A DNA stretch of 64,000 nucleotides. It comes from an uncultured archaeon (lineage in GTDB: Archaea; Asgardarchaeota; Hermodarchaeia; Hermodarchaeales; Hermodarchaeaceae). Where the stretch lies: NCBI GenBank assembly GCA_964347045.1, contig CAYFXC010000005.1, positions 32,068 through 96,067 on the forward strand. Reading direction: 5' to 3'. Numbering within the stretch: the first letter of the stretch is position 1; each line of letters opens with the position of its first letter. Positions 1 through 64,000 of this stretch are shown one piece after another. The notes under the pieces are model-generated. The model was not told where the DNA came from, searched no databases, and was given only the letters and a program-made list of their open reading frames with translations. The position numbers and the translations under genes were made by a program.

Positions 1-881
1 TAAGCCAAGAATATCAAGATTGTAAATCGGATTTATTTCCGTTTAATTCACGCCAACAAAAAGTCACTGAGCAACTTCAAAATCTCGAATCTCAGCGGTT
101 ACGGCGTCAAGCAGAAATTGATCGTATATCCGCGGAAGTCAAACAACGAGAAGATGAACACCTTCATCTTATGAAACAAACCAAAGATTTTCAAAAAGCA
201 GCAACCAAACTTGCAGATCGTCCTGATGTCGTTCGTGAGCCTGCTGCAATTCGTGATGATCAAATACAGGTTCAAGCAATGATCGATACTATTACAGCAA
301 CTGCCAAGGATCATCAAGCCTTTGAAGAACAAGAAAAAGTTGTATCACAACTCCAAGAATATATAAAACAACGTCAACTTCATCTTGAGAATCTTATGAC
401 CGACGTTGATCGACGACTCGTCGAATGGCGACGTCAACTCGAAGAGACTGTTGAAACTCTTAACCAACGAATGAATCAATTACTCAGCCACTTTCTCAAG
501 CAAGTCAAACTTCTTATTCGGTATCCCGATGAACCCAGCCGAGCTGAGCTCCATCTTCAACTTGCTATCAACCGTAAAGGGGATTGGAGAACCTATCAAG
601 AAATGTCCGGTGGCGAACGGGTTCTGGCTACCCAAACCTTCATACTTGCCCTTCACACGTTAGCAAAAAGCCCACTCCATGTGATCGACGAATTTACCCA
701 ACGCCTTGATGAAGCGAGCCGCGCAGCGATTTTAAATGTCGTTCAAAGGGCCCTCGACCTGACCCAGCAAGAATCGCTAATACATCCCCAGTTTCTTTTA
801 ATGGCTCCATCAACGGTCGGGCTCCAAATACCCGAGACTATGAATCATGTAGTTCTGATTAAAGGACAGGTGAAAAAATAG
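1..881 (+). CDS. SMC-family ATPase, C-terminal coiled-coil arm plus C-terminal head half (5' end outside window)
   Basis: Frame 3 is open from the window edge to TAG 879-881; the track only shows it from Met171. A long charged coiled-coil-like stretch (QRLRRQAEIDRISAEVKQRE...) is followed by the ABC/SMC signature MSGGER, Walker B LHVIDEF, D-loop-like LDEAS and QFLLMAPS near the C-terminus. Confidence 0.8.
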   Translation, partial: SQEYQDCKSDLFPFNSRQQKVTEQLQNLESQRLRRQAEIDRISAEVKQREDEHLHLMKQTKDFQKAATKLADRPDVVREPAAIRDDQIQVQAMIDTITATAKDHQAFEEQEKVVSQLQEYIKQRQLHLENLMTDVDRRLVEWRRQLEETVETLNQRMNQLLSHFLKQVKLLIRYPDEPSRAELHLQLAINRKGDWRTYQEMSGGERVLATQTFILALHTLAKSPLHVIDEFTQRLDEASRAAILNVVQRALDLTQQESLIHPQFLLMAPSTVGLQIPETMNHVVLIKGQVKK

Positions 882-1672
882 TGATTGCTAATGATACATC
901 AGCATTTCTTCGGGCTTTTCCCCGTCGTAAAGCTTGGTATGATAGTTTCCAAAATAACTACAAACGAAACCGTCTAACACGTTTTGGTACAAAAAGTGTC
1001 ATTATTACCCTTTGGAATCTGACTAAAAAATATGAAGTTGCACTCAAACATCATGATGTGGTTCCTGTTAAAGAAGCGGAATTAGACCGTGAGGAGGTCA
1101 CTGATGCTTTTCGTGTTCTCGATACTCCCTGGGAACGCAATCTGGATGGGCGATTCTACTACACCCTCGCCTCAATGCAACACCGCCGTGACGCTCAATT
1201 CGCTGCACCTGAAATTGCTCCCGAAGAATGGATTTCTCAATTCGCCAATGAGGTTAAACGTCGAGCCACTCCTATACTCTTCTTAATTAATCAAGAGCGT
1301 ACCATCCCTCCCTTTGATTTGCCTCCAGCTGATATGCCAATGGCAATGGATGTAGCACCATCTCGAGATGATCAGCAGGCAATACGGAGACATCGAGTTC
1401 GCTTCGAAGAAATTTCAATTGCTAGGCTTGATGCTCGTCGAACTTCCATTCTGGAACGTCTAAGAGGAAAACGATACAGCTTCACAGCATTATCCAATCT
1501 TCTAACTAACTGGGAATTAGATTTGTTGAGCCAGATGATCCGTGATGATTTGCTTCCTGCTACATTCGAGAAAACCGCTATTGTCTTTCAGAAGCCATCG
1601 CAATCTCAAAAAGCTGGTATTAGATTTAGTGCTGTCGCCATTCCTGCAAAAAATCATGAGGAGATTCATTGA
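881..1672 (+). CDS. Hypothetical protein, kleisin-sized (263 aa); possible kleisin-like partner of the upstream SMC-family ATPase
   Basis: The GTG start overlaps the upstream TAG by 1 nt (taGTG), with a GGTGA SD-like motif upstream. Helical N- and C-terminal regions are separated by a Pro/Asp/Met-rich probable linker (PPFDLPPADMPMAMDVAPSRDD). I recognise no family motif. Confidence 0.55.
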   Translation: MIANDTSAFLRAFPRRKAWYDSFQNNYKRNRLTRFGTKSVIITLWNLTKKYEVALKHHDVVPVKEAELDREEVTDAFRVLDTPWERNLDGRFYYTLASMQHRRDAQFAAPEIAPEEWISQFANEVKRRATPILFLINQERTIPPFDLPPADMPMAMDVAPSRDDQQAIRRHRVRFEEISIARLDARRTSILERLRGKRYSFTALSNLLTNWELDLLSQMIRDDLLPATFEKTAIVFQKPSQSQKAGIRFSAVAIPAKNHEEIH

Positions 1673-2319
1673 CAGTGACATCTGATCAAGCACCTCAAGA
1701 CTCAATTTCACCTTCCTCTGAGGAAAACGAAGAAGAATTCGAGCAACATCATCTGTTAGGTCAACTCTTTGCTGCTCTCACTGCTCGATTTCGTAATGAG
1801 GATGGTCAATTGACCATCGGTGTCAAACGACAGGATTTGCTTCAAGCCCTTCATATTAACAAAGCTGGATTAACTCGTCTACTCGATTTACTTCGCCAAC
1901 AGATAACTCCGCTCGGATTGGAATTAGTTGAATATCGGTTAGGTCGAGATACACTCTATTGTATCCGTACAATCTATGGAGTTCCTGGAGAACTCACAGA
2001 TCCCGAATACGCAGTCCTTGGTGTCATAATTTCGACCATAGAACGGGCAAGCAAACATCGTCGTCCTCGCAGAGTTGCAACAAAAGACATCGAAACTATT
2101 CTCGTTGCTCGGGGACGCCTATCCCGCTACCAGCTAGATAAAATACTTCGACGTTTAACTGAACTAGGTTACATCACACGAACAGCACGACGAATTGTAT
2201 ATGGTCCACGGCTGGAATTGGAATTTGATGCTGAACGTCGCGAAGCCATTTCTAACGCCGCTACTCTTTTTCTTGCGGGTGCAATTGCTGAATCGGAGGA
2301 CATAAAGAATGAAACTTGA
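1669..2319 (+). CDS. Hypothetical protein with acidic N-terminus and two putative winged-helix repeats (ScpB/KITE-like architecture)
   Basis: The TTG start overlaps the upstream TGA (TTGA, 1669-1672). Segments GLTRLLDLLRQQITPLGLELVEY and SRYQLDKILRRLTELGYITRTARRIVYGPR look like wHTH recognition helix plus wing. The domain call is inferred from the sequence pattern only. Confidence 0.55.
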   Translation: MTVTSDQAPQDSISPSSEENEEEFEQHHLLGQLFAALTARFRNEDGQLTIGVKRQDLLQALHINKAGLTRLLDLLRQQITPLGLELVEYRLGRDTLYCIRTIYGVPGELTDPEYAVLGVIISTIERASKHRRPRRVATKDIETILVARGRLSRYQLDKILRRLTELGYITRTARRIVYGPRLELEFDAERREAISNAATLFLAGAIAESEDIKNET

Positions 2320-2770
2320 CCTTTCCACCGTTGGTATCAGCTGTGTTGCCTGTGGTACACGAACAACACTCGAGCAGGCAATCCAAAATGACTGGCATCA
2401 GTGTCTCCGTTGCCAATTCTTTATTGATCCTCATTGCCTTGAAATTGTACAAAACACGATGGGCGGAGTTTGCCCCTCTTTCAGTCAGGGAGTATCCCGG
2501 CATTCTCTACAACAAGCAGATATCCCCTCTGAACAAATCCTTATTTTCGTTAAAGATCAATATCAGAAAGGTCGAATAGGGGTTCTCATCGACACACTCT
2601 TCTATACAAAACCATCTGCTCTTGAAAAACCTCAACATAAAAGTGAACTACAACCCCATTTCGAAGAAGCCCTTACTCGCGAAGAAATCTGGCAACGATA
2701 TGGTCTTGTATTAGTGCAACGATCCCATGGTAAATGGAAAACTTGGGAAAAAGTTGGTAGTACAGGATAA
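2309..2770 (+). CDS. Small Cys/His-rich protein with N-terminal zinc ribbon (153 aa)
   Basis: ATG 2309 overlaps the upstream stop (TGA 2317-2319), with GGAGGA 9 nt upstream. The N-terminus carries C12-x2-C15 ... H30-x-C32-x2-C35 ... H42-C43 ... C55. Confidence 0.55.
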   Translation: MKLDLSTVGISCVACGTRTTLEQAIQNDWHQCLRCQFFIDPHCLEIVQNTMGGVCPSFSQGVSRHSLQQADIPSEQILIFVKDQYQKGRIGVLIDTLFYTKPSALEKPQHKSELQPHFEEALTREEIWQRYGLVLVQRSHGKWKTWEKVGSTG

Positions 2771-2810
2771 AATGCATTAAAGGCGGAAATTATTTACCCC
2801 CTACAGTATA

Positions 2811-3185
2811 ATGGCATCTCAATCTGTATCCATAGCGATAGGCTCGGAGCTGATGGGTGTGGTTGATGAAAAATCTCCAATTTGGGTAAAGCATGCCATC
2901 CGGCGATGGAAACAGTTCTATCATGAAATCCAATATGCTGATGGGCAAATTGATATTTCGAACCCCTTGAGTACAATCTTTCGCAACGAATCTCAAATGG
3001 CAAAATTAGCTGTTGAAGGTAGCTCTGTATCAACTGAATCTATTCAGACAAAAAAAGAGGACTCAACAAAGTCTCAACCAGAGAAGATACCTTCTTCGAA
3101 ACCTGAACAAAAACAGAGTAAGGGGCGGTTTCTCTTTAAAATAAAGGAACTCCAGTTCCTTTCTACTCCGCTCAGCTTTTTTTGA
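2811..3185 (+). CDS. Hypothetical protein (124 aa), low-complexity Ser/Lys/Glu-rich C-terminal half
   Basis: ORF only. It starts 40 nt after the Zn-ribbon gene on the same strand, and its 3' end runs into a hairpin/T-run and overlaps the convergent deacetylase gene by 14 nt. Coding status is uncertain. Confidence 0.3.
   Translation: MASQSVSIAIGSELMGVVDEKSPIWVKHAIRRWKQFYHEIQYADGQIDISNPLSTIFRNESQMAKLAVEGSSVSTESIQTKKEDSTKSQPEKIPSSKPEQKQSKGRFLFKIKELQFLSTPLSFF
3144..3183. terminator. Hairpin (7-bp stem AAGGAAC/GTTCCTT, 4-nt loop) followed by T7 between convergent genes; candidate bidirectional terminator
   Basis: Stem is 3144-3150 / 3155-3161 and the T-run is 3177-3183 on the + strand. The reverse strand has TATTTTAAA after the same hairpin. 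Oligo-T tracts are the usual archaeal termination signal. Confidence 0.35.
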
Positions 3186-4173
3186 TATGTTTTTGGGCAT
3201 TTTCGTCTATTCCGAGTTCAGCCAGAATTTTATCAATAATATTGCTTGCCGCTCGCTTTGTCTCCTTTGATTCGGTTACCGCTTCATCTCTGATATCCTC
3301 AGGCAGTTGTGGTAATCCAGCAAGTTTTCTGATGATTCCCGAGATTGCATGTTTAGCAACTGACTCCTCAGATCCTCCGGATAGCAATACCACCAACCGA
3401 CCTGAACACATTTCATCCGCCGCCTGTAGTAGAATGCCTGTCATAGCTGGAAATGCTCGTAGTGATAGATTGAAGCCACCATAATCTAAGGCATGTGCAT
3501 CATGTCCCATATTCCACAATATTATTTCAGGACGACAAAGCCGAGCCCAGGGAAGTACTAATCGGCGTACGGCTTCTACAAAGGACTCGTCACTGCTACT
3601 GCTGGGAAATGGAATGTCGACATGGTGCATACTAACTGTGTCTATGCTCTCCCGAAAACTTGCCTCAAAGTTGAGGTGAAACACGCCTTCATCATGACCA
3701 AGTATATCACGTGTTCCATCACCAGGATGGGGGTCTGTATCAACAATGAGAAACCGCTTTACATCGTGGCCTTGCTGTAAATGACGTACAAGCAACGCTG
3801 TATTGTTATAGTAGCAAAATCCCCAGAACGAATCACGGCTAGCGTGATGACCCGCACACCCCGTAAATGCAAAAGCGTTCGCTGCTTCACCGACCCAAAC
3901 GGCCTCTCCCGCTCTAACAGCAGAGCCACCCGATACTAAGGAGGCTGGATCATATCCTGACCCTTTCACTTGCTTAATATGGTCAGGCGTATGAACTTTC
4001 AACAGCAACCTCTCACTTACTTCTGGGGCTTCTTCAACTCTGACTTGGGCGGAATCGAAGGTGCCTGTTTCTTGCAAATAGTCAAATGCGGGCTGTACCC
4101 GACCGGCTAAAACAGGATATCCTTCGACAGCCATTAAAGGATGGTAAACAACAAGAGTTGGCTTCTTTTTCAT
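3172..4173 (-). CDS. Histone deacetylase-family enzyme (acetylpolyamine/acetoin-utilisation type deacetylase)
   Basis: Class I/II HDAC motifs: CAGHHASRDSFWGFCYYNN (catalytic HH and GFC), VDTDPHPGDGT (metal-binding D.D.H.GDG) and GGFNL. Confidence 0.85.
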   Translation of the reverse strand: MKKKPTLVVYHPLMAVEGYPVLAGRVQPAFDYLQETGTFDSAQVRVEEAPEVSERLLLKVHTPDHIKQVKGSGYDPASLVSGGSAVRAGEAVWVGEAANAFAFTGCAGHHASRDSFWGFCYYNNTALLVRHLQQGHDVKRFLIVDTDPHPGDGTRDILGHDEGVFHLNFEASFRESIDTVSMHHVDIPFPSSSSDESFVEAVRRLVLPWARLCRPEIILWNMGHDAHALDYGGFNLSLRAFPAMTGILLQAADEMCSGRLVVLLSGGSEESVAKHAISGIIRKLAGLPQLPEDIRDEAVTESKETKRAASNIIDKILAELGIDENAQKHIKKS

Positions 4174-4246
4174 AATAATTCCAGCTTACTACATTTGAGC
4201 AAAAAAGGATATAACAGGATGTCTTATTCTACAGAACCACCCAAGG

Positions 4247-5455
4247 ATGAGATTTACATTGGAAATTCGAAAAATTACAAACAAAGAACGCAGTACGCTC
4301 ATGGATCTTTACCGGTATGCCTATACTGAATGGTCAGACCAACCAATCAAGAGCGAAGAGCTGGATGAAATTATTTCTGAAGAGACATTAGGCTTTTTCG
4401 AAAACGGGCGATTAATCTCATCACTTCGTGTACATGACTTTCAGCAATCCATCCGGGGAGTCCTCAAAGATTGTGGAGGCGTTGCAGGTGTAGCCACCTA
4501 CCCTGAAGCCCGAACCAAAGGGTATGTTCGCCAGTTAATGCAAGCAAGCTTCAAACAAATGCGAGAACAAGGGCAATCAGTAAGCATGCTTGATCCCTTC
4601 AAACAAAGTTTCTATGAGAAGTTTGGATTTGTCGCTGCAAACGCCGCCTATGTGGTTCAAGCTCCTATCAAGCAGCTTCAATATTGGAAAAAAGAAAATC
4701 AAAGCACTGATTGGACCTTTGAAAGGGTACGAGCTGTTGATGCGAAGGATATTCTGCTAAAATTTATCCGAGAAGTGGGACCAAAGCAGTATCATGGATA
4801 TATCATTTTCAAATCTATTCCTGCCGGTATGTGGAAGCAACGAGTGAAAGACAGTATAGTTGTCTTTGTTCGGAATGAAGGAAAAATTCAGGCGGTCAGT
4901 CGGTATAGGATTAAAGGGGAACGGATTCAAGGAAGTTGGCAAAACAACCTTACCGTTATCGATAGTCTCTGGCGAACACGTGAGGCTCGAGACCAACTTT
5001 TCAGCTTTTTTGCTAGACATCAAGACCAAATTCACAATATCATTATACATGCTCCTTTCGAAACCAAGGTAGATCACTGGTTTAAAGATGTTCGAATGAA
5101 AGTGGAACGAAAAACTACTTGGATGGTTCGATTAGTAGATGTCAAAAAAGCTATTGATAAGCTTCCTGGAGAAGGCGAGGATATCATCACGCTTGAACTT
5201 ACCGATTCAGACTGTCCATGGAACAATGGCATATTCACCATTCAATCAGAAAAGGGTGTTTTGCGTATGACTAAAAGCTCGGGTAATCCAATCGTGAAAA
5301 TCTCTATTGAAGCGCTTTCCTCTTTGGTTTATGGAACTCAACCTCTCGAAGAAATAGAATTCCAAGAAAAAATTACAATTTCAGAAGATTGGGCAAGGCA
5401 CACTTTGCAAAGGTGGTTCCCCCCCCTTCCTCTGTATAATGTCGTCTACTTCTAA
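4247..5455 (+). CDS. Eis-like GNAT N-acetyltransferase with C-terminal SCP2-like domain (paralog 1, 402 aa)
   Basis: Carries the GNAT core (GVATYPEARTKGYVRQLMQ, SVSMLDPFKQSFYEKFGF). Length and layout match the Eis/COG4552-type three-domain proteins. Roughly half of the residues in the N-terminal region are identical to the ORF at 13059-14267. Confidence 0.75.
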   Translation: MRFTLEIRKITNKERSTLMDLYRYAYTEWSDQPIKSEELDEIISEETLGFFENGRLISSLRVHDFQQSIRGVLKDCGGVAGVATYPEARTKGYVRQLMQASFKQMREQGQSVSMLDPFKQSFYEKFGFVAANAAYVVQAPIKQLQYWKKENQSTDWTFERVRAVDAKDILLKFIREVGPKQYHGYIIFKSIPAGMWKQRVKDSIVVFVRNEGKIQAVSRYRIKGERIQGSWQNNLTVIDSLWRTREARDQLFSFFARHQDQIHNIIIHAPFETKVDHWFKDVRMKVERKTTWMVRLVDVKKAIDKLPGEGEDIITLELTDSDCPWNNGIFTIQSEKGVLRMTKSSGNPIVKISIEALSSLVYGTQPLEEIEFQEKITISEDWARHTLQRWFPPLPLYNVVYF

Positions 5456-5517
5456 TAGATGTACTTACAAGAGGTTTTTTAGGTAGAAACATCATTGAGT
5501 GGATTCGCTGGTCTGGG

Positions 5518-5919
5518 GTGTTGTTAATGAGTATTGAACTTCCCTTCGATCAAATCCGCGAAACGATTAAGCAGCATTTGGTATTTACACCTGACCCAAA
5601 CGCTCGTACCATTAAACTTGAGTTCAAAGGATCCATTTATGAGGAAATGCCTTTTGGTGATATGCTTGAAGATGAGGAGGGGCTAAAACGAATGGCAAAG
5701 AACTTCATGGATGAAGATATTGAATATACAGCTGAATCTCTCTCTGAAGGAAAAGGGGTCCTCCTCCATTTCCAGTCAACCGACGAGTATCAGAAAATGT
5801 ATAATTTCATCGATGGCATTTTGAACGGAGATCTACTCCAAGAAATCATGGCAAAAATTATGAAATCCATGTTTTCGGCTATGGACGAAGATCGCTCTGA
5901 TTTCGACAATACTACATAA
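5518..5919 (+). CDS. Hypothetical acidic protein (133 aa; may start at ATG 5527)
   Basis: ORF with reasonable composition in an otherwise empty interval. No recognisable motif. Confidence 0.4.
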   Translation: MLLMSIELPFDQIRETIKQHLVFTPDPNARTIKLEFKGSIYEEMPFGDMLEDEEGLKRMAKNFMDEDIEYTAESLSEGKGVLLHFQSTDEYQKMYNFIDGILNGDLLQEIMAKIMKSMFSAMDEDRSDFDNTT

Positions 5920-5992
5920 AAAAATGCTTAACTCCCCCAAAACAACTATCGAATGGTGTTCAAGACCTCCAAGCTAAAGGGAAAATGACCTG

Positions 5993-7348
5993 ATGATTCG
6001 GAATTATTCAGCTTTGATCAAAGGGTCCACCCAAACCCAACAAGCTAGATGTATTGTCTTAGACCTCATTAACGCCACTCTGAAGGCCATTGATCCAAAA
6101 CACCTAGTTCGTAAGGCTCTCAAATACAAAAATCGCTCATTGCATCTTGCTAGGAAGCAAATTGGAATAAATGATGTAAATGGAATATATGTAATCGGAG
6201 CAGGTAAAGCCACGGGACGAATGGCGGAAGCTGTCGAAGCCATCCTTAAAGACCATATATCAGGTGGGCTAATCATTGTTCCAGAAACCAACATCAACGA
6301 CTACAAACTAGATGATGTGCAAGTACACGGTGGGGGACATCCCTTTCCAACGAAATCAAGCATTAACGCAACACAAGCACTGCTAGCGGTCGTTTCTCAA
6401 AGTCCTGCTGATGCACTCGTGATTAGCCTGTTTTCTGGTGGAGGCTCCGCATTGCTAGCTCTTCCCGCTCCTTCCATCACACATCAAGACCTCCATCAAA
6501 CCACTAAAATGCTATTGTTTTCAGGATTACCAATTGATCAGATTAACACGGTTCGGAAACATCTTTCACAAGTAAAAGGAGGTCAGCTGGCACTTCACGT
6601 TTATCCTCGGCACCACTGGAGTTTGCTTATCTCCGATATTCCCGGTGACCAACTCGATATGATTGCCAGCGGACCCACCCTACCAGATCCTACGACCTAT
6701 CAAATGGTATCCGCCATTTTTGGAACTCACCAACTTTGGCAACATGTTCCCCAATCGGTTCACAATCATATCAAATCTGGAATTAAAGGGCAAAGAAACG
6801 AAACACCCAAACCCCATAACCCAATCTTTTCTCAGAATCACCTTCAACTTATTGGAAGCAACCGTACCGCCTGTGAAGCGGCCCAACTACACGCCTTACA
6901 ATATGGTATCAAAGCCCGCATTCTAACAACCGACTGTCAAGGCGAAGCTCGTAATATTGGAACCCAAATCGCCCAAATTGCCTGTAATCTCACAAAATCT
7001 AATCACGCCTTCATCATCGGATCTGAAACCACCGTCACCCTAAAACACCCTGGAAAAGGTGGACGAAACACTGAACTTCTTACTGCCGCCCTACCAGGAA
7101 TTCAAAACCAAAAAGGACTCATCATTGCAAGTATCTCTACCGATGGCCTCGACGGCAATACTCCGTATGCTGGAGGTATTATCGATGGTTCTTCCTTCTC
7201 GCGTGCCTCTATTCTCGGGCTAGACACTGAACAAGTTCTAGAACAAAATAATACGTTCTCATTATTTGATGCCTTAGGTGACCACATTGATACAGGACCA
7301 ACTCACACGAACGTTCGAGATCTCACCCTGATTCTTAGAGCCAATTAG
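5993..7348 (+). CDS. Glycerate 2-kinase (DUF4147/MOFRL, TtuD family)
   Basis: Family motifs GAGKATGRMAEA, GGHPFP, LFSGGGSALL, RKHLSQVKGG and C-terminal STDGLDG...GPT.TNV.D. Confidence 0.85.
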   Translation: MIRNYSALIKGSTQTQQARCIVLDLINATLKAIDPKHLVRKALKYKNRSLHLARKQIGINDVNGIYVIGAGKATGRMAEAVEAILKDHISGGLIIVPETNINDYKLDDVQVHGGGHPFPTKSSINATQALLAVVSQSPADALVISLFSGGGSALLALPAPSITHQDLHQTTKMLLFSGLPIDQINTVRKHLSQVKGGQLALHVYPRHHWSLLISDIPGDQLDMIASGPTLPDPTTYQMVSAIFGTHQLWQHVPQSVHNHIKSGIKGQRNETPKPHNPIFSQNHLQLIGSNRTACEAAQLHALQYGIKARILTTDCQGEARNIGTQIAQIACNLTKSNHAFIIGSETTVTLKHPGKGGRNTELLTAALPGIQNQKGLIIASISTDGLDGNTPYAGGIIDGSSFSRASILGLDTEQVLEQNNTFSLFDALGDHIDTGPTHTNVRDLTLILRAN

Positions 7349-7405
7349 TGCAGATTGACGCGTAAAAGAGGTAATTTCGGAATTTGTCCTCAAAACGAAG
7401 AGGAA

Positions 7406-7536
7406 CACTGGGACTTATGGCGGATTAGGCACCTCCATAAAAAGGACACAATTGGAGGGGAGAGGGAATGGTTTTCTAGGGGGGAGGGAAGTGCCAAGAT
7501 CTATCGCCAAACCCAATGTTCCCACATACACCGCTC
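7406..7536 (+). repeat. Intergenic conserved element, copy A (candidate structured ncRNA or repeat)
   Basis: Shares CACTGG, GGCGGATTAG.CACCTC and a 28-nt identical core GGAGAGGGAATGGTTTTCTAGGGGGGAG (7459-7486) plus GTGCCA and CACCGCTC with 32818-32923. Both copies lie on the same strand downstream of a + strand gene. Confidence 0.6.
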
Positions 7537-7644
7537 ATTTTTGTTATTTAAACATTTCATTGTGTGCTACTTTTTAAAATACTTTACCACAATAAGAACC
7601 TACGTAACCAGGTATCTATACCCGCTTTAATAGACTTCTAAAAC

Positions 7645-9108
7645 TTATTTAAGTATTAGATCTGGAGGAATCGGAAGCTTGGGATGTCGCTGATAGTATT
7701 CATAAATCAGCTTCAGGATATCAGCCGCTTCTCCGATATTTGAAAAGACAGGAAGGTTTGCTTTGCGAAACTGATTGCGTGTGGCAAGATTTTCTAGTGG
7801 ATAGCCGATGGCTGGAACAGCTACTAAAAAGGGTTTGTGAAGCTCTTTAATGCAATATTGCCCGGCTTTAATCATCTTATCCCAGTAAAGAGTCGCCATA
7901 TCCTTCATGTCCATGTGATTTGCCATGAAGTTAACATAATGCGGAGCCGCTTCGATGATTATCGCATCTATTTTCTTATCTTCCGCGACATGACGGATTG
8001 TTTTTACAGTTTTTTCGGGATAGAAGTAACTGGATGCCATATCAATGGGATTTTTGATGTTGGTTCCCACTGCATCGATGACATTAGAAAGCGTTTGAAT
8101 GGTTTCTGGAGAAAGGCGAGGAATTTCAAATCCGTATTGGGCAAGTGAATCAGTTCCTGCAACGCCTGCCCCACCACTAATGGCAACTAAAGCGACTCGT
8201 TTACCCGGTGGTGGTGGGCATCGAATGAATGTAATAACTGTGTTGATGAGCCGTTCAAAACTATCCACGGAAACTGCACCTGTTTGGCGAAGGAGGGCAT
8301 TCCATATATTAGTGGAACCTGCTAGGGCAGCACTGTGACTGGAAACAGCCCGTTTTCCAGCTCCTGTGACACCCGCTTTCCAGACTACAATGGGTTTGTC
8401 TGGAGCACATGCGTTTATGGCTTTTCGGAGTCTCGGGCCATCACGAACTCCTTCAATATAGATTCCGATGACTTGTGTTTTGGAATCTTGGTGCAGGTAT
8501 TCTACGAGCTCCCAACTAGTGATGTCGGCTTCGTTGCCATAGCTGAATACTTTGCTTAATCCGAGATTAGTTTCTGTTATAGCAAGATATGCATCTATTG
8601 CTTTTCCACCAGATTGGGATACGAGTCCAACTGGTCCATGGTTCGGTTTCAGATCAGGTCGAAAAGCGAAATGAGTTTCAGGACATGCTAAACCAATACA
8701 ATTTGGACCAAACGCTCGCATGGGGCTAGCCTTAATTTTTTCCGTGATTTCTTTCTCTCGGCGAAATCCTTCCTTGGTTCCAAGTTCCCTAAATCCGCTA
8801 GCAAAAATTGTGACGCATTTGACACCTTTAGCAATGCATTCATCTAAGACTCCTGGAACATTGTGTGCAGGGACTCGAAGAATTGCATAGTCAACGGGAT
8901 CAGAGATATCGCTCAAAGATTTGTAAAATTTTAAACCCAAAGCTTCATCAATTTTCGGGTTCACGGGATAAATCTTTCCTGGAAAGCCATAATTAAGAAA
9001 TGATTTGAGCCAATAGAACCCGGCTGACTGGCTAGTTCCCACTATTGCAACAGATTTAGAATGAATGAAGCTTTCGAATTGTTGAAAAGTCTTTGCATCC
9101 ATAGGCAT
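7645..9108 (-). CDS. Acyl/acetyl-CoA synthetase (ADP-forming) alpha-type protein (CoA-binding + CoA-ligase domains)
   Basis: N-terminal CoA-binding Rossmann motif (SVAIVGTSQS...), NCIGL, and SQSGG followed by a succinyl-CoA-synthetase-like flavodoxin domain. No ATP-grasp domain is present in this ORF. Confidence 0.75.
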   Translation of the reverse strand: MPMDAKTFQQFESFIHSKSVAIVGTSQSAGFYWLKSFLNYGFPGKIYPVNPKIDEALGLKFYKSLSDISDPVDYAILRVPAHNVPGVLDECIAKGVKCVTIFASGFRELGTKEGFRREKEITEKIKASPMRAFGPNCIGLACPETHFAFRPDLKPNHGPVGLVSQSGGKAIDAYLAITETNLGLSKVFSYGNEADITSWELVEYLHQDSKTQVIGIYIEGVRDGPRLRKAINACAPDKPIVVWKAGVTGAGKRAVSSHSAALAGSTNIWNALLRQTGAVSVDSFERLINTVITFIRCPPPPGKRVALVAISGGAGVAGTDSLAQYGFEIPRLSPETIQTLSNVIDAVGTNIKNPIDMASSYFYPEKTVKTIRHVAEDKKIDAIIIEAAPHYVNFMANHMDMKDMATLYWDKMIKAGQYCIKELHKPFLVAVPAIGYPLENLATRNQFRKANLPVFSNIGEAADILKLIYEYYQRHPKLPIPPDLILK

Positions 9109-9175
9109 CCCAAGTGATGACTCGTATTATAAGCCGATGGGCTTTGTCATACTATTATTTTATGCTTCGCAAAAG

Positions 9176-9679
9176 TCAGGATTCCCTGGGTTCTACAAAG
9201 ATTTGAGGAAGTGCTCTCTCGACTGCAAACATAACAGCAATACCAATAGCACAAAGAATGGCTGTACTGATTAGTATTCCAGGCATTAGGAGAAAATATG
9301 GTGTGAAGACAAGAAACTGGAGATAGGCAGGAACACCTAACCCGATTATAACAGTTGGATATAACCAAGCGAGAATCCAATGGGGACAGGTTTTTCGGTT
9401 CATCACCAAAATACCCGCAAGTAAGTTTAGGAGGCTCCCAAAGGTGACATCAATCAAAAGAAGTCCCCCGAAAATGTTGGCGACGAATCCCCCAATAAAT
9501 AAAGCAGAAGCCATTGGCCAACCAAAGATAAAAGGGAAGGGTAATAGTACATCAGCTACGCGAAATTGGATGCTATAATAACTGAAAGATCCCAACGCAA
9601 TGGTAACTGCTGCATAAACTGCAGACATAATTGCCATCAAGGCAATGCTTTGTGTTCGATTAAATCTAGCTTGTTTCAT
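9176..9679 (-). CDS. queT: QueT-family membrane transporter (queuosine-precursor ECF S-component type)
   Basis: 167-aa multi-TM protein with the pattern AIMSAVYAAVT...IQFRVADVL.PFP...GGFVANIFGG..LIDV.FGSLLNL, which is typical of QueT. Confidence 0.65.
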   Translation of the reverse strand: MKQARFNRTQSIALMAIMSAVYAAVTIALGSFSYYSIQFRVADVLLPFPFIFGWPMASALFIGGFVANIFGGLLLIDVTFGSLLNLLAGILVMNRKTCPHWILAWLYPTVIIGLGVPAYLQFLVFTPYFLLMPGILISTAILCAIGIAVMFAVERALPQIFVEPRES

Positions 9680-9897
9680 GGTTTAGAAACCTCGCAGCCC
9701 GGGGTTTGTATATTTGAGCGGAGCACGGTGCGAGCATCCCACCCGCTCAACCATCGCCATGTTTTCTATCCTTATATTTGCTTTGTCAGCGCAACTAGCA
9801 TCCATAAAAAGGAGAAGCGTGTCTGCTTCGAATCCCCAAACTTAAAGCGAACTTCTAGTTATAAAAGAACTCAATACAGAGTCAATAACAATTAACG

Positions 9898-11829
9898 GTG
9901 GGCGACACAGTGCCAATTCATATCGAAGATGACCTGTTTTTTGACGAAAAGAATGTCACCCGCAATCCCAACGACCAGTGGTTTGAAAAATACCTTAAAC
10001 CATATTATGTGCAACCTGTTGATGGACAATACTTGTTTTGTAACATGCAAGTTGGGCGACGACCCGATCGGGTATTCTATATGATTTCTGAGGGCTATAA
10101 ACTAGGGAAGGGTCAACGAACCTTCGATCGCGAGATTGGATTGAAACTCTATGAGGTTGTCCTTCGTTATCTTCAAACAGCTAAAGTAATCGTTCAGGAT
10201 GGAATACAAGGGGAAGCGGGATATAAAACTGGGCTCCGCATTGTGCTCAGCGTAGAAAATCCACATATTGCATATATTACCTGGTTTGGCCGCTTGATGA
10301 TCTACCCCCCTGAAAAAGAAATGCAGATTCACTGCTGGAACTACATTGTTCAAGAACGCCTACCTGACGAGGTAATTAGCAAAATTCGGTCATTTTGGCC
10401 GGATTTCGACCCAGAGGAACCACTAACACTCTATGATTTGACTCGAATGGATCAAGATCATCGCCGTGTCATGAGTTTACGTGTTGACTATTTTGGCGGG
10501 GCTTTTAAGAAGCCGAATCTCACCATGGTTTGGAATCGTGGTGAAGCTGATGGGTGTGTTTCGTATCACGCTGGTTGTACAAGGACTCGTGTTCTTAAAG
10601 GGCTCTCGGGCACGGGAAAAACAACACTCACGGTAGGGCCTCAACTTGAACAGGATGACGCCATCCTTGGATTACTCAAATATAATGCAACATCGAATAT
10701 CAACGAAGTTCAACTCATTGGGCTTGAAGCTGCCTCCTACGCAAAAAGTGAAGGATTAGTTCCGGATAGCCCTGAGTGGCCTGGTCTCATGAAATCAAAG
10801 CAAATCCAGGCCAATGGCTCAAAACCAGTGGTTCTTGCTCAAAACATCGACTGCGAAGGTATCGAATATCGAATCGAAGAAATCGCTGGTTACGACGTGA
10901 AAGTTCCACGACCCCTCGCAGGCCAACAAGTTGGTCATCTTCTTCCCACTCGGTATGAACAATCAGGAACCACAAATGGTCGATTCGTCTTCCGATTCTA
11001 TGATTTGAATCCGGATTGGACACCGGGGTCACCCAAAAAACTTCGGACAGAAATGCTTTCATTTCGACGATTTGACATCTTTCCCTTGGTTGTGCGTATC
11101 ACTGATCCCGCCATGGCCGTCGCACTTGATTCAGCCTGCGAGTCTGTTATTACCTCAGCGATTGGTGGCAAAATCCCGGGTACGCGAGTTCGATCCTATG
11201 CCGCAACTGACTTCATGGCCCGCGAACAAAGCCATCAAGCACTCCTTAAACTCAAAATGTATACTGATATGAACCTTGATTTTGATGGACAATTGGTCTT
11301 TGCCATCGTGAATTCAGGTTATGTGGGTGAATATGACCTCTCTGGAAACCAACGGCGTCGCCTTGATGAGAAAGGGACACCAATAGTGAAAATCGACGAG
11401 GCGACAGGTAAACCTTATCTCAACGCTCAAGGAAAGCCTGTCTACTTGGGTCTGGGTGAAAAAGTCAAAGTCAACGATACAAAACTCCTCGTGAAACTCA
11501 CCGAAACCCGTGCAATCAAAGCCTGGCTCCCGCATCCTGTCTTCGGAGATGCTTATCTTATACCTGACCCCCTTGAATTGGAAGAAACACATGGGCTTAT
11601 AAATTACCGGCAACGTTTCAATCCACTTCGTTTCTATTCAGCTAAAGAATATCTGAAATTTTGTCAACGCGATATCGATGAGCGAACAGCGTATCTTGCA
11701 GACCTCTTCTCTGAGCAGGAACACGCAGAGAAGCTTCACTGCATTATCAACGTCTGGAAGAAAGTTACCCTCCCCTCAGAGAAAGCCGTCCAAAACTTCT
11801 ATGAAACTCACTTCGGTAATCAAAAATAA
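9898..11829 (+). CDS. Divergent ATP-type phosphoenolpyruvate carboxykinase-like protein (643 aa, GTG start)
   Basis: Kinase-1a motif GLSGTGKTTLT, YFGGAFKK (compare YAGEMKK), YHAGC (compare MHCSAN) and GRRPDR (compare GRSPKD). The IGDDEHGW and EGGCYAK equivalents are degenerate (EQDDAILG, LEAASYAK), and the protein is about 100 aa longer than typical PckA. Confidence 0.65.
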   Translation: MGDTVPIHIEDDLFFDEKNVTRNPNDQWFEKYLKPYYVQPVDGQYLFCNMQVGRRPDRVFYMISEGYKLGKGQRTFDREIGLKLYEVVLRYLQTAKVIVQDGIQGEAGYKTGLRIVLSVENPHIAYITWFGRLMIYPPEKEMQIHCWNYIVQERLPDEVISKIRSFWPDFDPEEPLTLYDLTRMDQDHRRVMSLRVDYFGGAFKKPNLTMVWNRGEADGCVSYHAGCTRTRVLKGLSGTGKTTLTVGPQLEQDDAILGLLKYNATSNINEVQLIGLEAASYAKSEGLVPDSPEWPGLMKSKQIQANGSKPVVLAQNIDCEGIEYRIEEIAGYDVKVPRPLAGQQVGHLLPTRYEQSGTTNGRFVFRFYDLNPDWTPGSPKKLRTEMLSFRRFDIFPLVVRITDPAMAVALDSACESVITSAIGGKIPGTRVRSYAATDFMAREQSHQALLKLKMYTDMNLDFDGQLVFAIVNSGYVGEYDLSGNQRRRLDEKGTPIVKIDEATGKPYLNAQGKPVYLGLGEKVKVNDTKLLVKLTETRAIKAWLPHPVFGDAYLIPDPLELEETHGLINYRQRFNPLRFYSAKEYLKFCQRDIDERTAYLADLFSEQEHAEKLHCIINVWKKVTLPSEKAVQNFYETHFGNQK

Positions 11830-11851
11830 CCACTTTGTTAAGTGTAATATA

Positions 11852-12601
11852 ATGATTTATCGCGATTTCGCAAGCTTGTATGCAACAGGAGATTTCCCTC
11901 AATTTAGCGTACGAGTTGCTGAACTCCTTCCTGCCCTTTTTGAGCAATATAACATTCAACCCGACACAATCCTCGATCTGGCTTGTGGTGAAGGCTCCTT
12001 TGCCATAGCAATGGCTAAACAAGGATTCAAAGTGACTGGCGTCGATATATCAACTGAAATGCTCGATTTTGCGTGTAAAAAAGCTCAAGTTGAAAATGTA
12101 CAAGTTTCCTTTTTGGAGATGGATATCCGTCAGCTCGACCTGAATGCCACCTTTGATTTGGTGACTTGCTGGTTTGACAGTCTAAACTATTTACTTACAC
12201 TTGAAGACCTTGAAGCCACGTTTACTCGCACAGTCCAACACCTAAACCTTGGTGGATTCTTCATGTTCGACATGAACACTATTCACTGGCTAACCACCCT
12301 TGCTAAACGTCATTCTGTAACTCTTGAACGTGAAACAGAAGACATCTTCCAAGTGCATCGTCATTCCTATGATGAAGATAGCCACATTGCGACTTTCAAA
12401 ATCACTGGGTTCGTTAAAGACAATGACACATGGGTTCGCCGTGTTGACGAAACCCATCAAGAACGCGGTTACACCCTCGAAGAAATACGCTTATGTTTGA
12501 ATAAAGCTGGACTACGTGAAGTCGCTTGTTGGAACAGCCTTGAAGAGCGTCTACCCATTGCACCTGATAGCAAGCGTGTGTGGTTTATAACTCAAAAATA
12601 G
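11852..12601 (+). CDS. Class I SAM-dependent methyltransferase
   Basis: SAM-binding motif I ILDLACGEGSFAIAMAKQGFKVTGVDIS, post-I EMDIRQL and motif II FDLVTCWFDSLNYL. I placed the start at ATG 11852 because the track ORF start (11678) would overlap the PEPCK-like gene by about 150 nt. Confidence 0.8.
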   Translation: MIYRDFASLYATGDFPQFSVRVAELLPALFEQYNIQPDTILDLACGEGSFAIAMAKQGFKVTGVDISTEMLDFACKKAQVENVQVSFLEMDIRQLDLNATFDLVTCWFDSLNYLLTLEDLEATFTRTVQHLNLGGFFMFDMNTIHWLTTLAKRHSVTLERETEDIFQVHRHSYDEDSHIATFKITGFVKDNDTWVRRVDETHQERGYTLEEIRLCLNKAGLREVACWNSLEERLPIAPDSKRVWFITQK

Positions 12602-12606
12602 TTGAA

Positions 12607-12969
12607 CTATTTTTCCAACGCCAAGGCGTTTTGATAGCTTTTCATTACTAACCCCATCACCGCGTTTAATGCAGTGTGATCTTTGACAGGTAGACGAACC
12701 CACTTTTTGATGACACGCTGGTTGTGCTCAAAAACTTGCGCACCTGAAACATTCAATGCATCTATTCTGTCATTGTCAGATAATCGGGTTAGCACAACAC
12801 CATTGGCTACAAGGAAGGCGAACAATTTCTCTTTTACTGTGTAGCTTGGGCACCCAAACATTTTCTTTGTCGCCACATGGGGGCACCGCAAAATCTCCTC
12901 TTCAAATTCTTCACGAATCATCTTCATTTGGCTCTCAGAGTAGAATTTCATGAATAACAACTCGGGCAT
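12607..12969 (-). CDS. TfoX N-terminal-domain-like protein
   Basis: Pattern KKMFGCPSYTVKEKLFAFLVANGVVLTRL resembles the TfoX_N core (MFGG..Y.v.gkmFa). The start was moved to an internal Met because the track start at 13044 leaves only 14 nt before the divergent gene. Confidence 0.4.
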   Translation of the reverse strand: MPELLFMKFYSESQMKMIREEFEEEILRCPHVATKKMFGCPSYTVKEKLFAFLVANGVVLTRLSDNDRIDALNVSGAQVFEHNQRVIKKWVRLPVKDHTALNAVMGLVMKSYQNALALEK

Positions 12970-13058
12970 TACTAGCCTGGTATGGCAAGTATCGCACAGA
13001 TAATTATAACAATCTAGACGCCATAAGAAATCCCACGCCCACAACTTCTTCGAATGAG

Positions 13059-14267
13059 GTGAAGCAAATGGAAATTCGAAAAATCACTAAAGAAGACCTT
13101 ACCCAAGTCGTCAAACTGCATCAATATGCCTATGGCTTTTGGACCGATCAAGAAGTTCGAGATGAAGATTATAATTACATGATTCCCGAAAACATCATCG
13201 GGCTATTTGAAAATGACACTCTCCTATCAGTTCTCACCATTATGCCAACTAAACAATCGATCCGCGGAGTTCTCAAAGGGATGGGTGGCATTTCTATGGT
13301 GGGCACCTATCCCGAAGCCCGAATGAAAGGTTATGTCCGTTCAATCATGCAGAGGGCCTTTTTAGAAATGAAAGAAACAGGTCTTTCTGTTAGCATGTTG
13401 GAACCATTCCGTGAAACATTCTACTCACGACTGGGCTATGTTCCTGCCTATGAAAAATACCAGCTAAAAGCACCTCTCGATGGCTTGCGGGTTTCTCCTG
13501 ATAAGGCAATTGGCGACGAATGGATTTTTGAACGCGTACCAGGACACAAGGCGAAAGATGCCTATATGACCTTCATCCAAGACTTCGCCCCAACCACCTT
13601 CCACGGCTATGCCTTCAATCCGCTCATTCGCGATGAAGAATGGACCCACCGGAATAAAAACCGACACTTCATCTTTGTTAAGAAAGCCGGCAAAGTTGAA
13701 GCTCTCGCTCGTTATCAACTCAAAGGCTATATGCACTTTGATGAAACAGGGCAACTTATTGTTGAGGAAATGTATTGGCGTTCCCTGTCAGCTCAAGCAG
13801 CACTTTTCAACTTCTTTGGCAAACACAGAGATCAAATCCAAACGCTCCGAATGCTAATACCTTTCGGAACCAATTTTCAACACTGGTTTGAAGACCTCAG
13901 AGATTGGGTTGAAATCAAAGTATGGCACCCATGGATGGTTCGCATTATTGACGCAAAAAACACCCTAACAGGTCTTCCAACACCTACCAATGGTGAAATA
14001 ACCATCACTGTTAGCGACCCCCAGTGTGGATGGAATAACAATACCTATCTTCTCCAAGCCGGAAATGGTCACCTCGAAGCAAGTGTAACAAAACGGACTG
14101 GCAAACTTGAAACAAACATTCACGGTTTAACTGCCCTCGTCTATGGTACTCATCCCCTAGAAGTCCTCGAATACGCTAACTGGATCAAAGGGCTCAACGA
14201 ACAGACACGCAACCTACTTAAAAGTTGGTTTCCGCCCCTACCACTCTATAATCCCTACACCTACTAG
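13059..14267 (+). CDS. Eis-like GNAT N-acetyltransferase with C-terminal SCP2-like domain (paralog 2, 402 aa)
   Basis: Same length and motifs as 4247-5455 (EIRKIT, QSIRGVLKG.GG, TYPEAR.KGYVR, SVSMLEPF..FY, C-terminal WFPPLPLYN). Confidence 0.75.
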   Translation: MKQMEIRKITKEDLTQVVKLHQYAYGFWTDQEVRDEDYNYMIPENIIGLFENDTLLSVLTIMPTKQSIRGVLKGMGGISMVGTYPEARMKGYVRSIMQRAFLEMKETGLSVSMLEPFRETFYSRLGYVPAYEKYQLKAPLDGLRVSPDKAIGDEWIFERVPGHKAKDAYMTFIQDFAPTTFHGYAFNPLIRDEEWTHRNKNRHFIFVKKAGKVEALARYQLKGYMHFDETGQLIVEEMYWRSLSAQAALFNFFGKHRDQIQTLRMLIPFGTNFQHWFEDLRDWVEIKVWHPWMVRIIDAKNTLTGLPTPTNGEITITVSDPQCGWNNNTYLLQAGNGHLEASVTKRTGKLETNIHGLTALVYGTHPLEVLEYANWIKGLNEQTRNLLKSWFPPLPLYNPYTY

Positions 14268-14362
14268 TAGATTGAATTTAAAGGAGAAATACAGAGCCAA
14301 GCTTCTCAATCTACTTTATTATCTTCTACCCCGTAACAGTGATAAAGCTCAAATTGTAGCTG

Positions 14363-16396
14363 TTGCTCGGGAGGCGCAACAACTCCGTGGCCACATCGCG
14401 AAAATTCAAACTCAACCCAGACTATACCCCACGCGGTGATCAACCCAAAGCCATCCAGAGACTAATTGATGGCTTTGAACGAGGAAAAAATCAACAGACA
14501 CTATTAGGTGTAACGGGCTCAGGAAAAACTTTCACGGTAGCCTCGGTTGTTGAAGCTCTCCAAAAACCAACGCTGGTTATTGCCCCAAATAAGACACTAG
14601 CGGCACAATTAACGAGTATGTTCCGTGAATACTTCCCCGAGAACGCAGTAGAATATTACACATCCTATTATGATTATTTCCAACCCGAAGCCTACATGCC
14701 AACATCAGATGTGTATATCGAAAAGGATGCATCCATTAACGAAGAAGTTGAACGCATGCGATTGTCCGCAGTCGCTTCTCTCGCTGTTCGAAATGATGTC
14801 CTCATCGTTGCCACTGTCTCATGCATCTATGGAATCGGAGCACCTGGGTCATACCGAAACTTAGTAGTAGAGCTAGAACAGGGACAAGACATCCCACGAG
14901 ACGAGCTTTTCGCTCGCCTTGTTCATATTAACTATACTCGCAATGATTTCGATTTTCATCGAGGAACATTTCGGGTTCGCGGTGAAGTAATCGAAGTCTT
15001 TCCGGCGTATGCGAATCATCCAATTCGACTAGAAACCTTCGGGGATACAATTGAACGTATCACAGACATCGCACCTGTGAAAGGCACAGTACTCTATGAA
15101 CGAGAAAAAGCCAAAATCTTCCCCGCCAAACAATTCACCACAGATCAAAAGATATTACCAGAAATTTTAGAACAAATAGAAAACGAACTAGATGCCCGCT
15201 TAAAGGAATTAGAAGAGCAAGAAAAAATACTGGAAGCAGACCGACTACGTCGGCGAGTGAAATATGATATCGAAATGATGCGCTCCGTTGGCTGGACCGG
15301 AGGCATCGAAAACTACTCTAGATATTTTGATGGACGCAAGGAGGGTCAGAAACCTTTCTGTCTATTAGATCACTATCCTGAAGCTTTTCTCCTTGTAATT
15401 GATGAATCTCACATCACCGTTCCACAGATCGGTGGCATGTACTATGGTGATTTATCCCGAAAACGCAACCTTGTGGATTATGGGTTCCGGTTACCCTCAG
15501 CATTTGATAATCGTCCTTTAACCTTTGAAGAATTTGAACCCTATATGCGAACCGTACTCTATACTTCCGCAACACCCGCTGGTTATGAAAGAAAGCATTC
15601 GAATGAGATCGTTGAACAAATCGTTCGGCCCACAGGTCTAGTTGACCCGAAAATCATTGTACGTCCTACGGAAGGGCAAGTGGAAGACTTATTGGGAGAA
15701 ATCCGTGACCGCGCGAAAAAGGATGAGCGTGTTCTGGTAACCACATTAACGAAACGCATGGCTGAAGACTTGGCTGATTATATGGTGCACGCGGGTGTCA
15801 AGGCGGAATATCTACACTCAGAAGTGGGAACTCTCGAGCGAATTGAAGTACTACGAAATCTTCGGCGCGGGAAACATGAGGTTGTAGTGGGAATTAATCT
15901 TCTACGTGAAGGACTCGATCTTCCTGAAGTCTCGCTTGTAGCTATTCTAGATGCAGATAAGGAGGGGTTCCTACGTTCTGAAACAAGTTTGATTCAGATT
16001 ATGGGGCGAGCTAGCCGCAATGTTAGCGGGACAGTTATTTTGTACGCAGATCGAATGACTGAATCAATGAAACGAGCAATTGGTGAGAATAATCGACGCC
16101 GAGATATGCAAATTGCCTATAACAAGGAGCATGGCATCACAGCAACAACCATTGTTAAATCCATTTCCGATATTGCAGAAGGTGTTGAGCGGCTTACTGC
16201 AGATTCACGTACACAAGTGAAGGTACCAAAGAATTGGCGTAGTGCTAATGAAAGTGATTTGGCCCTATTAATCGTTGAATTAAGAGAGGAGATGCTACAG
16301 GCAGCAGAAGACCTAGAATTTGAACGCGCAGCTGAGGTTCGGGATTTAATTAACGAGATTGAAGCCTATTTGGGACTTCAGACAAAGGTTTCATAG
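14363..16396 (+). CDS. uvrB: Excinuclease ABC subunit B
   Basis: P.GDQPKAI, Walker A GVTGSGKT, DESH box, YYDYFQPEAY beta-hairpin region, helicase motifs, and a C-terminal UVR domain (LEFERAAEVRD). The start is TTG 14363 or GTG 14387. Confidence 0.95.
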   Translation: MLGRRNNSVATSRKFKLNPDYTPRGDQPKAIQRLIDGFERGKNQQTLLGVTGSGKTFTVASVVEALQKPTLVIAPNKTLAAQLTSMFREYFPENAVEYYTSYYDYFQPEAYMPTSDVYIEKDASINEEVERMRLSAVASLAVRNDVLIVATVSCIYGIGAPGSYRNLVVELEQGQDIPRDELFARLVHINYTRNDFDFHRGTFRVRGEVIEVFPAYANHPIRLETFGDTIERITDIAPVKGTVLYEREKAKIFPAKQFTTDQKILPEILEQIENELDARLKELEEQEKILEADRLRRRVKYDIEMMRSVGWTGGIENYSRYFDGRKEGQKPFCLLDHYPEAFLLVIDESHITVPQIGGMYYGDLSRKRNLVDYGFRLPSAFDNRPLTFEEFEPYMRTVLYTSATPAGYERKHSNEIVEQIVRPTGLVDPKIIVRPTEGQVEDLLGEIRDRAKKDERVLVTTLTKRMAEDLADYMVHAGVKAEYLHSEVGTLERIEVLRNLRRGKHEVVVGINLLREGLDLPEVSLVAILDADKEGFLRSETSLIQIMGRASRNVSGTVILYADRMTESMKRAIGENNRRRDMQIAYNKEHGITATTIVKSISDIAEGVERLTADSRTQVKVPKNWRSANESDLALLIVELREEMLQAAEDLEFERAAEVRDLINEIEAYLGLQTKVS

Positions 16397-16537
16397 GCTG
16401 AATTACTTACACTCTGGTCTCCCTTCCTCTTATATGTTTAAACAAACCTCTGGAGTGAGAAAGCTGATAAAACAGGTCAGCTAACCTGGCACGCTGACGC
16501 ACTATATGGTTGGGCTGGGTGTAGAACCGTAACTCTT

Positions 16538-19516
16538 ATGGCAGCTGGTGCAATCGGTGCCGCGGACAAAATAGGTGACACATGGGTGAGCGACAATAAG
16601 TACATTACAGTCAAAGGCGCCCGCGTACACAACCTAAAAAACATCACTGTGCAGATTCCGCGGGACAAATACGTAGTTATCACTGGACTCTCTGGTTCCG
16701 GCAAGTCCTCATTAGCGTTTGACACTCTCTTCGCTGAAGGACAACGACGATACGTTGAATCTCTATCTGCATATGCTCGACAGTTCTTAGGTCGGATGGA
16801 CAAACCCGATGTCGATTCAATTGAAGGACTAAGTCCAGCAATATCAATTGACCAACGGTCTGCAGGTGGTAATCCCCGTTCCACAGTAGGTACAACCACT
16901 GAAATTTATGATTATATGCGGCTGCTTTGGGCCCGAATCGGAATTCCTCATTGCCATCAATGTGAGCGGCGCATTGCTCCCCAATCAGCTCAACAGATTG
17001 TCCGACAAATCTTGGAATTTGAGGAAGGCAAACGAGTCCGAATCCTTTCACCAATTATTCGAGGACGAAAAGGCACGTATAAAGCACTCTTTAATAAGCT
17101 ACAAAGCGAAGGCTTCATCCGCGTTCGGGTTGATGGAGAAGATCATCGATTAGATACAGCTGACATCGAACTAGACCGCTATAAAATACACAATATCGAA
17201 ATCATCGTTGACCGATTGGTGCTCAAACCATCCGTTGAACCACGCTTGACTCAGTCTGTGGAAACTGCCCTTGAATTTGGCGAGGGCCTTGTTATAGTTG
17301 ATGTTCAAGGTGAACAAGAATACTTATTCAGTGAATCCGCCGGTTGCCCCGTGTGTAGCATTAGCTTTCCTGATCTAGCTCCACGGCTCTTTAGCTTCAA
17401 TTCACCTTATGGTGCTTGTTCAGAATGTAAAGGATTAGGTTACACCCTTGAGGTTGATCCAGACCTCGTAGTGCCCGATCCAACCAAGTCGATCCGCGAA
17501 GGCGCAATCACTCCCTATCATGTGCCACTAAATGGATGGCGTTTACGAAGCCTTACTAGCATAGCCAACCATTACAGGTTCAGCCTCGATACTCCCTTCA
17601 AGGATTTAGATCCCGAAATTCAGCGAATCCTCCTTTATGGTTCCGGTGAAGAAGAAATACGATTTGAACATCATGGTGTCACTCAGTCCGGACGCAAATG
17701 GGAATGGATTAGCGAAAAACCTACCATGGGCGTCATTCCCGGCCTAAAACACCGATACAAGAATACAAGTTCTGAAATTGTTCGGGATTCCATTACACGC
17801 TTTATGGCCCAGTTACCTTGTCCAGTTTGCCAAGGTCGCAAGTTACGCCCCGAAGCCCTCGCAGTCACAATAAATAACAAAAGTATTGATCATGTGACAA
17901 ATCTTGCCATTGATGAAACCTTGAGCTTCTTTGATACACTTAAGCTCACGAAAAAGGAAGCCACAATTGCCCGTCAGACACTTCGGGAAATCAAACAACG
18001 TCTTCAATTTCTCTCTTCGGTCGGGCTGGATTATCTCACTCTAGACCGACAATCTGCAACGCTGGCAGGGGGTGAAGCCCAACGCGTCCGACTCGCAACT
18101 CAAATTGGCTCCCGCCTAGTGGGGGTGACCTATATTCTCGACGAACCCAGCATTGGTCTCCACATGCGTGACAACCAACGCCTCCTATCAATGCTCCTCC
18201 AATTACGTGATCTTGGTAACACCGTACTGGTTGTAGAGCATGACGAGGGCTTCATCCGTGCCGCAGACTGGGTAATCGATCTTGGACCTAGCGCAGGTAT
18301 TCATGGAGGACAGGTTGTAGCTGAAGGCACCGTCGCAGATATTGAAGCGCATCCGAAATCAATAACTGGGCAATATCTCCGCGGGGACAAGGTCATCTCT
18401 GTACCTCCCACCCGTCGCATTGGGAATGGAGCAAGTATTCAGATCAAAGGGGCTCACCATCGGAACCTCAAAAATATCGATGTGATATTTCCACTCGGCA
18501 CCTTCATCTGCATCACTGGCGTCTCTGGATCCGGAAAAAGCACCCTCATCACAGATACCCTGTATCCAGGCATAATCTGGCAATTTCGCCAACGCCGCCG
18601 ACGTCAATCTGACGCGATATTAGCTAGCTCGATCCAAAAGCCAGGACCCTATAAGGCTATCCAGGGAGTTGACCTGATTGATAAAGTCATCTTAGTCGAC
18701 CAATCACCCATCGGACGTACACCACGTTCCAATCCTGCAACGTATACTCAGGTTTTCGGACCGATTCGTGAATTATTCTCAAAAACCGTAGAAGCTCGAA
18801 AACGCGGGTATCAACCAGGTCGCTTCAGTTTCAATGTCAAAGGTGGTCGATGTGAAACCTGTAGTGGAGCCGGGGTACTTCGAATTGAAATGCAGTTTCT
18901 ACCTGATGTATACGTTGTGTGCGATGAGTGCCATGGTAAACGGTTCAATAAAGAAACCCTACAAGTTCGATACAAGGGTAAGACCATCTATGAAGTGCTT
19001 CGAATGACAGTAGACGAAGCTGCGGAGTTCTATAAGAACATTCCAAAGGTTATACGGATCCTCGAAACACTTCAAAGAGTAGGACTAGGATACATGGAGT
19101 TGGGTCAACCCTCGCCTACGCTGAGTGGTGGTGAAGCCCAACGCATCAAGTTGAGTCGCGAACTAGGTAAGCGTAGCACTACCCAAACCCTCTACATCTT
19201 AGACGAACCGACTACAGGACTCCATCTTGCGGATGTCCAGAAACTGCTCGATGTATTGAACCATCTTGTTGATGCGGGAAACACTGTCATTGTTATTGAA
19301 CATCAACCCGATGTGATTAAGGGTGCAGATTATATTATCGATTTGGGGCCAGAAGGTGGTGACAAGGGTGGGTTTATTACGGCACAGGGAACGCCTGAAC
19401 AAGTGGCACGGAATCGTACATCACACACCGGTTCAGTGCTTCGTAAGGCGCTTGCGATAAAAACTGAACGCGATTCGCAAGAATCCAGTGGACGTATGGA
19501 AATCCTTTCCCGGTAA
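16538..19516 (+). CDS. uvrA: Excinuclease ABC subunit A
   Basis: [10 protein letters not shown], two ABC modules ([24 protein letters not shown]; LSGGEAQR twice), and zinc modules (CHQC, CPVC...C..C, CPVCQG, CETC...CDEC). Confidence 0.95.
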
Positions 19517-19566
19517 AAGCGAACCTTTCTTCAATCCCAATGGTGTTTTATTAGGTGATTAGGGCG

Positions 19567-21393
19567 ATGAATCTTGAACAGGAATTGAAGGATTTGCCCG
19601 ACGCACCCGGCGTCTATATTCTTTACGACGCCAATGATATGGTCGTCTACGTTGGGAAAGCCCGATCTCTAAAAAAACGGGTTCCCGCCCATTTTCGGGG
19701 CATTGGGGGTGGCAATGTTTTCTCACCCATTGGTCAAGAGGTTACCGAACTTGAGTATATGGTCACGGCTAACGAATCCGAAGCCCTAGTTCTCGAAGAT
19801 AATATGATCAAACGCCATAAACCCCGTTATAATATTCGCTTGAAAGATGACAAGAGTTTCCCTTATGTTCGTATCACCCTTCAAGATGATTTTCCACGAG
19901 TTGAAAAAACCCGAAGCTTGGTCCATGATGGCAGCCGCTATATTGGTCCTTATTCCAACGTGAAAGCGTTGGATGGACTCCTTAAATCGATTAATCGCAT
20001 CGTTCCGCTTGCCACGTGTAAACCCACCATTGTTCCAGGCAAACGAAAACGTGCATGTCTTAAGCATGACATCGGATACTGTCCTGCACCCTGCATCAAT
20101 AAGATAAGCAAAGAAGATTATGCTGAGCTCGTTCAAGAATATGTACTTATGCTTACTGGGCAACACGATCAACTCGAAACCCATCTTCAACGGCTCATGA
20201 CTAAAACCTCAGAAGCACAAGAATTCGAAAAAGCGGCTCGATACCGTGATCGATTACATGCAGTACAACGTGGACGGCAAGCTCAGCGCGCGACCTATTG
20301 GAATCAACTGCCAGGTCACCGTGATGTTTTGGGGCTAGCCCGTGCGGGTCCTGATGCATTGGTCCAATTACTTGTCGTTCGAGAAGGGCGGGTCGTTGGA
20401 CAGCAACCCTTCCCTCTAAGTGCACCCTCCGAGCTTCCAGACGAAACGGTATTAGAAGCCTTTCTCAAACAGTACTATCTTCGGGCTACTGAGATTCCTG
20501 AAGAAGTCATTGTTTCGGTACCAGTTTCCGATAGTCAATTTCTTGAAGAATGGCTAACACAACGCCGCGGCAATGAACATCATGTCAAAATTCACCATCC
20601 TACCAAAGACCCCTTCTTTAGTCTAATCCAAATGGCTAATGAAAACGCCCAATTCCATCTCCATCAACTCATCGAACGCATGGCAAGAGATGAAGGTCGC
20701 AAACAACAAGCTTATAATGACCTTATAGAAGCCCTCCAACTTTCTGGAGAACCTACTCATATTGAAGGCTTTGACATTTCCACCCTTCAAGGTACCGAAT
20801 CCGTTGGTGTATGTGTTGTATTCAAAGAAGGAATTCCATTCAAGAAAGGATATCGACGATTCAAAATCCGTGATGTGGAGGGTCAAGATGACTTTGCGAT
20901 GATGTACGAAGTAGTTCAACGAAGATACAGCCGATTAATAGCTGAGAAGAGTCACCTACCCAATCTCATTGTCATCGACGGTGGGCGGGGACAACTGAGT
21001 ATGGCTCTCAAAGCCTTAGAATCAGTTGGAGCTACGGATATTCCTATGATTGGATTAGCGAAAGCAGAACGACCCGATCCTGATCTCGTCTATCTCCCAA
21101 GTCAGAAAAACCCGATAAACTTGCCTGCTGATAGTCAGGGGCTGCGACTATTACAGCGCGTACGAGATGAAGCTCATCGTTTTGCAATTGCTTATCATCG
21201 AAAGATTCGCCAGATAAAAGGTTTGAAATTAACATTGACGGATATTCCCGGTGTTGGAGTGAAACGTGCTACTCTCCTTCTACAGCATTTTGGCAATAGA
21301 GAGAACTTGTCAAAAGCATCAGTCGAGGAAATTGCTGCAGTGCCTGGTATTACAAAAAGTCTCGCTAAAGAGATTTTAGAGCATTTCACATGA
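19567..21393 (+). CDS. uvrC: Excinuclease ABC subunit C
   Basis: GIY-YIG domain (PGVYILYD...VYVGKA), UVR domain (FEKAARYRD), an endonuclease V-like domain and a C-terminal (HhH)2. ATG 19567 is preferred over the track GTG 19555. Confidence 0.95.
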   Translation: MNLEQELKDLPDAPGVYILYDANDMVVYVGKARSLKKRVPAHFRGIGGGNVFSPIGQEVTELEYMVTANESEALVLEDNMIKRHKPRYNIRLKDDKSFPYVRITLQDDFPRVEKTRSLVHDGSRYIGPYSNVKALDGLLKSINRIVPLATCKPTIVPGKRKRACLKHDIGYCPAPCINKISKEDYAELVQEYVLMLTGQHDQLETHLQRLMTKTSEAQEFEKAARYRDRLHAVQRGRQAQRATYWNQLPGHRDVLGLARAGPDALVQLLVVREGRVVGQQPFPLSAPSELPDETVLEAFLKQYYLRATEIPEEVIVSVPVSDSQFLEEWLTQRRGNEHHVKIHHPTKDPFFSLIQMANENAQFHLHQLIERMARDEGRKQQAYNDLIEALQLSGEPTHIEGFDISTLQGTESVGVCVVFKEGIPFKKGYRRFKIRDVEGQDDFAMMYEVVQRRYSRLIAEKSHLPNLIVIDGGRGQLSMALKALESVGATDIPMIGLAKAERPDPDLVYLPSQKNPINLPADSQGLRLLQRVRDEAHRFAIAYHRKIRQIKGLKLTLTDIPGVGVKRATLLLQHFGNRENLSKASVEEIAAVPGITKSLAKEILEHFT

Positions 21394-21437
21394 TTTTACC
21401 ATTTAAACTGAACAACGTTGATAATCTAACACAGATT

Positions 21438-22151
21438 TTAGAAGATGTAGATTGTTACACTAAGGGAAAGTAGGAATAAGGCAAGATTGTATGTGGGAAA
21501 GATGAAGAGTTCAGCTTTGTTAAAATGATGGTGGAATTCCTTGATGAAAAGAGCTAGGTCTGAGATGACAAAGAAAAACGCACCAAGTACCGGTATGAAT
21601 CCGAGCAGAACTCCTGATGTAAGCCATAGCATTAAGGCGCTACAAAATGTGAGGGAAACGGTAACCGAATAGACAAAGATCGGGATCTTCATTTTCCCAA
21701 AACCATTTTCTCCGGATTCAATATATTGGGTATTAAAGATGATTATCAACAACCATCCTATAAACCCTGCAACAAATGCCGCGACTGGGAGAAAAGAAAT
21801 ACCGAGGAGCACACTTTGCCAGATGAAGATCCCAATGAAGAGGATTTGAGCGACTAAGAAGAGAACACCACCGACTAATAATTTGATTTCCATACCGATA
21901 TCACCAAATAAGCAGAAAATGAATGCAGCGGCTAAGAGAATGTAAAACAAACTAGTCGTTAATCGAAAAACAATAACGACGATAGCAGCACTAAGAGCAG
22001 GTAGGAATTTGATTACTATGAATAGGTGTGTTGGTAATTTGGATAATCGTTCTTTTTGAAAGGTTATTTCATTTTCACGAACTGATTTAATGAGTGTTGA
22101 CACAAATGCAATAATCCAAAAGATTATCGCATACGGGATCAGGTACAACAT
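21438..22151 (-). CDS. YhhN-family (lysoplasmalogenase-like) integral membrane protein
   Basis: Roughly 8 TM segments with the two YhhN-type motifs FCLFGDIGMEI and FFVISDLALFI. Confidence 0.5.
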   Translation of the reverse strand: MLYLIPYAIIFWIIAFVSTLIKSVRENEITFQKERLSKLPTHLFIVIKFLPALSAAIVVIVFRLTTSLFYILLAAAFIFCLFGDIGMEIKLLVGGVLFLVAQILFIGIFIWQSVLLGISFLPVAAFVAGFIGWLLIIIFNTQYIESGENGFGKMKIPIFVYSVTVSLTFCSALMLWLTSGVLLGFIPVLGAFFFVISDLALFIKEFHHHFNKAELFIFPTYNLALFLLSLSVTIYIF

Positions 22152-22200
22152 GTCGTAAAGTTAAGGAGAATATTGCTTAAGAGTGTTTGATTTTAGCTGA

Positions 22201-22722
22201 TTATCGGGCTTTTATTTTATTTTTAAGGAGTGGTATGGCTCCTCCTGCCTTAAGGTATTCAAGAAGAAAAGGAGGGATTTTTGCAAATTGATAGGTCCGT
22301 TTTGTTCGTTGGTTTGTCAGGGTGCCGCTTGAGAGCATAATTTCGATAATGTCGCCCTCACGGATTATTTCTGGGTTCTTTGCGAGGTCAGGAAATTCAA
22401 TTGCAGGAATGCCTAAGTTGAACGCGTTCCGATAAAAAATCCTAGCAAAGGAAGTAGCCACAATTGCACCTAGACCGAGTTGACGTAGGATGGCTGGAGC
22501 TGATTCACGGCTCGAACCAATTCCAAAATGGTCATCAGCGACGATGATATCGCCAGATTTGACATTCTTAGCAAAATCGGGACGAAGATGCTCAAAAACG
22601 TAGGGCGTGATCTGGGCAATGGAGATTTTGGTCAGATGGGTGCCGGAAATAATATCATCTGTACTGATGTTGCTAGCAAACCGCCACACTTTGCCGACAA
22701 TTGGTGTTTCCGACATAAGCAT
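22201..22722 (-). CDS. leuD: 3-isopropylmalate (or homoaconitate) dehydratase small subunit
   Basis: Aconitase swivel-domain pattern (DDIISG, GDIIVADDHFGIGSSRE.A, NLG) immediately downstream of the large subunit. Confidence 0.85.
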   Translation of the reverse strand: MLMSETPIVGKVWRFASNISTDDIISGTHLTKISIAQITPYVFEHLRPDFAKNVKSGDIIVADDHFGIGSSRESAPAILRQLGLGAIVATSFARIFYRNAFNLGIPAIEFPDLAKNPEIIREGDIIEIMLSSGTLTNQRTKRTYQFAKIPPFLLEYLKAGGAIPLLKNKIKAR

Positions 22723-22727
22723 CTTCT

Positions 22728-23990
22728 CTATTTTTCTAAATGCGGATCAGTAATTTTTCCTGATATGGCGCTCGCTGCAACAGTGGCAGGTGACGCTAAA
22801 TAGATTTGAGCATCAGCACTTCCCATGCGACCAGGAAAATTCCGGTTTGATGTACTTATGCACACCTCACCGGGAGCTAGTAATCCGCAATGTCCCCCAA
22901 AACACGCTCCACAGGTTGCAGGTCCAATTGTTGCGCCTGCTTTTGCAAGCGTACCAATAATTCCTGCTTCGAGAGCGCTGTGATAAACTCTCCGACTGGC
23001 AGGGTTTACAATTAGTCGCACGCCTTCTGCAACCTGTTTTCCCACGAGTATTTGAGCCGCTATCTGGAGATCTTCGAATCGTCCATTAGTGCAAGAACCA
23101 AGGTAGGCCTGGTCAATGGGTTTTCCTGCTACCTCGGAAACTGGCACAGCTTGAGTAGGAAGTGAGGGTGTTGCAATCTGTGGGGTAAGATTCGAAATGT
23201 CAAAATCAAGGGTTTGGTTATATTTGGCAGATTTATCAGGATAAACGGGCGTGAAATCTTTCTGAGTCAGGGTTTTAATGTATTTGATAATTCGGTTATC
23301 CGGAGGGATTAGGGCTGCCATAGCGCCCGTTTCTACTGCCATGTTTGTGAGGGTCATCCAGGCATCTAAGCTTAGCTGGGCGAGGGTTTTTCCATGGTAT
23401 TCGAGTGCTTGAAAGGTTGCGCCTTCCACACCGAGTTGGCCGAGGGTATAGAGAATGATATCTTTTCCCATTACCCTTCGTGGAATGGTACCTGAATAAG
23501 TGATCTTTATGGTTTCAGGAACACGGAACCATAACCGCCCCGTCGCTAGTACAATTGCCATGTCCGTTGCACCAATTCCCGTTGCAAGCGCCCCAAAGGC
23601 TCCTGCTGTCGTTGTATGAGAATCAGTACCCACCACTAATTCTCCAGGTCGAATATGTCCCTCTTCAACTAGGACCTGGTGGCATATTCCACTCCCAACA
23701 TCATAGAAATTCTTAATTTGAAATTCTTTGATGAATCGTCGAACCCGTTGGTGAATGGTTGCTGCTTCAACGGAAGGTGCTGGAGCCCAATGGTCAAGAA
23801 TGATGACTACTCTGCTGGGATCCCATATTTTCTTGACTTCTGTATTTGTGAGATGCTGGAGAACGCGGGTTCCCATCATCTCATGTGACATCGCAACATC
23901 GATTGAGGCTTCGATAATCTCTCCGGGTTCTATCTTCTTTTTATCTGTATGGCTAAGAAAAATCTTCTCTGCCATAGTATGACCGGTCAT
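22728..23990 (-). CDS. leuC: 3-isopropylmalate (or homoaconitate) dehydratase large subunit
   Basis: Aconitase-family motifs: DVAMSHE, VGTDSHT, GSCTNGR, and Fe-S ligand region CGACFGG...ISTSNRNF.GRMG. Confidence 0.9.
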   Translation of the reverse strand: MTGHTMAEKIFLSHTDKKKIEPGEIIEASIDVAMSHEMMGTRVLQHLTNTEVKKIWDPSRVVIILDHWAPAPSVEAATIHQRVRRFIKEFQIKNFYDVGSGICHQVLVEEGHIRPGELVVGTDSHTTTAGAFGALATGIGATDMAIVLATGRLWFRVPETIKITYSGTIPRRVMGKDIILYTLGQLGVEGATFQALEYHGKTLAQLSLDAWMTLTNMAVETGAMAALIPPDNRIIKYIKTLTQKDFTPVYPDKSAKYNQTLDFDISNLTPQIATPSLPTQAVPVSEVAGKPIDQAYLGSCTNGRFEDLQIAAQILVGKQVAEGVRLIVNPASRRVYHSALEAGIIGTLAKAGATIGPATCGACFGGHCGLLAPGEVCISTSNRNFPGRMGSADAQIYLASPATVAASAISGKITDPHLEK

Positions 23991-23997
23991 CTGCGTC

Positions 23998-25176
23998 TCA
24001 TAGCTCCTTCAATTGTTGTTGAATTAACTTTCTTATGGTTGTTCCCACTTGTTTCGTTGTTGAAGGTTTCACATTAGCATACGCTCCAACGCATAGATCA
24101 TAGGTTCTAACTTGGCCCTCACTCAACACTTGAATAACAGCCGCCTCAATTATCGAAGCGGCTTCTAAGGCTTTTTGGTCCTGGTGTTGTTCACCGAGCC
24201 ATTCAAGCATCATCTTTCCAGCCAAAATGGCTGCAATCGGATTAGCTCGGCGTTTCCCAGCATGACGCGGGGCTGATCCATGAATGGGTTCAAACATCGC
24301 ATGCGTGTTACCTATGTTACCACCTGCAGCAACACCCATTCCTCCCTGAATTCCTGCTCCTAAATCAGAGATTATATCACCATACAAATTTGCAGTTACG
24401 ACCACATTGTAATATTCTGGTCGACGAAGGCACCACATCGTCCATGCATCGATATACGCGAAATCGGGAACAATCTTAGGAGTTTCACGAACCAATTCCT
24501 GAAATACACGGCGAAAGAGTTGATCTCCAATTAGAACGTTACTTTTATCAACACATGTGACTCGTCTTTGTCCATCGTGAGGTGCACCTTGTCTCCGTTT
24601 CAGAGCCAGCTTCAGAGCATATTGAATGACACGTTCTGATCCAAGCCGGGAAATTGGGCGCATGTCAATCGCTAATTCTTCCCGTTCGCTTTCACCGTAA
24701 TGTTTCCCAATGCCTGCATACAAACCTTCAGTATTTTCTCGAATGATTACAAAGTCGATATCTTTAGGTTGTTTCTCTGCCAAAGGAGATGGAACGCCTG
24801 GATACAGTTTCACTGGCCGCACATTCGCATACAATTCGAGTTCACGGCGCTGCCCCAAAACAATCGATACTCCTGCTAATTGCCCATCATTGCGACGCAC
24901 AGGTTCCCCCGGTGTCTTCTCCCATCCAACAGCACCTAGCAGAATGGCATCAGCCTCCTGCTTAGAAAATATTTCAGCTTCACCCGACCATTCAACACCT
25001 GTCTCCAGATAGTATTTACCTCCGCAAGGAAACTCATGAAAAGAGAGGTTCAAACCAGAAATTCCTGCGGAAATTACTTTTAATATCTTCACAGCTTCTT
25101 GAATGACTTCGGGTCCAATCCCATCGCCTGGTAACACTTGAATCTTATAGGTACGTGTCACAAGAATCCGTTCCAC
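23998..25176 (-). CDS. Isopropylmalate/isocitrate/tartrate dehydrogenase-family enzyme (392 aa)
   Basis: LPGDGIGPEV, LLGAVG, YANVRP, IIRENTEGLY, NLYGDIISD and HGSAP. An insertion after LLGAVGW makes it longer than typical LeuB, and the substrate cannot be fixed from sequence. GTG start. Confidence 0.85.
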   Translation of the reverse strand: MERILVTRTYKIQVLPGDGIGPEVIQEAVKILKVISAGISGLNLSFHEFPCGGKYYLETGVEWSGEAEIFSKQEADAILLGAVGWEKTPGEPVRRNDGQLAGVSIVLGQRRELELYANVRPVKLYPGVPSPLAEKQPKDIDFVIIRENTEGLYAGIGKHYGESEREELAIDMRPISRLGSERVIQYALKLALKRRQGAPHDGQRRVTCVDKSNVLIGDQLFRRVFQELVRETPKIVPDFAYIDAWTMWCLRRPEYYNVVVTANLYGDIISDLGAGIQGGMGVAAGGNIGNTHAMFEPIHGSAPRHAGKRRANPIAAILAGKMMLEWLGEQHQDQKALEAASIIEAAVIQVLSEGQVRTYDLCVGAYANVKPSTTKQVGTTIRKLIQQQLKEL

Positions 25177-25235
25177 AAACTTGTTCGTCTACAGCTATAC
25201 AAAGTTTGCGACTCGTAAGGTTCCAGAAGATTTGG

Positions 25236-25276
25236 GTCTTATACCTATACATAAATTAACTGTATAGGTATAGGAT
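25236..25276 (-). terminator. Strong hairpin between the Fe-S subunit gene and the dehydrogenase gene (candidate terminator, processing site or operator)
   Basis: 12 perfect bp, TATACCTATACA (25240-25251) / TGTATAGGTATA (25261-25272), with a 9-nt loop. It extends to about 16 bp if G-U pairs are allowed, and starts 11 nt after the stop at 25287. Confidence 0.3.
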
Positions 25277-25286
25277 GCTGAAGAGT

Positions 25287-26546
25287 TTATTCAAGAGCAT
25301 TCTCAACGAACTGAATCAAATCCACCATTTTCAGCTTGGACTCGCTCTTTTCGATCGCAAGTTGAAGACTTGTTTCACAGAAGGGACAAGCACTAACTAG
25401 GTGTGTTGCACCTGTTGCTTCGGCTTCTTTGATGCGTTCAATAGAAGTTTCAAGTGTCCAATCAGGAAACTGCGCTCGGGCTCCGCCACCGGCACCACAA
25501 CACCAGCTGTTTTCGCGATTGCGAGGCATTTCAACGAAGTTATCACCGAGAAGGGTGCGAAGAATGGTTCGCGGAACTTCAAACCAGGCCGCCTTTTCCT
25601 TGCGGTTTTTAATTAATTCACCAATGTGGCGACCATAATGACAGGGATCATGGTACGTAGCTTTAACCCTTTTTAGTGGTTTCAGCTTCCCTTTACCCGC
25701 TTCGAGTGCTTCCGCAATAAAATTCACGCTGTGCTTGACTTCAAAGGGTAACGGACCATAATATTTGGGCCAGTCTCGTTTCATTGTACGGAAGCACCCA
25801 GCACACGATGAGACGACAACTTTTGCACCAGAATTCTTGAAGAGCTCCACATTATGAGTTACATAATCTTTAACCAAATCCAGTTTGCCCACACGCATTA
25901 GTGGTGAACAACAACAGTATTCATCCTCTTTGACCGTAAAATCTGTACCCAGTTTCTCCATCACTCGTAGAGTAGAAACTGCAAGTTCTTGTAACCGGTA
26001 GGATGCCGTACAGCCCACAAAGTATATTACATCGGCTTGATCTTTCAGCTTGAACTCCTTCGGAATCCAATCTGTCCGACAGGCATGATCCTCGTTGTAT
26101 GGATTGCGCTTCACCTCTGTCGCTTTGGAATATCCCTGTTGTTTATCGAGGGGTCCAACGCCCGCCTTAACAGCTTCAGCCCGCATTGCTTCAATGATGT
26201 CAACTGTTGGTAGCTCGTTTTCACATTGTGACTCACAATTACCACAAGTGGAGCAACGGAAAAGAAGGTCACCAATATCTTCGTTAATTTTGTAGTTACC
26301 ATTGAGGATGGCTCGTGCAAGCCACATTTTCGCACCGCCACTGTATGCTTCCCATTCCATGGCATTCCAGGCAGGGCATCCTGTTTCAAAGCCACCATTG
26401 GGGTTAGCGGCGTCTGCAATGGTGCATGCCTTGCAGTGGATGCAACGGGCGATTTCGAGTTCGTAATCCTTCAGTTCGGTTTTTGGTTTTTCAGTTTCGG
26501 TCATTGGGGAGTCCTCCGAAATGTGAGGAGAATTGCTGAGTTCCAC
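25287..26546 (-). CDS. Fe-S oxidoreductase with 2x[4Fe-4S] ferredoxin motif and two CCG domains (GlcF/HdrD/LutA-like)
   Basis: CIHCKACTIA and CSTCGNCESQC cluster motifs. CCG-domain signatures CCCSP and WCCGAGGG, with conserved YHDPCH. Confidence 0.8.
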   Translation of the reverse strand: MELSNSPHISEDSPMTETEKPKTELKDYELEIARCIHCKACTIADAANPNGGFETGCPAWNAMEWEAYSGGAKMWLARAILNGNYKINEDIGDLLFRCSTCGNCESQCENELPTVDIIEAMRAEAVKAGVGPLDKQQGYSKATEVKRNPYNEDHACRTDWIPKEFKLKDQADVIYFVGCTASYRLQELAVSTLRVMEKLGTDFTVKEDEYCCCSPLMRVGKLDLVKDYVTHNVELFKNSGAKVVVSSCAGCFRTMKRDWPKYYGPLPFEVKHSVNFIAEALEAGKGKLKPLKRVKATYHDPCHYGRHIGELIKNRKEKAAWFEVPRTILRTLLGDNFVEMPRNRENSWCCGAGGGARAQFPDWTLETSIERIKEAEATGATHLVSACPFCETSLQLAIEKSESKLKMVDLIQFVENALE

Positions 26547-26644
26547 ATACGTTTGACCCTTTTACAGTTTGCCTTTTTTCGAAAAATTCACGCTACTAAA
26601 TTTTACTCGATATATTCGTCTGGAGTCTTGTATGTTATGGCCTC

Positions 26645-28099
26645 CTAAACCTCGAGTCTTCCGGGGTGCATTATCCCATTCGGGTCCCAAAGATCTTTTA
26701 GTTCTTTGAGCATCTTCACATATTCGGGCATCAAGGGTCTCATCGCAGGCCAATGAATGAAGGCGTTTGGACGATAATTTAACCAGCCTTTCTTAAGGGC
26801 AATTTTAGTGAAGTATTTATCCCAGGCTTCAGCTTGTTCATAGCCTTTTTCGGTTCGGCTATCGAAGGTGATAATTGGCATTGAGATACACTGTCGCCCC
26901 TGCTCGATACTTGCTACCCATTGGACGGGTGGAATATCGAATTTCTCCATGGTCTCTACAGAAATCCGGGAGATTTCAGCGCAATCCTTCCAGGGACAGT
27001 ACCATGTAATGAATACGTAGCCAGCTCGGTGCATAGCATATGGAACTGCGATAAGGTTAGGTTTAGTAAGGCGTACGGCTTTGGCGCGGGGGTGAAGTTC
27101 CATGGGGTCGGCTTTGCCACCGGTTTCTCGGATTTTCTCTGCTTCTTCTTCGATGATGTCCATTTGGCTTTGCATTTCTTTTTCGGTGTTCGCCCAGAGC
27201 TCGTAGTTCATAAGCCATTCAGGAATGTAGTATTTCGTTTCTCGCCATTCTTCTAGAGTTGTGGGGACTTCCCGCTCATCCTTTCGGCTGGGGACTAGCC
27301 ACCAGTTACCCCCTTGTACCATGACACCGACTTCTTTCTTTAAAACAGCCATTGAATGGTTTTGCATATCTTCAGGGGTATCATAATCATAGGCGACCAA
27401 GTCAATATAGGGGGGATGGGGGATGATACGTATTGCGGCTTTTGTGATGATGCCCATGGTGCCTTGAGCACCAAGAAAGAGACCCGTGAAGTCGGGTCCA
27501 GGTCCCCACGGGTAATAGGGTTTGAAACCCTTCAGAGCCCAGCTACCTGTGTATATGATGTCGCCACGAGGGAGAATGACTTCAAGACCGTTGATCATTC
27601 GTCCCTGGGGACCATACTTGCTTGTGACTAAGCTAAAACCCCGTTCGAGTGCATCACCGATGAGAGTGGCACGTGGTGGGGCACCATCTGGGACGGGCGG
27701 AGCCCATTCTGGGTGGTGTTTCCGGAAATATGTCCATACCTGCCCTGAAGTAACGCCTGCTTCCACAATGACATATCGGGCATCTTCGTCGACTTCGATG
27801 ATTTTATTCAATCGTACCAAGTCTAAAATAATGCCTTCGGGTTTCAGAGGCTGAGCATATCCGCCACTCAATCCTCCGGAATATGGACTGATAGGAATCT
27901 TATATTTGTTACAAAGGTTAACGATTTCTTGGATTTCATCCCGATTGCCCGGTTTCACAATCGCTTCCGCGACAGCTGCTCGAATACCCATCACAGATCG
28001 CGCCATGTAACTATGGCGCATCGCAAGGTTAGTGGTAATATGATCAGGACCAATAATTTTGGTGGCTTCATCAACGAATTTATCAATATTGCCAGGCAC
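26645..28099 (-). CDS. FAD-binding (PCMH-type) oxidase, GlcD/D-lactate dehydrogenase family
   Basis: FAD-binding domain pattern (PYSGGLSGG, GVTSGQV), GAQGTMGIITKA, and a C-terminal DPNGIMHPG. It sits immediately upstream of the CCG Fe-S protein on the same strand. Confidence 0.8.
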   Translation of the reverse strand: MPGNIDKFVDEATKIIGPDHITTNLAMRHSYMARSVMGIRAAVAEAIVKPGNRDEIQEIVNLCNKYKIPISPYSGGLSGGYAQPLKPEGIILDLVRLNKIIEVDEDARYVIVEAGVTSGQVWTYFRKHHPEWAPPVPDGAPPRATLIGDALERGFSLVTSKYGPQGRMINGLEVILPRGDIIYTGSWALKGFKPYYPWGPGPDFTGLFLGAQGTMGIITKAAIRIIPHPPYIDLVAYDYDTPEDMQNHSMAVLKKEVGVMVQGGNWWLVPSRKDEREVPTTLEEWRETKYYIPEWLMNYELWANTEKEMQSQMDIIEEEAEKIRETGGKADPMELHPRAKAVRLTKPNLIAVPYAMHRAGYVFITWYCPWKDCAEISRISVETMEKFDIPPVQWVASIEQGRQCISMPIITFDSRTEKGYEQAEAWDKYFTKIALKKGWLNYRPNAFIHWPAMRPLMPEYVKMLKELKDLWDPNGIMHPGRLEV

Positions 28100-28207
28100 G
28101 CTGGACGCCTCCGTTAAGGGGAATCAAGGTGTTGATGCCGACAACGTGTGACCGCCAGTACATAAGCGTTACAGTCGTTAGAATTGTAATACATAAGTAA
28201 AACATGG

Positions 28208-28225
28208 AGTTTGTTCGAACAAACT
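28208..28225. promoter_or_regulatory. Perfect 18-nt palindrome AGTTTGTTCGAACAAACT upstream of the FAD-oxidase/Fe-S operon (candidate operator)
   Basis: Verified self-complementary by hand. It lies about 110 nt upstream of the start codon at 28099 (minus strand) in a 290-nt intergenic region. Confidence 0.3.
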
Positions 28226-28391
28226 TACGAGGTAAAATGAAATTCTGTTATGTTCAGAGCCACAGATCCTTGAATTGCTTATTTCGGTTAATATGAGTAT
28301 ATTTCAAATGTGATCCCAAGAAATCACACGTATACTTAATTTTCGTTGTTAATCTGAAAATGACAAAAGATGAATTTGCTGCATTCAAACT

Positions 28392-29711
28392 TTAAGCTAA
28401 TTTCTTCATTGCCTTCACGATGAGAAAGTCGGGTACCATATGATCATCGAGGTAAGCTTTTCGTGGGAATTGTTGAACCACTTCTTCAGAGGCCTTCGGT
28501 TCACTCACCTCAACAAGCACGAAATTATTTTTAATTAGTTCATTGAGATATGCGCTTATCGGTCTGGGGAAAGTAATTGTTGGTGGATGATCGGTATTGA
28601 GCATTGGTCTTTCATCGAAGTAATCGATGACAACTTTCATCCGGTCTTCATTTCTTTGGCTATCTCTGGGAACTCTGATCGTATTGCATGCTGGCCAACT
28701 GAATGCCGGATGGAGAATACTAAACACAAAGATGCCCCCTTCCTTCAACACCTGGGATATCTGCTGGATGGTCGTTTTATAATCTTTAATGTCCATTAGC
28801 GCCATATTGCAGATTACTTTGTCAAAAGAGGCTTCGTCGAACTTGTCTGTAAGTTGTTCAGCGTTGAGTCTCACATAGCTAATGCCCAATTGCTCTTTTT
28901 CTTCTCTTTCGATGGCAAAATCAAGCAATTCAGAAAGGTCAATCCCGGTGACCTTTGCGCCATTTCTGGCTAGATGGCGGGCCACGTTTCCTTCGCCACA
29001 AGCAACGTCTAATATTGTCTCGTCCTTTTGTAAATCAATCAAGTGATATAATACTGGCAAAATGATGTACTTATGATGGTAATCCCCGCCTTCCCCAGCA
29101 AAAGACACCCAGGTGGGAGCTGCATTGTCCCAGAAGGTTATTAGACTGATTTCATCAATCGATTCTAGCCTCTCCCAGAATCCACATCTTCCTAGCGTGA
29201 GAACCCGTTGACGCCCCCAAGCCTTATGGGGAAACTCTTGTGATGCGATTTCATCCGTCGGGCTAGGTTTCCAGATAACAAGGCTTTCTTCTGGTTGAAG
29301 GGCTCCAACTTGGAAGGGATGGGTTCCATCATATTCCGCGAAATCTAATGCTGGATTCATCTTCCCACAGTTCGCACAAGGAATGGTGTAGTAGTTGTCA
29401 TAAATCAGGAATTCGTTTTGGACCATTTTTTCTTCGACACAGGCTAGACATGTAAAGGTCTTACAGGCAGAACACCAGGCAATTCCGTTGAAGTGTCTCA
29501 GTTCTCCACATGTGTTACATTCATATTTCCAGTGCAAAGAACAGCGCGGAGTAAAGGAGATTACTTCATGGGACGCATCGTTTAAGGGATAGCCCTTGAC
29601 CACTTGTGCATATTCAGAACAATAGAAACACGAAACACCCTCTAAAGAAGTCATAAGTAAGGAAATCAAAGAAAGTATAAAAAAAGCCCGCCGCCTTCCT
29701 AAAAGGTGCAT
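28392..29711 (-). CDS. SAM-dependent methyltransferase with Cys-rich (multi-CxxC) N-terminal domain
   Basis: C-terminal half has class I MTase motif I ILDVACGEGNVARHLARNGAKVTGIDLS and FDKVICNMALMD. The N-terminal ~130 aa carries CFYC, CNTC, CSAC..C.AC and CANC pairs. The true start may be an internal Met. Confidence 0.7.
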   Translation of the reverse strand: MHLLGRRRAFFILSLISLLMTSLEGVSCFYCSEYAQVVKGYPLNDASHEVISFTPRCSLHWKYECNTCGELRHFNGIAWCSACKTFTCLACVEEKMVQNEFLIYDNYYTIPCANCGKMNPALDFAEYDGTHPFQVGALQPEESLVIWKPSPTDEIASQEFPHKAWGRQRVLTLGRCGFWERLESIDEISLITFWDNAAPTWVSFAGEGGDYHHKYIILPVLYHLIDLQKDETILDVACGEGNVARHLARNGAKVTGIDLSELLDFAIEREEKEQLGISYVRLNAEQLTDKFDEASFDKVICNMALMDIKDYKTTIQQISQVLKEGGIFVFSILHPAFSWPACNTIRVPRDSQRNEDRMKVVIDYFDERPMLNTDHPPTITFPRPISAYLNELIKNNFVLVEVSEPKASEEVVQQFPRKAYLDDHMVPDFLIVKAMKKLA

Positions 29712-29840
29712 TGAAAGTTAAACCGATTCTAGTGAGAGGTCTAAAAATTTTTGAGGTCTTTCTAATACCACATATGGGATATTCTTGAAAACTGCTGGTG
29801 ATATGCCTACAATGACCAACCGTCGTGCGTATTTAACCAT

Positions 29841-29861
29841 ATTTGTTTATGTCAAACAAAT
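29841..29861. promoter_or_regulatory. Inverted repeat ATTTGTTT-N5-AAACAAAT in the divergent methyltransferase / hppA intergenic region
   Basis: 8-bp perfect arms sharing the TTTGTT/AACAAA half-site with the palindrome at 28208-28225. Confidence 0.25.
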
Positions 29862-30012
29862 CTGTCATTTGCGTTGCAGTCGTTTTGGATTCTTAGAAAA
29901 ACGTAAGTCAAAATAGAATGATGCATTTTTCTAGCAAAGCTAGTTACGTATGTCAATAATTTCAGGCATGATTGTCAAGCTTAAAAAATGACTCTTTCGA
30001 AACAACGGGAAC

Positions 30013-30020
30013 TATATAAA
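30013..30020 (+). promoter_or_regulatory. TATA-box-like TATATAAA upstream of hppA
   Basis: An A/T octamer that matches the archaeal TATA consensus, 59 nt upstream of the hppA ATG. No transcript data are available. Confidence 0.25.
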
Positions 30021-30078
30021 AGGGACATGTGTGCGTAATGAAGAGTTCCTAAAATTAGATGAAATCTAAGGTGTTCTT

Positions 30079-32391
30079 ATGGTTGGATTCTTCTCGACGT
30101 TCCTCAGCCTCTCGCCATTTGAGCAAGCAATGCTCTATTTTGTTATCATTGCCGCCATTATCAGTCTTATCTACGCCTTATGGCTTCGGCGTGATGTTCT
30201 CAAACACGATAAAGGCACCCCCGAAATGCAGGACGTTTGGGGCGCAATCAAAGAAGGATCCAATGCTTACCTCTCCAAACAACTACGCACCATCCTTCCT
30301 ATCATTTTCCTCCTCACTTTTGTTCTCTTTCTTTCGGTCTATATTATTCCCCCAAGCCCTGAAGCTGTTGATGTCTTTCCTCCAGGGTTGTATAGTACCA
30401 GTCTTATCATTGCCACTGGCCGCTCGATTGCCTTTATTATGGGGGCTCTCTCCTCCCTCTCTGTAGGTCAATTGGGTATGCGCATAGCCATTGAATCAAA
30501 CATCCGTGTTGCCTCAGCTTCTGGACGTAGCTATCGTGAGGCTCTCAAAATCGCATATCATGGTGGTACTTTCACTGGCATGCTCACTGATGGTCTTGGT
30601 CTTCTCGGCGGTACTCTCATATTCATCGCCTTCGGCATCAGCGCCCCTGATGCTCTCCTCGGCTTCGGACTCGGTGGCACACTTCTTGCTCTCTTTATGC
30701 GTATCGGTGGTGGTATTTATACAAAAGCCGCTGATGTCGGGGCCGACCTCGTCGGAAAAGTCGAAGCTGGGCTTCCCGAGGACGACCCACGCAATGCCGC
30801 TGTTATCGCTGACCTTGTTGGAGACAATGTTGGGGATTGTGCTGGTATGGCCGCTGACATTTTCGAATCCTACGAAGTCACAATCGTATCTGCCCTTATA
30901 CTTGGTGTCGCTCTTTTCGCTATTACTGGTCAAATCTTCTGGATTATTTTTCCCCTCGTTGTGCGAGCCATTGGTGTCATCAGTAGCATTATTGGGACCT
31001 TCATGGTTGCCGTCTGGCGAACTGACAAAGCCGAAAAAGCCATGTTCTACAGTTATGAAGTGAGTAGTGCTTTCACAATTATTGTGTCCAGCATCTTTGC
31101 TTTCGTATATACGGGGGACGTTCGACTCGGCATTCTAGTCGCTGTCGGTGTCCTTCTCGCCGTTAGCTTCAACCCTCTTACCAACTATTTCACCAGCCAT
31201 CGCCATCGTCCTGTCGAAGAAATCGTTGAACAAGCTCACGGTGGACCCGCCACCATTGTACTTAGCGGAATTAGCACTGGTTATGAAGCAGCTGTCTGGA
31301 TCACAATAGTGATAGTCGCTTCCTTCATTGCCTCATGGCTCATCGCACCTGAATATGTCCTCTATGGTATCGCGCTCGTCGGTATTGGGATGCTAAGTCA
31401 CACAGGCAATAACGTTGCAATGGATAGCTACGGACCCATTGCCGACAACGCTGGTGGTATTGCCGAGTTAACGAATATGTCTGATGAACCACGGAAAGTT
31501 CTTGCAGATTTGGATGCAGTGGGTAATACGATGAAAGCGATTACAAAGAATGTGGCGATTGCCTCCGCCGTGGTTGCTGCAAGTGCACTTTTCTACAGTT
31601 TTGTGGTTGATGTGACCCGTGCTGCAGAATTCTGGGGTATCATAAACCCATTGGCATTTGGGATTCAAGTGAATAATCCTGTGGTATTAGCTGGCCTCTT
31701 AGTTGGAGCAGCATTACCGTGGTTGTTCTCAGCCTTAGCAATTCGAGCCGTTAGTCGGGCCTCCAGTCAAATTATTGATGAAGTTCGAGAGCAGTTTAAG
31801 ATTCCAGGTGTAATGGAAGGAAAGGTGAAACCACACTATGATCGAGTCGTCTCTATTACAACAGCTGCAGCACAAAAAGAGCTCATTAGTTTAACGATTC
31901 TCGCGGTAGTTACTCCTTTGGTCGTTGGACTATTATTGCAGCTTGAGGCTCTAGGTGGATTTCTGGCGGGTTTAATTGCGTCTGGGTTACTCCTTGCTGT
32001 GTACATGTCAGTTGCAGGGGGCGCGTGGGATAACGCGAAAAAATACATTGAAGAAGAAATCTGTGCACCCCAGGAAGGCACTGGTAAAGGTTCTGAGCGA
32101 CATAAGGCTGCCGTGTGTGGAGACACAATTGGTGATCCTCTGAAGGATACAGCTGGTCCAGCTTTGAATCCGATGATAAAGGTAGTTAACTTGGTAGCAT
32201 TGATTGTTGCACCAGTTCTATTGATTTATCGGTTCAATCCACCTCCGACTTGGCCACCGAGTCCAGATTGGATGATTTTGACACTTATAATCAGCGTTGT
32301 TGTCATGATCTTTGTGACATTACTGATTTGGTCCTTCCGTCGAAGTCGGCGTTCCATTCCGCCTTTAGCTGAATGGGAAAGCAAAGATTAG
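30079..32391 (+). CDS. hppA: Membrane-bound proton-translocating pyrophosphatase (K+-independent-type signature)
   Basis: GGIYTKAADVGADLVGKVE, DNVGDCAGMAADIFESY, and DAVGNTMKAITKN (Lys and Thr at the K+-dependence determinant positions). There are about 16 TM segments. Confidence 0.95.
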   Translation: MVGFFSTFLSLSPFEQAMLYFVIIAAIISLIYALWLRRDVLKHDKGTPEMQDVWGAIKEGSNAYLSKQLRTILPIIFLLTFVLFLSVYIIPPSPEAVDVFPPGLYSTSLIIATGRSIAFIMGALSSLSVGQLGMRIAIESNIRVASASGRSYREALKIAYHGGTFTGMLTDGLGLLGGTLIFIAFGISAPDALLGFGLGGTLLALFMRIGGGIYTKAADVGADLVGKVEAGLPEDDPRNAAVIADLVGDNVGDCAGMAADIFESYEVTIVSALILGVALFAITGQIFWIIFPLVVRAIGVISSIIGTFMVAVWRTDKAEKAMFYSYEVSSAFTIIVSSIFAFVYTGDVRLGILVAVGVLLAVSFNPLTNYFTSHRHRPVEEIVEQAHGGPATIVLSGISTGYEAAVWITIVIVASFIASWLIAPEYVLYGIALVGIGMLSHTGNNVAMDSYGPIADNAGGIAELTNMSDEPRKVLADLDAVGNTMKAITKNVAIASAVVAASALFYSFVVDVTRAAEFWGIINPLAFGIQVNNPVVLAGLLVGAALPWLFSALAIRAVSRASSQIIDEVREQFKIPGVMEGKVKPHYDRVVSITTAAAQKELISLTILAVVTPLVVGLLLQLEALGGFLAGLIASGLLLAVYMSVAGGAWDNAKKYIEEEICAPQEGTGKGSERHKAAVCGDTIGDPLKDTAGPALNPMIKVVNLVALIVAPVLLIYRFNPPPTWPPSPDWMILTLIISVVVMIFVTLLIWSFRRSRRSIPPLAEWESKD

Positions 32392-32503
32392 TGAATACCT
32401 ATTTAGAATTATGCAACTACGTTGCTAGCAGTGGCGGTTCCTTTAGGAAGCAACATAACACCCAAAAATACGTATGGTATAATGATAGATAGTACATTTT
32501 TGG

Positions 32504-32692
32504 GTGAGCCTTATGTTCTCACAGCCACAGTATGTATTAATTCTAATTTTTATTGGTATCGTATTCATCTTTGCAGGGTTTGGACTCTTATTGATACCCA
32601 TTCTGGGCGCTCAATCCTATGTAGCATCGATATTCCTTCTAGCTGTGGGCGTAATTGCGCTCATCCTAGCAGGATGTCTAAGCCGACGCTAA
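32504..32692 (+). CDS. Possible small two-TM membrane protein (62 aa)
   Basis: The ORF encodes two clean hydrophobic helices and ends in a basic tail (SRR). No homology is recognised. Confidence 0.35.
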   Translation: MSLMFSQPQYVLILIFIGIVFIFAGFGLLLIPILGAQSYVASIFLLAVGVIALILAGCLSRR

Positions 32693-32817
32693 AACTCCTT
32701 ATCTAAGCCGACTCAAGCGTTTCTAGGATAATCTTATCAGAAATTTCAATTACTTCAGAATAACAGAACGCTCATATGAAATCAATTAGATGAATGGAAA
32801 GATAGTTGTATATGAGT

Positions 32818-32923
32818 CACTGGAGCATTGGCGGATTAGACACCTCGAAGATAATAAAAACATCGGAGAGGGAATGGTTTTCTAGGGGGGAGAGAGGTGC
32901 CAACACTTCTCACCGCTCCAGTG
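32818..32923 (+). repeat. Intergenic conserved element, copy B (candidate structured ncRNA or repeat)
   Basis: Same motifs as 7406-7536, with the core at 32865-32892. It is bounded by a perfect 9-bp inverted repeat, CACTGGAGC (32818-32826) / GCTCCAGTG (32915-32923). Confidence 0.6.
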
Positions 32924-33092
32924 ACCAATGCAGAAATCATGACGACACTAGCCCGTTTCTCAGATGAAAATCGCGTTGGCGACATATAAAGGTATATACT
33001 CGCTCTTTGGTTAGTTTTATTGTCAGCACGAGCTACACACTTTTAAGCGGTATTTCTAACTAGTCGCCAAACTTATTCCGAGGCTGAGATTA

Positions 33093-34364
33093 ATGGTGGA
33101 TTTTGCACTTTCCAAAAGGGAACAAGAACTCTTTGATACAGCTATGGCTTTTTCCAAGAAATGGATCGTACCCTATGCTCGTGAACTCGAAGAAGCCGAC
33201 GAATTTCCTTGGGAATTGGCTCAGAAAGCCTATGATGCTGGACTGATGAACTCTCATGTGACAAAAAAGTATGGTGGACCCGCTCATTCGATGGTCGAAG
33301 AAACTCTTATCGGCGAAGCCATAGGCTACGGTGATGGAGGAATTGCCACTACTATTCTAGCAAATAACCTAGCACTCACACCCTTGCTCATTACGGCGAC
33401 TCCTGAACAGATGGAAAAATACATCAAACCCTTTGCCACTGGGAAGAAACCTAAATTTGCGGCTTTTTGTCTAACCGAACGTGAAGCTGGTTCCGATGCA
33501 GCGGCTGTGAAGACCTCAGCTACAAAAGATGGGAATAATTGGATTATCAATGGGAGAAAGTGCTTCAGTACGAATGGACACATAGCAAAATATCATACTG
33601 TCTTCACCACCATAGATCCCGCCCTAGGATACAAGGGTATGGCAGTGCACCTAGTTGACACAGAACTCCCAGGTATTGAAATTGTAATGCTTGAAGACAA
33701 ACTTGGGCAGCGAGCGTCCTTCCAAGCTGAAGTCGAATATAATGATGTTCGCATTCCTGACGACTGCCTTTTTGGTGAAAAAGGAAAGGGTTTCAAATAT
33801 GCTATGCAAACTCTAGACCGCACACGGGCTGGTATAGCTGCACTTGGTGTTGGTATTGCCCAACGCGCCGTAGACGAAGCAGCTATATTTGCAAATTTCC
33901 GGCGACAATTTGGCAAACCCATTGGTGCATTTCAGGGCATCAGCTTCATGATCGCTGATATGGAAGCACGTGCCATGCACGCTCGCTGGGCGACCCGTTA
34001 CTCTGCTTGGTTAGTGGATCAGGGACAACGCAACACCAAAGAATCCAGCTGTGCCAAATTCTTCGCTACCGATGCAGCCATGCAAAATACATTAGATTGC
34101 ATCCAAATCATGGGCGGGTACGGCTATGCTAAGGAATATCCTGCTGAACAAATGATGCGAGGAGCTAAACTCACTCAAATCTATGAAGGTACAAATCAAA
34201 TTCAACGATTAGTCGCTGGGCAGGCAATCCTAAAGGAAGCCCAAGTTACTGAGCTCGATACTGGATTCCGACTGCAATATTCCGGTAAAGATTATCCTGA
34301 TCCCTGGGGTCCACGTGAAGGCGACGTCCCTGATTTCTGGGGAAAGAAGAAATCCAAGAAATAA
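33093..34364 (+). CDS. Acyl-CoA dehydrogenase
   Basis: ACAD motifs: FCLTEREAGSDAAAVKT, GYKGM, RAGIAA..VGIAQ, QIMGGYGY and YEGTNQIQRLV. It has a ~40-aa basic C-terminal extension. Confidence 0.9.
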   Translation: MVDFALSKREQELFDTAMAFSKKWIVPYARELEEADEFPWELAQKAYDAGLMNSHVTKKYGGPAHSMVEETLIGEAIGYGDGGIATTILANNLALTPLLITATPEQMEKYIKPFATGKKPKFAAFCLTEREAGSDAAAVKTSATKDGNNWIINGRKCFSTNGHIAKYHTVFTTIDPALGYKGMAVHLVDTELPGIEIVMLEDKLGQRASFQAEVEYNDVRIPDDCLFGEKGKGFKYAMQTLDRTRAGIAALGVGIAQRAVDEAAIFANFRRQFGKPIGAFQGISFMIADMEARAMHARWATRYSAWLVDQGQRNTKESSCAKFFATDAAMQNTLDCIQIMGGYGYAKEYPAEQMMRGAKLTQIYEGTNQIQRLVAGQAILKEAQVTELDTGFRLQYSGKDYPDPWGPREGDVPDFWGKKKSKK

Positions 34365-34458
34365 ATCTGATTTACTTCCTTTTAAAAAGAAAGTGAAAGA
34401 GCCGACATTGGGTATTCCATTTGTCGACTCTTGGAGTTTTCGAGTGGAGCAAAGATAA

Positions 34459-35439
34459 TTACTTGTTCTTTTTCTTTTGACGTAATTGCCTAGCAGCGGT
34501 TGGTTGTCCCCCACCAACAAGTCCTGTGAGACCCATAATCTCGCCTTTCACCATGTCCATTGGGATGGCGAAAACGATAGTGTTGCTTTGATCGAAACTG
34601 ATGTCTTCAAGACTAGAAAGAGTTCGTAAGTAGAGCGCCTGTGTGCTCATCTGTTGTACGGCTTCTTCAAGGTTTCGAGCTGCAACAAGTTCGCCTTCAC
34701 TTTTAATGATGACGGCACGGCGTTCTCGTTCGGCTTCTGCCTGACGGGCAATCACTCTTTTCATATCTGTTGGGAGTTCGATGTTTTGGAGGTTTACACT
34801 GATGATGTCAACGCCCCAATCTTCGGTTTCTTTATCAACAATTAATTTAATGCGATCGGCGATTTGATCACGCTTCGCAAGGAGGTCGTCGAGTTCTACG
34901 TTTCCAATGACGTCCCGCATGGTTGTCTGTGCATATTGGACTGTGCTCGTTCTCACATCTTGGATGTTAATGAGGCTTTTTGGTACGTTTACGACTTTCA
35001 TGAAAACCACAGCATCCACCATGAGGCTGATGTTATCTCTGGTCATTAATTCCTGTTTCATTACATCCAAGTTTTGGATTCGCACATCTTGACGAAGGAA
35101 TTTTTCGGCTCCAGGCCATTTAAAGAAGATCCCAGGTCCAACTAATCGTGTGAATTTACCAAAGCGTAACACGATTGCTTCCTGCCATTGCTTGTTGACT
35201 GAAATTGTCATCGGAAGAAGGATGATAAAAATTACCCCAAAAAATCCGAAGACGACTGGTATGAATAAGGCAACCCAGCCGAGAATTGGTGCAAAAATTG
35301 GGATTGCAAATATTGCCAGTGCAATAAAAAGCAAGAATAGGAAGAGAAAGGTCAAAAATGGAGCTGGCGATCCTCGATATTCGTACATTCGTTTTTGTTC
35401 TTTATCACTTAGGGTTTCTTCACCCATTTTATTCACCAA
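34459..35439 (-). CDS. SPFH/band-7 (stomatin-like) membrane protein
   Basis: N-terminal TM hairpin, then an SPFH core (TRDNISLMVDAVVFMKV, RDVIG...DDLL), followed by an A/E-rich coiled coil (ARQAEAERERRA). Confidence 0.85.
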   Translation of the reverse strand: MVNKMGEETLSDKEQKRMYEYRGSPAPFLTFLFLFLLFIALAIFAIPIFAPILGWVALFIPVVFGFFGVIFIILLPMTISVNKQWQEAIVLRFGKFTRLVGPGIFFKWPGAEKFLRQDVRIQNLDVMKQELMTRDNISLMVDAVVFMKVVNVPKSLINIQDVRTSTVQYAQTTMRDVIGNVELDDLLAKRDQIADRIKLIVDKETEDWGVDIISVNLQNIELPTDMKRVIARQAEAERERRAVIIKSEGELVAARNLEEAVQQMSTQALYLRTLSSLEDISFDQSNTIVFAIPMDMVKGEIMGLTGLVGGGQPTAARQLRQKKKNK

Positions 35440-35696
35440 TACAACTCAAAGGAATCAAACGGATCTTTCAACTTGCTTTCCTATCAAGCTGAATATAGAC
35501 AGCATTTTGATTCACTCTGAGATTGAGAAGATATTGAGCACCGAGACTATGTGTAAATGATGTAAATAAACGTCTGTGAAGCACAATTTGTCAAAGTGTA
35601 AAACCCGTACCAGGTTCGAATATCCCTCATAATAGACAGCAAAAGTTCATGCATTTAAAATTTCGGAGTGGAATTTAATGTGCGAGTCATACGCTA

Positions 35697-36701
35697 TCAA
35701 TCATCGATTTGTAAATGAGGGTAATTTGGGTCTAATTCGAGGACTCGATTAAAGCAAATCTGAGCTTCTTCTTGACGTTTTAATTCAAGGAGGATGCGAC
35801 CTCTCAGATATATTCCATTAACGTAGTTGGGTGTTTTTTCAAGGAGCCTGTCTACCACGTCAAGGGCGTCTTCGAATCGTTGGAGTTTACGAGCTAATGT
35901 ATTGGCAAGGTTGTAAAGGGTGAGTGTATCAAGAGGATTGATTTCGATTGCTTGGTTGTATGCGTCAATGGCCTCATCGTGTTTCTCGAGCATTCCTAAT
36001 GTTACCCCTTTGTCATACCATGCCCGAGCATTCTCGGGTTCAAGGGCAATAACCCGCTTGAAAACCTTAAGCGCTTCATCTAAGCGATTCATCTTTCCAA
36101 AGAGTTCACCCATGTCGAGCCACGCTTCAATGTGATCTGGAGCAAGTTTGGTAGCTTTCTTGTAACAGATGAGTGCTTCTTTATTCTGACTTAACTGCTC
36201 ATGAAGGACTCCCCGATAATACCATGCCCTAGCGTCTCCTGGATTAACAGTCACTGTTTCAATAAAACAATCAAGTGCTTCTTCAAAGCGTTCCAAATCA
36301 GCTAAAATGACTCCTCGGTTGTACCATGCGTTAGCATAATCAAGGCGATTTGATGTACGCGTTCGAGTAGCTTTAATAAAGCTCTGCAAAGCGTCTTCCC
36401 TTCTATTCAGTTCTTGATAGGCGGTACCTAGATTATTCCATGCTTCAGTGTAATTGGAATCAAGTTCTGTGGCTCGTTGATAGCAATCTAAAGCTTCATT
36501 GATTCGTCCCAGCTCATCAAGTACTAATCCCTTGTTAAACCAACCAGTGGCATCTTGTGGTCGAAGTTCAGTTGTTGAGGAAAAAGCCTCCAGGGCTTCT
36601 TCTAATTTTCCATCCTCTGCCAGAGATATACCCAAATTGAACAAGTCTTCAGCTGTCATTTTGGATATTTCGCGTTTCTTCTGTGACACAGGCTCACCCA
36701 A
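35697..36701 (-). CDS. Tetratricopeptide-repeat protein (about 9 TPRs)
   Basis: Repeated 34-aa units with the W-N-G-Y-A-F-A-P pattern (AWYNRGV.L..L.R.EEAL.CF...V..NP). Confidence 0.85.
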   Translation of the reverse strand: MGEPVSQKKREISKMTAEDLFNLGISLAEDGKLEEALEAFSSTTELRPQDATGWFNKGLVLDELGRINEALDCYQRATELDSNYTEAWNNLGTAYQELNRREDALQSFIKATRTRTSNRLDYANAWYNRGVILADLERFEEALDCFIETVTVNPGDARAWYYRGVLHEQLSQNKEALICYKKATKLAPDHIEAWLDMGELFGKMNRLDEALKVFKRVIALEPENARAWYDKGVTLGMLEKHDEAIDAYNQAIEINPLDTLTLYNLANTLARKLQRFEDALDVVDRLLEKTPNYVNGIYLRGRILLELKRQEEAQICFNRVLELDPNYPHLQIDD

Positions 36702-37095
36702 TTTGTTGAAACACTCGCATCATCAATTGTCCCAATGGGACAGATTCATGTCCTGCTCCAATTATAATAAGCTCCCACTTTTTCATTAAATCACGAAAGT
36801 TGGCCTGTCCCGTGAAGAGGCTCATTAGTGTCTTGGTTGTTGCTTTATAAATCACTTCAGGGGATGGATAGCTCCCATTCTTTAATTCCATAGTGCCCTG
36901 TCGATGTAATATTATGTGAAACGTTCCTCTGTCGGTTTCAAGCTGTAGAACCTTCCCTTGATATGGACCAACCCAGTTCCGGATGAAATCATGGTATTCT
37001 GGTGTTGAATTTACTTTTGTAATTAATTGCTCAAAGATCTGAATTAGCTGATTTGTCACAAACTTCACCCACGATTTCACTTTTTCTCTAGCCAC
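36694..37095 (-). CDS. SCP2 (sterol-carrier)-like domain protein
   Basis: The pattern GKVLQLETDRGTFHIIL...ELKNG....PEVIYKATTKTLMSLFTGQ.NF..LM......IIG resembles the SCP2 fold signature. The stop overlaps the TPR gene start by 8 nt. Confidence 0.4.
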   Translation of the reverse strand: MAREKVKSWVKFVTNQLIQIFEQLITKVNSTPEYHDFIRNWVGPYQGKVLQLETDRGTFHIILHRQGTMELKNGSYPSPEVIYKATTKTLMSLFTGQANFRDLMKKWELIIIGAGHESVPLGQLMMRVFQQIG

Positions 37096-37385
37096 GCTTC
37101 TAACGCTTCTACTACCACTTCATTGACATATCGTGCTCGAATGTCGCCTTTTCGCTCTCTTACCTTTTCTAGAAATTTCTGATACATCTGTTGCTCCATT
37201 AATACAACAACACGTCCTTTTCGATTATTAACTAAAGCTTCAGCAATGTATTTGTTCTGACGGATTGTTAAAGTCTCAATATCATTTAACCGTAAATTTG
37301 GATAACCTGGCCATTGCCCATCAGAGGCTTTCTTATATCTTGGCATTTTGATTTCCTCCTTAGGGTGCTCCTCTGTTTCCTTCAT
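37077..37385 (-). CDS. Small protein with C-terminal ribbon-helix-helix-like segment (102 aa; may start at Met14, 37346)
   Basis: VVVLMEQQMYQKFLEKV...RARYVNEVVVEALEAWL fits a beta-alpha-alpha RHH pattern. It overlaps the downstream SCP2-like gene by 19 nt. Confidence 0.35.
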   Translation of the reverse strand: MKETEEHPKEEIKMPRYKKASDGQWPGYPNLRLNDIETLTIRQNKYIAEALVNNRKGRVVVLMEQQMYQKFLEKVRERKGDIRARYVNEVVVEALEAWLEKK

Positions 37386-37725
37386 CGATTGATTGGTCTC
37401 CTGGGATTTTCACAAGCCCTGGTTGAAAAGGCCAATCAACAACATATCGCATACCCTTTTTCCCATTCTTATCACCCCGTCTCCATGTGCCAACATAGAT
37501 ACCACTCCCATAAACGCGTACATATTCAGATAAGATTAAGATTGCAGCGGCTTCAGGGCTGATATTTGCTTCCTTGGCTTTCTCAACTAGTCCATTGTGA
37601 ATTTCTTCGGGCAGATCTAGTTTCAAATTTCCGTTCACCACTTCATTTGGATTTTTTTTTCTTTGGTTGCTTCTTTTGATTTCGAAATGCAATTCGTCTG
37701 TAGGGAACACCCCATCGTTCTGCAT
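37360..37725 (-). CDS. Small protein with N-terminal ribbon-helix-helix-like segment (true start probably GTG near 37636)
   Basis: LKLDLPEEIHNGLVEKAKEANISPEAAAILILSEYV fits an RHH pattern. The track start would overlap the nitroreductase 3' end by 83 nt. Confidence 0.3.
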   Translation of the reverse strand: MQNDGVFPTDELHFEIKRSNQRKKNPNEVVNGNLKLDLPEEIHNGLVEKAKEANISPEAAAILILSEYVRVYGSGIYVGTWRRGDKNGKKGMRYVVDWPFQPGLVKIPGDQSIDEGNRGAP

Positions 37726-38431
37726 AAAAGCTCCCTTCTAGAGGCCACCGTGAGGGACCTAACATGCGTGGCTGTTCAGGGATGCCTATACAAAATGCTG
37801 CGATTGGTGTCCATGTTCGAGGAATGCCCACTTTGTCACAGATTAATTCAACGTGCCGTTTATCCGCAAAGGGGACTGCCTGATAGGCACACGCGTAACC
37901 CATCGAATGGGCAACCAACCACATATTCATGACGCCCATGGCGACAACAACGCTTCCACAGAGTTCATTAGGATACATGGCAGTGCTATCATGCCAGGTT
38001 TCAGAGGCACAGCAGATAATTACCGCATCTGCTTTCTCAGGATACCTGAAAAGTGAGCCATCCCGCATTTCTTCATACGTGCCTGGACGACTAGCATCGG
38101 GTAAATACCACAAACGACCTTGTGTCGCTTCATAGGGGAAATTCCCGAACACGTATCTAGCTGCCTCCTGACTAATATCGGCGATGATTCGTTTCATTTC
38201 CATATCATCTCGAATTAGAACATAGCGCCACATTTGCATATTCTCTGGTGATGGTGCATATCGGGCGGCATCTAAAATTAGTTCTAAATCTTCGTCGGGA
38301 ATTCTTTCTCCAGTCATATGCCGAATGCTTCGTCGCATCCGTATCAGCTCAACAAGTTGTTGTGTCGATTGTGTAAGACCACTAGATTCAACTTTGGCGG
38401 TTGTTGAACTTTTTCGTTTAACTTCTGTCAT
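37643..38431 (-). CDS. Nitroreductase-family flavoprotein
   Basis: RRSIRHMTGERIPDEDLELILDAARYAPSPENMQMWRYVLI is the classical nitroreductase N-terminal motif. The protein has a Lys-rich C-terminal tail. Confidence 0.85.
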   Translation of the reverse strand: MTEVKRKSSTTAKVESSGLTQSTQQLVELIRMRRSIRHMTGERIPDEDLELILDAARYAPSPENMQMWRYVLIRDDMEMKRIIADISQEAARYVFGNFPYEATQGRLWYLPDASRPGTYEEMRDGSLFRYPEKADAVIICCASETWHDSTAMYPNELCGSVVVAMGVMNMWLVAHSMGYACAYQAVPFADKRHVELICDKVGIPRTWTPIAAFCIGIPEQPRMLGPSRWPLEGSFYAERWGVPYRRIAFRNQKKQPKKKKSK

Positions 38432-38549
38432 TTGTTGAACACCTTTTCTCTTGTATCGGTTTGTATTCTAATGATATTAAATGATAGCTCCACTCTCAAA
38501 GAAGAGAATTTCATAGTTTAATTGGGAGAAAAAACATCAATTCATATCG

Positions 38550-39287
38550 CTAGGAAGACCGGATATGCATATTCAATTCTTCTAATTTCGCAACAACGGT
38601 TGCCACAGTATCTGGCGGTAAATCTGAAGGGCTGGATTTCAGGAGAGCGATAAGCTCCTTGTATACACTGGCAGCTTTTGCTCGGCTACTTAGATTATTC
38701 ATTGCAGTATCACGAGCCTGTTCAATAAGTGGCTTCAGATATTCTCGTTGAACCTTTTGTCGGTTTTTCAAATCGTTAATGATAGTTTCGTTAGCTTCGA
38801 TAACAATAGCAATTTTAGTGTCTGGGATATCAGAGGGACGATGTTGTGCTGGTGCGAGTGCTGGAGCTGGGGTTGAGATAGGAGCTGAAGTAGGTGCAGG
38901 CGCTGGTGCAGGTTTGGGGGCAGGAGCGGGTGCTGGTGTGGGGGCTGGTGAGGCTATTTTTATTTGGGGAATTATTTGTTCGGTCATTGCAGATTGAATA
39001 GCTTTGTCTATCACTTCAGCCAATGTAGTTTCAATGGGAGCTAGTCCATCTGCAACGGCTTTTCCTGTCGCTGTCATAACATTACCCACAGCCTTATCTA
39101 GGGCATCAATGCGTTTCTCAATATTGATCAATTGCACTGCTAATTTCTTCTGTGCTTCATTCAAGTGGCTGATATAGGAAATGATTTTCTTCAACTCTGC
39201 CTCAATTCCACCTTTCGCCGCGGGTTTTGCCGCTGTTGCTTGTGCAGGAGTGGGTGCAGGTTGGGCTGCTTGTGGATCCCTAGACAT
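38550..39287 (-). CDS. Hypothetical coiled-coil protein with central Pro/Ala-rich linker
   Basis: The ORF has two helical halves separated by SPAPTPAPAPAPKPAPAPAPTSAPISTPAPALAPA. No family is recognised. Confidence 0.5.
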   Translation of the reverse strand: MSRDPQAAQPAPTPAQATAAKPAAKGGIEAELKKIISYISHLNEAQKKLAVQLINIEKRIDALDKAVGNVMTATGKAVADGLAPIETTLAEVIDKAIQSAMTEQIIPQIKIASPAPTPAPAPAPKPAPAPAPTSAPISTPAPALAPAQHRPSDIPDTKIAIVIEANETIINDLKNRQKVQREYLKPLIEQARDTAMNNLSSRAKAASVYKELIALLKSSPSDLPPDTVATVVAKLEELNMHIRSS

Positions 39288-39417
39288 CTGATATCAATCT
39301 CCATAAACTCCTAATAAATAGAAGTAGGTTGCAAAGAGTATAACCCTTCCGTTCTCATCTGTTCCGTAGATTCCAGATAAATGTTTAGCTCAATTTCTGG
39401 AAAAAGTCGGGTTGAAA

Positions 39418-39876
39418 TCAGGTTCTTTGAAGAATTTCCACATTCACTGGTATCCCTTGTCGAACAGATGCAGTAACAATGCAGTAATTCTCGAAAATAT
39501 CTACGCATCGCTGAAACCGTTTCGGATCCTCCTCAATGGTTTTAATGTAAATCTTAGCATCCAAATGAGGAATCCGCCAACGACCCTCTTCATTCCGTGC
39601 AGTCGTTGGTGTTACCTCGATGCGAATCGACTCAACCATCAATTTGCTTCTCTGTAAACAAAACATCAAACTTGCTGAGAGACAATTTCCAATTGCGACT
39701 GCAAGTACACGTGTTGCATTGGGACCCTTATCCTGACCCAATGGTGGCGGTTCATCTAAGGTCCACTCAGAAAACTCAGGTTTATCAAAACGAACCCGAA
39801 ACTCATAATTTTCCACACGTTCAAGGATAATCGAATAGCTCCGTGGCTTTTCTTTGTCTGACATACAAGGCACCAA
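39418..39876 (-). CDS. OsmC/Ohr-family peroxiredoxin-like protein
   Basis: GPNATRVLAVAIGNCLSASL (first Cys motif) and NYCIVTASV (second Cys), at a size typical of the family. Confidence 0.8.
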   Translation of the reverse strand: MVPCMSDKEKPRSYSIILERVENYEFRVRFDKPEFSEWTLDEPPPLGQDKGPNATRVLAVAIGNCLSASLMFCLQRSKLMVESIRIEVTPTTARNEEGRWRIPHLDAKIYIKTIEEDPKRFQRCVDIFENYCIVTASVRQGIPVNVEILQRT

Positions 39877-39953
39877 CCATGGGTATTCACTACTGAGCTA
39901 TATAGCATTTAATATAGTAAGGCAGGATTTGCAAATCTTTTGTTTCTATGGTT

Positions 39954-41633
39954 CTATTCACGATTGAAAATAGATTTCAAACCCATTTTTTCCAGTTGTT
40001 CCTCTTGGAGCACCCGACGGAGAACCTTCCCTATCATCGATTTGGGTAAGTCGTCTCGGAATTCTACAAATTGAGGTCGTTTGTAGTAGGCGAGTTTATC
40101 TTTGGTATATTCAATGATTTCCTCGGAAGTAGCTTCTTCGCCTTCTTTCAGAACGACTATTGCCATCACAGTTTCCCCGCGCTGTTCATCTGGAATACCA
40201 AATACGGCCGCTTCTGTGATCTTTGGGTGGTCATAGAGAACTTCTTCAACATCACGTGGCCACACTTTGAAACCAGCGCGGTCAATCATTTGCTTTGCCC
40301 GATCAACAATATAGAAGTAACCGTCTTCATCCATTTTGGCGATATCACCGGTACGCAACCATCCGTCTTCCATTAATTGTTTATCAGTTTCTTCGGGTTT
40401 GTTCCAATAGCCTTGCATGACCTGAGGACCCTTAATGACAAGTTCGCCCTCTTGTCCAGGTGGCAAGTCTTCGCCAGTATCGAGGTCAATGATTTTTGCT
40501 AATGTGCTTGGCATCGGGATACCAACGGAACCTTCGCGTTTCTTGTCAAAGGGGGGTTTTTCTTGGATGGGGTTGGCATGGGTAACTGGGCTTGCTTCCG
40601 TCAATCCATACCCTTCAACGATGTTTGCACTTGCAATATCTTCGAAAGCTTTTGCAACAGCCATGGGAAGAGGAGCGGCTCCTGATAGACAAGCTGTGAC
40701 AGAACTCAAATCGTATTGATCAAGATCATCTCGTTGTAGGAGTGATGCATAAAGCGATGGGACACCCGGGAAGAATGCCACTTTGTGACGAGGGATATCC
40801 AGCAAGATTTGATCCAGGTTGGGACGAATGTGCAATACTAGTTTTCCACCAAGTAAGACAGTAATTAACATACCGACAGTAAGTCCAAAGGAGTGGAAAA
40901 AGGGTAATACCGCGAGGGTTCCTGCATTGTCTCCATGTTTTGCAAAGGGAATCCAATTTCGGCATTGATATGCATTGGCAACAAGATTGTAATGGGTAAG
41001 AATAGCTCCTTTTGGAACGCCGGTCGTTCCACCAGTATAAAGTAAAACTGCTGGAGTGTCTTTTGGTTTTACTGAAATCTTCTGTGGTTTCGGTTCATAC
41101 TTTTCAAGGAGTTCACCCCACATGTGATATCCCTCAACATCAGGCGGTGTAAAACTGACACGCATACCAGGAAATGAATCTGCCAACGTGGTAACGATAG
41201 TGGTTTTGACCTTGGTATTATCCCTGATTTTTTCATAGTTCTCATGCATGATGTCAACAAGGATAATCGCTTTCGCACCAGCATCATTGAGTTGAAACTT
41301 AATTTCTGGTGCTTGATAAAGTGGGTTAATGAGTGTGAGAATCGCTCCGGCTTTCAGTCCACCAAAGAATGCGACTAGGAATTGGGGCATGTTTCCTAAC
41401 ATAATTCCAACCACGTCACCTTGCTTGATGCCTAGTTTGTTCAAGGCATTAGCCAGGCGATCTGCTTCTTCGTTAATCTGTTTGTAAGATTTTTCAATTC
41501 CCATGAACGCGGTTAAGGTGTTATCCGGGAAATCCTTCGCAGTTTTTTCGAGGAGTTGATACAGGGGGATTTCAGGGATCTCGATGGTTTCGGGAACATC
41601 GGGTTCATAAAATTTCAACCAGGGTTTTTCCAT
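39954..41633 (-). CDS. Long/medium-chain fatty-acid--CoA ligase (AMP-forming, ANL superfamily)
   Basis: AMP-binding motif LLYTGGTTGVPKGAILTH, plus EGYGLTE, GWLRTGD and RAKQMI..AGFKV.P.EVE. Confidence 0.9.
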   Translation of the reverse strand: MEKPWLKFYEPDVPETIEIPEIPLYQLLEKTAKDFPDNTLTAFMGIEKSYKQINEEADRLANALNKLGIKQGDVVGIMLGNMPQFLVAFFGGLKAGAILTLINPLYQAPEIKFQLNDAGAKAIILVDIMHENYEKIRDNTKVKTTIVTTLADSFPGMRVSFTPPDVEGYHMWGELLEKYEPKPQKISVKPKDTPAVLLYTGGTTGVPKGAILTHYNLVANAYQCRNWIPFAKHGDNAGTLAVLPFFHSFGLTVGMLITVLLGGKLVLHIRPNLDQILLDIPRHKVAFFPGVPSLYASLLQRDDLDQYDLSSVTACLSGAAPLPMAVAKAFEDIASANIVEGYGLTEASPVTHANPIQEKPPFDKKREGSVGIPMPSTLAKIIDLDTGEDLPPGQEGELVIKGPQVMQGYWNKPEETDKQLMEDGWLRTGDIAKMDEDGYFYIVDRAKQMIDRAGFKVWPRDVEEVLYDHPKITEAAVFGIPDEQRGETVMAIVVLKEGEEATSEEIIEYTKDKLAYYKRPQFVEFRDDLPKSMIGKVLRRVLQEEQLEKMGLKSIFNRE

Positions 41634-41885
41634 TGTACCTTGTCCTTCCTAAACAGAATAGCACTAATATGGCATTTATTAAAGGAAAAGGCTTGCCATT
41701 ATCATGCATAATAATGAATTTGACTTTCAAACGATCAGATCGAAATAACTGCTTTAAGAAAATAATCAAAAAAATAAAATCTTCCTAGGAAATCTCGATA
41801 GTCTTGATTGCTCAGAGTCTAGTTACTGACACTTAAAAGTCACCTTGGCAATGAATAACTTGGATTCTGGCGAGGATGCACATGA

Positions 41886-43061
41886 ATGGATATTGCTGAC
41901 TTACGGCACCATATCGCAGATTATTTGGACTGTGTTCGAGAGTTCAATCAAAGTGTTGTATTAATTGATACTGGTGTTTTTCATCCTGCAGACTATCATG
42001 ATCTAATCACACATCCTGAAGCGGTGTTAAATATAGAGAATCAATTTGTCAGTGAGCTCGTTCATCTTCTCAACGAATTAGATCGAGCTCTTCGTCATGC
42101 ACGGGATTGGCGCCTTCATCTTGAGGATTTGACGCGAAATCTGTATTTTTCACCATTAGAGCAAACAACACTCTTTGAACGGAAACAGAAGGCAATACAC
42201 ATTCTCTCCCAAGATGAAATCAAGGCACGAATCAAATCTCAGACTGATGGCTTAGGATATCTGCGGTGGGTTGTTGCGGATACTGGTGGCGAACTTGAGC
42301 GGTTACTAATTGATATGCGGAATCTTGGTGTCACGGATCATGGATTTCGGAATCTATTTGCGAAGTATCAATCACCAGAATTAATTCGCTGGGAAAAAGC
42401 ACTCGATGCATGGTTAGATCTAGATATTGAAGCTCTAATATCCGCTTTACAAGGCTTCCTCGACGATGCAAGTAGTGGTCTATTCGATCAGGCAATCCAT
42501 GCCCTTGCAAGTTATATTGATGTGATTGTAAATCTCCTTGCGCAATTTTCAACCTTCAGTGGCAATTTTGCATTCCTTTCACTGGAATGGGTGTCTAAAG
42601 TTCAAATCCAATTTGACCTATTGACCGAAGCCAGCGTAGCATTGCATGAACTTCTGTTGCAACGAACACAAATGGGAATGCTTTATGTTGACCATGAAAG
42701 AGCCATTCTTCATGCAATTCTACCATCCGAAATTGACGTCAATGATTGGTATGCTATGTTCGCTACGAATCCTACAAAATCCGCACACGAGCTTTTACCC
42801 ACCGAAATTCGCGTCGATGCCTTGTCCTATGCCATTCGTCAATCGGAAAATGCCCTAGTGTCGATGGATGATCAGGTGCAAATTGGTGGATATTTACTTA
42901 AATCTGTAGAAGTACTACCCGAATTGTTGAAATCCCCGGTAGTCGCGAAATTTTTAGATGCTGATCGACAACGACTTGAATTATTTCGAACGGGCCGTCA
43001 TGAACTTTTGCGACGATTACGTCAATTACGACAATATGCTAACTCAATTGAGGTTACTTAG
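41886..43061 (+). CDS. Hypothetical all-helical protein (391 aa)
   Basis: Long ORF with normal composition in its own intergenic context. No motif is recognised. Confidence 0.5.
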   Translation: MDIADLRHHIADYLDCVREFNQSVVLIDTGVFHPADYHDLITHPEAVLNIENQFVSELVHLLNELDRALRHARDWRLHLEDLTRNLYFSPLEQTTLFERKQKAIHILSQDEIKARIKSQTDGLGYLRWVVADTGGELERLLIDMRNLGVTDHGFRNLFAKYQSPELIRWEKALDAWLDLDIEALISALQGFLDDASSGLFDQAIHALASYIDVIVNLLAQFSTFSGNFAFLSLEWVSKVQIQFDLLTEASVALHELLLQRTQMGMLYVDHERAILHAILPSEIDVNDWYAMFATNPTKSAHELLPTEIRVDALSYAIRQSENALVSMDDQVQIGGYLLKSVEVLPELLKSPVVAKFLDADRQRLELFRTGRHELLRRLRQLRQYANSIEVT

Positions 43062-43282
43062 TCGTATATTTCGGGAATTCCTGCCGTAATTAGGAAAATA
43101 CGCTTAATTGTGCTCTTTTTGTTCATTGGGAACTATTTGAGCCATCTAGGTAAATGATTTTAAAGCGAGATTGACCTAAAAGAGTGCTAGGCGACAACAG
43201 CGGGAGGCTTTTACGCTTTAAGTTTAGCATAAGCTTTCCAGCAAAACTCTTGGTAATAATGGCTCCTTAGGAATTTGATATT

Positions 43283-46200
43283 ATGAAACATTCTTTTACG
43301 AAATTGTGTGGAATTCCATTAATCCTTCTGCTTACATTCACTTTGTTTTTTCCTTTGATAACTCCAACTTCATTTTTGCCGTCGAATAAGGCACTGTTTT
43401 CAGTGTCCCCTCTTGATTTTCGTTCATTCGAGCCAACTGTGTCCCAACCGGCGTCTCCAGAATATCTAATTATCACGCCAAACAGTGCGTGGGTTCAATC
43501 ATTCGCGGAATGGAAAAACCTGAAAGGGGTTCCAACGCAAGTAGCTAATGTGAGTTGGATACAAGCAAACTATCCGATATCTGCCACGGTTCGGGATAAG
43601 GCTGAGCAGATTTGGACGTTCATTGAAGATGTGTATGATAATGTGTCACCTGCAACTCTTCAATGGGTTCTTCTCATTGGCGATAATACCACCATTCCCT
43701 CGCGCTATGTGTATTTACCTGATACTGCTGAATGGATTGGTCAAGATCCTAATCTGAAACCCACTGACTTCTATTACTCTGTCATGGGTGATTCAGATTG
43801 GGATGATGATAACGACGGACGTTGGGGTGAATGTGCTACCTTCAACATTGGTGGTCCAGGCTACGATGAAATTGGAGATTGGCTACCTGATCTCTATGTG
43901 GGACGAATTCCGTTCAATGATCAAAGTAACGTATCAAGCATATTGGCTAAAAGCCTGAATTATGCACGTAGCCCCACAAGCTTTTCACCAACCGGTTGGG
44001 ATTCCTTTCTCCTCGGTGGTGCTATCAGCAATTATGATGAAGAATTATGGGCTTGGTTGGATCAAGATTACACTGATGAAGCCGAGCTCAGCGACTACAT
44101 TGATGCAAACCACATTCCCGGTTACTATGATATCTACCGTTTCTATGAAGATCGGGCTTTCTTCTGGAACTATACATCTCCCAATACTTTTCAGAAATTA
44201 AATGAAACCGCCATAATCCAAGGCATCAACCAGTATTCACCAGCCCTCATTAACCTCGCAGCCCACGGCAGCCCCACCGACATTCAACGGAAGTACGATC
44301 CCTGGGGCTTTCCATATGGAAATACTTGGTCTAGCGCAACCGCTGGATGGAACACTCCAGTAACCGGTGTAGCTATTGGTGACCCCAATAATGATGGCAA
44401 CAACGAGATTGTTTACACTCTTGGTTTAGGTGGAGGTGTTGGTTTACAAAATGGTACAATCTGGCTCCGTGATGCAAACACAATGTTGGATACCTTAATT
44501 TGGGATCTCTGGACTATGCCCGTCGATGGTTTTCCGACCTTTGCAACATGCGTTGATATTGGAGACGTCTGGAACAATGGCACCATTGCAGTTGTCGTGG
44601 GAACTTGGTCCGGTTCAACAGTCATCTTTACTTACTGGATGAATACAATATGGACTGCTATCCTAGTTAGTGGTCCTGAAGTAACTGATCCTGTATTGTG
44701 CATTGAAGTCGGAAATGCTGATAATGTACTCGAACCTCATGGCTACGGAGGAAGTACTACTCCTGCCACAAATGTTGATATCGCCTGGGGTCACTTCAGT
44801 GGATGGACCTTTATTGCAACCTGTTTTGGTGCACCAGGTGTATTGAACCATGTTATTTTCGTAGCAAATGTTCTGAATATCGGACAATCCGTATACTCTA
44901 TAGATGTAGGTGATCCAGATGATGATGGGCTGGGAGAAATCACCTGTGGCACTGGTTATAAGAACGCGAGTGTACTTCAGGGTGATTGCTATCAGCTTTG
45001 GTACAACCCAGGAATCCAGTGGAATCAACTCGTAATAGAAAAATCCCTAGGTGGGTTTGTCTATGGGGTTGACACTGGAAATGCAGCGAACGATGGGTAT
45101 AACAAAGTGGTCGTCGGGGTTAGTAATGGCGCTATCTACATGTATGAATCCGGTTGTATTCCTCTTGGACAAACCGGCTTCAAAGGACCTGGTGGCACTG
45201 ATGTAGGTACTAAACAAACTGTCACTAGCTCAGGTGCGAATGCAGGTATGGTAAGATGCCTTAATATTGGCTATGTTGACGATAATGACCTTGTATCGAC
45301 CTATCCGACGCCTATTGAACAGTATTCAATTATTGCTGGAAATCAATACGGTGGTATTTGGAAATACCATGCAAACAATGTTACTGGATTTCTTGACTCC
45401 TATCATATCGCAATTGAAAACTACATGTTTGGTGTCAATGTCACTGACCTAGATGTTGGCGAACTCAGCCATGTCACGGGTGAAACAACTCCCAATGAGG
45501 AGGTCGCAGCGGGAAGTGAGGTTGGCTTAATGCCTCTTTCCTTTGTTTATTGGTTTGAGTGGCCCTGGAATCTTTGGGGGAATATGTTGAATACCACTCA
45601 GGTTAATGCATCAACAGCCAGTATCCCTGCACTCGTTTATGCTGATTCATGTCATACGGCTGGATACGATTATGCTCAAGAAGCATTAGCCGAGACCTTT
45701 ATTCGAAATATGGCTATTGGTTACATTGGCTCCATGCGAATTAGTTGGTATTATCGAGGTCCCGTGTCGAACTCCTTTACGTGGGGTCTAAATCGATATA
45801 TGTCTCAAGACTTCTGGAATCTTTTCTTCAGTGGAACGACAGGTTATCGACCGGGTGCAACACTCTATCAGAACAAAATTGATTACCAAACAACATTCGC
45901 TTCCATTGCTTCAACCTTTCCAGCAACATGGGAAACGTTTCATCGTAAGAATCTTCTCAGCTTTGCACTGTTTGGAGATCCTGAAGTTGATGTGTTCACA
46001 AATAATCCAAGGACACTTTCTGTTAACCATCCCGCAAATGCCAACTTTAATGGCGACACGCTCTTTCGTGTCATGGATGGCACTTCACCAATTGCAGGCG
46101 CCACCATCTGTTTGTGGGATAAAGACGGATCTTATTACGAAGTTCAAATCACAAACAGCTCAGGCTATGCCATTCTCCATGTAACTGCTTCGGTGCCAAA

Positions 46201-46729
46201 TTCCATCAATGTGACAGTGACCGCCCATGATTATGTACCCTACGAAACCATCATTGGAACTCAGCATTGGCTCGATGTCACTCGTCCCCTTGTTTCCTAT
46301 ACTCCAGCGACATCACTTCTTGATATTACTAGTGTTACGGCTACCTGCAGCAATTCAGCACATGGCACACTTGACGATGCTGAAGCCTCAACCAACACCT
46401 ACGCAATCTACGATGACACGACTGGCCTAATAACAACTCTATCAGGTGCACTTACTTGGTCCGGAAGTGAATGGCAATACATTAGTCTGGATGTCTCATC
46501 ACTTCCCCATGGGTCCTATTATGTTATCTGTACCTTTGCGGATGCGGATGTCAGTGACACGAACAGTCCACGCTCTGCTGTCTTCACAATTGGTCCAGTT
46601 GGACCACCACCGTTTGACCTTTTCCAGTGGCTGCTACAGAATTGGCTTATCGTCGTTATGGCAATTGTCATCATTCTTTTGCTGATTCTAATAGTTGTGC
46701 TATTACGGCGAAGAAAATCAGTTGAATGA
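43283..46729 (+). CDS. Membrane-anchored surface protein: gingipain-like (C25/clan CD) peptidase with FG-GAP-like beta-propeller insertion and CarboxypepD_reg-like domain
   Basis: - N-terminal signal/TM and a C-terminal TM plus RRRK anchor.
- C25-like blocks: YLIITP...FAEWKNLKGVPTQV, VLLIGDNTTIP and DLYVGRIP.
- Clan-CD dyad candidates: LINLAAHGSP (His about residue 328) and ALVYADSCHTAG (Cys about residue 790).
- About 7 repeats of the type V.IGDP.NDG..EIV between them.
- Late segment GTSPIAGATICLWD...ITNSSGYAIL. Confidence 0.6.
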   Translation: MKHSFTKLCGIPLILLLTFTLFFPLITPTSFLPSNKALFSVSPLDFRSFEPTVSQPASPEYLIITPNSAWVQSFAEWKNLKGVPTQVANVSWIQANYPISATVRDKAEQIWTFIEDVYDNVSPATLQWVLLIGDNTTIPSRYVYLPDTAEWIGQDPNLKPTDFYYSVMGDSDWDDDNDGRWGECATFNIGGPGYDEIGDWLPDLYVGRIPFNDQSNVSSILAKSLNYARSPTSFSPTGWDSFLLGGAISNYDEELWAWLDQDYTDEAELSDYIDANHIPGYYDIYRFYEDRAFFWNYTSPNTFQKLNETAIIQGINQYSPALINLAAHGSPTDIQRKYDPWGFPYGNTWSSATAGWNTPVTGVAIGDPNNDGNNEIVYTLGLGGGVGLQNGTIWLRDANTMLDTLIWDLWTMPVDGFPTFATCVDIGDVWNNGTIAVVVGTWSGSTVIFTYWMNTIWTAILVSGPEVTDPVLCIEVGNADNVLEPHGYGGSTTPATNVDIAWGHFSGWTFIATCFGAPGVLNHVIFVANVLNIGQSVYSIDVGDPDDDGLGEITCGTGYKNASVLQGDCYQLWYNPGIQWNQLVIEKSLGGFVYGVDTGNAANDGYNKVVVGVSNGAIYMYESGCIPLGQTGFKGPGGTDVGTKQTVTSSGANAGMVRCLNIGYVDDNDLVSTYPTPIEQYSIIAGNQYGGIWKYHANNVTGFLDSYHIAIENYMFGVNVTDLDVGELSHVTGETTPNEEVAAGSEVGLMPLSFVYWFEWPWNLWGNMLNTTQVNASTASIPALVYADSCHTAGYDYAQEALAETFIRNMAIGYIGSMRISWYYRGPVSNSFTWGLNRYMSQDFWNLFFSGTTGYRPGATLYQNKIDYQTTFASIASTFPATWETFHRKNLLSFALFGDPEVDVFTNNPRTLSVNHPANANFNGDTLFRVMDGTSPIAGATICLWDKDGSYYEVQITNSSGYAILHVTASVPNSINVTVTAHDYVPYETIIGTQHWLDVTRPLVSYTPATSLLDITSVTATCSNSAHGTLDDAEASTNTYAIYDDTTGLITTLSGALTWSGSEWQYISLDVSSLPHGSYYVICTFADADVSDTNSPRSAVFTIGPVGPPPFDLFQWLLQNWLIVVMAIVIILLLILIVVLLRRRKSVE

Positions 46730-46791
46730 CCAAACATTGCTATTACGTCTCTCTCCTGCAGGAGATAGCCTGTGGGAGAGTCCTTTCTCTT

Positions 46792-47637
46792 TTATTCTCT
46801 TAATCCTACATCGCGACGATACGAAGTATATGCTCTAACTGCTTTGAGCGAGATCTGACTAGTAATAAACTGTTTTCTCTTATCTTGAATAATTCGCAGA
46901 GCTTGAGTGTTTGGTCCTTCGGAATTTAGAAACCGAATAGATGGGTCTGCAATACAAGACCCCCCACAAGTGAAAACACCAGGAGCATATTCATGTGACG
47001 CTTGATCCGTGCTAACGATGGGAATTGTATATTCTTTGGCTCGCACAGAAACTAATGATTGCCAAGCCCATTGCCCATACTCGATATGCAGGTTATTTAG
47101 AACCGTGGTCATTGTAGGAACCGCTAGGAAATCCACTTCTGGTGCATAATGAGACACTAAGTCGTGGTACCATAGGTCTGAACAGATAAGAACTGCCATT
47201 CTAAGATCCCCAATCTTGAAAGTTGGAAGCAGGGTTCCGGGTTCTAGGCCCAACTGCTTTTCAACACGGAAGGGATGGGATTTATCATATGAACCTAAAA
47301 TTTTTCCCGAAGCAGAAAAGACAAAACTTCGATTTCTCCATTTGTTCTTATCCGTTCGAAAAGGAATAGAACCTGCAACAAAGGATACCTTATGTTGTTG
47401 TGCTAGATTGGTAATGTTAGATTGAATTTGTTCAGTAATTTGGTCGCTGTCCTGTTTTGCAGTTACCCATTCACGCAAGGTTCCAAACGCATACTCAGGT
47501 AAGACCACACAATCCAACATCCCCATTTCTGAGAAGGCTTGTTTAAGAAGCGTTTGAATTTGGAGAAATGTATCGGATAAATTACTAGCTGGTTTAATTT
47601 GAAGTGCTGCGAGATTCAAAATTTCTTTTTGATTCAT
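46792..47637 (-). CDS. Carbon-nitrogen hydrolase (nitrilase superfamily)
   Basis: The catalytic triad is in the expected context and spacing: VVLPEYAF (Glu), YDKSHPF (Lys) and VLICSDLWY (Cys). Confidence 0.8.
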   Translation of the reverse strand: MNQKEILNLAALQIKPASNLSDTFLQIQTLLKQAFSEMGMLDCVVLPEYAFGTLREWVTAKQDSDQITEQIQSNITNLAQQHKVSFVAGSIPFRTDKNKWRNRSFVFSASGKILGSYDKSHPFRVEKQLGLEPGTLLPTFKIGDLRMAVLICSDLWYHDLVSHYAPEVDFLAVPTMTTVLNNLHIEYGQWAWQSLVSVRAKEYTIPIVSTDQASHEYAPGVFTCGGSCIADPSIRFLNSEGPNTQALRIIQDKRKQFITSQISLKAVRAYTSYRRDVGLRE

Positions 47638-47702
47638 AGATACTCACCTCTATAATGAAAGTCTTGAATATTGGTTTCAATTTAGTCAGGTACGTTTTTG
47701 AA

Positions 47703-49376
47703 TTACTCTTCGATGGTTTCTAACGTTTCGCCAGGCTTAGGAATCATATTGCCTGGATTTAAAAGCCACTCCGGATCCAGCGAACGTTTTACAGCTGCCA
47801 TTTCGTTGAGTCCCTCTTCCCCGTACATGATTTTAAGAAATGGACGTTTGAGTTTTCCGATTCCATGTTCGGCACTTACAGTGCCACCAAGCTCAACGGC
47901 TTTCTTAGCAAATTGCTTATAGATTTTCATTCCCTGATCGACTTCTTCATCCGTTCTAGGAAGTATATTCACGTGGAGATGGTTATCGCCGATGTGACCG
48001 AACATGATGTATTCCATTCCCGCTTCATCCAGGATCTCTTGGTAATAGTCAATAATCGTTTCCAGATGTTCGTCGGGAACTGCCATGTCTGTACCGAGTT
48101 TATGAACACGAGGATATTGCTGTTTACGCTGAGCAATAAGTGCGTTCACTGTTTCAGGGATTAGATGCCTTACTGCTTTCATTTTCTCCAAATCACTGGG
48201 GTCGATTCCTGCCCATGTATCCTCTATCCCGATACCATATTTTCCTAGCAGTTCTTGAGCTCTCATGAGAGTATTTTCCATCTCCGCTTCCAGAAAGGGA
48301 ATTTCGAAGAAAATAATGGCTTCTGCTTTATCAACTTGAGGAGGAACAGTAACACCGGCTAAGCCTTTAGCTCGAGCGTCTCTGAGCATTTGCACAGCAT
48401 TGGAATCGAAATACTCAACTAGGGTTGGTTGCACTGGGCTGGATTCACTTCGTACATCGATTACAAAGTTGAGAGCTTCTTTTTCAGTGGGAAAGAAGGC
48501 AAAAATGGTCAAACTCCGTTCAGGATAGACTTCTAGCCAGACTTCGGCCAGAGTGATCACTCCAAGAATTCCTTCTGAACCAATGAATAAGTCGATGAGA
48601 TCCATTCCTTTATGTGAAAATAATCCCGCAGCGTTTTTTGTTGATGGCATCACATAGTCAGGTATTTTGATTTGGCAGATTGTACCGTCTGTTAATTCGA
48701 TTTGAAAAATCCCATCTTTTGCGAACACATTTCCACGGGAGATATCGAGGACATCGCCATTGGCTAATACAATACGGATCCGTTTTGTCCATTTACGAAT
48801 TGCTTCATATCGAAAGGATCGAGCCCCTGAGGCATTGGCCGCGAGAGAACCACCAAGGTGGGCTGTCATCTCAGTGGGATCGGGAGGGAAGAAATAGGTA
48901 GTTGATTCGGCAAGGAATTTATCCAAAGCCGCCTTTTCTGCGTCTGAACCTAGCTCTTTCAAGGAATTGAGTTGGCGTTTGTAAACCACTGAGTTAAGGG
49001 TTTCAAGTGTAATGCCCGGTTCTGCACGAAGATACCATCGGTTTTGCGTTTCGTCAAAATTAAGACCACGAAGGTTGTGCATGTTTTCAAGTGAGAGCAA
49101 AACACCCCCTTGGGGTACAGCACCACCAACTAATCCGGTTCGTCCTGCTGAGATGGTGATTGGGGTTTTGGTTTTATTTGCCCATTGAATTATAGCAACT
49201 ACGTCTGTTTCCGTTTTTGCGTAGAAGAGCCGTTCGGCGTAGCCATCACCAAAGCGCGCTTCATCCGTTAGATAGTCACTGCAACTTTCACATATCGCCT
49301 CTTCACCATCAATCACTCGAATGGCATCGAGCTCCGAGGGTATGACGTGTTCTGCCTTGATTCTATTGTTTGCCAT
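47703..49376 (-). CDS. FAD-linked oxidase (GlcD/D-lactate dehydrogenase family), 557 aa
   Basis: FAD-binding PCMH domain (ISAGRTGLVGGAVP), GSEGILGVIT, HIGDNHLHVNI, SAEHGIGKLK and SLDPEWLLNPG. Confidence 0.85.
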   Translation of the reverse strand: MANNRIKAEHVIPSELDAIRVIDGEEAICESCSDYLTDEARFGDGYAERLFYAKTETDVVAIIQWANKTKTPITISAGRTGLVGGAVPQGGVLLSLENMHNLRGLNFDETQNRWYLRAEPGITLETLNSVVYKRQLNSLKELGSDAEKAALDKFLAESTTYFFPPDPTEMTAHLGGSLAANASGARSFRYEAIRKWTKRIRIVLANGDVLDISRGNVFAKDGIFQIELTDGTICQIKIPDYVMPSTKNAAGLFSHKGMDLIDLFIGSEGILGVITLAEVWLEVYPERSLTIFAFFPTEKEALNFVIDVRSESSPVQPTLVEYFDSNAVQMLRDARAKGLAGVTVPPQVDKAEAIIFFEIPFLEAEMENTLMRAQELLGKYGIGIEDTWAGIDPSDLEKMKAVRHLIPETVNALIAQRKQQYPRVHKLGTDMAVPDEHLETIIDYYQEILDEAGMEYIMFGHIGDNHLHVNILPRTDEEVDQGMKIYKQFAKKAVELGGTVSAEHGIGKLKRPFLKIMYGEEGLNEMAAVKRSLDPEWLLNPGNMIPKPGETLETIEE

Positions 49377-49539
49377 TTATTTCACCATTGATTCTAGGTG
49401 AATTCGATGACTTCGACTATTTCATAGCCATATATCTTTTTGTTATGAGAAGAGATTCCTCTTTTACAGGAATGAACATATTTATCTAGCCAATATTAGT
49501 CCATCAATAAATGAGGGAATCGGATAGCATGAAATATTC

Positions 49540-50148
49540 GTGGATTCAGATTATGGAATCAGTATTCGCGGTAGTAATCTTCTCTGCATTAGGGATTCTA
49601 TTGTTTCTTCCACCCCAGGCTTTTGCCTTTTGATAGACCCCGTGCATAATCGTTGTGTTTTATGCACCTATGAGCTCGTCATAGTGCTGAGTTTGTGTGG
49701 GTTTGGTGTGTTTGCAATCCTGCAGACTGTGACTCGTTTTCCAAATGTACACTCTAGATTCATCATGCTGATGGCTCTGTTGGGCTCCTCTGTCTTTGGA
49801 ATCAGCATTATAGTGGTTTGGATGTTCCTCTCCACAGGCCAGTTAGTTATTACGGGGGGTTGGGTCCTTACTTTGTTGACTTTCAGTATTGGGGTTGTCC
49901 TCCTCCTTGATGGTCTTCATTGGATTTTGCCAGTGGTTTATCGAGTTGATTTCGTTCGGGACCAATCTAGTCTTGGCTGGTCATTAATAGTCCTTGGTCT
50001 TGTTGAGATTCTCCTTGCGAGCCTAGTGTTTCTAAATTTAGAGATTATATGGTTTTTAATCTACTTTACAATCCTTCTTAGTGCCATTAACTTGGCTCTT
50101 AGTTCCCAGATTCAGACTAGCTCAGATTGGATTGAATCTGAAGCTTAA
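49540..50148 (+). CDS. Hypothetical polytopic membrane protein (start uncertain)
   Basis: Four to five hydrophobic helices run from about residue 45 onward. The first ~40 codons look non-protein-like, while a different frame (49529-49633) encodes a clean TM helix. Confidence 0.4.
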   Translation: MDSDYGISIRGSNLLCIRDSIVSSTPGFCLLIDPVHNRCVLCTYELVIVLSLCGFGVFAILQTVTRFPNVHSRFIMLMALLGSSVFGISIIVVWMFLSTGQLVITGGWVLTLLTFSIGVVLLLDGLHWILPVVYRVDFVRDQSSLGWSLIVLGLVEILLASLVFLNLEIIWFLIYFTILLSAINLALSSQIQTSSDWIESEA

Positions 50149-50563
50149 ATAGGATTGCATGAGGTTGGATAGTTAATCATGTCATAAAAAATCATAAAAC
50201 TCTCTTATGTCCAAACTCCAGTTGACAAAAATGGCTATCCTTATATCTTGTGCTTAGACTTCAACACTTTCTCTTCTTGCACGTCGGGTTTTAATAGGAA
50301 TCATCCGTACAGGCTGTTGAGATAATGGTGGGGTTCCAATTGCGATGAATAGGCATCCCATTATAATTCACAATACTGCCAAGATTTGATATGGTTTGTT
50401 GGTGCTTAAGATCCATAATTTTGGAGTATAATCACCATAAGTTTCCCCCATTGTTGTACCCTCCATAGTTAATGTACGAGATTAAGAATAAAAATCCACG
50501 TAATCAAGACTCATAGACGAAATGCTTTTTTGCTGCTTAATATAGCATCACCTTGCTGAAATA

Positions 50564-50596
50564 AACCTGATTTAAATTGAAGAAGTAAATCAGGTT
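50564..50596. other. Perfect 11-bp hairpin AACCTGATTTA / TAAATCAGGTT (11-nt loop) in a 590-nt ORF-free region
   Basis: Arms at 50564-50574 and 50586-50596 were verified complementary. The hairpin is about 140 nt downstream of the GNAT gene stop (minus strand) and about 415 nt downstream of the membrane-protein gene stop (plus strand). Confidence 0.3.
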
Positions 50597-50738
50597 ACGA
50601 AGAACCCTAACAATTTCTTATACTCACTCGCATACTAGCAGATCTAGCTTTACTCCTATCTTGTGGGTATACTGATTTCTAAATGGATGTTATACGAGAT
50701 GGTTTTCATTTCTTTCTCAATCAGTTTGGCTTTGTACT

Positions 50739-51245
50739 TCAATCTTTGTTGTTAGTCAATATAAGCTCATAAAGTTCAACATCAACACCCCAGAAATGTT
50801 GGCGAAGAATGCCTGATTTTTGAAATCCTAGTTTTTGATATAGGGATATCGCTCCTGTGAGGTCGGGGACTGTATCCAACCAAACCTTTGTTGCATTGTG
50901 TTTCTGTGCAAAATTTATCACTTGTCTTGTAAGAGCTGTACCAACCCCTCGTCGTTGGTATTTCTGGTCAACAACCATGTGTTTCAACATACATGTTCCA
51001 TGAATTAATGAACATCCCACAACTCCAATAATCTGATTTTCAATCTTAGCGACAAAATGAGTATACCGATCTAGTCGCTCTTTGACTTCTGTGGGAGAGG
51101 GCTGTCGTGAAATAATAAGTTCTTCAGGTAACTTGTCTCGATAGTCGTCTAAAACCTGTTTATAGAGTGCTGAGATCTTTTCAATATCATTAAAATCTGC
51201 TTGTAAGATCCTAAAACCAAGACGCTCAGACTTTTTTTCTCTCAT
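50739..51245 (-). CDS. GNAT-family N-acetyltransferase
   Basis: Motif A HMVVDQKYQRRGVGTALT and motif B YQKLGF. Confidence 0.85.
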   Translation of the reverse strand: MREKKSERLGFRILQADFNDIEKISALYKQVLDDYRDKLPEELIISRQPSPTEVKERLDRYTHFVAKIENQIIGVVGCSLIHGTCMLKHMVVDQKYQRRGVGTALTRQVINFAQKHNATKVWLDTVPDLTGAISLYQKLGFQKSGILRQHFWGVDVELYELILTNNKD

Positions 51246-51553
51246 GATGTAGTTTGTGTCAATTTCTGGCTATTAAGTATCTGGGATAAAACACAAAGAA
51301 AAAAAGTGATCCTAAAAAATCTTCAACTAGCCCTACTTCTGAACCTTGATTGTATTTCGGATTCAACTGGTCTTTATTTCACTGATCACTACTGTCGACA
51401 TTATTTTTGGTGATGCATTTTCGAATAACATTCCAATTTAATATCCCTTATTCCTCACTTGATTTGTCATTTTTAGAATGAGAACCAACTAATTTCTAAA
51501 AATTGGTTATCCTCATATTTTTTGTGTAAGAATGAATTCGAGGTAATTGCGGT

Positions 51554-51883
51554 TCATTTTTCTTCCTTTTCTTGATTTAATAAACCAACTTGAATTGTTA
51601 TATCATTATTTTGTTTTGGCTTGAGTTGTTCCATTCTTTCCTCAAGAATCAATTTCACATGCTTTGGCTCTTTAACTGATAGGAAAATCCTGTTCCAGCG
51701 TCCATTTCTAAGAATAAGCCTTATTCCTTCATCTCGAATTGCGAAGTATTTTTCTCCTTTTATTCCATATCTTAACCCACGACCAATCCACCTTGGAATT
51801 TTTTTTACCAATTCTACAAATTCGATATCCAAAATGGGGATTACTTGGTGATGGGTAGCGAAACATGCCTCAACTCTGTCCAA
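51554..51883 (-). CDS. Hypothetical protein (109 aa, TTG start)
   Basis: ORF only. No motif is recognised. Confidence 0.3.
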   Translation of the reverse strand: MDRVEACFATHHQVIPILDIEFVELVKKIPRWIGRGLRYGIKGEKYFAIRDEGIRLILRNGRWNRIFLSVKEPKHVKLILEERMEQLKPKQNNDITIQVGLLNQEKEEK

Positions 51884-52068
51884 ATAGACTTTGAAATAAT
51901 ATGTTCAGTGCTAAATCCGTCCCCTTTCCTCGTAAAGAGGAATCAATTTATTATTAAACGTGATCACTCCTCAATGAAATTTTGATAGGTCACCTATAGA
52001 TAGTTGAGTGGAATTTTTCGGACTAAAATTACATATCCGTTTCAGCTCTCACCTTACTCTATTTTAGT

Positions 52069-52836
52069 CTATACTGTGATGAAGGTATACGACTCAAAAT
52101 AGTTGAGATTTATGATTGCGCACTCAGTGATTTCAGATCCATACGTTTCAACAAAATAGTCATTCATATCCAAATTAAAATGGTACAAAATTAGGTATTC
52201 GGGTTGAATAATTTGAACTGCTTCAACGATGTCATCCCCGACGTATGTTAAATAGTAGGGGAGCATGACCACGTCTATTAGCCCATTGAGTTCATCGTAT
52301 TCCTCGATGGCGTAGGCATCACCCGCGTGAAAAATTGTAAACCCATTGATGTCGATGATATAACTTGTCCAATTTGCGTTTTCCGGATGACTAGAGATAG
52401 CTGGGGGTAGATACATGTAGAACGCGGTAACGTTAATTGGTCCCACTCGAAATTGTTCTCCAGGAACCACGCCAATGCCACTATGTTGAATGATCTCTGT
52501 GGACATGCTTGCTGGGAATACGTTGTGTGTGCCTTCTTTTTGAAGCATATTGATTGTGGCAGCTTCATAATGATCACTATGTGGGTGAGTTATCAAAACC
52601 GCATCAGCTGGAGCGAATTGAAAATTTTGTGGGAGATTAATCGGGTCAATATAGATTCGTACTCCCTCTGCCTCAATCATCACTCCAGCATTATCTAATA
52701 ACTGTAGATATATTGAATTGGTGTTCATTGGTGGGGAAAAAAGAAGATTCGAAGCTAGAAAGGCAAAACCAAAACCGACTAACGTGATGACGAAAATTGA
52801 GCTAGCGATAATTTTGGTGCGCCTTGAAAGGGACAT
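52069..52836 (-). CDS. Metallo-beta-lactamase-fold hydrolase with N-terminal signal/TM anchor
   Basis: HxHxDH motif (LITHPHSDHY), with downstream FHAGD and LYHF metal-ligand positions. The N-terminal helix is hydrophobic. Confidence 0.8.
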   Translation of the reverse strand: MSLSRRTKIIASSIFVITLVGFGFAFLASNLLFSPPMNTNSIYLQLLDNAGVMIEAEGVRIYIDPINLPQNFQFAPADAVLITHPHSDHYEAATINMLQKEGTHNVFPASMSTEIIQHSGIGVVPGEQFRVGPINVTAFYMYLPPAISSHPENANWTSYIIDINGFTIFHAGDAYAIEEYDELNGLIDVVMLPYYLTYVGDDIVEAVQIIQPEYLILYHFNLDMNDYFVETYGSEITECAIINLNYFESYTFITV

Positions 52837-52985
52837 ATTTCTTTTGTTGTTGATACTAAATTTTATGGGCTTGGATACCGGTCGTATCGGAATTAGACAA
52901 TTTCAAATAAAGCATTGCTTCAGAATCGAACTCATCAGTTCAGGATTAGACATCACGGGTCTTTCGGAAATATGTAAGTGCCAGC

Positions 52986-54128
52986 TCATTTGATTTTAAT
53001 TTCATCTTCTTTGAGAAGATAATCTTGGAGGTGGTCTTTGGCTTTTTCTCGTCGCTTCTGGTGTTCAGTTAGATATTTTATTGCAAGGTCGATGCTGATG
53101 TTCTTACATTCGCCGCAGAGCATATCACCACTTCGGCATCGTTGTTCAAGGGCTTCAAGTTTGTCTTGTTTTGGAATAAACAAAAGTTGATAATTATCGA
53201 AAATTGAGCAAATTTCAGGCTGTCCGCCCAGTTTTCGTTGTTCTGCAGCATTTCCTCGACCCCCCGTAAATGCATTCTGGAGTTTTTTCTTGATGACTGC
53301 AGGTGGATCCACGGTAAACAGGGCTGAGTCCGGATCAGAAGCTGACATTTTGCCTCCTTGTTGGAGTCCACGGAGAAACTTTGAGTGTAATATTCCTGGT
53401 TTTAGATATCCTAGTTTTGGAAGAACATCTCGGGCAGCTCGGAAGTGGGCGTCTTGGTCAATAGCTAGCGGAATGACGCAGGGAACATTATAGCCCACGC
53501 GGACTGAGTGGAGGAATGCAGGGACGGCTTGGAAACTGGTAAAGAAGATTGATCCAATGTTATTTGAATTTGTGAAGCCGAAGACGGCTTTTGCTGTGGA
53601 GAAGGTGATGCGCTTGGCTACTTGAATGGCTAAGGGATAGATGGTTCGTGCATGATAGGAATCCAGGATGATATGTGTGTTCTTGGGGTCAAATCCGATG
53701 GCAATAAGGTCCAAGGCATTCTCCTTGGCGTAGTAGCGTGCTTTGTCGAGTTCGAGGTCGAATTTAAAGAGGAATTTCTCATCGTCGGTGAGTTGGAAGT
53801 AGTAGGGGCATTTGAATTTGTCTTGCATCCATTTCGTGAAGATGAATTGGGTCAGGTGTCCGATATGGGTATGTCCACTGGGTCCCCGACCATTGTATAA
53901 GAAGAAGGGATTACCTTTCTCATATTCGTCGAAGATGAAGTTCATATCACGATGGCTGAAATAGATGCCACGTTTCAGTAGATAGTGTAGTTCACCTGCA
54001 TGCTTCTGAAATCGGGCGAGTAGTTTTTCGTCGATGCGCTCTGTGCCAAACTGCTTGATTAGTTTATCGTAATCAATGTCACCTTTCACTTCCCATGGGG
54101 TTACTACAAATTCGTCATCACCGGGCAA
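52986..54128 (-). CDS. trpS: Tryptophan--tRNA ligase, archaeal/eukaryotic type (TTG start)
   Basis: GRGPSGHTHIGHL (HIGH), FTKWMQDKFKCPYYFQLTDDEKFLF (eukaryote-like TrpRS block) and GGKMSASDP (KMSKS). Confidence 0.9.
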   Translation of the reverse strand: MPGDDEFVVTPWEVKGDIDYDKLIKQFGTERIDEKLLARFQKHAGELHYLLKRGIYFSHRDMNFIFDEYEKGNPFFLYNGRGPSGHTHIGHLTQFIFTKWMQDKFKCPYYFQLTDDEKFLFKFDLELDKARYYAKENALDLIAIGFDPKNTHIILDSYHARTIYPLAIQVAKRITFSTAKAVFGFTNSNNIGSIFFTSFQAVPAFLHSVRVGYNVPCVIPLAIDQDAHFRAARDVLPKLGYLKPGILHSKFLRGLQQGGKMSASDPDSALFTVDPPAVIKKKLQNAFTGGRGNAAEQRKLGGQPEICSIFDNYQLLFIPKQDKLEALEQRCRSGDMLCGECKNISIDLAIKYLTEHQKRREKAKDHLQDYLLKEDEIKIK

Positions 54129-54377
54129 AATGAGTCACAACTCCTTTTTTTGGGTAATTCAACTTTGGTTTGGCTCTTCTTGGCGAATCTCAGATTACTC
54201 TTAGAAAAGGTGCACTTAAAGACTTTAAAAGTTGATTCGGTAGCAGAGCTAGCTAGGCGACAAGAAGAGAACAAATTATGCAATAAGCCAAAAACGATCG
54301 CCTTTCATTATTAACTACCAGGGGCAAATCACGAGTACTCGTATTTAAATCGTGTGCCATCAACCCCCGAAAAAACC

Positions 54378-54384
54378 TTTAAAT
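54378..54384 (+). promoter_or_regulatory. TATA-like TTTAAAT upstream of tRNA-Trp
   Basis: An A/T heptamer 35-41 nt upstream of tRNA position 1. A second TATTTAAA lies at 54342-54349, next to the 12-nt palindrome ACGAGTACTCGT (54331-54342). Confidence 0.25.
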
Positions 54385-54418
54385 CTCATGCATCAGACCA
54401 TAGGCTCGTTTGTCAATC

Positions 54419-54563
54419 GGGGTCATGGCCTAACCAGGTATGGCAACGGGCTCCAGAAGAAGCCACCAGAAATACAAACTGACCGGATGCTCGGGATGAC
54501 GATGTTCTGGAGCGACCTGGTGAAACCCGTAGATTCTGGGTTCAAATCCCAGTGACCCCACCA
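54419..54563 (+). tRNA. tRNA-Trp (anticodon CCA) with 68-nt intron after position 37; 3' CCA encoded
   Basis: Hand-folded as follows:
- Acceptor stem GGGGTCA / TGACCCC.
- D stem GCC(T) / (T)GGC with a GG loop.
- Anticodon stem ACGGG (54446-50) / CCCGT (54526-30).
- Anticodon loop CT-CCA-G[intron 54457-54524]A.
- Variable loop AGATT.
- T arm CTGGG-TTCAAAT-CCCAG.
- Discriminator A, then CCA. Confidence 0.9.
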
Positions 54564-54627
54564 CAATTTCATTTAGTCAACTTGGTGATTTTCTGACGCT
54601 ATTTCTGATCCTAAAATCAAGAAGTGG

Positions 54628-55401
54628 TCATTCGTCTTGGCCGTAGCTTTGCCATTTACTAGCTCGCGCAAATCCTCTCATATATCCAACTTTGTGATTT
54701 ACGCTGAGAACTGTGCCTTTGGTATGGCCCCGGAGAATTACTGCCGTTCGTCGTGTTTTAGGATCGATATATAATGGGCCTCGAATTGAGTTCCAAAGAA
54801 ACTCACTGAAATATGCGGTTAGTAAGCTTATGGTTGTTGATATTGCACAAAATGATGTGATAACCATTACTGCCATTAGGAGAAAGAGCCAAGGAGATGT
54901 AAGCCATAGAAGCATTTCGTAGGGTGAAGTGTATCCATACATGCCTGCAATGATGGAGAATAGCATATTCATATTTATCATGTCGATGAGGTAGGCGTTC
55001 GAGTAAAAAACCGCAAATAGAACGGCTCCCAGTAGGCGATGACGGAAGGAATGAGAATCTATGAGTGGGATGAAAATTGCTGCGGATATGCCGATGCTGA
55101 AACTCATGATAAGAGGAATGGGTGATGAGGGTATAGAGACTATTTGAATGGAATAGCTTGAACCTGACCCTGAAGAGATTTCTTCTATAAAAACGGTGGG
55201 TGGGATGAAAATGGCGATGCTAAGAAGGATTAAACCTGCTATGCCCGAAATTAGAATGTACAAAAAAACTCCGCTATCGGAAATCCAGCTTCTTTTAGGG
55301 ATTGAATAGGTGGTTGGAAAATCACGCGCCATGGATGGCGGCATGGGGCAAGCTTTGTAAGATTTCTTCAATGCATTTTTATTTAATGGGTTATTTTCCA
55401 T
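54628..55401 (-). CDS. Hypothetical polytopic membrane protein
   Basis: About 6 TM helices. The start was placed at the internal Met (55401), because the track start at 55482 would overlap the upstream regulator gene by 100 nt. Confidence 0.5.
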   Translation of the reverse strand: MENNPLNKNALKKSYKACPMPPSMARDFPTTYSIPKRSWISDSGVFLYILISGIAGLILLSIAIFIPPTVFIEEISSGSGSSYSIQIVSIPSSPIPLIMSFSIGISAAIFIPLIDSHSFRHRLLGAVLFAVFYSNAYLIDMINMNMLFSIIAGMYGYTSPYEMLLWLTSPWLFLLMAVMVITSFCAISTTISLLTAYFSEFLWNSIRGPLYIDPKTRRTAVILRGHTKGTVLSVNHKVGYMRGFARASKWQSYGQDE

Positions 55402-55877
55402 CCTAATTGCTCCCTGATCTGAGTCAACAAGTGGAGAGCATTCTCGGAGGGTGTATGGTTGGGTTGTAGTAAGACTTGCCACTCTTTGGCTAGTTGGTTG
55501 ATGGTATCAATGCAATTATCCTGGGCTTCACAATTGTTACAGGCGCCATTATGTTCAAACCAAGTTTGGATTCCGAGTTTGAGTGAGTAAAAAATATAGG
55601 CTTGGCTTTTGGTGCTGGGATTGTAACCAACAGCGAATCCATGTCGGGGGCTAGAATGTTGGATATGAATACGGTTGACTGCTGCTGAATATTGGATGAG
55701 TTGTTTAATCCTTGTTTCGGCCTGTCGTTGAGCCTTACTGATGAATGGGCGAGAGACGCCAAATTTCTCTGCAAGTTTAGAGGGGCGGATTTTTTGACGC
55801 CTTTTCAACCAGATGTGATTTTGCTGCTTAGTGGGGTATCGCAGGTTAGGAAACATCAAACAAACTCTTCCATTCAT
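55383..55877 (-). CDS. Tfx-like HTH DNA-binding protein
   Basis: The N-terminal segment TKQQNHIWLKRRQKIRPSKLAEKFGVSRPFISKAQRQAETRIKQL parallels the LuxR/sigma-r4-like HTH of archaeal Tfx. The C-terminal domain contains C..C. Confidence 0.45.
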   Translation of the reverse strand: MNGRVCLMFPNLRYPTKQQNHIWLKRRQKIRPSKLAEKFGVSRPFISKAQRQAETRIKQLIQYSAAVNRIHIQHSSPRHGFAVGYNPSTKSQAYIFYSLKLGIQTWFEHNGACNNCEAQDNCIDTINQLAKEWQVLLQPNHTPSENALHLLTQIREQLGWKITH

Positions 55878-56068
55878 TTCTTTGGTTCTCTGAACTATTA
55901 TACATAATTTAGATACATAAATTAACCTGTTTTGGGTTAACTCTTCAAATGTAATATAAATTTTGTAAAATGAAATTCCGTTTCATCCAAAATTTGGTTA
56001 GCAAAACCAATAGTTACTTAATATCCTGTTGGCATTTTGCCATATCTTTCATTGGAGGAATTTTCTTA

Positions 56069-56614
56069 ATGGTTAAAGATATGACAGAAGCCAATTTGCG
56101 CAGTGCATATGCTGGTGAAAGTCAAGCGCATATGCGATACCTCATTTACATGGATATGGCAAATAAGGAAGGCTTTCCGAATGTTGCGCGTCTTTTCCAT
56201 GCTGCTGCTTATGCCGAACGGGTTCATGCAAAAACCCATTTCAAGCATATCAAGACGAAAGGTGACTTCCAAACCGTCGGTGGTGCTATCTTCGGTACAG
56301 AAAACACTTCTGAAGCCCTTCAAGCAGGAATTGATGGAGAAAGTTTTGAAATCGAAGAAATGTATCCCGCTTATCGTACAGTTGCACAAGCCCAGGGTGA
56401 AAAGGGTGCCGATACAAGTTTCTACTGGGCAATGGAAGCCGAAAAGAACCACCTGCGTCTTTATGAGAAAGCGAAGAAAGCCGTCGATGCCGGAAAGGAC
56501 GCAGATTTCAACGATATTCAAGTATGTCCTGTTTGTGGTCACACAGTAGAGGGTGCAGCACCAGACTCTTGCCCTATATGTAAAACACCAGGATCGAAGT
56601 TTAAAACCTTCTAG
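56069..56614 (+). CDS. rbr: Rubrerythrin
   Basis: Diiron four-helix-bundle motifs (AYAGESQAHMRY, ERVH, EIEEMYP, EAEKNH) plus a C-terminal rubredoxin-like CPVCGH...CPICK. ATG 56069 is preceded by GGAGGA; the track start at 55970 adds a non-protein-like leader. Confidence 0.9.
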   Translation: MVKDMTEANLRSAYAGESQAHMRYLIYMDMANKEGFPNVARLFHAAAYAERVHAKTHFKHIKTKGDFQTVGGAIFGTENTSEALQAGIDGESFEIEEMYPAYRTVAQAQGEKGADTSFYWAMEAEKNHLRLYEKAKKAVDAGKDADFNDIQVCPVCGHTVEGAAPDSCPICKTPGSKFKTF

Positions 56615-56740
56615 CTGTTTTATGTTTTTAGCTATAACCTGTTTTTACAGGTTTGGCTTCTCTCCATCTTTATTTAATGTCCTACTAATTTTTAGCCATT
56701 AACCACTAGAAATTAGTTCCTCTTTGGAGGTTAGTTTAAG

Positions 56741-57655
56741 GTGGTGTTCTTTGATCCTGGCATTATCATCTTTCTTCAGACAATATTTCCATATGCAGTT
56801 TGGGAGTTATTGAATCTTTTTGGTGAACCGATTTTCTATGTGATTGTACTCGGTACCTCCTATTGGTGTCTGAACAAACGGGAAGGAAAAATAGCGATAA
56901 TATTGGTAATGTTTTCTAATTTCATCAATATCATACTGAAATATGCATTCAAAATACCACGCCCTCCAACAGAACTTCGTCAAAATCCTGAATACGCCGC
57001 AGATCAATCCTATGGATTTCCGAGTGGTGCGACACAAACGGCTACAACATTCTGGGGATGGGTTATGCTACGTCTGCGCCGATGGTGGATCGTGACGGTA
57101 GGAGTTATGATCATTATTATCACAGCACTTGCTCGCATGGGTCTAGGAATGCACTATTCAGGTGATGTAATTGGTGGGATAATATTTGGAGTCATTCTCG
57201 TTACTTGGGCATTTTTTTTAGTACCATATTTTGAGCCACGCTGGAAGCGTATCCCTGAATATCTCCAAAATTGGTTACTACCTAGCATAGCGCTGATATT
57301 CTTTCTCATTTATTTCACGGCCTATGCAACTGGGCTACCCTACTTCCCATCAGAGAATATTGCTCTTTCAATGGGCATCGTTTTTGGTTTCTGTACCGGA
57401 CTTATACCAGAAAAGCGTTATGTGGATTTCAGTACAAAAGTTTCAAGAAATACAAAAATTATACGAGCAATTTTAGGTGTTTTTGTTGCCTTTATCATCT
57501 ACTTTGCATTGACTGCGGGATTCTCACTCATTCCCGGTCTTCCGCTCCTTGACTATACAGCACGATTTATCCGGTATATTATTGTCGGCTTCTTTGGAGC
57601 CTTTATCATTCCCCTTATGTTTTCCTATATTGAAAAGTGGAGAGGGCTAACATAG
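56741..57655 (+). CDS. PAP2-superfamily membrane phosphatase-like protein (GTG start)
   Basis: C1 KIPRPP, C2 PSGATQ (His replaced by Ala) and C3 ARMGLGMHYSGDVIGG, with multiple TM helices. Confidence 0.7.
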   Translation: MVFFDPGIIIFLQTIFPYAVWELLNLFGEPIFYVIVLGTSYWCLNKREGKIAIILVMFSNFINIILKYAFKIPRPPTELRQNPEYAADQSYGFPSGATQTATTFWGWVMLRLRRWWIVTVGVMIIIITALARMGLGMHYSGDVIGGIIFGVILVTWAFFLVPYFEPRWKRIPEYLQNWLLPSIALIFFLIYFTAYATGLPYFPSENIALSMGIVFGFCTGLIPEKRYVDFSTKVSRNTKIIRAILGVFVAFIIYFALTAGFSLIPGLPLLDYTARFIRYIIVGFFGAFIIPLMFSYIEKWRGLT

Positions 57656-57709
57656 CTGGCTTGAAAAATGAATTATGTCTATCAAGAGAAATAATTTGAT
57701 GGTGTTGGG

Positions 57710-58243
57710 TTACCGCGCTTTAATACCTATGTTAAACACAATTTCCCCAAACATTTCTTGTTTGGCTTGGCAAATTGGGCACTTAAGGGGTGCTTCTTCC
57801 CGGAACGCAACGTAGCCACAAATTTTGCAGTAATAGAGTTTACGGTTGGTATCCGATGTTTCAGCAGTTTCTGAACTGGTCGATATGGATTTCGTAGTTT
57901 TTCCCATGGCTTGATCAACTTTAGCCTGGGGACGTCTTTCAGGAATTGGTTCCATGGGTTTGATTCCATCAAAGACATCTTTGTTGACATACAGGGCACA
58001 ATAACATTGCCCAAACTCCTCAATATCTGCGTCACGATAATCACAAGGACAGATAATATCTCGGTCCCATTCAAAATTCCCTGAAGCTAGTCGGCAGGGG
58101 CAAGCCCCGTATCCATACCTTTCTTCGTTTTCCTTTAGTCCTTCAAAGAGGTTTTGGAGAAACTCGGGGTCAGGAGTTAAGAAATAGCCATGTGACTTCG
58201 CATTGGCTTCACAACGACGTTTTATATTTTCAATACTGGTCAT
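57710..58243 (-). CDS. Ferredoxin:thioredoxin-reductase catalytic-subunit-like protein fused to a C-terminal rubredoxin-like domain
   Basis: FTRc motif CPCR...CPC...C.C (GACPCRLASGNFEWDRDIICPCDYRD...GQCYCALY). The C-terminus has YYCKICGY...KCPICQA. Confidence 0.8.
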   Translation of the reverse strand: MTSIENIKRRCEANAKSHGYFLTPDPEFLQNLFEGLKENEERYGYGACPCRLASGNFEWDRDIICPCDYRDADIEEFGQCYCALYVNKDVFDGIKPMEPIPERRPQAKVDQAMGKTTKSISTSSETAETSDTNRKLYYCKICGYVAFREEAPLKCPICQAKQEMFGEIVFNIGIKAR

Positions 58244-58524
58244 AATCCCAACGCCTTAGTCAGTTCGTCCTTCTTGAAGCCTGTGATTATCGTCTTATCA
58301 TCAATGATTATGGTTGGAAAGGCAATACGGCCTCCCCGGTTTCTAATGTCCTGGTTGACAATTTCCTTATCAGCATGATCTTGTTTGTCGACATCGATAT
58401 ATTCGTATTCTACGCTATTGTCTCTAAGAAAGGCTTTGGTCATTTTACACCAGCCGCACGTGCTCAAAGCATAGAGGAGGACTTGGTGATCTTTTCGGTC
58501 ACCTTGTACTTTCTTCCGTTCCAT
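58240..58524 (-). CDS. Glutaredoxin-like small thiol-disulfide protein
   Basis: LYALSTCGWCKMTKAFL (CxxC) with FPTIIID and a thioredoxin-fold size. The stop overlaps the FTR-like start (ATGA). Confidence 0.8.
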   Translation of the reverse strand: MERKKVQGDRKDHQVLLYALSTCGWCKMTKAFLRDNSVEYEYIDVDKQDHADKEIVNQDIRNRGGRIAFPTIIIDDKTIITGFKKDELTKALGL

Positions 58525-58687
58525 GATTATCGTCCCTCGGCACCTCCTCGTGCTTTGACTTTAAAAGAGTTATCAACTTACGTGATATTGTTAGATCCAT
58601 TTCTTACCGTTGTAACCTCGATATATTGAAAACATAGGCTCGCAATAGATAAGATGTTTGAACCTATTCTACTGAGGTGTATTCTAA

Positions 58688-60073
58688 ATGAAGTTTGAGC
58701 TCATCAGTTCACCAGGAATTGCACATAAAAGTTATTTCATGGCAGATAAGGGCGAAGCTTTTGTTGTTGATCCACGACGCGATGCCAATATATATCTTGA
58801 ATTGGCAAAAGACGCCTGTGCGGATATCATCTATATATTTGAAACCCATCGCAATGAAGATTTCGTTGTTGGTTCGCTAGAATTACAGAACCTATGCGGG
58901 GCTGAAATCGTTCACAGCCGCGAAACACCATTCAAATATGGCGAGCATGGCGTGAAAGATGGAGATAAATTCAAAGTCAGCCGATTTCATATAGAAACGC
59001 TTCATTCTCCAGGGCACACAGACGATTCCATCTGTTTTTCCGTTACTGATCCAGCCAATAGTAGGAAACCTTTCATGGTTTTCACTGGTGATACTTTATT
59101 CGTAGGGGATATTGGACGTACTGATCTCCCAGGGCTCGATATCTGGGAGAAAATGACCGAAAAACTATATCACAGTTTACATGACGCGCTCCTTCCTCTC
59201 GGAGATGAAGTCGTTATCTATCCAGGACATGGAGCCGGATCTATATGTGGTCACGCGATTAGTGATCGGAATTTTAGCACAATTGGTTACGAACGACTTC
59301 ACAATCAGATTTTCCAACTTGATAAAGAGGCATTCAAAAAACACGTAATGAGTATCAAACTTCGACGACCACCATATTTTCAACAGATGGAAGTATACAA
59401 TTTGGAAGGTCCTCCTCTCCTTCGGGATGCACCTGTTCCCCGTGTTTTGACAGTTGCTGAATTTGAAAAAGCCATGGAGAATTCCAACACGATTGTTGTG
59501 GATACACGCAATCCTGATGCTTATGCAGCTTCTCATTTGCCTGGCTCGTTTAGTATTTGGCTCAACGGGTTGTCTTTCTATCCTGGATGGGTTCTAAAAC
59601 ATGATCAAGAGATTCTTTTGGTGCTTGAACGACCTGAAGACATCAATAAAGCAAAATCCTTTCTTTGGCGGCTTGGATATGATAACATTAAGGGGTATCT
59701 ATGTCCGGGCATAGATGCTTGGCGTAATAAAGGAAAACCAACAGATCAAATTGGAGCTATCACCGCAACTCAACTTAAAGACAAACTCGAAAAGGATGAA
59801 CTCTTACTAATTGATGTCCGTGAAACCTATGAGTGTGAAGCCGGATTTGTGGATGGGTCAAAATACATCTATGTGGGAGAATTAGCAAAACATGTTGATT
59901 CACTTCCAACAGATAAACCATTGGCCGTAACCTGTGGTTGGGGTGGAAGAGGCAGTCTTGCCTCCAGTATTCTACGAAGACACGGTTTCAGAGATGTAAC
60001 TAATGTTTTGGGAGGGCTCAATGCTTGGCAGGCCCTCGATTATCCTTTGATTAAGGATCTATGCATCGATTGA
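58688..60073 (+). CDS. Metallo-beta-lactamase-fold (glyoxalase II/persulfide-dioxygenase-like) protein fused to two rhodanese domains
   Basis: ETHRNEDF (HxHxD variant), HSPGHTDDS, GDTLFVGDIGRTD and YPGHG. These are followed by two rhodanese-like repeats (VVDTRNPDAY..SHLPGS; LIDVRE...G...GS.YI...CGWGGRG). Confidence 0.85.
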   Translation: MKFELISSPGIAHKSYFMADKGEAFVVDPRRDANIYLELAKDACADIIYIFETHRNEDFVVGSLELQNLCGAEIVHSRETPFKYGEHGVKDGDKFKVSRFHIETLHSPGHTDDSICFSVTDPANSRKPFMVFTGDTLFVGDIGRTDLPGLDIWEKMTEKLYHSLHDALLPLGDEVVIYPGHGAGSICGHAISDRNFSTIGYERLHNQIFQLDKEAFKKHVMSIKLRRPPYFQQMEVYNLEGPPLLRDAPVPRVLTVAEFEKAMENSNTIVVDTRNPDAYAASHLPGSFSIWLNGLSFYPGWVLKHDQEILLVLERPEDINKAKSFLWRLGYDNIKGYLCPGIDAWRNKGKPTDQIGAITATQLKDKLEKDELLLIDVRETYECEAGFVDGSKYIYVGELAKHVDSLPTDKPLAVTCGWGGRGSLASSILRRHGFRDVTNVLGGLNAWQALDYPLIKDLCID

Positions 60074-60146
60074 TCACGATTTATGTAGTACATGCAGATG
60101 TTCCTACGAATATTTCCCAGCTTGGCTGCAGTATTTCAAATATTTG

Positions 60147-61823
60147 CTAGGGAATGAAATAACCCCAAAAGAACGCAAGACTCGCCACCACAAGAGTCAC
60201 TAAGAGTATAACAGGTAATGCTTTGCGCATGACTTGCCCCTCTATCTCCTTTGCATCAATAACCGCTGCGGCGTTTTGTAATTTTGCTGGCGAAAGAACA
60301 CTGGCTAATCCGCCACCTATTCCCGAGCTGGCACCCACGATGAGAGGTTGGGCACCTATCTGCAAGGAGGTGAGCTGGTGGTAGGGTTGGAACATGACAA
60401 TGGTGGAAGTTTCACTACCACTAACAAAACCTCCCAGAAGTCCAAGAAATGCGGCTGTTAAAGGATAGAGGGGACCGAAAGTAGTGGCCGTGACAACAGA
60501 GAGTACAAAAATCATGTTCCATTCGGGGAATCGGGTCCAAGATCCTGCGACGATTACGCTTCCTGAATATATCATTATGTAGGCTAGAGCGAAGAAGATG
60601 GCGGCAGAAACAAACGGTCGCCAGGCACGGGACATCCAAGTACTTATGGTTTCAAGTAGTACCATTTTGAAATTAGAAACTTGTTTCTTAGCACGAGCCA
60701 GGTATGCATCAATTATGATTGCTAGTAGAGTTGAAATGAGCACCCAAAAATACGCGTTCCAGAGAAATCGCGTGTTGATTGTAATAATTCCGATGATGAT
60801 GGGAAAGGTCAAGACATTGAATAATTGATTATAAATTGGGGGGACGAGATTCACGAGAAAGCAGAAAAAAATTAGGATCAGCCATGGTGACACCGCTTGG
60901 AGAAGTCCCATCCCTTCGATTATTGCTTGATCTTTCTCTGTGAGAATGCTTTTATTTACAAGAGGTAACCCTCGAAGCTTGGAATAGGCTAGCATTGCAG
61001 ATATTACGGCGAGTCCCGCAAAGACATTTGTAAGTGTAGTCAAGCCCACCCAGATGAGATTACAGAAATAGCACACCATCCCCGCAATAATACCAGTAAG
61101 AAAGGCTAAGCTCAGGGCTTCTCGATTAAATAATAATCTTCGCCCCCCGGCTAACCAAAGCATGGCCAAAGCAATACCTGTGGCTACTATAGGCATATAC
61201 AACGAGAATATGTGACCAGAAATAAACAATGGCTCAACACCAGGATATCGTGAGCTCCAATAGTCTGCAGGGACGACATCAGAAAAAACCAAAACAGGAA
61301 TACCAAGAAGGGCATAGGTGGTGAGGGGGTCGTATCCAATTGAGGGGAGCATTACAGCAATTAATGGAGAGAAGCCCATGGCGAGCATTACGGGTGGAAG
61401 CATACTAACGGGCGTTGCTCCTAAACCCACGAGGAATAAACCAAGTCCAATGTTAATGAGCATAATTTGAATTGCTTTGTTACCTGATCCCAGGGTTTTG
61501 AAAAAGACGGTTATTCGTGCTAATGCACCAGTTCTAACCATGTAGGTAATCATGAGGATAGATGTTATTACCATTAAGGAGATAGGAAAAGATGCAAGAA
61601 TTCCGGCAAAACTAGCAGCAAGTGCAAGAATGGGATTGGTGCCAAAGCACAAGATTGCAATCGAAAATCCCAATAAAAACGCTACGACACCAACTTTATC
61701 TGCAGACCATCGTCGGAATAAGAGAAGGTATAAGGCAACGATAATTGGGAGAAGGATAAGAAGCGTTCCTAGTAAGGGATTAGCTGCAACGAAGAGTGTA
61801 AGTGGTAAAGCCATGATAATCAT
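60147..61823 (-). CDS. lctP: L-lactate permease (LctP) family transporter
   Basis: 558 aa with about 14 TM helices. By recollection it is colinear with E. coli LldP: an LLPI... N-terminus, a G.GATPV...GF.PL block, and a C-terminal FLG.LGGFVSGSETS...GGLASVLSP block. Confidence 0.7.
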   Translation of the reverse strand: MIIMALPLTLFVAANPLLGTLLILLPIIVALYLLLFRRWSADKVGVVAFLLGFSIAILCFGTNPILALAASFAGILASFPISLMVITSILMITYMVRTGALARITVFFKTLGSGNKAIQIMLINIGLGLFLVGLGATPVSMLPPVMLAMGFSPLIAVMLPSIGYDPLTTYALLGIPVLVFSDVVPADYWSSRYPGVEPLFISGHIFSLYMPIVATGIALAMLWLAGGRRLLFNREALSLAFLTGIIAGMVCYFCNLIWVGLTTLTNVFAGLAVISAMLAYSKLRGLPLVNKSILTEKDQAIIEGMGLLQAVSPWLILIFFCFLVNLVPPIYNQLFNVLTFPIIIGIITINTRFLWNAYFWVLISTLLAIIIDAYLARAKKQVSNFKMVLLETISTWMSRAWRPFVSAAIFFALAYIMIYSGSVIVAGSWTRFPEWNMIFVLSVVTATTFGPLYPLTAAFLGLLGGFVSGSETSTIVMFQPYHQLTSLQIGAQPLIVGASSGIGGGLASVLSPAKLQNAAAVIDAKEIEGQVMRKALPVILLVTLVVASLAFFWGYFIP

Positions 61824-62152
61824 CCTGTATTCTTCGAATGATTTCGTTCACCATCGCGACCTTTATCCCTATATAACTACTAAAGGTTGCCAATTTTTTA
61901 CCAAAAATACAGGACGCGATATAGGTATTCAAGGAAGCTCTAAGTCAATGGAACCTAACAATTACTTTCAGGCGCCTTTGGTTGTAACAAAACACTTTTT
62001 TCGTTTCTCTAGGAGGAGGCTGTTTTAACCCCGATATTGACTCTTCTCTTTCCTTTTTTAGCAAATCCCCTCAAAGCATTTACTTTCCACAAAGAACAAA
62101 AGGAAACGCCACACATTCCTCTATCACGCTCTAATCTTGGAGGTTTTGTATC

Positions 62153-63463
62153 TTGACTGAGAAGTTCGATATTATCGTAGTTGGTGCAGGAATCCTTGGT
62201 GTCGCTTCTGCATATTACATTCAGAAAAATAATCCAGATGCAACAATACTCCTCGTAGATAGCCAACCCGACGTAGGACAAGCGAATACCGCAATGAGTG
62301 CTGCCGCGATTCGTAACATGTTTTCCTCATCGACGAATCAATTGCTCACTGATACCAGCATCAGTTTCTTCCGTCACATCCAAGAAGATCTCAACTTCGA
62401 TCTGGCACTTCATTTCTGTGGGTATTTGTGGCTGCTGAGTAATGGGCAATTCAAGGAATCTACCGTCCAATCTTGGATAAAACGGATGGAAGCTAATAAC
62501 ATCGCGAACAAAGTTATCGAAAAGCCAGAACTTAAAAAACTCCTTCCCGATTTGGTTACAGAGTTCACTGATGATGAAGAAGCTGTCCTAATGAACTTGA
62601 ACCCCGTTGATTATGCACTTTTTGGAGCCGAGTGCGGTGTGCTAGATCCAAGCCTCCTCGTGCAATTCTATAAAGAAGAATTTCTTAAGCTTTCCAAGAT
62701 TAAACCCCGATTCAATCTCACCGTTGAAAGGTTACTCTTAGAAGCTCAACCGCCACTTGGGCTTCCCGGTGAACCCTATGTTTGGCAGGATAAATTAATC
62801 ACTGGCATTCGAACCTCCCAAGGAGTTTTACACGCTGACAAGGTTGTTCTTGCAGTGGGACCTTGGACTAATGCATTGCTTGATCCTGTTGGCATTCCTA
62901 GTTACGTAAAAGCGAAGAAACGCCAACTCTTCATTGTTGCTGCCAGTGATAATGCTCCTCTTGAAAAACTACTCTTTACCAAAGGTTTTAGTGACGCAGG
63001 GTTCATTCCGTTCACAATTCTCCCTTCCGGTGGATGTTACTTTCGAGGTGTTCCCGAAGAGAAATCCTTCTGGATTGGCTGTGCTGATAGGGTCGGTCGA
63101 GCCTACACATATAATATGCAAGACGAGGACTATAATGCTGAACGTGCCTATTATGAACAAAGCATTTATCCTGTCCTCAGCAAATATTTTCCTGCTTTTG
63201 CTAACCTGCGGCCCACTAATATGTGGGCTGGAGCGTATTCCTATTCGGTCGATGCAATTCCTTTAGTCTACGAGCACTGTGGAGTCATTGTTGTGACTGG
63301 GGCTAGTGGGTCGGGTATCATGAAAGCGGATGCCATCGCTCGAATGGCAGATGCTCTTTATCGGGGCGAAAAAGATGCCGAATTGTATGGAGGGCGTACA
63401 ATACCTGCTGCTTCGCTAGGTCTTACACATCGTAAAGTTGAAAGAGAAAATGTTTTGATTTAG
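62153..63463 (+). CDS. FAD-dependent oxidoreductase (DAO/glycine-sarcosine oxidase-like), TTG start
   Basis: N-terminal dinucleotide fold FDIIVVGAGILGVASAYYI, and a late GASGSGIM motif. Confidence 0.8.
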   Translation: MTEKFDIIVVGAGILGVASAYYIQKNNPDATILLVDSQPDVGQANTAMSAAAIRNMFSSSTNQLLTDTSISFFRHIQEDLNFDLALHFCGYLWLLSNGQFKESTVQSWIKRMEANNIANKVIEKPELKKLLPDLVTEFTDDEEAVLMNLNPVDYALFGAECGVLDPSLLVQFYKEEFLKLSKIKPRFNLTVERLLLEAQPPLGLPGEPYVWQDKLITGIRTSQGVLHADKVVLAVGPWTNALLDPVGIPSYVKAKKRQLFIVAASDNAPLEKLLFTKGFSDAGFIPFTILPSGGCYFRGVPEEKSFWIGCADRVGRAYTYNMQDEDYNAERAYYEQSIYPVLSKYFPAFANLRPTNMWAGAYSYSVDAIPLVYEHCGVIVVTGASGSGIMKADAIARMADALYRGEKDAELYGGRTIPAASLGLTHRKVERENVLI

Positions 63464-63503
63464 CCCAACTAAGGGGAATTTTCATCATCGTGGGTGCAGT
63501 GTT

Positions 63504-64000
63504 TTGAATGAACTTATACTTGTAAGGCATGGACAACCTGAACACCATGTAAAAGGATTGACAGGTGGGTGGACCAACACGCCACTCACTGAATTGGGTC
63601 GAAACCAAGCCTATCTGACTGGTCAGAGATTAAAAGAGTTGATTACAGAATCATCAGTAACTATGTATTCGAGTGACTTAGATCGAGCCACTGAAACTGC
63701 CCAGATAATCGGTGAAATTCTAGAGATAACTCCCAATCTTGAGAAGGCTCTTCGAGATATAAATTGGGGAATAGTAGCAGATCTGCCTCTTGAAGACGCT
63801 CTTGAACTGGAATTAGAGAGAACGGAACCAATATTGGATTGAGTTCCCTTTCCAGGAGCAGAAAGTTGGCGAATGCTTCATCAACGAGTAGCCCCGTTCC
63901 TAGATGAAATCAATACAGAGGTGTCAGACTCCGTTCTCATCGTTAGTCATGCGAATATCATTGAAGAGATTATCCTTTGGTGGCTAGAACTTCAACTTGA
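63504..64000 (+). pseudogene. Histidine-phosphatase (phosphoglycerate-mutase-like) gene interrupted by in-frame TGA at 63840-63842; 3' end outside window
   Basis: LILVRHGQPEHH (RHG), SSDLDRATETA and DINWG precede the TGA. The same frame continues with VPFPGAESW...VLIVSHANII (GES and SH motifs) to the window edge. TTG start. Confidence 0.7.

Follow-up and report, generated by a model that had tools for sequence, protein, structure and literature searches.

A putative SMC5/6-like complex with a candidate RING-like fourth subunit in a Hermodarchaeales archaeon, and its proposed coupling to ubiquitin-like conjugation

Gene organization and conservation of the locus

The window analysed here, a 64,000-nucleotide stretch of contig CAYFXC010000005.1 from an uncultured Hermodarchaeales archaeon, opens with four genes that run on the same (plus) strand from position 3 to 2770 and whose stops and starts, as delineated by ORF analysis, overlap or abut. 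The first (3..881, frame 3) is open at the window edge and ends with TAG at 879-881; its 292 codons represent the 3' part of a gene for an SMC ATPase, recognized from the translation and from Pfam SMC_N. It is followed by the gene for a kleisin-like protein of 263 aa (881..1672), the GTG start of which overlaps the SMC stop (taGTG, 879-883), by the gene for a KITE subunit of 216 aa (1669..2319), which could begin with TTG within the junction TTGA (1669-1672), and by the gene for a zinc protein of 153 aa (2309..2770), the ATG of which (2309) lies 11 nt inside the KITE gene, ahead of the TGA at 2317-2319. A preliminary description of this DNA had proposed these junctions and a tightly coupled four-gene operon, and both hold, apart from the start of the third gene. 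Here GTG at 1675 (214 aa) rather than TTG at 1669 is the probable true start, being favoured by gene callers and by the N-termini of homologues (M-T-S-D/N...); it lies 2 nt past the stop of the 263-aa gene and keeps the tight packing.

All four genes occur together and in the same order wherever the sequence of a related locus covers the region, the sample consisting of 16 species-level Hermodarchaeia-type genomes and metagenome contigs, Heimdall-type and other lineages included. Across these conserved loci protein identities fall to 44-65%, and the gene junctions are mostly overlaps of 1 or 4 nt. In all of the Hermod-type genomes sampled the cluster occupies one chromosomal position with the same housekeeping-type flanks, comprising genes for a HAD hydrolase, a helicase, an HDAC, a glycerate kinase-like protein and a CoA ligase, which points to a vertically inherited core locus and not to a variable island. 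A small conserved protein of 124 aa is encoded on the same strand 40 nt downstream of the fourth gene (ORF 2811..3185); it has no match in Pfam, its homologue is found at the same position in many, not all, Hermod-type loci, and it may be a lineage-specific fifth operon gene of uncertain membership.

The SMC ATPase

The SMC fragment in the window comprises the C-terminal coiled-coil arm and the C-terminal half of the head, with the signature MSGGE (603-617), the Walker B motif LHVIDE (675-692) and, behind it, the D-loop region and the motif QFLLMAPS. Full-length relatives are 962-986 aa long and carry an N-terminal head with Walker A and a hinge-like middle domain. The fragment itself matches Pfam SMC_N with 41 bits and, among PDB sequences, human SMC5 best (40.8 bits) and Pyrococcus Smc next (33 bits). 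When the family profile was compared with the PDB, SMC6 aligned end to end with 138 bits, followed by Pyrococcus Smc (96 bits; partial head constructs, a full-length prokaryotic Smc chain being absent from the matches), SMC4 (72), SMC1A (58-62), SMC5 (54-58) and SMC3 (54). Against the NCBIfam models TIGR02168 and TIGR02169, the full-length relatives reach 117 and 116 bits where the cut-offs are 567 and 729, which excludes a canonical Smc identity, and no match to SMC_hinge is on record for them. As placed by profile bit scores rather than by phylogeny, the ATPase is SMC5/6-related.

The kleisin-like protein and the KITE subunit

In the 263-aa family a variable, Pro-rich middle is framed by conserved N- and C-terminal blocks (alignments A1 and A10), in keeping with the architecture first read from the single sequence, and the C-terminal block (LTNWELDLLSQMIRD...) resembles a winged helix. 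Its gene sits between those for SMC and KITE in every case. Sequence searches of Pfam, NCBIfam, PADLOC and the PDB returned nothing for this protein, and neither sequence nor profile searches linked its family to ScpA, Nse4 or other kleisins; its position, size and architecture nevertheless make it probable that it is a kleisin. The middle gene of other Asgard SMC5/6-related operons was called a kleisin by van Hooff, Raas, Tromer and Eme (van Hooff et al., bioRxiv 10.1101/2024.01.07.573240).

The 216-aa protein had been read as an acidic tail plus two winged helices of the KITE type, and modelling bears this out: the AF2 model (pLDDT 77.7) shows a disordered acidic N-terminal tail, a long helix and two winged-helix domains. 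Its top Foldseek matches in the PDB are KITEs without exception, with the highest TM-scores (normalized by query length, TMq) for Nse1 (7dg2_A, E 1.2e-4, TMq 0.53; 5hvq_C, from a MAGE-G1/NSE1 complex, TMq 0.48) and Nse3 (7dg2_C, TMq 0.51), and lesser ones for JetB (0.35-0.43), ScpB (0.26-0.35) and MukE (about 0.3). Judged by this model, the protein is a true KITE of the Nse1/Nse3-like type. In Heimdall LC_3, contig MDVS01000144.1 encodes a homologue (hhalign probability 99.5%), and van Hooff et al. name this same contig in connection with both an SMC5/6-related SMC and a kite related to Nse1-3.

Could the locus encode a very divergent, functionally ordinary Smc-ScpAB condensin, with the zinc protein as an unrelated passenger gene? 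An SMC, a kleisin-sized protein and a tandem winged-helix KITE are common to both, gene sizes agree with those of ScpA and ScpB, ScpB structures (6juv, 3w6j) are among the significant Foldseek matches of the KITE model, and Pyrococcus Smc head constructs form the second-best PDB class for the SMC. However, the full-length chains best matched by the SMC are SMC6 and SMC5, its scores fall far short of the cut-offs of the Smc family, its hinge differs, and its length of about 965 aa, compared with a roughly 1170-aa Smc (the NCBIfam models span 1165 and 1181 positions), implies shorter arms. Moreover, the KITE model scores higher with Nse1/3 than with ScpB, the partner proteins of no family member match the ScpA or ScpB models of Pfam and NCBIfam, the extra zinc-protein gene is linked in each of the lineages examined, and a Hermodarchaeum genome is reported to have a separate ScpB-like kite beside its own kleisin. 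The doubt already voiced in the preliminary description about an ordinary Smc-ScpAB system was therefore well placed, and such a condensin is highly improbable; a core built on an SMC5/6-related SMC and a KITE is, by contrast, very probable.

The fourth protein

The product of the fourth gene had been labelled a Zn-ribbon protein. It is indeed a zinc protein by its ligand pattern, but a binuclear RING/B-box-like finger (residues about 9-70; 2333..2518) followed by a second, C-terminal domain (2522..2758) describes it better. Besides CxxC...CxxC it carries further invariant Cys and His residues; C12, C15, C32, C35, C43, C55 and H65 are invariant in the Hermod set, and the four ligand pairs of the family (numbered by the protein in the window) are C12-x2-[C/H/D]15, C32-x2-C35, [C/D]40-x2-C43 and C55...H65. 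Read from the sequences, this pattern appears to be binuclear and RING/B-box/FYVE-like. The first pair is degenerate in many family members, and proteins of the Hermod type have Asp where one Cys would stand. Sub-threshold Pfam matches of family members are to RING, B-box, FYVE or IBR nearly throughout, and RING, U-box, SP-RING and PHD structures top the Foldseek list of the finger (TM normalized by target length, 0.47-0.55); these structural matches are non-significant, the best (NSE2 SP-RING) having an E of 0.28, and they do not demonstrate homology to the RINGs of Nse1 or Nse2.

In the AF2 model (pLDDT 86.2) the C-terminal domain consists of helices (residues about 74-105), a low-confidence linker and a three-stranded beta-meander (122-148) that bears the most conserved motif of the family, EE.W...G.V.VKR.RGKF.TWE; conservation peaks in this domain and not in the finger. 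A structural search with the domain gave no informative match; it may serve to bind the KITE or DNA. The family comprises 32 cluster representatives with 22-61% identity (alignment A6). Its gene is present in all Hermod-type loci and lies directly 3' of the KITE gene in 26 of the 28 informative loci, which belong to several clades. In LC_3 the two genes share one contig, 5.3 kb apart and without adjoining genes for ubiquitin-like (Ubl) conjugation, and in locus L039 the zinc-protein gene is found without SMC and KITE genes nearby. It seems fairly likely that the zinc protein is a subunit of the SMC complex.

Ubl-conjugation genes beside the operon in relatives

The operon acquires a further context in its relatives, in a putatively complete Ubl-conjugation gene set that lies outside the window. 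In loci L028-L034 and L037 the order on a single strand is SMC, kleisin, KITE, zinc protein, JAB, ThiF, Ubl and E2-like; JAB-ThiF is likewise present in L026, and it directly follows the zinc-protein gene in 9 of 12 informative non-Hermod loci, one of which, L035, is on a contig that starts at the zinc-protein gene, the upstream part lying beyond it. In 13 Hermod-type loci, genes for the Ubl, the E2-like protein, a 72-aa protein, a paralogue of the zinc protein and a transglutaminase are divergent and sit just upstream of SMC, and JAB and ThiF are found further out wherever the sequence extends. The position of the module relative to the SMC genes shifts between clades, and the Hodarchaeales-type loci L038 and L040, as well as L039, are without adjacent Ubl genes.

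Pfam recognizes ThiF with 117 bits and Prok-JAB with 33 bits; the E2-like and Ubl proteins are below its cut-offs. Of the 26 PDB matches of the E2-like profile, 24 are E2 enzymes, aligned on PxxYP...HPN...C (best E 0.009). The E2-like protein, about 250 aa long, has an invariant H-P-R and Cys, and a tail with repeated [IV][RK]I[IL] motifs. The Ubl is 103 aa long and has an invariant C-terminal VG trailed by 0-2 residues; L035 encodes it as a fusion with the E2-like protein. The finger of the fourth protein recurs in this gene set, as a paralogous domain of a 128-aa protein (hhalign E 1.6e-12).

What does this neighbourhood signify? From it we infer that the operon and Ubl conjugation are coupled; our preferred reading of the locus, with a probability of roughly 60%, is an SMC5/6-like complex linked in this way to Ubl conjugation. 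That the zinc protein itself provides the link is a more tentative proposal, for which the odds are somewhat short of even. Perhaps the zinc protein is purely structural, or a DNA-binding KITE partner devoid of any E3-like role, standing in for a second KITE or acting as a loader or regulator, in which case the proximity of E1, E2, Ubl and JAB genes would reflect co-regulation, or a complex that serves as substrate rather than a shared machine. The KITE-zinc protein adjacency that persists in L038 without Ubl genes nearby, and the pair in LC_3, are consistent with this, as are the peak of conservation outside the finger, the degenerate first ligand pair, the non-significant RING similarity and the finger paralogue of the Hermod Ubl gene set, which could be the real E3. 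Against it stand the JAB-ThiF pair directly behind the zinc-protein gene in most informative non-Hermod loci and the recurrence of the same finger domain within the Ubl gene set; in addition, a RING-type finger is the sole part that an E1/E2/Ubl/JAB cascade would otherwise lack (compare Caldiarchaeum E1/E2/RING; PMC5654768). Overall, a role limited to partnering the KITE seems rather unlikely.

Defence against plasmids or viruses has to be considered as well, with a Wadjet- or Lamassu-type SMC complex sensing foreign DNA and a Bil- or CBASS-like E1/E2/JAB/Ubl effector module carrying out or regulating the response. Operons of E1, E2, JAB and Ubl genes are typical of prokaryotic conflict systems, eukaryotic SMC5/6 restricts extrachromosomal viral DNA, JetB is among the structural matches of the KITE, and the Ubl module changes its place with respect to SMC from clade to clade. 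PADLOC, too, gives scores to the full-length SMC (93 bits with the LmuB model, 78 with mad3, 46 with JetC), to ThiF (52 bits with CBASS E1-E2 models, 24 with BilD) and to JAB (21 bits). However, the SMC matches span generic head and arm segments only, and PADLOC finds nothing for the kleisin-like, KITE, zinc, E2-like and Ubl proteins. No nuclease or other effector of the JetD or LmuA kind was detected among the cluster proteins, and the single conserved chromosomal position also speaks against defence, which we regard as quite unlikely.

A model for the complex

In the preferred reading, the SMC (about 965 aa per chain) would form a homodimer with Walker A/B heads, short coiled-coil arms and a non-canonical hinge, closed into a ring by the kleisin-like protein, the middle of which would be bound by the Nse1/3-like KITE. 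By analogy with known SMC complexes, the assembly could serve chromosome maintenance and drive ATP-dependent DNA entrapment or loop extrusion. The zinc protein would most likely be KITE-associated, and made in fixed stoichiometry with the KITE because the two genes overlap, and its RING-like finger may join the complex to a dedicated Ubl system consisting of the E1-like ThiF, the E2-like protein with HPR...C, the 103-aa Gly-ended Ubl and the JAB peptidase. Complex subunits or DNA-bound targets might then become Ubl-modified, in functional parallel to the Nse1 RING and the Nse2 SP-RING of eukaryotic SMC5/6. It is conceivable, as the operon beside Ubl-conjugation genes suggests, that the link between SMC5/6 and ubiquitin/SUMO is older than eukaryotes.

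Comparison with known systems

The preliminary description had taken the locus for a candidate undescribed system, which is not true of it as a whole. Archaeal SMC5/6-related SMC-kleisin-kite operons are known from TACK and Asgard archaea (Yoshinaga & Inagaki 2021, PMC8665677; van Hooff et al.), and the core described here most likely belongs to this type, on the basis of profile bit scores and TM-scores rather than phylogeny: hosts, gene order, an SMC nearest SMC5/6 and a kite of the Nse1/3 type all agree. The reported operons, however, have three subunits, whereas the one described here adds a RING-like zinc protein as a fourth, its gene translationally coupled to that of the kite, and in relatives has genes for E1-like, E2-like, Ubl and JAB proteins next to it. 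Neither the fourth subunit nor the adjoining Ubl genes were found in the searchable literature, and a RING-like fourth subunit of an archaeal SMC5/6-type operon appears to be new. The archaeal reports describe kites without the Nse1 RING, which they regard as a eukaryotic innovation (PMC8665677; van Hooff et al.). The kleisin also differs in having been missed by their sequence detection as well as by the present searches. The table of van Hooff et al. credits a Hermodarchaeum genome with an SMC5/6-related SMC and an Nse1/3-related kite, marks the two as 'not direct neighbours' and shows an Nse4-like kleisin as undetected, which is the expected outcome of the present gene layout.

The eukaryotic SMC5/6 holocomplex consists of Smc5, Smc6, the kleisin Nse4, the KITEs Nse1 and Nse3, the Nse1 RING and the SP-RING SUMO ligase Nse2. 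The archaeal locus resembles it in its best SMC matches (SMC6 and SMC5), in a KITE fold nearest Nse1 and Nse3, in a RING-like zinc finger tied to a KITE and in a genomic tie to ubiquitin-like conjugation. In Nse1 the winged helices are followed by the RING, and the KITE-then-finger gene order mirrors this domain order. In contrast to the eukaryotic complex, there is one SMC gene (presumably for a homodimer), a single KITE gene takes the place of the Nse1/Nse3 pair, and the finger resides in a protein of its own, together with a C-terminal domain. Neither Nse5/6 nor an arm-binding subunit like Nse2 was recognized, and the Ubl, 103 aa long and ending in VG, is neither ubiquitin nor SUMO.

Wadjet (JetABCD) shares with the locus an SMC-family ATPase, a kleisin and a KITE, with JetB among the structural matches, and weak PADLOC similarity extends to the SMCs of Wadjet and Lamassu (LmuABC) through the JetC and LmuB models. 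The locus differs from both in its conserved core-genome position and in having neither an effector of the JetD/LmuA type nor anything that matches the JetA or JetB models. The genes of Wadjet are ordered jetA-B-C-D, unlike those described here. Finally, the E1/E2/RING-E3/Ub/Rpn11 operons of Caldiarchaeum subterraneum (PMC3082918, PMC5654768) and the E1-E2-JAB modules of Bil and CBASS have their component list in common with the relatives of our locus: an E1-like ThiF, an E2-like protein with HPx...C, a Gly-terminated Ubl, a JAB peptidase and small zinc-finger proteins. The Ubl and E2-like proteins considered here are, unlike those, too divergent for the Pfam cut-offs, and the whole set stands in physical linkage with an SMC-kleisin-KITE operon, whereas in Caldiarchaeum the SMC operon and the Ub operon have been described apart.

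Four closely packed genes kept in order

The window opens inside an SMC gene, the 3' part of which occupies positions 3-881 of the forward strand (frame 3, open from base 3, with a TAG stop at 879-881) and encodes 292 residues. It is followed on the same strand by a kleisin-like gene (881-1672; 263 aa), whose GTG start and the SMC stop have one base in common, by a KITE gene (1669-2319; 216 aa when read from a TTG) and by the gene of a fourth, Zn protein (2309-2770; 153 aa), the ATG of which lies 11 nt within the KITE gene. ORFs re-derived on the window agree with the coordinates and overlaps given in the preliminary description, which had been made by reading the sequence. For the KITE gene, gene callers and the N-termini of homologues favour a GTG at 1675, which yields a protein of 214 aa beginning 2 nt past the preceding stop.

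Could such an arrangement be a chance pattern of ORFs? It is not: wherever a related locus extends far enough, homologues of all four proteins follow one another as they do here, in a sample of 16 species-level genomes, found by genome scan, plus metagenome contigs. The source names of the relatives (Candidatus Hermodarchaeota, Promethearchaeota, Thorarchaeota, Hodarchaeota) point to an Asgard archaeon of Hermodarchaeia type. The lowest identities to the window proteins in these relatives are 44% for the kleisin-like protein, 58% for the KITE, 62% for the Zn protein and 62% for the SMC C-terminus, and the gene junctions are mostly overlaps of 1 or 4 nt. The window proteins themselves were found again only in two 5-kb twin contigs (L001 and L002), the first of which adds 480 nt. 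Adjacency of the SMC, the 263-aa protein and the KITE is conserved in all loci, and the tightest pairing is that of the KITE and Zn genes, which adjoin each other in 26 of the 28 informative loci. In one locus (L038) the SMC and kleisin genes are divergent from the KITE and Zn genes; the latter two are still adjacent there, with no Ubl genes near. The two exceptions are L039, where neither a KITE nor an SMC gene lies near the Zn gene, and the Heimdallarchaeota genome LC_3, where the KITE homologue is 5.3 kb off. A 167-aa gene preceding the Zn gene of L039 was considered as a KITE and rejected (hhalign probability 0.3%).

Two further genes lie next to the operon. A 124-aa ORF with no family match (2811-3185, forward strand) begins 40 nt past the Zn gene and is kept in many, though not all, Hermod-type loci, i.e. 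those of the relatives of this lineage, and a histone-deacetylase-family gene (Pfam Hist_deacetyl; 3172-4173, reverse strand), convergent with the operon, occupies the same place in every one of them.

The SMC ATPase

The window fragment consists of a coiled coil and then an SMC-type C-terminal head half, with the signature MSGGE (603-617) and the Walker B motif LHVIDE (675-692), and barely reaches the Pfam SMC_N family (41 bits). The full-length protein, described from relatives rather than from the window's own contig, has 962-986 aa and comprises a Walker A motif (GSNGSGKT), two arms flanking a globular, hinge-like middle, and the C-terminal head. Precomputed Pfam matches of the 966-981-aa SMCs of five loci (L004, L006, L008, L026 and L037) list SMC_N and AAA families and lack SMC_hinge (PF06470), although the hinge-like globular segment is visible in the SMC alignment. 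On the canonical Smc equivalogs of NCBIfam, TIGR02168 and TIGR02169, with cut-offs of 567 and 729 bits, the SMC of the Hermod-type locus L004 reaches 117.2 and 115.9 bits and that of L006 101 and 89 bits, while the window fragment scores 35 bits; these scores indicate that the operon ATPase is not a canonical Smc.

To which SMC class, then, might it belong? Among all PDB sequences, a family profile built from ten members of several clades found its best match in SMC6, with 138 bits in a single collinear alignment spanning profile positions 7-938 (yeast Smc6, 110-114 bits). Next came partial constructs of Pyrococcus Smc (96, 86 and 78 bits) and, lower, SMC4 (72), SMC1A (58-62), SMC5 (54-58), SMC3 (54) and SMC2 (43 bits). 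The window fragment alone matches human SMC5 best (40.8 bits, versus 33 for Pyrococcus Smc). As far as a comparison of bit scores, as opposed to a phylogeny, can tell, the protein fits the SMC5/6-related class of archaeal SMCs (Yoshinaga & Inagaki, PMC8665677; van Hooff et al., bioRxiv 10.1101/2024.01.07.573240).

Other candidates were rejected. On the model of the archaea-specific SMC-related proteins (ASRP; NCBIfam NF045487; 593 positions, hinge-less, cut-off 300), the window fragment scores 34 and full-length relatives 52-53 bits; the wider option of ASRP or a Rad50-like short SMC was set aside on the low scores and on the length of ~965 aa, a full-length protein with a hinge-like middle domain. 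No second SMC was found among the long ORFs of the window, the 992-aa ORF being UvrA and the 1148-aa ORF (43283-46729, forward strand) a protein with a Peptidase_C25 (gingipain-like) domain (124 bits).

The KITE and the kleisin-like protein

The tandem winged-helix fold common to ScpB, MukE, Nse1, Nse3 and JetB defines the KITE superfamily (Palecek & Gruber 2015). Sequence searches with the 216-aa protein (Pfam, NCBIfam, PADLOC and a profile against PDB sequences) gave nothing beyond one weak match to a winged helix of MarR type, and in Pfam and NCBIfam there was no ScpB match at E up to 1. An AF2 model built from 34 family sequences (pLDDT 77.7) displays a disordered acidic N-terminal tail, a long helix and two winged-helix units, and in a Foldseek search of the PDB ranks 1-25 were taken by Nse1, Nse3, ScpB, MukE and JetB, essentially only KITEs, with four matches at E <= 1e-3; the assignment made earlier from sequence is thereby borne out. 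With TM-scores normalised by query length, the model comes closest to Nse1 (7dg2_A; E 1.2e-4, TM 0.53), Nse3 (7dg2_C; TM 0.51) and 5hvq_C from the MAGE-G1/NSE1 complex (TM 0.48), followed by JetB (0.35-0.43) and MukE (about 0.3). Its resemblance to ScpB is one of fold only (TM 0.29 to Pyrococcus ScpB 6juv, 0.26-0.35 to ScpB 3w6j). The predicted geometry is closest to Nse1/Nse3, by comparison of TM-scores rather than by a tree.

One of the options raised beforehand was that of a very divergent Smc-ScpAB condensin. The KITE fold that it would call for is present, but the SMC scores far under the Smc cut-offs and finds its best matches in SMC6 and SMC5, and the TM-scores of the KITE are highest to Nse1 and Nse3; this option is hence rejected as highly improbable. 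The SMC-kleisin-kite order combined with a kite of Nse1/3 type instead places the operon, on scores and TM values as opposed to trees, in the archaeal SMC5/6-related operon type, which has been described in a 2021 paper (PMC8665677) and a 2024/2025 preprint (bioRxiv 10.1101/2024.01.07.573240). A direct tie of the operon KITE to these published sets is provided by contig MDVS01000144.1 of LC_3, which encodes a full-length KITE homologue of 187 aa (hhalign probability 99.5%, E 4e-22) and carries, according to van Hooff et al. (bioRxiv 10.1101/2024.01.07.573240), an SMC5/6-related SMC (_29) and an 'Nse1-3-related' kite (_20); judging from its position on the contig, the homologue should be gene _20.

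Is the 263-aa protein a kleisin? Its family comprises about 50 Hermod-type clusters, and homologues can be recognised in other clades as well (alignment A10). Two conserved blocks, one at either end, flank a variable Pro-rich middle, and the C-terminal one (…LTNWELDLLSQMIRD…) has the look of a winged helix. Searches in Pfam, NCBIfam, PADLOC and PDB sequences gave no sequence link to ScpA, Nse4 or any other family: family profiles from alignments A1 and A10 found nothing among PDB sequences at E up to 10, 34 and 13 members run against Pfam at E up to 10 matched no kleisin family, and the window protein had no match in Pfam or NCBIfam (SMC_ScpA included) at E up to 1. All partner profiles run against PDB sequences (A1, A10 and two further family alignments, A2 and A3) were negative or returned noise, and matches to prefoldin, Dip1 and an aldolase fusion in the partner-protein searches were judged to be chance. 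Nevertheless, the protein is probably a kleisin, because it is encoded between the SMC and the KITE in all loci, because its size and architecture fit, and because there is precedent in P. syntrophicum and LC_3, where genes in this position were judged kleisins (van Hooff et al., bioRxiv 10.1101/2024.01.07.573240).

The genome table of the same preprint lists for a Hermodarchaeum genome SMC5/6-related SMCs and one Nse1/3-related kite, with the remark 'SMC and kite not direct neighbours'; an Nse4-related kleisin is absent from the entry (bioRxiv 10.1101/2024.01.07.573240). This entry is what the present layout would lead one to expect, if the kleisin in between escaped detection. The table further records, in that genome, a separate ScpB-like kite adjoining its own kleisin (bioRxiv 10.1101/2024.01.07.573240), a pair suggesting that a second, condensin-like set exists in Hermodarchaeum-like genomes.

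The fourth protein carries a putative RING-like finger

Within the Hermod type the Zn protein is the best conserved partner after the KITE (62-88% identity), with invariant C12, C15, C32, C35, C43, C55 and H65; its C-terminal half is strongly conserved as well. When 1.8 billion representatives were searched exhaustively with phmmer, the family grew to 32 clusters (102-191 aa). Identity to the window protein is 22-61% among the aligned members, and the named members come from Heimdallarchaeota (LC_3 among them), Hodarchaeales and 'Asgardarchaeia'. A single query that joined the KITE and Zn sequences retrieved KITE homologues only. The family pattern, C-x2-[C/H/D]-x16-C-x2-C-x4-[C/D]-x2-C-x11-C-x9-H, has eight ligand positions in four pairs; in the window protein position 40 is Asp and the seven others are occupied. 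Such a set of four pairs matches the pattern of a binuclear cross-brace finger, the last pair (C-x9-H) being atypically spaced.

The AF2 model (27 sequences, pLDDT 86.2) predicts a finger at about residues 9-70, with pLDDT >90; after it come helices and a flexible linker, and three strands form a sheet at the C-terminus. In Foldseek searches of the PDB this model had no significant match. Human NSE2 came first with its SP-RING (E 0.28, probability 0.80, TM 0.47), and the runners-up, likewise below significance, were UHRF1, a U-box (TM 0.55), 3lrq, RING1B/BMI1, c-Cbl and RNF20, so that the list is one of RING, U-box, SP-RING and PHD folds with TM-scores of 0.47-0.55 when normalised by target length. 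A viral structure library gave nothing significant and only weak matches to baculovirus RING proteins. Sub-threshold Pfam matches of 27 members fell mainly on zf-RING_4, B-box, FYVE, IBR, zf-RING_UBOX (best 1.9e-4) and zf-C3HC4. The four-pair ligand pattern and the RING-weighted sub-threshold lists of Pfam and Foldseek do not sustain the earlier label of a Zn ribbon, and the domain is, with moderate confidence, a RING/B-box-like binuclear finger.

In relatives, an SMC operon next to a putative ubiquitin-like conjugation set

The neighbourhood was drawn from distant loci of the Zn family and from one metagenome scan with a Zn alignment, ORFs being labelled by BLAST against reference proteins. 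In Heimdall-type loci (L028-L034) and in a high-GC locus (L037) a single strand carries the genes for the SMC, the kleisin-like protein, the KITE, the Zn protein, a JAB protein, a ThiF protein and proteins of ~103 and ~250 aa, often along with one of ~100 aa. Locus L026 has the same gene order as far as ThiF, and JAB and ThiF adjoin the Zn gene in nine loci (L026, L028-L030, L032-L035 and L037). In all 13 Hermod-type loci that reach far enough upstream, the SMC gene is immediately preceded by a divergent set of genes, which encode proteins of 103, 250, 72 and 128 aa and a protein with a transglutaminase fold. JAB and ThiF are found beyond this divergent set in L004, L006 and L008, and pieces of ThiF appear at the contig edge in L012 and L018.

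The ThiF (E1-like) and Prok-JAB proteins of L004 exceed their Pfam cut-offs (117.3 versus 28.1 and 33 versus 25 bits, respectively). The ~250-aa protein, with an invariant P-R-x-Y-P…H-P-R-x9-A-C in nine sequences, stays under that of UQ_con (16.2 versus 27 bits), and 24 of the 26 matches of its profile in the PDB are E2 enzymes, aligned on the E2 active-site segment at a best E of only 0.009. The ~103-aa protein has an invariant V-G at its C-terminus, with 0-2 residues after it, matches the ubiquitin-like YukD family of Pfam weakly (E 0.12) and is fused in L035 to the E2-like protein via …VVGG…; the V-G end and the fusion would mark it as a ubiquitin-like modifier that a JAB peptidase matures. 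The finger of the Zn protein recurs in the 128-aa Hermod-type protein (hhalign E 1.6e-12). Taken singly, the RING-like, E2-like and Ubl calls all stay below threshold; they draw their weight only from mutual consistency and conserved co-location. Together, these genes make the operon part of a conserved neighbourhood of at least ten genes that unites an SMC5/6-like complex, an E1/E2/Ubl/JAB set and RING-like fingers. For the window's own genome the Ubl genes, which would lie outside the 64 kb, are extrapolated from close relatives such as L012 (87% SMC identity).

E1/E2/JAB/Ubl modules are commonly tied to conflict systems, and it could be asked whether the whole locus is a Wadjet- or Lamassu-type defence system with a Bil- or CBASS-like module. 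PADLOC similarities of the SMC to LmuB (93 bits), mad3 (78) and JetC (46), and an E1-E2 similarity of 52 bits, speak for this idea, as does the tie to conflict systems just named. However, among ten cluster proteins of L004 scanned with PADLOC only the SMC, ThiF and JAB gave matches, with none to JetA, JetB, JetD or LmuA; the locus has no effector gene (the JetD Toprim nuclease or LmuA), and its position in the core genome is fixed across Hermod-type genomes, all of which makes a defence system unlikely.

Several features of these loci deserve mention in their own right. The transglutaminase-core gene (cysteine-protease fold), at 4281-5153 on the reverse strand of L004 with equivalents elsewhere, ends the divergent set in the 13 Hermod-type loci; its product has 549 aa in L006 and might serve the Ubl system as an additional peptidase or ligase. 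Repeats of [IV]-[RK]-[IV]-[IL] followed by acidic residues occur in three proteins of the Ubl set: the E2-like protein, in its C-terminal tail, the 72-108-aa protein and the 128-aa paralogue of the finger (L004:5153-6513, reverse strand; L032:10529-11598, forward strand; equivalents in L030, L033 and L034). Exemplified by GIRIIG…AVRII…GIRII, RIVILGERD, KVILLGD and RVVFLDDD, they are reminiscent of SUMO-interaction motifs. An SF2 helicase gene of ~487 aa (ResIII and Helicase_C) stands directly upstream of JAB-ThiF in all three Hermod-type loci that extend there (L004:485-1948, forward strand; L006:419-1882; L008:1249-2709) and may belong to the neighbourhood. In L035 (60-4914, forward strand; GC 62%), a contig that begins at the Zn gene, the order is Zn, JAB, ThiF, a 647-aa Ser/Thr-kinase-like protein and the Ubl-E2-like fusion. 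In L026, from one Asgard lineage, a gene for a PF01984 dsDNA-binding protein (3285-3674, forward strand; 129 aa) is found immediately upstream of the SMC on the same strand. The Heimdall-type cluster is followed on the forward strand by a gene for a histidine/phenylalanine ammonia-lyase-like protein of ~573 aa with a Cys-rich insertion (L030:11822-13543; L032:11745-13472; L033:5322-7040; L034:6479-8200), probably through synteny only.

A possible SMC complex with a ligase-type subunit

What might such a complex do? SMC complexes work on DNA through ATP-driven entrapment or extrusion, and the present one would act on DNA in the same manner, as an SMC homodimer closed by the kleisin-like protein and carrying a KITE dimer. 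The Zn protein would be an added subunit bound via the KITE, a placement suggested by the overlap of the two genes and the persistence of their adjacency. Its finger may couple the complex to the adjoining Ubl cascade, because of the neighbourhood and because a RING-type finger is the one component that such a cascade lacks here; only the gene neighbourhood speaks for binding of an E2~Ubl thioester by the Zn protein and for stimulation of transfer. An SMC5/6-like complex with an added Zn subunit, which may couple it to the neighbouring Ubl cascade, is the most likely reading, at a probability of roughly 0.6 overall. Alternatively, the Zn protein could be a non-catalytic partner of the KITE, in which case the Ubl genes would be nearby only as regulators or through synteny. 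L038 keeps the two genes together with no Ubl genes near; the conserved neighbourhood and the RING-like finger favour coupling to the cascade, and the non-catalytic alternative appears rather doubtful.

SMC5/6 is the least understood eukaryotic SMC complex, and its peculiarity is to serve as a ubiquitin/SUMO ligase platform through the RING of Nse1, which joins it to a KITE, and the SP-RING carried by Nse2. Current evolutionary accounts hold that eukaryotes added this ligase function to an archaeal SMC-kleisin-kite core. The order of a KITE gene and then a finger gene described here mirrors the domain order of Nse1 (winged helices, then RING). This parallel rests on the KITE and the RING-like finger; it would be one of gene order and domain class, and homology of the finger to the RINGs of Nse1 or Nse2 is not implied. 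It may tentatively be proposed, with more doubt than confidence, that the coupling of SMC5/6 to the ubiquitin family predates eukaryotes: in Asgard archaea a RING-like subunit on an Nse1/3-like KITE, together with an E1/E2/Ubl/JAB cascade, would already form a DNA-bound E3 platform, and the adjacent, overlapping genes of the KITE and the finger would correspond to a precursor of eukaryotic Nse1 prior to fusion, or to a close analogue. If true, this would contradict the view that the RING of Nse1, absent from archaeal kites, is a eukaryotic innovation (bioRxiv 10.1101/2024.01.07.573240). A coupled RING-like subunit and a conserved E1-like/E2-like/Ubl/JAB neighbourhood in Hermod-, Heimdall- and other Asgard-type lineages in any case raise the question of an SMC-Ubl link before eukaryogenesis. 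If the Ubl link were mere synteny, the result would be more modest, namely an accessory subunit, itself new, in an archaeal SMC5/6-like complex that has been described before.

How much of this is new? The suggestion that the operon is an undescribed system holds in part: its SMC-kleisin-kite core had already been published, whereas two features appear to be new, namely a RING-like fourth subunit that is conserved and the direct joining of the operon to an E1-like/E2-like/Ubl/JAB gene set, no report of a fourth Zn/RING subunit or of such a neighbourhood of archaeal SMC operons having been found in open-access papers and bioRxiv full text. As the proteins are small, seem to be soluble and come from a single gene cluster, reconstitution and structure determination should be feasible without culturing.

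Other features of the window

About 11.6 kb downstream of the SMC operon, at 14363-21393 on the forward strand, lies a complete bacterial-type nucleotide-excision-repair operon, composed of uvrB (14363-16396), uvrA (16538-19516) and uvrC (19555-21393), all with strong Pfam matches. At 54419-54560 on the same strand Rfam detects a tRNA of 142 nt (53 bits, full model 1-71); ARAGORN reports no tRNA in the whole window, and the locus most likely encodes an intron-containing archaeal tRNA.
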